Part shown: one piece after another, positions 1 through 27,981 of the stretch | Numbering within the stretch: position 1 is the stretch's first letter | Layout of the letters: each line of letters opens with the position of its first letter | NCBI GenBank assembly: GCA_963693365.1 | Contig: CAVNZM010000050.1 | Span: forward strand, 1-27,981 | Direction of reading: 5' to 3' | Length of the DNA: 27,981 nt | Origin: Amoebidium appalachense | Taxonomy: Eukaryota > Protista > Ichthyosporea | Notes under the pieces: model-generated | What the model was told of the DNA's origin: nothing | The model's input: the letters and a program-made list of their open reading frames with translations, nothing else | The model's database searches: none | Translations under genes and position numbers: made by a program

Positions 1-102
1 CGGGACCCCGAGTACGGGGGCATGGCGGGCGTGCGCGACGCACGCCGCCCGCTGCTGTCTGAACCCCGCGTGGCCATTAAATACGTTCACCATTTTATTG
101 GA

Positions 103-1536
103 TCAACCAGCTCCCAGCAGCAGCAGCACGAGCGCCACCGCGATCACCAGGCCCCAGTACGCCGCGGCGTTCGCGTGCGCCCAGGCGCTTGCCGACTCCA
201 GTGGTGTTTGGGCAGGCTGTGTCGGCGCAGGCGGATTCTGCGAGTCCTTTCCAGCCACACCAGGCACACCGGGTACGGCCGGAGCCCCGGGCCCTAAGGG
301 CTTGTTGTCGGGGTTGGTGTTGGTGGTGGTGGCACCCGACTCCTCCTTGCCGATCTGCATGAGGCACTGCTGTACCTGCGTGGCCTGGATCTTGGCGTCA
401 GTGTTCTCCGTGACCTCCATGGCCTGGTTGCAGATCTGCACGTTGAGCGCCGTGCACTCCTCGTTCTCCATGTCACGTGTCTTGTAGCCCTGTACCTTGC
501 ACACTGCGTGGTGGCACTGCACGCTCCAGCCAAACTTCTCCTTGAGCGTGGCGTGGTCCATCCCCGCCGGGAGCGGCGCAAAGCACCCGCAAGTGGGGTC
601 GGTGACCCCGGCCTCGGTCTTGCAGAAGAACTCGGCGTATGCCTTTACCGCGCTGTCTTGTGTGGCGGGGAAGAGGTAGTTCTTGTCCATGCGGGCCTGG
701 TCGTGTAGCGGCACCACCGAGTCGTCCCGCACGCGCGAAAACTCGAGGAGGTCGCGCAGCCGCAGCGGCCTGGCGGTGTCCCAGTTCTGCTCGCGCTTGT
801 AGTCGAACTTGTACAGCAGATAGCGGTCGTGCATGCGCAGGAGGCTCACGGGCCGCATGGTGTGGTCGTTTCCCTTGGCCAGCTCGCCGCGGTACTGGAC
901 TCGCAGCTTGGACTGCTGCAGGGACACGAGGTGGCGGTGCGGCGCGCGCAGCCAGTAGTCCGGGTTCCAGTACTTCTGGTAGTCGTCCCACTTCCAGTCC
1001 TGATTTTTCCTCGATGCCGACGGTGCGCACATCTTGTCGCCGGGGTTGTACGTCGGAAACGCCGGCTGGTCGCTGAGCGCCACGTAGTCGGCCGGGCACG
1101 TGAGCACCTTGAGCCGGGTGGCGTTCTGGCGGGTGCTGGCCGGGCACCCGACGGCCTGTGCGTCCTCCTGGATGTCGGCGAGTCCAGGCGTGTAGCAGAA
1201 GCGCGGGTCGTCATAGATCAGGCACACCAAGTCCGAGTCCACGGGGTTGTACTCGGGGTCGCCGTGGTTTCGCCTGCAGCCGGCGGGGTCCTCTGCGGTT
1301 GCACAGGAGGCCCACGCCACGAACGACACGGCCTTGTACTTCGGAAACGCAGGGTGTGGCAGTGGGAACTGGAGCTTGAGCGAGGGCATGCGCCCGCCGT
1401 GGTGCGCCCACTCGTTGCCGAACTGCCAGTCCCACAGTTGCTTTCGGTACTCGTCCCAGCGCACGAACTTCCACGGGTAGTCCGGGTTCTCCTTGAGGCG
1501 CTCGATGTCGTCCTTTCCCCAGGTGATGTTTGCCAT
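103..1536 (-). CDS. Virion membrane protein, poxvirus A16/G9/J5 (entry-fusion complex)-like
   Basis: 477 aa ORF. C-terminal Cys-rich pattern DPTCGC...QCHHAVC...GY...EEC...QICNQ...QQC, then a P/T-rich linker and a C-terminal TM helix (YWGLVIAVALVLLLLG). AATAAA on the minus strand at 94-99, just after the stop. Confidence 0.7.
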   Translation of the reverse strand: MANITWGKDDIERLKENPDYPWKFVRWDEYRKQLWDWQFGNEWAHHGGRMPSLKLQFPLPHPAFPKYKAVSFVAWASCATAEDPAGCRRNHGDPEYNPVDSDLVCLIYDDPRFCYTPGLADIQEDAQAVGCPASTRQNATRLKVLTCPADYVALSDQPAFPTYNPGDKMCAPSASRKNQDWKWDDYQKYWNPDYWLRAPHRHLVSLQQSKLRVQYRGELAKGNDHTMRPVSLLRMHDRYLLYKFDYKREQNWDTARPLRLRDLLEFSRVRDDSVVPLHDQARMDKNYLFPATQDSAVKAYAEFFCKTEAGVTDPTCGCFAPLPAGMDHATLKEKFGWSVQCHHAVCKVQGYKTRDMENEECTALNVQICNQAMEVTENTDAKIQATQVQQCLMQIGKEESGATTTNTNPDNKPLGPGAPAVPGVPGVAGKDSQNPPAPTQPAQTPLESASAWAHANAAAYWGLVIAVALVLLLLGAG

Positions 1537-2288
1537 CAGTTACCATCGTCCCCATTAATTTGCGGACGCCGGGCCTGCAGCCACAGCAGCGCGCGTGCGG
1601 TCAGGGCGCCGGCCACACCGCCAAGCAGGGGACCCAGGAAGAAGATCCAGAGGTGCTTCAGGTCGTGGCTGTCGCCAAACGCGGCGGCCGCAAGGCTGCG
1701 TGCGGGGTTGATGGAGCAGCCGGTGACCGTAACCAACAGCATGTGCATAAGGAACACCACAGACCCGATGGCCAGAGGGGCGACGACGGGCTCGACGTCC
1801 GCGATGTCGGGGTGCTTGCATGCAAGCGACACGGTGAACACCAAGAACGCCGTGGCCAACAGCTCCATGGCCAGCGCCTCGCCCTGGGTGGTCCCGCCGA
1901 CCAGCCCGTTTGTTCCGAACGAGCCGTGGCGGGCGGGAGGCATGCCGGCGCGCAGCAACGCCGTGCCCAGGATACCTCCGGTAAACTGGGCGGTGAAGTA
2001 GAGCGGGAGAAGCACGGGGTCCAGCCAACCGGCGGCAACCATGCCCAGAGTCACCGCCGGGTTGACGTGGGCACCCGACACGGGGCCCAGCACGGCCACC
2101 AGCCCCCCAACAACACCCCCGAACCCGGCGGCCACGGCAAGGACGTCAGCGGCCGATGATGCACCGTGTGAGGTTTCACCCGTGGCCATGGCGATGCCGA
2201 TGGCGGTGAAGGTGAGCAGGGCGGTGCCGCAGAACTCGGCGATGAAGGTGGGTGTGTTGTGCAGGAGGAAGGACTTCACGCTCTGCAT
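1536..2288 (-). CDS. Aquaporin (MIP family), orthodox water-channel type
   Basis: AEF motif in TM1, two NPA boxes (SGAHVNPAVT, TGCSINPARS) and six hydrophobic segments. ATG at 2288 is preferred over the GTG at 2303. Confidence 0.96.
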   Translation of the reverse strand: MQSVKSFLLHNTPTFIAEFCGTALLTFTAIGIAMATGETSHGASSAADVLAVAAGFGGVVGGLVAVLGPVSGAHVNPAVTLGMVAAGWLDPVLLPLYFTAQFTGGILGTALLRAGMPPARHGSFGTNGLVGGTTQGEALAMELLATAFLVFTVSLACKHPDIADVEPVVAPLAIGSVVFLMHMLLVTVTGCSINPARSLAAAAFGDSHDLKHLWIFFLGPLLGGVAGALTARALLWLQARRPQINGDDGN

Positions 2289-2432
2289 GGTTGAGTGTGG
2301 CACACATTTTGTGGGGTGGCGGTTTATTTGGACTTTTTGAGGATCTCGCGGGGGCGCTCACCAGCATGCCAAGGGAAGTGTGTGGGGGGACCAGGAGGGG
2401 GGGGCAGGAGGGGGAACAATTTACAACTTTAG

Positions 2433-2816
2433 TTACTCAAGCACCCGCCCGGGGTTCAGCAGCACCAGGGCCTCCTTGGGCCCGCCCTGGGCCTTGCTGC
2501 CCTGCACGTACCAGCCGTCCACGCCGAACGCCTGGCACAGCGTGCGTGCGCGGCGCTGCTGCACGGCCGTCAGCTTCGTGCGCTGCGAGAGCGCCAGCAG
2601 GAGCTGCTTCTCGGGGCTGGGCTGCCCGAGGTCGGGGAGGAGCAGCGTGATGTCGGTCTTGACGGTGTACTGGACGGCATGGACGCCCCTCTTCGCGAGG
2701 TGCGTGCCGTTGCTGAGGATGCGTGCGCCCTTACGGATGGCGAGGGTGACGTTGCCGTTGAAGTGGCGGGAGTTGCACATCTTGCGGTCGAGACACAACC
2801 CGTTCGGTGCGGGCAT
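2433..2816 (-). CDS. Hypothetical protein, possible ADP-ribosyltransferase-like fold
   Basis: 127 aa with high GC3 codon usage and a downstream AATAAA (2323-2328, minus). The pattern IRKG..LSNGT...YTVKTDITLL...LC..FGVDGWY...E.LVLLNP loosely resembles ART-like viral/fungal proteins. Confidence 0.55.
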   Translation of the reverse strand: MPAPNGLCLDRKMCNSRHFNGNVTLAIRKGARILSNGTHLAKRGVHAVQYTVKTDITLLLPDLGQPSPEKQLLLALSQRTKLTAVQQRRARTLCQAFGVDGWYVQGSKAQGGPKEALVLLNPGRVLE

Positions 2817-2900
2817 TTACGAGGGGCTTGCATTATGTGAGGTGCTTTCGGCTTGGCACGCTGCGGCTGTTGGTTTTTGCACTTCAAGGGCTTCCTGGCG

Positions 2901-2940
2901 AAGGTATAAAAGGCCAACACACTCCCACAGGAGCTCAGTC
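2901..2940 (+). promoter_or_regulatory. TATA box + initiator promoter
   Basis: AAGGTATAAAAGG (T at 2905), TCAGTC with A at 2937 (32 nt downstream), ATG at 2947. Confidence 0.75.
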
Positions 2941-2946
2941 TGCAAC

Positions 2947-3228
2947 ATGGAATTCCCTCCACCTTCATCTACTCTGACCTCTACCCTGGGGCCCAAGGCT
3001 GCACTGCTCGGCGAGTTCGCCAAGTTCTGGGACCTGGACGGCGACATCGACGAGCTGGCCATCAACGAGGAGCTGAGCGGGGCCCGTGTGCAGGCGCTGC
3101 TGTTCAACTACAAGAACGAGAAAGCCGGGAAAGTAGCTATCATCGAGCATCTGAAGACCCACGATCATGTCATTGAAGGTATTGACTTCAAGATCGACGC
3201 CTTGAGGTGGGTTGCTTTCGACTGGTGA
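2947..3228 (+). CDS. Hypothetical protein (93 aa)
   Basis: MEFPPPSS...RWVAFDW with strong GC3 bias. The ATG follows a TATA/Inr promoter. The longer 2380 start overlaps another gene antisense. Confidence 0.7.
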   Translation: MEFPPPSSTLTSTLGPKAALLGEFAKFWDLDGDIDELAINEELSGARVQALLFNYKNEKAGKVAIIEHLKTHDHVIEGIDFKIDALRWVAFDW

Positions 3229-3273
3229 AACCTTTTCATGATAAAACGCCGTATGTGTTCTTTAAATTTTAAT

Positions 3274-3504
3274 GATTGGCTGAAATGTTTTTTGACACCC
3301 ACGGGTGTAGAAATTCCGGTGATTCGATTGGGCGTTAGCTTTTAACGTCGAATGTCTATCTCCATTCAGAGCACAGGGGCGTGGTCGACCCGTGACGGAG
3401 ATTTTCATGAACCCCAAGACCTTCAAGTGCTCGTCATGACCGTCCAGATTGGCTTGAACCATTTTTGGCACCCGTGGGTGTAGAAATTCCGATGATTTGA
3501 TTGG
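3274..3504. repeat. Two imperfect 58-bp direct repeats (period 173 bp) with CCAAT boxes and a near-palindrome
   Basis: 3274-3331 vs 3447-3504: GATTGGCT...TTTTTG(A/G)CACCC(AC/GT)GGGTGTAGAAATTCCG(G/A)TGATT(C/T)GATTGG. Confidence 0.85.
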
Positions 3505-3522
3505 TTCGTATTGTCTCACTTC

Positions 3523-3651
3523 TCAAATAAAGTACCCGTTCAGCTCGTTCAGCAGGTGCAGCACCATGGCCGCAAGCAGCACGAACGTGGCGAACAGCCG
3601 CGCGTACTTGAGCTTATAGTCGAAGGTCCATTGGTCGGGCAGGAGCCTCAT
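3523..3651 (-). CDS. Small membrane protein (42 aa)
   Basis: Translated by hand: MRLLPDQWTFDYKLKYARLFATFVLLAAMVLHLLNELNGYFI*. One TM helix and strong GC3 bias. Below the ORF-track cutoff. Confidence 0.6.
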   Translation of the reverse strand: MRLLPDQWTFDYKLKYARLFATFVLLAAMVLHLLNELNGYFI

Positions 3652-3701
3652 GTTGCTTCAGCCCCCTATTTTATTGCCTGGGTTGCCCCATCCCCGTCCC
3701 C

Positions 3702-4796
3702 TTACCCCTCCTTCGTCTCCTTGCCCTGCTTCATCATCTCCGCCAGCCTTCGCTTGCGCGCCTGCATGCGCGTGCGCGTCTCCTGGTCCACGTAGTCGTC
3801 GTCGCCCGAGGTCTCGACGTCCTCGCCGGCCGCCCGCCGCGACTCGCGGTCGGTGACGTAGGCACCGTAGAGGTCCGTGATGACCCGTGCGTCCTTGTTG
3901 ATGGGGTGCGGGAACCCGGCCACCAGCTCCGGCAGCCGCGGCGTGCACTTCTGCACGCGCACGCGCACGTACTGCACGCGCAGCATCTCGTAGCGCGCGA
4001 GCAGCGTCTCGTGGTCGTCCTTGAGCTTGTTGAACTGGATCTCCTTCTGCTGCAGCGCGGCCACGCGCGCGTTGAGGTGGCGGATGTGCTCGACGTAGCG
4101 CTCGCACTCGGGGTTGCTGCGCTTCATCTTCTCCAGCTGGTCCTTGAGCAGCTCGTTCTCGCGCTTGGCCGCGTGCAGCTGGCCCTTGTCCTCCACCGTC
4201 TCCTTGAGCGACTTGTAGTTGGCCCGCAGCTCGACCAGCTCGCGGTTGTTGGTCTCGGCGTTCTGGATGGACTCGCGTGCCTCGCGCAGATCGAGCATAA
4301 TGGCACGGGCGGTGGACTCGTCCACGCCCTTGCGCTGCAACGTGCTCTGGTCTCCGATGCCCTGCAGGATGTGCACCAGCACGTTGGCAATCTCACGAGC
4401 CAGTGCGCCGTTGCTTCGGTTGGTCCCGTTCAGCTGCTCGCGGAATTCCGGGACATGTCAATTGGCAACTTCCACACGACCTCCTTCGAGTCCTTGCTTG
4501 TATTCCCCTCCTTGTCCAAAGTGGGCATGTCCGCAAACGCCAGCTCCACCGCCATTGTAGCAGTGGAGTTGTCTCTGGAAAATGATTGCAGGGCAGTGTT
4601 CGATGGCCGGCGGGAGTTTGTTGTAGATATCGCCGATCACTTTCTGGTGGCTCGAGATGACGGCGTTGTTTTGGTTCAACAGCTTGGCGATCATATCGGT
4701 TACACTCTTGATGTCCTGTGTTTGCACGATGCCACTCGGCCCTCCACCCCCAAACTTCAATTTCGTGAGGATCTCTATAGCCCTGTTAAGACTCAT
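3702..4796 (-). CDS. Coiled-coil protein, apparently split by two compensating frameshifts
   Basis: ORFs 4458..4877 (ATG 4796, MSLNRAIEIL) and 3702..4382 share a frame. The intervening 4452-4600 reads best in a shifted frame (NTALQSFSRD...WKLPIDMS). Long heptad region, basic ARKRR near the C-terminus, AATAAA at 3670-3675 (minus). Confidence 0.6.
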
Positions 4797-4876
4797 CCTG
4801 GCATCATGCTCATTTGCTCTTGCCCCACATAATGCAGCTTTGGCCACACCCCACCGCATTATTCCCTCGGTCAACA

Positions 4877-5107
4877 ATGTCCGTGCTCGCCAACGTGATG
4901 ATGTTTGTCTTCTGGGCGCTCGCCGTCGGCTCCATGGCCGGGTTCATGAGCCTGTACAGCGCCATGACGAAGGAGAAGTGCGTCGAGGCCGCCGTGAAGA
5001 ACAGGTACGAGGCCTCGAACACTGCCGTGATGGTGGCCCTGGTGGTCACCGTGTTTGCGTACCTCATCTACGGCGTGTACGCGTCGGCCTCCTCCGCGCA
5101 GGTATAA
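4877..5107 (+). CDS. Small two-TM membrane protein
   Basis: MSVLANVMMFVFWALAVG...VMVALVVTVFAYLIYGVY. Two hydrophobic helices, high GC3. Confidence 0.7.
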   Translation: MSVLANVMMFVFWALAVGSMAGFMSLYSAMTKEKCVEAAVKNRYEASNTAVMVALVVTVFAYLIYGVYASASSAQV

Positions 5108-5144
5108 AGGGAGCTCGTCCGCAATTGTTGCGCCCAGTCTCAGT

Positions 5145-5537
5145 ATGGGTGCCGTCGCCTCGCAGCCCATCGTGTGCGCGCCGGTGCAGACCTTCTTCGT
5201 CACCACGGACGCCGACTGCTCGCCCGTCCTGGTCACCAACCGCCTCATGGGCACGCTGACCGTGGACTCGACCCGCGTGACCGTGTGGGCGTCCACGCGC
5301 CCGCTCTACTTTCTGCCCACCACGGGCCTCAAGGCCATGCCCCCAGACCAGTACCTGCCGGCGGCCGTGCAGCACGGCTGCGACGCACTGCTGGCGAACC
5401 GGCTGGTGCTGGGGGGCGACCCCGAGTCGCTGGGGCTCGTGCGCCTGGCCGACATGACGCCGCGCGAGTTCAAGCAGTACCGGCCGATCTTCGTGTCCGG
5501 CACCGTCACCACGTCCATCACCGTGCCGCAGCTCTAG
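5145..5537 (+). CDS. Hypothetical protein with N-myristoylation-like start
   Basis: MGAVAS fits MGxxxS. High GC3. Preceded by GGTATAAAGG (5101) and CCAGTC (A at 5136). Confidence 0.65.
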   Translation: MGAVASQPIVCAPVQTFFVTTDADCSPVLVTNRLMGTLTVDSTRVTVWASTRPLYFLPTTGLKAMPPDQYLPAAVQHGCDALLANRLVLGGDPESLGLVRLADMTPREFKQYRPIFVSGTVTTSITVPQL

Positions 5538-6192
5538 GCGTCATAGTCTCGCACCACGCCAGGTCCTTGAGGAACAGCCCCATGTTGAAGTACTGCACCA
5601 GGCTGTTGAGCCCCGCCAGGAACGGCCGCCGAAACATCGGGTTGCCGGCCATCCCCGGCACCGGGTGGTTCCAGCGCGACTTGAGCGCCACCTCGAACAC
5701 CTCGTCCGCGAGGAACCACTGCATGTTGCGCTTCTCCAGGAAGTCGTACTTGACGCGCAGCGTGCCGTCGCGCACCTCCGTCGACCCCGGCAGAGCCAGC
5801 TGGCCTGCCGACAGCGCCTGGCGCGCAGCCCGGAACCGGTGCGGCAGGTGCGGGTCAAATGGGATCTGCACCATATACGTAATAAAGTAGCGGTTCTGAC
5901 CGGCCGCTCCCGCAAACCTGAGCACGTACGCCCGGTCCCGCAGGATGCCCTCGAGCATCGGGCGGGGGATCACAGTGTCCAGTGTCTCCTCGTAGAACTC
6001 CATGACCGTGGTCTCCTCCACGGTCAGGCCCGCCTTGAGCCTCCCGCCAAACACCCCGTACCTCCCGTCACTGTCCTCCTGTCCGAGGAGGAACAGCACG
6101 CGGCGGTCGTGCACGGCGTAGGGCAGCACGCCGGCGCCGATGATGCGACAGTCATCGTCGTGGTAGGGGATGCACATGTCCAGGACTTTCAT
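5518..6192 (-). CDS. NUDIX hydrolase (NCLDV type), degenerate Nudix box
   Basis: GAGVLPY...FLLGQE...FGG followed by GGRLKAGLTVEETTVMEFYEETLD. Confidence 0.8.
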   Translation of the reverse strand: MKVLDMCIPYHDDDCRIIGAGVLPYAVHDRRVLFLLGQEDSDGRYGVFGGRLKAGLTVEETTVMEFYEETLDTVIPRPMLEGILRDRAYVLRFAGAAGQNRYFITYMVQIPFDPHLPHRFRAARQALSAGQLALPGSTEVRDGTLRVKYDFLEKRNMQWFLADEVFEVALKSRWNHPVPGMAGNPMFRRPFLAGLNSLVQYFNMGLFLKDLAWCETMTPRAAAR

Positions 6193-6269
6193 CAAGTGGA
6201 GGGGAGATAATCTGGGGTGGGGTCGGTGCCAAACTCACGGGTCAAACGGATTCACCCGCTATTCGATCT

Positions 6270-6382
6270 GATTGGTCGAAAACGGCCAAGATCGATCGAG
6301 CCCGGGATTTCACACTCTGACCAATCAGAGCGCGCAGAAATTCAAAGCCAGTGCTCCGATGTTTCAGCCAATCAGAGCGCCC
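6270..6382. promoter_or_regulatory. CCAAT-box cluster upstream of the NUDIX gene
   Basis: GATTGG at 6270 and the 13-bp direct repeat CCAATCAGAGCGC at 6321 and 6368, in non-coding DNA. Confidence 0.55.
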
Positions 6383-6628
6383 CACATTAGATCACGAGAC
6401 CCAGCCAGTCTGTTTCAACTCATTCGCAAATATCTTTATTTATTTTGAGAGTGGCCAGGTGCGCTCCAAATAAAATAAAAAATGCAATGCAATCCCGTTG
6501 GACCAAACTTTGTAAGGTATTATGCATCCCGGGCCCCGAATTTTACACACCTGGCCAGCCAGATGATACAAAACACACCCGAACCCGCCATCCCCACAGC
6601 AGCCCTGCCAATTGTTGGGGATGACAGG

Positions 6629-7537
6629 CTACCCCAGCACGTGCTTCTCCAGGAAGCGCACGGGGTACACCTTGACCGGGCGCAGGTCCCCCTGCACCAT
6701 CTTCAACGTCTCCTCGGGCTCGCAGCCCTCCTGCTCGCGCCACGTGCGTGCGAGCATCCGGCCGACCGTGCTGCTGGACCTGTCGGTGATGCCCCGGTCG
6801 ACGAGGAACTTCCCGACGGTCACGTACCCGCCGATCGCAGACTCTTCGATGGCCGCACGCTCGCCGGCGGGCACGAGCACGTTGGCCACGGCGTCGTTGA
6901 GCAGCATGCGCATGCGCGGGTCCCTGTCGAGGCCGAACTCCTCGAGGAGGCTGCGGTAGCTCTTGATGTTCTCCACACGCATGCGCCCGTTCTCAATCAG
7001 CAAGCGCTCGACCTCGGCCTCCTCCCGCTTCACGCGCAGCCGACGCTCCTCCTCCAGCTCCTCGCGGCGCCGCTTGCGGTCGGGGGTCTCGTCGGTGCCG
7101 TTGCGGAAGAACTCACGCTCCTCGGGGGTGCTGGCGTCGTAGCGGGCCTCGATCTCGGGGATGAGGGAGACGTCGCCGGAAAGTAGCCGGGCTATGTAGG
7201 TGGCACACGTCCTGCGGAACTCGTGGGCGCGCTTGCCGGGAAGCAGGAAGATGATCTCGAGGAGGACACGGAAGGGGGCGATTGGGGTGGGCTTTCCAAC
7301 CCCATTGATCTGGGCGTCCTCAGCCTCGCTGAGGATGTCAACAACACTATGGTCCTTTGATTTCTTGATCTGTGACCATGCCTCGTACATCGCCGCCTTT
7401 CCAATCACCATTGAAATCACATCTAGGACACTTGCCATGTTCTTGTCTCTGTCAATGCGCATAGTGCAACCTTTGAACTGGGGGAACTCCTTCCAAAGAA
7501 GCGACATATCGCCGGTTTTTTTCTGCTCGCCAGCCAT
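6629..7537 (-). CDS. Bro-N/KilA-like viral DNA-binding protein, paralogue 1
   Basis: MRID...ASVLDVI...TPIAPFRVLLEIIFLLPGKRAHEFRR...RLLSGD.SLI.EI, then a coiled coil with PDRKRRR and an antirepressor-like C-terminus (GRMLARTW...G.EP...VKVYP). Closely similar to 22192..23124. Confidence 0.75.
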   Translation of the reverse strand: MAGEQKKTGDMSLLWKEFPQFKGCTMRIDRDKNMASVLDVISMVIGKAAMYEAWSQIKKSKDHSVVDILSEAEDAQINGVGKPTPIAPFRVLLEIIFLLPGKRAHEFRRTCATYIARLLSGDVSLIPEIEARYDASTPEEREFFRNGTDETPDRKRRREELEEERRLRVKREEAEVERLLIENGRMRVENIKSYRSLLEEFGLDRDPRMRMLLNDAVANVLVPAGERAAIEESAIGGYVTVGKFLVDRGITDRSSSTVGRMLARTWREQEGCEPEETLKMVQGDLRPVKVYPVRFLEKHVLG

Positions 7538-7546
7538 GCTGTGTCC

Positions 7547-7587
7547 GACTGACCTCCTCTGCCGGGCGCTGCTCTTTTATACCTTCA
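7547..7587 (-). promoter_or_regulatory. TATA box + initiator promoter
   Basis: Minus-strand TGAAGGTATAAAAGAGC (T at 7581), TCAGTC with A at 7550 (31 nt), ATG at 7537. Confidence 0.75.
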
Positions 7588-7730
7588 GACCAGGAGAACG
7601 GGAGCCCCGACGCCCGGCACGGTTGGTGTCGGCCTCCCAGGCTGCCAGCCGCTTGTCGTGAGAGTAAACTGCATCAACACGGAAAGTGCGCCGGACGTGC
7701 ACATGTAGCAATCTTTTTGGGGTCCCGGGT

Positions 7731-9872
7731 ATGGCGAATATTCTGGAGGATCTGGACTTGGTGGAAAACATGGAGGACGAGGACACGGACAGCATGGAGG
7801 ACGAGGGCACGGACAGCATGGAGGACGAGGACACGGACCCCTTCTCAGATGCGTATTTTGAAGTCCTGGAAGCTGCAGGGGTTGTTGAGCCTGGCACGAC
7901 GGTCGACGACTGGTTCTGCGCCGACCCGGCAGACATAAGTGCGCTCCGGACAGGTAGAAACTGGTGGCCGAACAAGCGCGCTGTTCAGGAGGCCGTGGAC
8001 AACGGCACGGTGCAGCGGGCGATTGAGCGCCTGCAACAGCAGGGCCTGGAAATGCCCGAAGGACGGGGGATGGAAGACCTAATAATCGAAACGCTGGTGT
8101 TCATGCGCGTGGCCCGCCAGGCACTCTCCGAGTCTGGGATGGTGCGAAAGGTGTCAACCTTGTGGGGTGGGGAGCCTGAGAACCGCGACCCCTACATACG
8201 CGAAAATCTGGAAGATCTGGTGAGCCCCGCCGTGCGCGAAGAGGTAAAGGCGGCCAAGCGCAATGGGGACGAGAATGCCATTCAAAATATTATGGATGAT
8301 CCGGAAATCCGCGCCCAGATCACAGACGCGCTGTGGTGCAGGGCTGCTCGCAGGGCCAATCGTCTCAAGCGCCTGGAAACAGCTCTGTACATGTCCGAGG
8401 GGCTCACCAAGAGAGAGTACATATTCAGGTACGCAGATGAGTTGTTTCCCTCGTACGCCGCGGCACGGATACGTGATATACCAATGGGTGATAACGAAGC
8501 ATGGGAAAGGGCCGTCGAAACTGAAATGCTAGACGAAGCTGTGGTGGAGGAAGTCCGGAAGAAACTTATGAAACGCGCCACCAGTATTGGCGGCAAATAT
8601 GTCGGAATCTTCCAGTTGGCTCTCAACGAGATGATAGCAAGCCACGGTGGCGTCATTCCAAACATGCAACAACGTCCCCACAATGGCGATGTCGAAATGG
8701 CTGTAGAACCCGAAGCCCCGGATTCGGATTCGATGCCCCAGGCTCCATCTGGTAGCACTGCACCGGTGTCCGGGTCTGCCATGGATCTTTCGCACGCGGA
8801 GGGCGATGAAGATGATGCGAACATTTTCGAATGGACCGCACAAGGCCTTGTCAAACTATTTGCTACGTTGACCGCTGACTCTCCGCACCAGGCGAATCGG
8901 CTTTGTTATGAGCACAAGTGGGAGCTTGTTGACAAGTTTGAGTTGTTCGCGCGCGGTGCGCTCGAGATCGCCAGACGACGTCAAATGAAAGAAGATTTGG
9001 GCAAAATGCTGAAGGCAGATTTGGACGCAGAAGAGGCAGACGCTAAAGACGAAGAGGACGAGGAGGACCGCGCGTTTGTGGTCCCTGATGACGACCCGGA
9101 GTTGCAGCCACCAGACAACAATGCACCCGACACCCTTTCCGACGAGCTCCGCGACCTGAGGGCTGCGGTACAGATTGCACAACCCGAGACCAGGATCGAA
9201 GCCGTGAGGCAGGTTCTTGACTGGCTGGCGAGACAGCCGAACGGGGTGTACCACCCACCGCCGCCACGGATGCTGTTCCACAGGTTGCCGTCTCCATTGG
9301 ACCTGTCAGACTGGCTCACCCGGACGATTTCTCCCATGGATGAAGAGGACATGAGGATCCCAGAAGGGGTTTACAACGCGCTGCAGAAGTGGATCAGGTA
9401 CACGAAACTTAGACGCCTAGAAGCCCTGCGCGCAAATTTCAGACCGGCCCCGTCGACCGCGGAGTTAGAGGCATACGTAGAGAGAATGTACAGGGCGATC
9501 AACGGCTTGCTCCCGGATCGCTTCCACAACCACACTAATGATTGGACGGGACGGTTTGATGCCTACCCCAGCGAAACAGCAGCCATCATACTCCTTTCTG
9601 GGGCAGAACCCCGGGGGGATCCATTGGCGGCGGCAGACGGCGACCCCATATTTGCGAGGATGCTCATCATCGCCGCAGGGGTCCAGGGATTGCACGATGC
9701 AGGGGTTTTTCAGTTTACAGGTGTGGAGTCGCCGGTTAGACCGGTGGTTGAAGACTTGCCATTAGGACCGGCTGGCAATACCCGGTGGACGCGGTCTGGA
9801 ACAACGCATGCCCTGAGGACCACCAAAAGGCAAAGGAGACAGCTCAGGCATTACAGGCCACCCGGGCAGTAA
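7731..9872 (+). CDS. Large acidic hypothetical protein (713 aa)
   Basis: Long ORF from ATG 7731 with acidic tracts and a basic C-terminal tail (KRQRRQLR). No family recognised. Confidence 0.75.
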   Translation: MANILEDLDLVENMEDEDTDSMEDEGTDSMEDEDTDPFSDAYFEVLEAAGVVEPGTTVDDWFCADPADISALRTGRNWWPNKRAVQEAVDNGTVQRAIERLQQQGLEMPEGRGMEDLIIETLVFMRVARQALSESGMVRKVSTLWGGEPENRDPYIRENLEDLVSPAVREEVKAAKRNGDENAIQNIMDDPEIRAQITDALWCRAARRANRLKRLETALYMSEGLTKREYIFRYADELFPSYAAARIRDIPMGDNEAWERAVETEMLDEAVVEEVRKKLMKRATSIGGKYVGIFQLALNEMIASHGGVIPNMQQRPHNGDVEMAVEPEAPDSDSMPQAPSGSTAPVSGSAMDLSHAEGDEDDANIFEWTAQGLVKLFATLTADSPHQANRLCYEHKWELVDKFELFARGALEIARRRQMKEDLGKMLKADLDAEEADAKDEEDEEDRAFVVPDDDPELQPPDNNAPDTLSDELRDLRAAVQIAQPETRIEAVRQVLDWLARQPNGVYHPPPPRMLFHRLPSPLDLSDWLTRTISPMDEEDMRIPEGVYNALQKWIRYTKLRRLEALRANFRPAPSTAELEAYVERMYRAINGLLPDRFHNHTNDWTGRFDAYPSETAAIILLSGAEPRGDPLAAADGDPIFARMLIIAAGVQGLHDAGVFQFTGVESPVRPVVEDLPLGPAGNTRWTRSGTTHALRTTKRQRRQLRHYRPPGQ
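7769..7838 (+). repeat. 24-bp tandem repeat x3 (MEDE[D/G]TDS)
   Basis: CATGGAGGACGAGG(A/G)CACGGACAG repeated about three times in frame. Confidence 0.9.
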
Positions 9873-9923
9873 ACAAGCGAACACAATCGAAGCCACCAAA
9901 GTTTTGGGGTGTTGAATCTATAG

Positions 9924-11429
9924 ATGGCACACGGGCGAGGGAGGGATGTAGTGGAAAGATTTCCCGTGAAGCCGCGCTGCTTTTTCAGGTTCGTAAAGAA
10001 AAATGCAGAACATTTTGTGGAAGAAACGCCGGTCTCCCCCAGCACTCAGACGTACGCATGGACACCGGAAAACGGTTGCCTCTCCCTCTCCCTGGAAAGC
10101 ACAGAACCCGACACGATCCCGGTGTATCTTGCCTGTGTTAAACGTCTCCGGTTCGATGCGCAACAGGATGGCTACTCCGTGAATATCGAGTTCGAGAACC
10201 AAGATAGTCCTGGGATACGCACCTTCGACACAACTTACGATTCGGTTCGAAACTTCATGTTGGACAAGAGGGGCAATGCTTTCAAGGAGATCATGGTGAA
10301 GCACGCCCCATACCAGATCGAGGAGTACAAAAAGAGTACCATCCCTGGGAACCCAACACCCCCATATTTGCAGGAGGATTCGGTAGCAGACCTCTTGTTT
10401 GACAAACTGTACCGCGGGGCCCAACAAATTTCGGGGTCCATAAAAGATTTGATAGGGGTAGGGTCTGTGTGGACTTCGCCTGCAGTAGAGGGGAGAACCA
10501 ATACTATAGTAATGCTACAGACATATCTTCCGAAGTCCACAATTTTCGCCCCGGAGAATTGCTCCGTACACAACCCAACAACGAGTCAATGACTGTCCAG
10601 CAATCGTTTAGGAATCTCAGGAACGATGGCTTCATGACCACCATATCGATGCCTAAATGGAAGTTCTTTTTTAGGAACGAACTCGCGACAATGTTGTTCC
10701 AATGGCTGACTGACCCCCAACGGGTGCCCTACTTTATTATATACACAGGTGAAGTGCACCATGCTTCTGTCATCATACTCGTTTCAGGTGACAAGTCGAG
10801 TATAGTTCTGGAGTTCTTCAATGTCCATGCCCCGAGTAGCACGTTGACAAAAGCCCTTGTCTCATTCATGAGAAGCGCTGATCCCACAGGCAAGCTGAAA
10901 GACATACTTCGATCCCTCAAACCCGAAAGTGTTTGCACTGATTTGCAAAATCTTCATGGAAAAAGGACATTGTACGACGAATTGTTTGACAGAGACGAGG
11001 TGGTCGATGGGGCCTGTGCGTCTTGGTTGAGTATTTACATACTGTTGCGGACTTCACAAGCCGACTGGTCGTCCATACCGGGTGCGGATGGGCACACCAT
11101 AGGCGAGCGGATCTGCAACTTCATCAAGACGAAAATCGCAAGGGATGGGGGATTCCAAGCGGTTTATAAGGTCGGGGGGGACGATCGCGATGTACGGAAA
11201 GCGCCTGGTCGAACTCTACGGGGCTAAGATGTATCAAACTGCGGATTGGTGGGCGCAAGACGGCGTCAATCAACAGGAGCGTTACCGAGAGGTCGTGGAC
11301 ATGGTGCTTTCCAAGAAAGTTCTCGTATTGACCGATGCCGAGCTCAAGGATGCAGGACTGCCAACACGCAAGGACGGCGAGCAACTTGTGAACGAGGTCC
11401 GAGAACAAGCGGCGCGCCTCCTCCCCTGA
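9924..11429 (+). CDS. Putative CE-clan (Ulp1/adenain-like) cysteine protease, paralogue 1; two frameshifts
   Basis: ORFs 9924..10592, 10469..11227 and 11145..11429 align consecutively to the intact paralogue 19856..21367. Breaks fall at the C4 run ~10549-10552 and the G7 run 11174-11180. Motifs HASVIIL...LEFFN...LQ...DGACASW...YILLR. Confidence 0.7.
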
Positions 11430-11471
11430 GGGCATCAAAAGGTCAAGAATTGAGGTGGATTGATCCCTGCC

Positions 11472-11837
11472 TCAGCGGAGGACCTCCCTTCTCAGCGCAG
11501 CGGCCAGCCGCGCGAGCCAGGCGGTGCGGTCGTCGCCCAGGCGTGTGGCAAAGTCGGCATAGGACATCTGTGCCGAGAACCATTGACCCTTCTCCTCATT
11601 CCAGTAGCGCAGGCCGTTGACATTGGAAACTTCCATGCGCGGGCACCGGCCACATTCGCCAAAACGGGCTGTGTCGGCCTCCCAGCCCGCGGCCAGGCGC
11701 TTGTCATAAAGCAGGGCGGCACAGGCGGGTGCGTCGCAGGGCGGGTCACGACCGAACACCGTGCGCACCGCATCTCGCAGCGCAAGCGCAAGCAGGGTGG
11801 TCACGCAGAGGGCCATGAGCAGGAGTACCAGCTGCAT
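11472..11837 (-). CDS. Secreted or membrane-anchored hypothetical protein
   Basis: 121 aa with a hydrophobic N-terminus (MQLVLLLMALCVTTLLALAL) and two Cys pairs. Confidence 0.65.
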   Translation of the reverse strand: MQLVLLLMALCVTTLLALALRDAVRTVFGRDPPCDAPACAALLYDKRLAAGWEADTARFGECGRCPRMEVSNVNGLRYWNEEKGQWFSAQMSYADFATRLGDDRTAWLARLAAALRREVLR

Positions 11838-11885
11838 TGTTACGTCACGGGCGCATTTTGTGCCGGCTTAATCTTCCTGTAGTGC

Positions 11886-12474
11886 ATGCACATCACGCAC
11901 GGCGACCGCTTCGTCAGCCGCAACCTCGCGCTGCTCAGCTGCCCGGTGGAGTGGCCCGAGGACCTGGCCAACACGAGGCACACGGGCATGGGCCTGCGGT
12001 GGCGGCGTGACGGCGACAAGGTCACCGCCATGCTCGGTGAGACACGCATGTACTGGAGGGCGCTGCCCGAGGCCAACGTCGTCACGTTCACCGATGACCC
12101 GGCTCAGGCGAGCTCTTTTGGGTTCAGCGACTGCCCGCTCCCGCAGCCCAACCACGTTCCCGACACGGGTCTGGCGGGCGTGCGGGTGCGTCTGCACGAC
12201 AAAGACCTGCCGGCTCTCCCCCCACCTAGCGCACCGCCCCCAGGGCCGCGTGGAGCTCGGCGTGGCCTTCTCCATCGGCGTGCTCGGCGTGGGGCCCCTG
12301 CCCATGCCCTCGTGGTTTGTGTCCTCGGTCGCAGACACGAGCCCCACCATGCAGTATGGGTTCCGCGGCGTCAACCTTGCGCTGTGCCTGCTGCACGTGT
12401 GGCGCGTGCGCGTGTGCGTGGACCTGTTCCCGTTCCCGGGCCTGACGCTTTTTCTGGCGCTGCTCGAGCTCTGA
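11886..12474 (+). CDS. Hypothetical protein with hydrophobic C-terminus; one frameshift
   Basis: High-GC3 reading switches from the 11886 frame to the 12007..12474 frame at C runs 12218-12241. Confidence 0.55.
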
Positions 12475-12494
12475 TATTTTGTAGCCATCTATCA

Positions 12495-12890
12495 ATGCGT
12501 GCGCTGCTCCTGTGTCCCCCCCTGCTTGCACTGGTCCTTGCGGCCCCCGAGTGCCTGGTGTTTGCAAGCTCGGCAACCCTTGCGGCAACCACCGCGCACG
12601 TGCCGCCCAGCTCCACTGCCGAAACAAAGACGTGGTGGGCGACCCTGACGCACGTGGAGACCGTTGCAGCCACCACCACAGCCGCCGCTTCGATTCAAAC
12701 CATCGAAACCACCTCGGCCTCGGAAACTCCCACCGAAACGGACACCGACGTATTCGAGATCCCCACCTCCATCACTGAAGGCGACCCAACCGACGAACCC
12801 ATGCCCACGATGCCCGTGGACCCGCCCGCACCACCCGCCGGGGTGAACGCATCCAACTGGGAGTGCCGTTGCACGCTCATCAGACGTTAA
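12495..12890 (+). CDS. Secreted Thr/Pro-rich (mucin-like) protein
   Basis: Signal peptide MRALLLCPPLLALVLA, T/E/P-rich body, C-terminal WECRC. Confidence 0.7.
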   Translation: MRALLLCPPLLALVLAAPECLVFASSATLAATTAHVPPSSTAETKTWWATLTHVETVAATTTAAASIQTIETTSASETPTETDTDVFEIPTSITEGDPTDEPMPTMPVDPPAPPAGVNASNWECRCTLIRR

Positions 12891-12970
12891 TCATTTCTCG
12901 GAAAACCAGAGTTGGCCTGTCCATTCTTTGTTTTGTTCAGCCACGCCAGCTTTTAATTTGCGCAAGAAGA

Positions 12971-13474
12971 ATGGACTTGTCAAATGCGATTGCCTTAATC
13001 ATTCTAATGCTTACTATCGGTATGTTGGCATGGGCATACATCAAGTACGAACCCAAACCTGCCCCTGGCAAAAACGACAGTACCCCTAAGCCTGGCCCCG
13101 GCAAAAACGACAGTACCCCTGCAGTCGCACGGACACAGTGGTATGCTTTCGACCAAGTGGGGGACCACAGCACGGACAACACGTTTAACGACTGGCAAGA
13201 CCCGGTGAACTATGGGTACACGTCGGCCAGTCAGTGCATTAACCGATGCCAATCTATGAGCGGATGCCAACAGGTGGGCTATTCGCCATGGCAGGATATG
13301 GACGGGAAGCGGCCAAAAGGCTATTGCTACATGAGAAAAGCCGTCAAGAAATGGCCGTTGGATGCGTGGTCAAACAAGTCCGGTGTGGCTGCATCGGAAT
13401 CGCAGGTCACGTATGTGATGGCCGCACAAGTGCCGGAGAGCGAGAAGCAACATGGCAAGCTGGTTGAGTTCTAG
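12971..13474 (+). CDS. Membrane-anchored PAN/Apple-like domain protein
   Basis: N-terminal TM, duplicated PKP(A/G)PGKNDST linker, Cys pattern SASQCINRCQSMSGC...Y...GYCYMRK typical of PAN/Apple modules. Confidence 0.65.
   Translation: MDLSNAIALIILMLTIGMLAWAYIKYEPKPAPGKNDSTPKPGPGKNDSTPAVARTQWYAFDQVGDHSTDNTFNDWQDPVNYGYTSASQCINRCQSMSGCQQVGYSPWQDMDGKRPKGYCYMRKAVKKWPLDAWSNKSGVAASESQVTYVMAAQVPESEKQHGKLVEF
13052..13120 (+). repeat. 33-bp tandem duplication
   Basis: CC(C/T)AA(A/G)CCTG(C/G)CCC(T/C)GGCAAAAACGACAGTACC occurs twice. Confidence 0.85.
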
Positions 13475-13652
13475 CATGAATCAGACGAACAAATGTAAGA
13501 AAGGCTGGCATTTCCATTGCCCCCTGGTTTGGGTGCACGCTGCTACAAAGATATTTGGCAACCTTGTTTTTCTTTGTCGTGTATATGGCCAATTTGATGG
13601 CTGTTTGATCTTGTGTCTAGAGCTGGCTTCTTTTTTATTGTGCCCCAATGTA

Positions 13653-15011
13653 ATGTCGCATGCGCGCTCCCGCATCCTTGACGACATGGCGTCCCACATC
13701 GACTTCTCGGCGGCAGTGGCCCGCCGGGCAGCGTTCCCGCACGGGCCGGCCCTGCCCTCGGCCCCCCGCAGCGTGTCGGTGCCGAGCGAGGCGCCCCCGC
13801 GTGTCGAGCCCCCGCAGCCGCCGCAGGGCCAGTGGCGCTACCACTTCGTGACGGGCGGGTCCGAGTGCCGGCCGCTGCAGGTGGAGTTTCCGGCCACCCA
13901 GTCCGTGCACGGCATCCGTGTCGAGGGCTTCAAGGCGCACAGCGTGTACGACGTGTGCGAGGGCGCCAACAGGCTGACGCTGTCGCTGTCGTACCTGGAC
14001 TCGCCCGACGGCCGGCCCCCGGGCATGTGGGTGAAGGCGTCCACCGACGTGTACCTGCCTGTGGGCAACTACACCCTGGACACCCTGTGCGCCGAGCTCG
14101 AGATGCGGCTGGACGCCGCCATCGCCGCATGCTTCAACCCCAGCTACAGCCCCGAGGAGGTGGCGGACATTTTGGAGATGTACCCGGACACGCTGCCCTA
14201 CTACGCCAGCGTCACACACACGGAGCGGTTGCGCCGGGACGCCGAGCGCAACGGCGAGGCGTGGACCAGGCACCAGGACTTTGTGTGCAAGACGCGGTGG
14301 GCGCCACGCCGGCAGGGCCCGCGCGACGAGATCGCCTTCGAGGCGCTGATGCTCGCGCAGCTGTACTACAGGGAGAACGCATGGGCGTGGCGCGAGCTGG
14401 CCAACGAGCGTGACGCGCACGGGCGCATCCAGTGGCCGTTCCACAACACGCTGTACAACCTCATGACGCCCTCGAAGCTCGCGCTGCCCGGGCGACTGGT
14501 GATCAGCATCCACCACCGCAAGAACATGGACCCGGACACCATGAAGCACTGGCTGCCGTATGTGTCGGTGCCGACGTTCTCGCTTGACGTGTGCCGGGGG
14601 CTCGGGAACGTGCTGGGAATGGCGGCCGGCGCGCACGTCAGCCACAGCCTGACGGCGGGGCTGCCTCCGCTGGCACGCTACTTCGACGGGCGAGACCATG
14701 CGGTCGTGGAGGAGGGCGACCAGCAGCTGCCGTGCCAGGGCGACAACATCCAGTGCGTGTTTGGGACGGACGCACCCCTGGGCCCGCGGGGGGCGCTCAT
14801 GGTGCACGTCATGCAGGGCGAGACCAGCCTGCAGGGGCGCATCATGGCGCCCGGGGTGCAGGGTGCGGCGGGCGGGGCGGTGGACGACATGCTGGCGAGC
14901 CCGCAGATCTTGGGGACGCTGGATCACGTCGACACGCTGCGACTGGTGGTGGTGGACGAGACCGGGACAAGGGTGACTGGCTGTTTCTCGGCGCTGGTCG
15001 CGGTTAAATAA
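13653..15011 (+). CDS. Penton-like minor capsid protein (single jelly-roll, NCLDV type)
   Basis: Ordered motifs SV..IRV, VYDV.EG.NRL, LPVGNYTLDTL...L, LGNVLGM, GP..LMV, VDTLRL.VVDETG...FSAL match the NCLDV/virophage penton pattern. ATG 13653. AATAAA overlaps the stop. Confidence 0.65.
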   Translation: MSHARSRILDDMASHIDFSAAVARRAAFPHGPALPSAPRSVSVPSEAPPRVEPPQPPQGQWRYHFVTGGSECRPLQVEFPATQSVHGIRVEGFKAHSVYDVCEGANRLTLSLSYLDSPDGRPPGMWVKASTDVYLPVGNYTLDTLCAELEMRLDAAIAACFNPSYSPEEVADILEMYPDTLPYYASVTHTERLRRDAERNGEAWTRHQDFVCKTRWAPRRQGPRDEIAFEALMLAQLYYRENAWAWRELANERDAHGRIQWPFHNTLYNLMTPSKLALPGRLVISIHHRKNMDPDTMKHWLPYVSVPTFSLDVCRGLGNVLGMAAGAHVSHSLTAGLPPLARYFDGRDHAVVEEGDQQLPCQGDNIQCVFGTDAPLGPRGALMVHVMQGETSLQGRIMAPGVQGAAGGAVDDMLASPQILGTLDHVDTLRLVVVDETGTRVTGCFSALVAVK

Positions 15012-15045
15012 AGAAGATTCTCAGATATTATCTGTGCACTTGTGT

Positions 15046-16431
15046 ATGGCGTCGAACGTTGAGGCCCAAGACCCTCCCTCCTACATGACAGTGCAACAGA
15101 CGGGAGTGGTTATGTATAAAGGAAAGGCTTACAAGGAGGGTGAACACTTTGACATGACCGATGAGTGTGGGGTCTCGGTGACTCATGCAGAAGTAAGACA
15201 GGGGGGGAAGCTGTGGGTGAATGGGAGTAGATTGGCAGCCAAAATGGGAAAAACCTGGAGTAATTGGTACAGGCTAAAGGGCGCACGAGATTTGGTGGAG
15301 GACCTTGAGAAGCACCAGTCACAATCTTCTCCTTCGATGGGGGAGAACACCTTTGAAGTGCAGGGCAGGACGCAGGGCGGGTCAGGTTTAGTAGAGGACC
15401 TCAAGAAGCGCCAACCACGATCTTCTCCTTCGATTGGGGAGAATACCTTTGAAGTGCAGGGCAGGACGCAGGGCGGGTCAGGTCTAGAGAAATCGCCATC
15501 CATTATCGACCACTCTCGGAATCAGTACCAGGGCATTGACAAGGAGTCCCTTCGGGGTACTTGGATCACTTTGGATTTAGCTACCGCTTTTGTCACTGAT
15601 GCCAATCCTTCGTTTCGTGCAAAGTGGTGTGAGGTCATCGGAGAACTCCATTCAGAAGACGAGGGGTCGGTTAGCAGTGTACACGCAGAAACTGATATGG
15701 TACCAGGAACCACTGGGGGTGTTCAATCCGGGGTTGTAAAGCGCCAGGCAACCGAGAATCCCGCACATAGTGGTCCCGTGGAAAAGATTCGTATCCTAAC
15801 TGATCGCCAACTGGCACGCCTACGTGAAGAGAAGATGTTGACGGTCCCAGCACTTGTTGCAGCTTATGCGGCAAAGCTTCAGGCAGAAGCTGCAATCCTT
15901 GAAGCAGAAGCAGCTCTCCTCGACGCACAGGCATACGTTGCACGAAAGGATGCTGACACTCGCCTGGCTCAAACCGAAGTCGAACGCCTCAAGCTGCGGC
16001 TCGCACCCCCCCTCCCTGATGCCTATATTAAGTTCATGGATGCAACTGCAGAAAACACACGCACCCTGTATCGCTTAGCACAGCGAGGAGATACGTTTGT
16101 GTACGCCGTGCATGTACCTTCGACAGATTCCCACCAACGCCTGAAATTCGGTTTCACAACCAATGTAGAGAAACGCTTTTCGGATTATCGTTCCCTCTTG
16201 GCTGACATGAACAACAAGATCGTCCTGCTGCTGCCTTCCGAAACCCCCCGGCCAATAGAGAAGTTCATAAAGACCGAGCTGCGCGGATGCCGGGTGGGAG
16301 ACAACAAAAACACCGAGCTCTTTGATGTTCCCTTCAACAAGTTTCGCAGCGTACTCCTGGACGTGCTGGATCTTTATGGTCCATGGGGGGAAGGAGTCGC
16401 CGATGACATACAAGAGGCTTTAATGGTCTAA
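15046..16431 (+). CDS. KilA-N domain protein with C-terminal T5orf172/GIY-YIG-like domain
   Basis: WVNGSRLAAKMGKTWSNWYRL...RGTWI..DLA..F.....P.F (KilA-N), a coiled coil, then VYAV...LKFGFTTNVEKRFSDY...IEKFIK...NTELF. Confidence 0.85.
   Translation: MASNVEAQDPPSYMTVQQTGVVMYKGKAYKEGEHFDMTDECGVSVTHAEVRQGGKLWVNGSRLAAKMGKTWSNWYRLKGARDLVEDLEKHQSQSSPSMGENTFEVQGRTQGGSGLVEDLKKRQPRSSPSIGENTFEVQGRTQGGSGLEKSPSIIDHSRNQYQGIDKESLRGTWITLDLATAFVTDANPSFRAKWCEVIGELHSEDEGSVSSVHAETDMVPGTTGGVQSGVVKRQATENPAHSGPVEKIRILTDRQLARLREEKMLTVPALVAAYAAKLQAEAAILEAEAALLDAQAYVARKDADTRLAQTEVERLKLRLAPPLPDAYIKFMDATAENTRTLYRLAQRGDTFVYAVHVPSTDSHQRLKFGFTTNVEKRFSDYRSLLADMNNKIVLLLPSETPRPIEKFIKTELRGCRVGDNKNTELFDVPFNKFRSVLLDVLDLYGPWGEGVADDIQEALMV
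15292..15483 (+). repeat. 96-bp tandem duplication within the KilA-N domain
   Basis: LVEDL.K.Q..SSPS.GENTFEVQGRTQGGSG occurs twice, with DNA identical over ACCTTTGAAGTGCAGGGCAGGACGCAGGGCGGGTCAGGT. Confidence 0.9.
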
Positions 16432-16434
16432 CCT

Positions 16435-16950
16435 CTACCCGCCCATAGCCGCCCTGTCAGCGGGGCGTTCAACCTGTGGGAACCTAGGCACGAACGAGAA
16501 GGACTCGAATGTCGCGTACGCCGCACGGCGCGCCACAGCCATGCCGCAGTGACGCGCGCGCTCCTGGAACTGCTGGTAGCGGTCGGTGTACTGGGGATCG
16601 GACGACGTCTCCATGAGGAACACGCCAAACCTGTCCTCCTCCTCGTCACCGAAGAAGATGATGTTGACGACGACGGGGACCCCCTCGAGCCGCCCGACCA
16701 TGAGCCAGTTGTAGTGCCCCCTCCCATGGATCATCCAGGGCTCCCGCGCCTGTGCGCTTTCGATCAAGAACAGAAACGGCTCCTGCCCGGACAACACATC
16801 CTCGCACGGCAGTGTCAGCTGCAAGTAGAATGTGTTCGGCTGGCCCAGCCGTGGTATCATTTCGGCCAAATCCGAGCCGCCGTCGATAAACACCTCGTGG
16901 TCGTAATCCGCGTCCCATCCCCATGTGGCCTGTGAAGTCCCGGTTCCCAT
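16435..16950 (-). CDS. Hypothetical protein with N-myristoylation-like start
   Basis: MGTGTS fits MGxxxS, 171 aa. The upstream part of ORF 16435..17553 is only the antisense of the resolvase. Confidence 0.6.
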   Translation of the reverse strand: MGTGTSQATWGWDADYDHEVFIDGGSDLAEMIPRLGQPNTFYLQLTLPCEDVLSGQEPFLFLIESAQAREPWMIHGRGHYNWLMVGRLEGVPVVVNIIFFGDEEEDRFGVFLMETSSDPQYTDRYQQFQERARHCGMAVARRAAYATFESFSFVPRFPQVERPADRAAMGG

Positions 16951-17028
16951 GCCTGTGCCAACAATATTCTTGTAAACGAGTTGGGCAGGGAAGCATAAAA
17001 GGGAATCCCCCAACCCCCCACCCTCACA

Positions 17029-17637
17029 ATGCGTGTGGCCGCCATCGACGTCGGCTTCCTGAACCTGGTGGTGTGCGTGCTCAGCACCACCGACGACCCT
17101 GTCACCCCCTTCATCATCCACACGTGGGACCGCTGGCTCGTGGGCAACCCGGACACCACGGCCACGGTGCTGGTCGAGCTGCTGCTGCGCCGGCTGCACG
17201 AGGACCGCGCGCTGTTCGCGGACGTCGACATGGTCGTCATCGAGCGCCAGATGGTCACCAAGCTGAGCGTGCTGGCGCACGCCCTGCAGGCGTACTTCCT
17301 CACCCTCAGATTGACCAATGGCCACGGGCCCGGCGTGGTGCTGCAGCACGGCACGCGCAAGAACCAGTGCGGGGCGTGGCTCGCCCGCCACGGAATGGCC
17401 CCCGCGGAGACGGGCAAGGCGGCGTATGCGGTGTACAAGCGGCGTGCGGTGGTCGACACGCAGCAGGCGCTGAAGCTGCAGAGCGAGCAGGGGTGGCGGG
17501 ACAAGTTTGGGCGGGAGGGCAAGAAGGACGACATGGCGGACGCGCTGCTGCACGGGCTGTGGTACCTGTTCTGTCGGACCCAGAAGGGGGGGTCACGCTG
17601 GGGGCATATGCAGGCAAACGGACAGTGTACAAAATAA
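17029..17637 (+). CDS. ruvC: Holliday junction resolvase, poxvirus A22/RuvC-like
   Basis: AIDVGFLNL, VVIERQ and KKDDMADALL catalytic motifs. AATAAA overlaps the stop. Confidence 0.92.
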   Translation: MRVAAIDVGFLNLVVCVLSTTDDPVTPFIIHTWDRWLVGNPDTTATVLVELLLRRLHEDRALFADVDMVVIERQMVTKLSVLAHALQAYFLTLRLTNGHGPGVVLQHGTRKNQCGAWLARHGMAPAETGKAAYAVYKRRAVVDTQQALKLQSEQGWRDKFGREGKKDDMADALLHGLWYLFCRTQKGGSRWGHMQANGQCTK

Positions 17638-17745
17638 AAAAAGCAATTCATCAGATCTTTATTTGTTTCTTATAGACCGGCTTCCGGTCCCATGGACCGG
17701 AGGTATAGATTGGCCCGTTGGTTGTCGGTGTCGAGCTTGACTGCA

Positions 17746-17821
17746 TATCTGCACTGCAGATTTTCCCCTCCAACTTAGCAATGAGTTCCTTTGTCCCCTT
17801 CAACTTGTACCAATCAAACCA
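17746..17821 (-). pseudogene. KilA-N gene remnant, copy 1 of a 76-bp direct repeat
   Basis: Encodes WFDWYKLKGTKELIAKLE, similar to WSNWYRLKGARDLVEDLE of 15046..16431. 7 mismatches in 76 bp to 19721-19796. Confidence 0.65.
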
Positions 17822-17943
17822 AAACTGTCTGCGCCCCCCACCCCGGGCTGTCACAGTGGTACCTGTTCTGCAGGCGTGGGAGGTCGAGGAAGATGTAAGA
17901 ATAAAGCGCTTTGTTTCATGGAGACTCAATGCTACCTGAGAAA

Positions 17944-19482
17944 TCAACAGCCCAGTCTGGGCTGCACGCTGGCGGGGACCAGCCCCTCGTATGCGTTCCT
18001 GAACACCTGCGCCGTGTACTTGAACTCGGCAACCTCCGGGCTGTGGGGTACCTCCCGCTCCAGCCAAACCGCCGTGGCCAAGATGATGGTGTAGGCCTGG
18101 CGGGCAGTGATCTCGGTGGACATGACCGCACGTCCCCAGCCGAGTGCTGAGCGCAGCTTGATGGCGCGCTGGATAGCCATGTCAGCTCCGATGACCCCCA
18201 CCACTGCCGTGTCGGGCTTGTCGGTGTATATGTCCACGTTCAGCACCTCGAGCACGTAGCGGCGCACGAGTCCAACAGAGCCCTTGGTAGACCCTCCAAA
18301 CATGGCGGCGGTGACGCTGCGGGGAAGGTTGTACAGGCGGTCACGCAGGAAGGGGTTGCCTGTGCCACCGAGGGCGGAGCTGTCCGGGTCCTCGGGTAGG
18401 ATGCGGGGGGTGAAGGCCTGGGCCGTGCTGTTGAGGGCGCTGGTGAGGCGGGCCACGTGGGACTTGCTGTACTCGATGATGAGCTCCTGCTGCTCAATGA
18501 GGGTGTCCCGGTCCCGGATGGTCTTGTTGCGCTCCTCGATGGTAATGTTCCGGTCCTCGATTGTGCGCTGCATGTTCTGGAGCAGCGTCTGCCAGTAGGC
18601 AGCCCCGTGCTCCTCGGATCCCCCGGCACCCCCGTTCTCCACGTACTCCCCGAACAGGCGAGCGCCGCTGCCCTCGGGGAGGGACTCCTGAAGACGACGG
18701 TTGGCGCGCACCTCGTCAACCAAAGTCTCGTCACCACCCAGGTAGCGCACGATGAGCTCAGCGGCCGCAGCCTTGAAAGCAGCAACCTTGGGACCGGTCA
18801 GGGCCAGGATGATGCGCACCAGCTGCTTAGCATCGGCGACCGGGCGGGGGTTCTGATGATCAACTGAGTCGGAGTATCCGACCGAGTTAATCAAGGACTG
18901 ATCTGCGTCCATCACCTCCTTGAATTTGTCCTTGGGGTTACCATAACCAATCGCCGCTAGAACATCAAACACATCCGCCTTCCGGGGCACGGTGTTGGTG
19001 CAGCGGATGGTCTTGCCGCCCCAGTCTCCCCCGCCCTCCCCGAACTTGAACAGAGTCACAGCCAGCCCGTCGCCGTCGAGGTCCATGCCCGGAACCGCCG
19101 TGGGCAGCTGGCGCATGGCTTCGGCAAGGGCCTTGTTGTCCGCCACCTTCCAGATGCTGATGGAGGGGTCGCCGAGTACACCACGCACGGAGGTGGCGTG
19201 CACCTGTTCACGCAGGCGGACGAGGGACAGGGTCTTGCCGGACGGCAGGGTGCGGGTGTCCTGGGCGACAACCCCAAATCGCTTGGTGTCGCCGAGGGCT
19301 GTGGCGGCACGCTCGTGCAGGTCGGTGTGGTCGGAGAGGAGCGCCCAGTAGCGGATGCGGGAGCGCTCGGGGTCAAGCAGAAGGGTGCGGATGGTGTCCT
19401 CAAGGGATGCGTTCTCCTCCATACTGTCGTCCGTGTCCATGCTGTCGATGTTGTCGCTCTGCATGTTGTTGTTGATGTCCAT
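17944..19482 (-). CDS. Bro-N/KilA-like viral DNA-binding protein, divergent multi-domain paralogue
   Basis: TIRCT...ADVFDVL...PVAD...LTGPKVAAFK...IVRYLGGDETLVDEV followed by a coiled coil. ATG 19482 chosen because it follows the TATA/Inr promoter. Confidence 0.75.
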   Translation of the reverse strand: MDINNNMQSDNIDSMDTDDSMEENASLEDTIRTLLLDPERSRIRYWALLSDHTDLHERAATALGDTKRFGVVAQDTRTLPSGKTLSLVRLREQVHATSVRGVLGDPSISIWKVADNKALAEAMRQLPTAVPGMDLDGDGLAVTLFKFGEGGGDWGGKTIRCTNTVPRKADVFDVLAAIGYGNPKDKFKEVMDADQSLINSVGYSDSVDHQNPRPVADAKQLVRIILALTGPKVAAFKAAAAELIVRYLGGDETLVDEVRANRRLQESLPEGSGARLFGEYVENGGAGGSEEHGAAYWQTLLQNMQRTIEDRNITIEERNKTIRDRDTLIEQQELIIEYSKSHVARLTSALNSTAQAFTPRILPEDPDSSALGGTGNPFLRDRLYNLPRSVTAAMFGGSTKGSVGLVRRYVLEVLNVDIYTDKPDTAVVGVIGADMAIQRAIKLRSALGWGRAVMSTEITARQAYTIILATAVWLEREVPHSPEVAEFKYTAQVFRNAYEGLVPASVQPRLGC

Positions 19483-19516
19483 GTTCTGGGTTGTCTCCGT
19501 CTTGATGGTTGCTGCA

Positions 19517-19558
19517 GAATGATGAATTATGGTCTGGACTGCTCCTTTTATACCTTCA
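19517..19558 (-). promoter_or_regulatory. TATA box + initiator promoter
   Basis: Minus-strand TGAAGGTATAAAAGGAGC (T at 19552), TCATTC with A at 19520 (32 nt). Confidence 0.75.
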
Positions 19559-19720
19559 GGTCTAACCACCGATGGTGCCAAAATCGATGGTGATGGTGAG
19601 TTTGGGCACCAAACTAATGAACCCTGAATTTCAGGGATGATGATTATTGTCTCATTCGGATGTTGATCACAATTGTCGGACGACCCGACAACAGCGAACA
19701 CATATCTGACCGCACAATAT

Positions 19721-19796
19721 TATCTGCACTGCAGATTTTTCCGTCCAACTTGGCAATGAGCTGCTTTGTCCCCTTCAGCTCGTACCAATCAAACCA
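19721..19796 (-). pseudogene. KilA-N gene remnant, copy 2 of a 76-bp direct repeat
   Basis: Encodes WFDWYELKGTKQLIAKLD. No in-frame start found upstream. Confidence 0.65.
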
Positions 19797-19855
19797 CGCG
19801 TATCTGTCACATAATTAGTATGAAAGAGAAGCAAGCCAGAGATATCACAGATATA

Positions 19856-21367
19856 TCACACACTTGCATTCGGAGTTGTCGCTGCTGCTTTCGCGATGTC
19901 TTCCACAAGCCGCTCTCCATCCCTGCGCCTCGGCAGTCCTGCGGCTTCAAGCTCGGCATCGGTCAACACGACCGTTTTCTTGGTTATTACCTCTCTTATT
20001 ACCTGTGTGTACCGTGGGTCATCAAGATTCGGCTGCACCACATTTATCTCTCCTCCATGCATCTTAGCCCAGTAGAGTTCGGTCAGTTGCTTCCCGTACA
20101 GGGACAGCACGGCCCCGATTTTGTAGACTGCCCGGAATCCTCTGTCCACCTTCTCAAGCTTTGTCGTTATATGATTGCAGACCCGTTCCCCAATGGTGTT
20201 TCCATTGCCCGGTTGGGAACCCCAGTCGAAGCTTGACGTGCGCAGGAGTATGTAGACCATCAACCAGGAGGCACATGCCGAGTCGTGTATTTCGTTTCTA
20301 TCGACAAGTTCCTCATACAAAACCCTCCTAAAACTTGTCTGAAGGCTCTTACATACAGATTCGTGTTGGTAGGTGCGCAGAACTTTCGAGCTTCCAGTGT
20401 AACCGGCCCCCTCAAGGAACATACAGAGGGCGTCAGCGATTAGCCCTGCCGGGGCAGACATGTTAAAGCACTCGACCACCTTGACTTGCGAATCGATAAT
20501 GACAACAGAAGCATGCTCTGGGCTCGACACATGCATTATATAGTAGCGCTCACGTTCTTGGCTTTTCAGCCATGAAGAGAGGTTCGACACGAATGCTTTC
20601 GGGCATCTGAAACCCCACTTTCCTGCTGACACCTTCCAAGTGGACATTTTACCATTGTCCGTCACAACACTGAGTGCTGGTGTGGACTTGGGGACAGCAT
20701 CACTATTATGCTCTATTTTGAGGGATGTGCCAGGGGAAAAACGAACAGATTTTGGCAGATAGGTTTGCAGCAGTACGAAGGTGTTGTCCCGAGACCTGGC
20801 GCCACACCCTGCCACAGCCGGTGAGGCTTCAACGGAGCCAACCCCAATCAGCTCGGTCAGTGACTTCTGAAGATCAACGAGACCGTTGTACCAGTCAAAT
20901 AGAAGTGGCCACGTTTTTTGTATGTCCTCCATCATGTCCGAGGGCGTAGGTCTTCCAGGGACAATAGCCTGTTTGTACTTTTCGGCCACGTAGGGAGCAC
21001 ACTTCACCACAATCGACCCGAAACGGTGCTTCCGCTGGTCCACGAGAAACCGGCTTTTTGAATCATACCTTACAGCAAACTTGTATTCCGTACCAGCTGT
21101 TTGACGCATACAAATAAACAACAATCTGTAGCCACCCAGCCCTGCTTCAAAAACCAGAGATGTAACACAGGTCAGACAGACTGGTTCGACATCATTTTGA
21201 GTGCTCCACAAGTTGATGGAGAGACAGACGTCCCCCATAGCCCACTTGTATGTCTGGGTGTTGCGGGGTTTCAGATGTGCGTCTTCCAACTTGAAATGTT
21301 GGGTATTGCGTTTGACAAACTTGAAGAAGCAGTGGGGCCTTACCGACAATGTCTGTGTTAAAGCCAT
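19856..21367 (-). CDS. Putative CE-clan (Ulp1/adenain-like) cysteine protease, paralogue 2 (intact)
   Basis: 503 aa. HASVVIID...VECFN...LQ...DSACASWLMVYILLR gives His-Asn-(Gln)-Cys order. Collinear with 9924..11429. Confidence 0.7.
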   Translation of the reverse strand: MALTQTLSVRPHCFFKFVKRNTQHFKLEDAHLKPRNTQTYKWAMGDVCLSINLWSTQNDVEPVCLTCVTSLVFEAGLGGYRLLFICMRQTAGTEYKFAVRYDSKSRFLVDQRKHRFGSIVVKCAPYVAEKYKQAIVPGRPTPSDMMEDIQKTWPLLFDWYNGLVDLQKSLTELIGVGSVEASPAVAGCGARSRDNTFVLLQTYLPKSVRFSPGTSLKIEHNSDAVPKSTPALSVVTDNGKMSTWKVSAGKWGFRCPKAFVSNLSSWLKSQERERYYIMHVSSPEHASVVIIDSQVKVVECFNMSAPAGLIADALCMFLEGAGYTGSSKVLRTYQHESVCKSLQTSFRRVLYEELVDRNEIHDSACASWLMVYILLRTSSFDWGSQPGNGNTIGERVCNHITTKLEKVDRGFRAVYKIGAVLSLYGKQLTELYWAKMHGGEINVVQPNLDDPRYTQVIREVITKKTVVLTDAELEAAGLPRRRDGERLVEDIAKAAATTPNASV

Positions 21368-21494
21368 CTACACAACAGCCGAATTTTTCGACATATGGGT
21401 GGTTCCCTGGGACAGTTTCGGATGGGTTCCCGCGCGGGGGTGGGGGGGGGGGGGGGGATTGCGTCCATTCTGTGACCGATATATGCAAAAGAGT

Positions 21495-21898
21495 TTATAT
21501 CCCTGCTGCACCGATGCCAGCAGGCTTGACGCAGCAGAAGTCCGGCGCGCACGGCATCGACGTGGCCCTGCGCCGCTTGCACCGCAGCACCCCGCCGGTC
21601 TTGGGGTCCGGTCGGTAGAGGTTGCAGCCCACAAACTGGTTGCACGGCACGAGCGACGGATGCTGCGGAACCACCGTGCGGCACAGCCACCCGCACCCCA
21701 CCCCCGGCACCGGCACCTGCGAGCACACGGGCGCTGCGGTGGCCGTCTGCGCAGTGAGCCGTGTGCATCTGGATGGTTGGGTGAGGGTGGGGGTCGGGGG
21801 TGGTTGGCGCCGGCGTCGGGGGGGGCCGTCACGTAGCTGGCGGCGGCGGCGGCGGCTTGTGCAAGTAGGGCAACGAGCACGTACATTACCGTGTGCAT
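21495..21898 (-). CDS. Secreted Cys-rich protein; two frameshifts in C runs
   Basis: Signal peptide MHTVMYVLVALLAQAAAAAA, a P/T linker broken at homopolymers ~21796-21825, then a Cys-rich domain (CSQV...CGWLC...PCNQFVGC...RC...PCAPDFCC). Confidence 0.55.
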
Positions 21899-21997
21899 GG
21901 ATAATAGTTGTGGGGGCAGGGGTGTTCTTGTTTGTTGGGGGGAGGGGGGGGGGGGAGGTCCCAGAGCTGGTTGTGTTTTATTTATTGCGGCCTGCAC

Positions 21998-22074
21998 AAG
22001 AAACGAAACTTTGAAGGTATGTCGTTGGGCTAACTGCGATTGAAGAAACGAAACTTTGAAGGTATGTTGTTGGG
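21998..22074. repeat. 32-bp direct repeat, period 45 bp
   Basis: AAGAAACGAAACTTTGAAGGTATGT(C/T)GTTGGG at 21998-22029 and 22043-22074. Confidence 0.9.
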
Positions 22075-22116
22075 TCCGGAACAGCAGGTGACAACTTCCC
22101 TCCCTTACCAAACGAG

Positions 22117-22139
22117 CAATTGGTCACTTTGACCAATTG
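22117..22139. other. Perfect hairpin (10-bp stem, 3-nt loop)
   Basis: CAATTGGTCA-CTT-TGACCAATTG, about 50 nt downstream of the 22192..23124 stop. Confidence 0.7.
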
Positions 22140-22191
22140 GTCCCCTGTCGTATCCAATAGATGCTGGTTGGTGTGCCTCGGCCACTATACG

Positions 22192-23124
22192 CTACACAAC
22201 GTGCTTCGCCAGGAAGCTCACAGGGTACAGCTTGACCGTGCGCACGTCCCCGTTGACCACCATCTGCGTCGTCTCGGGCTCGCACCCCATCTCGTCACGC
22301 CAGGCCTTGCTGACCATGCGGCCGAGCGCAGAGGCGGACTTGCACTTGATGCCACGGTCGACCACGAACTTCCCCACCGTGACATAGTCGGAGAGGGTGG
22401 TGCCTTCGATGGCCCGCAGACCCTGGTTGGGGAGCAGCATGTTGGAGACCGAGTCGTTGACGAGCTGTCGCATGCGCGGGTCACGGTCCAGCCCCAGGCG
22501 CTCAAGCAGCGCCTCGTACTGGGCGAGGTTGTCCATAGCCATCTTCTGGTTCTCCCTCTCGAGACGCGTGATCTCCGCCTCCTCCCGGCGCAGACGCAGC
22601 CTCCGCTCCTCCTCCAGCTCCTCGCGGCGGCGCTTGCGGTCAGGGGTCTCGTCCGTGCCGTTGCGGAAGAACTCGCGCTCCTCGGGGGTGCTGTTGTCGT
22701 AGCGGGCCTCGATCTCCACGATGAGAAGCAAATCGCCAGAGAGGAGGCGCGCCATGTACTGGGCAGAAGTCTTACGGAAATCATGAGCGCGCTTGCCAGG
22801 GAGCAGGTAGATGATCTCGAGGAGGGTGCGGAAGGGGGCAACCGGGGTCACATTTCCCTTTCCGTTTATCTTCAGGTCTACAACACCCTGCAAAACCTCG
22901 GTTCTGAACCCGTTACCACCAGTAACGGGTTCACCCGGAGACTTCCGCATGTCAAACCACGCCTTCCTGGCAGTGGTGGAACTGCCCACGACCAATTCAA
23001 TCACATCGAGGACGCTCGCCATCTTGCTGGCTTTGTCGACGCGGACCGTTGCATCCTTGAACTGGGGGAACTCCTTCCACAGAAGCGACATGTCCACCTT
23101 TGAGTTGCTCTGTCCGGTAGCCAT
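22192..23124 (-). CDS. Bro-N/KilA-like viral DNA-binding protein, paralogue 2
   Basis: Collinear with 6629..7537, sharing DMSLLWKEFPQFK, MASVLDVI and STPEEREFFRNGTDETPDRKRRREELEEERRLR. Confidence 0.75.
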   Translation of the reverse strand: MATGQSNSKVDMSLLWKEFPQFKDATVRVDKASKMASVLDVIELVVGSSTTARKAWFDMRKSPGEPVTGGNGFRTEVLQGVVDLKINGKGNVTPVAPFRTLLEIIYLLPGKRAHDFRKTSAQYMARLLSGDLLLIVEIEARYDNSTPEEREFFRNGTDETPDRKRRREELEEERRLRLRREEAEITRLERENQKMAMDNLAQYEALLERLGLDRDPRMRQLVNDSVSNMLLPNQGLRAIEGTTLSDYVTVGKFVVDRGIKCKSASALGRMVSKAWRDEMGCEPETTQMVVNGDVRTVKLYPVSFLAKHVV

Positions 23125-23133
23125 CCTGTGTCA

Positions 23134-23173
23134 GACTGACCCCAGGTGGCCGTGTGTGCTCCTTTTATACCTG
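23134..23173 (-). promoter_or_regulatory. TATA box + initiator promoter
   Basis: Minus-strand CAGGTATAAAAGGAGC (T at 23169), TCAGTC with A at 23137 (32 nt), ATG at 23124. Confidence 0.75.
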
Positions 23174-23271
23174 CGCGTGGCACCCTCAGTCGTGCTGAGG
23201 GCAGGTTGGTGCTTATCCATTGAAATGTCAAGCTGCGTGCCGCGGGTGACAATTTTGAATGGGTTCCTGCG

Positions 23272-23314
23272 CGGGGCTGGGGGGGGCTGGGGGGGGCTGG
23301 GGGTGGCTGGGGGG
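23272..23314 (+). repeat. G-rich tandem repeat, potential G-quadruplex
   Basis: GGGGCT GGGGGGGGCT GGGGGGGGCT GGGGGTGGCT GGGGGG, 10-bp period. Confidence 0.7.
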
Positions 23315-23349
23315 AGCTTGTGAAACTCGTGTGCGCGTGTGCGTTGTGT

Positions 23350-23507
23350 GCCTCGTGTGCCTCGCAGGCCTCGCGCGCGCGGTGGTTCCGGTGGTTCCTT
23401 TATTGGTTCCTCGTGTGTCCCCCACAGCCACCCCCAGCCACCCAGGGCCCCGGGGGGGAGGGGTGCTCACCCCTCGCATGCCTCGCGCGCCTCGCCCGCC
23501 TCGCGGG
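23350..23507 (-). repeat. Two arrays of 9-bp CCTCG(C)nnn repeats
   Basis: 23351-23377 (x3) and 23472-23507 (x4), reading GCGAGG(C) on the minus strand. Confidence 0.8.
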
Positions 23508-23548
23508 GTGGGGTGTGTGTGCGTTTGTGTGTTTCTTCTCGGACAACT

Positions 23549-24217
23549 CTAATTTGCCATGATCTTGCTATACACTATCTTGTGGGCACGGGTGTGTCTG
23601 CCAGGTTTCCCTATAGAGACACGCTCTCCTGCGGGAACAAACGACGACCCGCCCAAAACCCGTGTCAGCACCGTTCCCAGTCTCTTGATCCCCACCTCGC
23701 AATCGTCCAACATATTTATATCAGCCCATTGTCGCATGCAACCGGCCATCCCCGATGTCGTAACCCAGGTCCCATTCTCGATACCAAAGCTGTGTGTTCC
23801 GCGTGCGCCTGTCGCTATGTCCTTTAGAAAGTGTATTTCGTTCGACTCCTGTGCCCTCTCCGTTGGTTTTGTCCGGGTTGTGCAGATGTCCCCGTGACAC
23901 CCCCAAATTAGCCGCAGAGTGTCGGGCTCCACCGTCACAAACACCCCAAGAGATTCTATGGTCTCAACGGCAACCCTATAAACCTCGATGGATGCGTAAC
24001 CAAAGAGGTGCACACGAGCTTGTCGACCAGGGTAGAAGCGTTGGTACGCCTGCACCTGTCCAAGCGCAGCCTTCCACTGTGCCACACGCTTGACCTCGAT
24101 GATCTGCGTGTCCGTGAGCAGGTCGATTCGGCCGGCTGGCGTGACCACTTCGCACTTCCCCCCCTCAATCCTGGCTAACCGATCTCTGACCGACGCTTCA
24201 TCATACGATGCCATCAT
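23549..24217 (-). CDS. PD-(D/E)XK nuclease fused to a D5-like C-terminal (winged-helix-like) domain, copy 1
   Basis: E..VRD.LA..EGG..EV.TPAGRIDLLT...IIEVK...WKAALGQV..Y. The C-terminus aligns with the helicase C-terminus. Confidence 0.8.
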   Translation of the reverse strand: MMASYDEASVRDRLARIEGGKCEVVTPAGRIDLLTDTQIIEVKRVAQWKAALGQVQAYQRFYPGRQARVHLFGYASIEVYRVAVETIESLGVFVTVEPDTLRLIWGCHGDICTTRTKPTERAQESNEIHFLKDIATGARGTHSFGIENGTWVTTSGMAGCMRQWADINMLDDCEVGIKRLGTVLTRVLGGSSFVPAGERVSIGKPGRHTRAHKIVYSKIMAN

Positions 24218-24316
24218 AATAGGGTACCAAAAAAAACACGACTCATTTTTATATTATAAGCCAGTCCGGGTGTTATGAATCCGATATAACACCAATCACA
24301 ACAAAACCACCGACAC

Positions 24317-24430
24317 ACCACCAACCTACCCAAGTTACCACCAACCTACCAACAGTAATCGCGATTTAGATTAGTAGAATTAGACCCAAACGTCGATTTC
24401 ACTTATAAATAGTACTAGGTTGGGTAGGTT
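24317..24430. repeat. Iteron-like direct and inverted repeats around an AT-rich core
   Basis: ACCACCAACCTACC at 24317 and 24337. TTGGGTAGGTT at 24420-24430 is the reverse complement of 24323-24333. Confidence 0.7.
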
Positions 24431-24610
24431 CAGTGGGTTGTTTTGGGGATTGAGTCGAGCTGGGGCAAAAACAAACGAACACCATTCGCGTAGCGGTACA
24501 TGCAGCGCCTCTCCAAACAACATGTGCACAGAAAATGTGTTATCCCCCCCACACCCTTCTTGCCCCGGTGCGTGTTGGGGTCGCGTAGATATTTTCTATA
24601 CCGTATCATA

Positions 24611-26134
24611 ATGGACACATCCGACTCAGCTATGTACTTTACAGATGTGAATCAGCATGCTGTAGAACAGATAAGCAGAAAGAGGTTTGAGGCTTTTGAG
24701 TACCTGGGACCAGACGCCTTTATGGGGCTTCGTATGAACCCAGCCACATGTGACAGTCGAGAATGGACCAGGGAGCAGGTGGAAATGTTCATCGGCGCAA
24801 ATGTCGCACACATCGCCGGAACAACAATGTTTGTGCTTAAAACGTATGATCACGAATTGGGTGTGCACGTTGCAAAGATAGTGAGCAAGCAAGAGATCTT
24901 TGCGACCCTGTCGTTGTTCTCGTTCCGACAACCAGTAGACAAACGTGGTAAGACCGTGAAGCCCCAGCCGCCGATTAATGGCACCGAAATACTCAAGACT
25001 ACCGCAATCCCAATATATACCAAGATCATTTTTGACCCCTCAGATCCTGACCCCAAAACACAAGCACGCAAACCAACCAACATAGATCCCGTGTACCGGC
25101 CGTACAACATATACAGAGGTTTGCGCATCAAGTATGACCCGGAGTATGGTCTGCGGGATGATCTCACCCGTCTCTTCAAGGAGCACGCGTTCAAAGTGCT
25201 TTGCAACGGCCGAGCAGAGGAGTATAACTATCTGCGGACATGGGTTTGTCATCTGTTCCAATATCCTGCAAACAAACCAGGGACTGCACTCCTCTTTGTA
25301 TCAGAGCAGGGAACAGGAAAGAATGTGTGGTGGCAAGCCATCATGGATATCATTTCACCAGAGTACTACGCATATGTCATCCATAGAGAACACATGTCGG
25401 GGAAGTTCAACCAACACCTTGCAAACAAAATCCTGGTGCTGTGCGACGAAGTAACATGGGGCGGATCACATGAAACAAACAACCTCATGAAAGCGCGCAT
25501 CACTCAGCCTACTATGATGCTTGAGAAGAAGGGATGCGATGCCATCAACACAAACTCATATGAGAGATATGTGGTGTTGTCCAACGAGGACTGGCCTGTG
25601 AGAGTGGAAACGAGTGACAGGCGCTGGGCCTGCTTTGGGGTGAGTCCCGAGCGCATTGGAGACCACGAGTATTTCGAGCGGTTTGTTATATACCACAGAC
25701 AACCCGAGGTGTTGAAAGCCATATACCACGACTTCATGAACGAGCCCTGTGTTCCACATACCATGCCGCGCCCCATTGACAACGACACAAAACTAAATAT
25801 CAAATCAATCAGTCGTAGTGATGAGGAACAATTCTTGAAGGATCTCATTGCTCACAAAAACGGGTGTGAAAACTTTACGTTCATTCATGACGGATGCTCT
25901 GTAATACCTTCAGGTCTTTTCGAACTATTTCGGGAATGGCACAAGATGAACGCACGTGACACCAAAACTCCCAGCTTGCGCACTTTTGGAAGTTCTATGA
26001 GGAAAATCCTGGGAAGGACCAAGACAACACTTGCAGCGAAGATCTGCACCTGGCCATCCCACCCACCTATAAATGGAGCTTCGGGAAGGGCTGACTGCTA
26101 CACCATATGTGCCAAAGCTATATCCAAGGCCTGA
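24611..26134 (+). CDS. Superfamily 3 helicase, D5/NrS-1-like, lacking a recognisable primase domain
   Basis: Walker A SEQGTGKN, Walker B LVLCDE, motif C VVLSN, Arg finger SDRRW, upstream YNIYRG and YL..W..H..Q.P..K motifs, and a C-terminal winged-helix-like segment. ATG 24611. Confidence 0.9.
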   Translation: MDTSDSAMYFTDVNQHAVEQISRKRFEAFEYLGPDAFMGLRMNPATCDSREWTREQVEMFIGANVAHIAGTTMFVLKTYDHELGVHVAKIVSKQEIFATLSLFSFRQPVDKRGKTVKPQPPINGTEILKTTAIPIYTKIIFDPSDPDPKTQARKPTNIDPVYRPYNIYRGLRIKYDPEYGLRDDLTRLFKEHAFKVLCNGRAEEYNYLRTWVCHLFQYPANKPGTALLFVSEQGTGKNVWWQAIMDIISPEYYAYVIHREHMSGKFNQHLANKILVLCDEVTWGGSHETNNLMKARITQPTMMLEKKGCDAINTNSYERYVVLSNEDWPVRVETSDRRWACFGVSPERIGDHEYFERFVIYHRQPEVLKAIYHDFMNEPCVPHTMPRPIDNDTKLNIKSISRSDEEQFLKDLIAHKNGCENFTFIHDGCSVIPSGLFELFREWHKMNARDTKTPSLRTFGSSMRKILGRTKTTLAAKICTWPSHPPINGASGRADCYTICAKAISKA

Positions 26135-26199
26135 CCCCATTCTTTTTCTCCTGATATTCTCATTATGTTCTCCTTATACTAATTAGCATAATGGGAACA

Positions 26200-26430
26200 T
26201 AAGGGGATAATCATTGGATAATTGTCATGCGTTAATTAACAAGAACCAATCAAAATTAAGCTTGTTAACTCTACTACTATAAATGGCTAATTAATAAGGG
26301 GATAAGGAGAATAAGGGGATGGTTAAAGCTATGGGGGTTGCAGCCTTTGGTGCCATTTCATTGGCTAATGGGGGGATGGGATGCCTTTGCAAAATGGTCT
26401 GAAGTATCCCCTTATTCGGCATACCCCTTA
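26200..26430. repeat. TAAGGGGAT motif cluster in AT-rich intergenic DNA
   Basis: Direct copies at ~26200, 26295 and 26312. Inverted copies TATCCCCTTA (26405) and ATACCCCTTA (26421). Confidence 0.7.
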
Positions 26431-26465
26431 CGGTGGCATATTTTTTCTTTCCTACTTATGAGAGG

Positions 26466-26933
26466 ATGTATTCAGCGTTTCTGTGCGAGTGGGAGACCTG
26501 TGGGAGACCCTTTGAGAGCAACGCAGCCCTCCAGCGACATCGTCTTACGCACACGGGTCAGAGGCCACATGTATGCCCTTGGCCTGGATGTTTCAGGGGG
26601 TTTACACAACGTTCTACTTTGGAGCTTCATTATCGGCTGCACACTGGGGAACTTCCTTTTCAGTGTAACTGGGAGGGATGCAAGGCCTCGTTCAGATGTA
26701 AGAGTAAGCTGAAGATGCATCAACGAAACCATGCAGAGGCGGGGACTTATAAATGTACATGGGATGGATGCGAGGCCAGTTTCAATACCAGAGATGCCAT
26801 CAACACTCACATAAATCGGCATACGGGAGAACGGCCACACAAATGTAAAGAGCCAGGATGCTCTGCCTCATATCGCCAGCGGGCGAGCCTTGCGTATCAT
26901 GTTCGCCATCACCATCATAATAAAACCAAATGA
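26466..26933 (+). CDS. C2H2 zinc-finger protein (five fingers)
   Basis: Five Cx4C-x12-Hx3-4H units (four with CxW, e.g. CPWPGC) with TGQRP, TGELP and TGERP linkers. ATG 26466. Confidence 0.95.
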   Translation: MYSAFLCEWETCGRPFESNAALQRHRLTHTGQRPHVCPWPGCFRGFTQRSTLELHYRLHTGELPFQCNWEGCKASFRCKSKLKMHQRNHAEAGTYKCTWDGCEASFNTRDAINTHINRHTGERPHKCKEPGCSASYRQRASLAYHVRHHHHNKTK

Positions 26934-27031
26934 ACAAATACAAGGGCGGCATGCGAGGCTTGGGGCATGCGAGGCACATGCGGCCTGTGAGCCCTGTGCG
27001 GCTTGCCTGCTGATTTTATGTACACTCTTAC

Positions 27032-27711
27032 ATGATGGCCACCTACAACGAGGCGTTCGTCAGAGACAAATTGGCACGGATCGAGGGGGGAAACGCGAAG
27101 TGTCGACCCCTGCCGGCCGGATCGACCTACTCACGGACACGGACATCATCGAGGTCAAGCGCGCACCACAGTGGAAGGCCGCTATGGGACAGGTGCTGGC
27201 CTACAGGCAGTACTATCCCAACCACCAACCACGGGTCCATTTGTTTGACTACGTGTCGGCGGATGTGTACAAAACAGCAATTGAAACAATCACATCCTTC
27301 AACATACTTGTGACACTGGAACCTGATACAATGCAGCTCGTATGGGGTAAACGGCCCCAACAGTCCAAGCCACAACCCAGTTGTTCCATTTCTGCAGAGC
27401 TGCAGTTTTTGAAGGATATGGCAACTGGATATGGTGTACAGCGGGTGATCGAAGACGGAGCGTGGGTGACTACAGAAGGGATGATGGAGCTGATGCGCAC
27501 CTGGGCCAGTGCAAGGGGAATGGGTGCAGAACTTGAGGTGGGATCTAGGAGACTGGGATCTTGTCTCAAGAGGGTGCTAGGTAAGAGGGTGTCGGTCTAT
27601 GCAGACATGGTGAAAATAGGCAAACCCACATCAGAAAGAACAGGGGCCTACCGTTTCAACAAAAGCAAGGTCTTGGACTTTGATGCAAGTTGTCTGGTCA
27701 ATGATCAATAA
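27032..27711 (+). CDS. PD-(D/E)XK nuclease fused to a D5-like C-terminal domain, copy 2; one frameshift
   Basis: MMATYNEAFVRDKLARIEGG continues as KREVSTPAGRIDLLT...IIEVK if one G is added to the G6 run at 27085-27090. Collinear with 23549..24217. Confidence 0.8.
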
Positions 27712-27799
27712 AATGGCCCACCGGGGAGAGGAGGCTTGGGTGGCATGCGAGGCTTGGGGGGCACGAGAGGCCCGCGTTTTTTTCTGCGCACTGTATAGG

Positions 27800-27981
27800 A
27801 TGTCTGCGGTAGGCTACGACGAGGCGTTCGTGCGCGAGCGACTGGCCGAGCTCGAGGACGGGGTGTGCGGGGTGCCCACACGGGCCGGCCGGATCGACGT
27901 GCTGACGAGCACGCAGGTCATCGAGGTCCAGCGCGCGTCGCAGTGGAAGACGGCGATCGGAAACGTGCTCGCATACAGCCA
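27800..27981 (+). CDS. PD-(D/E)XK nuclease paralogue, copy 3 (runs off the window)
   Basis: Translated by hand: MSAVGYDEAFVRERLAELEDGVCGVPTRAGRIDVLTSTQVIEVQRASQWKTAIGNVLAYS. Confidence 0.8.
   Translation, partial: MSAVGYDEAFVRERLAELEDGVCGVPTRAGRIDVLTSTQVIEVQRASQWKTAIGNVLAYS

What the first reader, a model, noticed from the sequence alone, without database searches (positions are those of the whole stretch)
23549..27711. PD-(D/E)XK nucleases share their C-terminal domain with the SF3 helicase they flank
Seen: the helicase C-terminus (from ~25817) reads SDEEQFLKDL...IHDGCSVIPSGLFELFREW...RTFGSSMRKILG. Nuclease 1 reads SNEIHFLKDI...IENGTWVTTSGMAGCMRQW...KRLGTVLTRVLG, and nuclease 2 reads SAELQFLKDM...IEDGAWVTTEGMMELMRTW...RRLGSCLKRVLG. 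Motif order and spacing are conserved. Known: D5-family helicases end in a winged-helix DNA-binding domain, and SF3 initiators such as parvovirus Rep/NS1 pair a helicase with a nuclease. Inference: a primase-less helicase and nucleases carrying the same targeting domain could act on the same DNA site, as a split initiator, an origin nicking/resolution system, or a competitor of the helicase. I do not know of this fusion being described, but could not search for it.
Basis: partly seen in the sequence, partly recalled or inferred. Interest (0 to 1): 0.85.

Follow-up and report, generated by a model that had tools for sequence, protein, structure and literature searches.

The report
Nucleases stealing rival helicases' DNA-binding tails
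In a stretch of likely giant-virus DNA, two predicted nucleases end in the same kind of small winged-helix domain as the helicase between them, but their copy is closer to a different helicase of the family, so they likely cut the replication origins of rival elements rather than assist their neighbour.

Summary
Nuclease 1 (23549-24217, -), nuclease 2 (27032-27711, +, frame broken near 27085) and the primase-less DUF5906/NrS-1-type SF3 helicase (24611-26134) share a ~100-aa C-terminal winged-helix (wH) domain (0/5000 shuffles; hhalign 89%; same AF2 topology in nuclease 1 and the helicase). The N-domain has a PD-(D/E)XK fold with intact catalytic residues. The fusion is rare: 5 other clusters among 1.84 billion representatives; two appear to lie on a contig with a helicase. 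The 'same targeting domain' reading fails: the nuclease wH domains are 24-29% identical to the neighbour but 37-50% to another helicase subfamily (AU p=7e-6). Across the family, one nuclease clade carries wH domains from at least three helicase subfamilies (monophyly rejected, p=1e-5), once in reversed order. A better origin candidate than 24218-24610 lies directly downstream of the helicase: an iteron-like array (26147-26431) in the window's most AT-rich DNA. Best reading (~0.5): origin-directed or homing-type nucleases retargeted by capturing rival helicases' wH, like phage ICP1 Odn but from different parts and in a eukaryotic virus. DNA binding and cleavage are untested.

The parts
23549..24217 (-). 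Nuclease 1, 222 aa: PD-(D/E)XK-fold domain (aa 7-97; E7, D32, E41-x-K43, Q54-xxx-Y58), disordered linker, C-terminal winged helix (aa 125-221, nt 23845-23555)
24218..24610 (.). Intergenic region between the divergent nuclease 1 and helicase genes; short direct repeats at 24317-24350 and an 11-bp inverted pair 24323-24333 / 24420-24430. In contigs of two runs, the part up to 24484 continues into other sequence
24611..26134 (+). Primase-less SF3 helicase, 507 aa: collar-like N-part, DUF5906 ATPase (aa 229-338), C-terminal winged helix (aa 403-506, nt 25817-26128)
26147..26431 (.). Iteron-like array, candidate origin: 9 matches to ATAAGGRGA (at most 1 mismatch); three on - at 11-bp spacing, two on + at 11-bp spacing, an AT-rich stretch, three on +, one on -. 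Holds the lowest-GC 100-bp windows of the whole window (30%)
   Evidence: a paralogous helicase contig keeps blocks 26283-26318 and 26407 onward
26433..26933 (+). C2H2 zinc-finger protein (five fingers by sequence); role unknown
27032..27711 (+). Nuclease 2: same architecture as nuclease 1 (about 52% identical); reading frame changes near 27083-27090 in the window; winged helix from nt 27391
   Evidence: contigs of 4 of 4 runs laid differ in length from the window at this place
27800..27981 (+). Nuclease 3, cut by the window end; same nuclease clade, but with E-V-Q in place of E-x-K; C-terminus not visible

Best explanation
These are predicted PD-(D/E)XK nucleases whose C-terminal winged helix was likely captured, several times independently, from paralogous SF3 helicases, and which likely use it to bind and cut at the iteron origins of other helicase types than their own neighbour. 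Shown: the shared domain, the two folds (as models), intact catalytic motifs, one nuclease clade with wH domains from at least three helicase subfamilies, a non-cognate wH in both window nucleases, and an iteron-like AT-rich array right behind the helicase. Inferred: (1) helicase plus array form a SaPI-Rep-like replicon or mobile cassette in a giant-virus-type genome that holds several such paralogous cassettes; (2) the helicase wH reads its own iterons; (3) a nuclease carrying a rival's wH cuts the rival's origin and spares its own; (4) the break either removes the rival (Odn-like exclusion) or is repaired from the nuclease-flanked cassette (collaborative homing, 'HEG island'); (5) origin turnover then selects for renewed wH capture.
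For: Nuclease domains of 6 wH fusions form one clade among 66 homologues (SH-aLRT 99, quick tree; again with 49 rows), whereas their wH domains do not (p-AU 1.1e-5; 2e-8, and 1.4e-6 without the reversed fusion). Best helicase matches: nuclease 2 to P0051 50% vs neighbour 29%; nuclease 1 to P0051 37% vs 24%; reversed fusion P0049 to P0033 63%; P0050 to P0032 47% vs its apparent contig-mate P0059 28%; partial fusion P0048 to P0035 58% while its nuclease end matches P0057. The ATPase tree separates the same helicase subfamilies. Catalytic D, E, K, Q, Y are invariant in 6 of 6 rows of the fusion alignment. Third-position changes dominate between nucleases 1 and 2 in both domains. Iteron-like array downstream of the helicase, laid out as described for SaPI ori (PMC9371898 passages). 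Several diverged helicase paralogs are present in the same sequencing runs. The cassette has GC3 0.49-0.62 vs 0.82-0.96 for most core-like genes. The same pattern of one nuclease with swapped initiator domains is published for Odn-like phage proteins (PMC10055350 section 24).
Against: No binding or cleavage data. In mpox E5 no role of the wH in origin binding was found (PMC12137749 passage), so wH sequence specificity is not general for this superfamily. The non-cognate pattern is statistically firm only for the window: P0050+P0059 and P0055+P0032+P0002 clades are not rejected (p 0.29 and 0.37), and P0055's best match is its apparent contig-mate (31%). No P0051-type helicase or its origin was seen in the window's own genome (no genome held). 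The nuclease clade may only reflect one virus lineage, and this nuclease domain fuses promiscuously with KilA-N, Bro-N, Rha and HTH domains, so capture may be opportunistic. wH trees rest on about 110 columns with mostly open forks. The array could be a transcript-end hairpin (RNA z -3.3) or sites for the zinc-finger protein. Several non-core genes elsewhere in the window also have low GC3.
Confidence: 0.5

Rival explanations
1. Opportunistic domain shuffling: a selfish, multi-copy nuclease module takes whichever DNA-binding domain lies nearby; the helicase wH serves as a general DNA anchor or regulator, with no rival-origin targeting.
For: The same nuclease domain is fused to KilA-N, Bro-N, Rha, MarR-like HTH and other domains in cyanobacteria, phages and giant viruses, and in L020 to the family that has three members in this window. 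Helicase paralogs are numerous and adjacent, hence easy donors. A wH-only protein (P0060) exists. E5 wH has no shown origin role (PMC12137749).
Against: All 6 complete members found of this nuclease clade carry a helicase-derived wH, re-acquired at least three times, once in reverse order. This count is biased, because they were found with the wH profile. An iteron-like array sits exactly where SaPI-type wH initiators have their origin.
Confidence: 0.25
2. Split initiator: nuclease and helicase act on the same origin, the nuclease nicking or resolving it for the primase-less helicase, as proposed for mobile helicase and T5orf172 pairs in entomopoxviruses.
For: Nucleases flank the helicase; two more apparent helicase-nuclease contigs (chance of 3 length matches about 2e-5 under a fitted length model). 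The helicase lacks a primase. PMC11296320 section 9 proposes that a separate nicking nuclease could replace an HUH domain. The longer P0051/P0063 helicases have an extra N-terminal domain that the window helicase lacks.
Against: The window nucleases' wH is not the neighbour's type (p-AU 6.8e-6). Nuclease 1 with its upstream DNA also continues into other sequence at 24484 in contigs of two runs. PD-(D/E)XK enzymes form no covalent 5' adduct as HUH initiators do (established knowledge, recalled). Only 1 of 86 helicase loci and 0 of 46 nuclease loci of more distant relatives hold both genes.
Confidence: 0.13
3. Protein-level regulator: the captured wH pairs with a helicase wH (as phage P4 Cnr does with the alpha origin-binding domain) or competes for its site, bringing a nuclease to, or blocking, an assembled helicase.
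For: The helicase tail matches the P4 origin-binding domain weakly (1ka8, Z 4.5, rmsd 3.0, 68 aligned). wH homo/heterodimer regulation in P4 is named in a reference title seen in PMC12137749; details recalled. The wH-only relative P0060 fits such a role.
Against: Conserved catalytic residues in all complete fusions argue for cutting rather than only blocking.
Confidence: 0.1

Closest known systems
Odn (Gp88) and Gp5 of vibriophage ICP1 and Odn-like coliphage proteins (PMC8263062: abstract and passages; PMC10055350: abstract, sections 22 and 24)
   Same: A mobile-type nuclease fused to the origin-binding domain of another element's initiator (Odn 42% identical to PLE RepA_N; here 50% to P0051); homologous nucleases carry different captured domains, each matching a different initiator; frameshifted alleles occur.
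   Different: PD-(D/E)XK instead of T5orf172/GIY-YIG; SF3-helicase C-terminal wH instead of RepA_N; eukaryotic-virus context; donor and neighbour are paralogs of one helicase family; activity untested.
Mobile accessory D5-like helicases with T5orf172 genes in entomopoxvirus terminal repeats and PLV end modules (PMC11296320: abstract, passages, section 9 part 1 of 2)
   Same: Multi-copy accessory SF3 helicases next to nuclease genes in Nucleocytoviricota; collaborative homing or nuclease conflict proposed as drivers of replicon turnover.
   Different: Different nuclease superfamily and NrS-1-type helicase; the word 'winged' does not occur in that main text and no shared domain is described in the parts read; supplements not seen.
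SaPI Rep/PriRep5 and NrS-1 C-terminal region (PMC9371898 passages; PDB 6k9c, 7ola, 7pds)
   Same: Collar + SF3 ATPase + C-terminal wH (Foldseek E about 1e-6 to NrS-1, VIA Z 11.6); short repeats in both orientations around an AT-rich core directly downstream of the gene.
   Different: No primase gene recognised upstream; 9-bp rather than 5-6-bp units; no nuclease with a shared wH described in the passages read.
KilA-N / Bro-N / Rha / HTH proteins with the same unnamed C-terminal PD-(D/E)XK-like domain (e.g. BFVD hits in Tetraselmis virus 1, FirrV-1-A34, Mimiviridae KilA-N proteins)
   Same: Same nuclease domain (structure E 1e-9 to 1e-5, 26-38% identity); general design of DNA-binding module + nuclease.
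   Different: Here the nuclease is usually N-terminal and the partner is a helicase-derived wH; none of 132 fetched loci has this wH.

Membership tests
PD-(D/E)XK (restriction-endonuclease fold) nucleases | alpha-beta-beta-beta-alpha-beta core | tested here: met
   AF2 H7-18, E21-26, E29-34, E38-44, H45-59, E66-72, pLDDT about 90; top VIA rows are AF1548 Z 8.8 rmsd 2.9/93, PspGI 8.1, Can2 7.9, NucS 7.9, CdiA-CT 7.8
PD-(D/E)XK (restriction-endonuclease fold) nucleases | Catalytic E...D...(D/E)xK, plus QxxxY | tested here: met
   D32, E41, K43, Q54, Y58 in 6 of 6 aligned fusions; E7 in 5 of 5 that cover it. Nuclease 3 has Q for K
PD-(D/E)XK (restriction-endonuclease fold) nucleases | Match to a curated family model | tested here: inconclusive
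   No Pfam or PHROG nuclease family hit
PD-(D/E)XK (restriction-endonuclease fold) nucleases | Metal-dependent DNA cleavage | not testable with these tools
   needs assay
SF3 helicase, DUF5906/NrS-1 type | DUF5906 domain, Walker A/B, motif C, arginine finger | tested here: met
   PF19263 71.4 bits vs cut-off 27.6; EQGTGKN, LCDE, LSN, DRR in the sequence; fold matches NrS-1 C-terminal region
D5/NrS-1 primase-helicase | N-terminal primase-polymerase domain | tested here: not met
   507 aa; model residues 51-500 align to NrS-1 303-718; five closest homologues are 496-521 aa
Pox_D5 / P4-alpha-type C-terminal winged helix | Winged-helix topology after the SF3 domain | tested here: met
   helicase 400-507 matches TcpK Z 5.6, RFX Z 5.2-5.4, P4 origin-binding domain Z 4.5 (middling Z values)
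Pox_D5 / P4-alpha-type C-terminal winged helix | Pfam PF03288 match | tested here: inconclusive
   3 of 8 tails match weakly, best E 0.0063; nuclease 1 tail none
Pox_D5 / P4-alpha-type C-terminal winged helix | Sequence-specific origin binding | not testable with these tools
   shown for SaPI Rep (PMC9371898), not found for mpox E5 (PMC12137749)
Odn (origin-directed nuclease) | Nuclease fused to a domain taken from a non-self replication initiator | tested here: met
   (that the donor helicase is an initiator is inferred)
Odn (origin-directed nuclease) | T5orf172 (GIY-YIG) nuclease domain and RepA_N domain | tested here: not met
   restriction-endonuclease fold and SF3-type wH instead; works-like claim only
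Odn (origin-directed nuclease) | Iteron-dependent cleavage of the rival origin | not testable with these tools
   needs assay; donor-type origin DNA not available
SaPI-type Rep/ori module | Short repeats in both orientations around an AT-rich core directly downstream of the helicase gene | tested here: met
SaPI-type Rep/ori module | Primase gene upstream or fused | tested here: inconclusive
   no primase family hit among 24 window proteins scanned; rest of genome not held
Parvovirus Rep/NS1-type initiator | HUH nickase domain on the same chain as the SF3 helicase | tested here: not met
   separate genes; nuclease has a restriction-endonuclease fold
Nucleocytoviricota (free or endogenous) | Core marker genes (major capsid protein, PolB, A32, VLTF3) | tested here: inconclusive
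   none among the 24 proteins scanned; supportive only: Pox_A22 E 0.0018, KilA-N + T5orf172, NUDIX, giant-virus structural neighbours

The most novel reading that the evidence does not exclude
A eukaryotic giant-virus lineage carries competing helicase-plus-origin cassettes, each armed with nucleases aimed at another cassette type's origin; one nuclease lineage is retargeted again and again by copying the origin-reading domain of the rival. This is an Odn-like acquired specificity built independently from different parts, and 26147-26431 is a concrete, testable origin.
Probability: 0.3. Interest if true: 0.85.

Novelty: new variant of a known kind. Interest (0 to 1): 0.62.

Why it matters
If true, capture of a rival initiator's origin-binding domain by a nuclease is a convergent weapon that reaches from phage-satellite conflicts into eukaryotic DNA viruses, using a different nuclease superfamily and a different initiator. 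It would explain why accessory SF3 helicases in these viruses are multi-copy and sit next to nucleases. It also gives a small kit (three 100-aa domains and a 285-bp repeat array) to test a standing question: whether the D5-family winged helix reads a specific origin in viruses of eukaryotes.

Tried and rejected
No whole genome is held, so the donor-type helicase could not be sought in the same genome. Single-protein locus searches in viral contigs found nothing. The one metagenome scan returned 20 loci with the nuclease domain, none with the wH. None of 132 fetched loci holds the wH profile. tblastn of nuclease 1 in phages: no match. PDB sequence searches with the wH and nuclease profiles: nothing with E below 0.04. 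Foldseek PDB on nuclease 1: no match at E 0.001 or better; the C-domain was barely tested (Dcc1 Z 6.1, FurB Z 5.4). The 'longer' homologue search with the wH profile returned only 3 known proteins, as candidates were capped. No RNA holder was listed. Parts of the helicase without cover in run X16 are not used as evidence. The careful nuclease tree did not finish; quick trees are quoted (18 rows dropped as long branches or near-duplicates). P0058 (2680 aa, repetitive) was dropped as a false hit. P0048 was first treated as a helicase fragment and labelled so in the trees; one search shows it is a partial nuclease fusion. 24218-24610 as origin: weak (DNA fold z -1.3). The iteron pattern was derived from the region itself, so its enrichment figures are post hoc; one search is the fair test, and there 23125-23548 also has significant (GC-rich) repeats among 13 regions examined. 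Literature searches for this fusion found no description in the listings or passages seen; subscription papers, Iyer et al. on KilA-N/Bro-N shuffling (recalled) and Monttinen et al. 2021 (seen only as a citation) were not read, and no supplements were opened. PMC11244446 (passages): 0 occurrences of 'helicase'. PMC3671162 (passages): nothing on a shared domain.


Full report
Context. The window holds intron-less genes typical of Nucleocytoviricota-type DNA: a weak Pox_A22 resolvase match, a KilA-N + T5orf172 protein, a NUDIX protein and an aquaporin. No core marker was among the 24 proteins scanned, so 'giant virus, free or endogenous' is likely but not shown. No genome is held. Twenty public runs in at least four studies hold the stretch or part of it. 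The only named relatives of the domain in question come from Daphnia assemblies (P0062, P0052). The host is unknown.

Observation. The three tails align far above chance (0 of 5000 shuffles for each pair; whole-protein tests 0 of 3000), and by profile (89%, E 2.2e-6). AF2 models give winged-helix topology for helicase 404-506 and nuclease 1 126-221. The helicase tail aligns to RFX, TcpK, ORC and the P4 origin-binding domain at Z 4.5-5.6, and 3 of 8 tails touch Pfam Pox_D5 weakly. The helicase is a DUF5906/NrS-1-type SF3 ATPase with collar and wH and no primase. The nuclease domain has the restriction-endonuclease fold with D32, E41, K43 and QxxxY invariant in the fusions. Nuclease 2 changes frame near 27083-27090 in the window. 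Contigs of 4 of 4 runs differ in length at this place, so the break may be an assembly error, or those contigs may be paralogs; this is not settled. Nuclease 3 is cut by the window end.

How common is the fusion? The nuclease domain is a widely shuffled module: 28 homologues, mostly with HTH or KilA-N partners, and 46 loci with KilA-N, Bro-N-like, Rha-like and other partners (partner names partly read by eye), with giant-virus proteins as nearest structures. A profile of the wH run against 1.84 billion representatives gave 14 hits: 5 helicases, 2 tail fragments, 4 complete nuclease fusions (P0050, P0055, P0057 and P0049 in reversed order), 1 partial fusion (P0048), 1 wH-only protein and 1 repetitive false hit. 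P0055 and helicase P0032 share source and contig length (7624), as do P0050 and helicase P0059 (3198), and two helicases (5334); three such matches have a chance of about 2e-5 under a fitted length model. This suggests linkage, but the DNA could not be fetched. Among distant relatives, linkage is rare: 1 of 86 helicase loci and 0 of 46 nuclease loci hold both, and none has this wH.

The key result is whose wH the nucleases carry. Nuclease 2 is 50% identical to helicase P0051's tail and 29% to its neighbour's; nuclease 1 is 37% and 24%; P0049 is 63% to P0033; P0050 is 47% to P0032 and 28% to its apparent neighbour P0059; P0057 is 34% to P0051; P0055 is 31% to P0032; P0048 is 58% to P0035. Monophyly of the fusion wH domains is rejected (p-AU 1.1e-5; 2e-8), and so is a clade of the window's three (6.8e-6). 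For the two other apparent pairs, cognate clades are not rejected (p 0.29 and 0.37). The recognition helix and wing of nucleases 1 and 2 follow the P0051/P0052/P0054 pattern. The nuclease domains of the six complete fusions form one clade (SH-aLRT 99, quick trees), and the ATPase tree separates the same helicase subfamilies that the wH tree does. One nuclease lineage has therefore acquired a helicase wH at least three times. The alignments are short (about 110 and 99 columns) and most other forks are open.

Where is the likely DNA site? Directly behind the helicase stop, 26135-26432 contains the lowest-GC 100-bp windows of the whole window and repeats that no shuffle matched (0 of 300 for 6-, 7-, 8- and 10-mers). 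Nine of the 14 window matches to ATAAGGRGA fall there, in opposite orientations and with 11-bp spacing in the first block (pattern chosen post hoc). A diverged helicase paralog in runs X1 and X4 keeps two of the repeat blocks while the DNA between differs, and several helicase paralogs are present in those runs. This is the layout described for SaPI origins, where the Rep wH reads iterons downstream of the gene (PMC9371898, passages). Against it: the first block also folds as an RNA hairpin (z -3.3), the next gene is a zinc-finger protein that could use these sites, and no origin role was found for the mpox E5 wH (PMC12137749, passages).

Mechanism. I favour (0.5) origin-directed or homing-type nucleases that take their specificity from rival paralogous helicase-origin cassettes, cut there, and so exclude the rival or spread their own cassette by repair. 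The architecture and phylogeny are shown; DNA specificity, cutting and the outcome are inferred. Rivals are opportunistic shuffling (0.25), a split initiator at the same origin (0.13), and a wH-wH regulator (0.1).

Comparison. It works like ICP1 Odn and its coliphage counterparts, where homologous nucleases carry different initiator domains (PMC8263062, abstract and passages; PMC10055350, abstract and sections 22 and 24), but it is not a member: neither T5orf172 nor RepA_N. Mobile accessory D5-like helicases beside T5orf172 genes in entomopoxviruses, with collaborative homing proposed, are in print (PMC11296320, abstract, passages and section 9 part 1), without a shared domain in the parts read. 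Earlier unchecked notes of this scan report D5 tails on Bro-N/T5orf172 genes in other giant viruses, there matching the local D5; I did not test these. They lower the surprise of tail sharing as such. The PD-(D/E)XK partner, the repeated capture across helicase subfamilies, the reversed fusion and the non-cognate match are what is new here. Nine literature searches showed no description of this fusion; supplements and subscription papers were not seen and could bear on that. Verdict: new variant of a known kind, interest 0.62.

Noticed in passing
window 6629-7537 (-), 17944-19701 (-), 22192-23124 (-): Three members of an unnamed family with no Pfam or PHROG match; in locus L020 the same domain is fused to the PD-(D/E)XK domain of this report. 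Each has a TATAAAAG(G)AGC-like box near its start (7581, 19552, 23169). Many variant contigs lie on 22000-23400.
   Followed up: partly
window 26949, 26965, 27743 (+) and 23481 (-): Motif GCATGCGAG occurs four times: before nucleases 2 and 3, and between nuclease 1 and the 22192-23124 gene; possible promoter or cassette-end element.
   Followed up: no
proteins P0051 and P0063, first ~150 aa: The helicases whose wH is closest to nucleases 1 and 2 carry an extra N-terminal domain with no family match; by eye it resembles a degenerate HUH/Rep palm domain (recalled motifs, untested).
   Followed up: no
L058:2126-3886: A giant-virus-MAG DUF5906 helicase with an extra C-terminal segment that looks like another restriction-fold nuclease (by eye), and a separate copy of this report's nuclease domain 1 kb upstream.
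   Followed up: no
window 9924-11438 (+) and 19856-21367 (-): Two homologous genes with no family match; the first appears broken into three ORFs (9924-10592, 10469-11227, 11145-11429) relative to the intact second one.
   Followed up: no
window 15034-16431 (+): KilA-N + T5orf172 protein with an internal 96-bp duplication (15278-15469); it does not carry the wH.
   Followed up: partly
window 103-1536 (-), 1536-2303 (-): A cysteine-rich protein with a C-terminal membrane segment, recalling poxvirus entry-fusion proteins (by eye; weak DUF5773), next to a complete aquaporin gene (MIP 155.7 bits).
   Followed up: no
window 17746-17821 and 19721-19796: A 76-bp repeat (91%) flanks the 17944-19701 gene; it reads like a KilA-N fragment on the - strand.
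   Followed up: no
protein P0060/P0069: A 139-aa stand-alone protein consisting almost only of this winged helix; candidate Cnr-like regulator.
   Followed up: no
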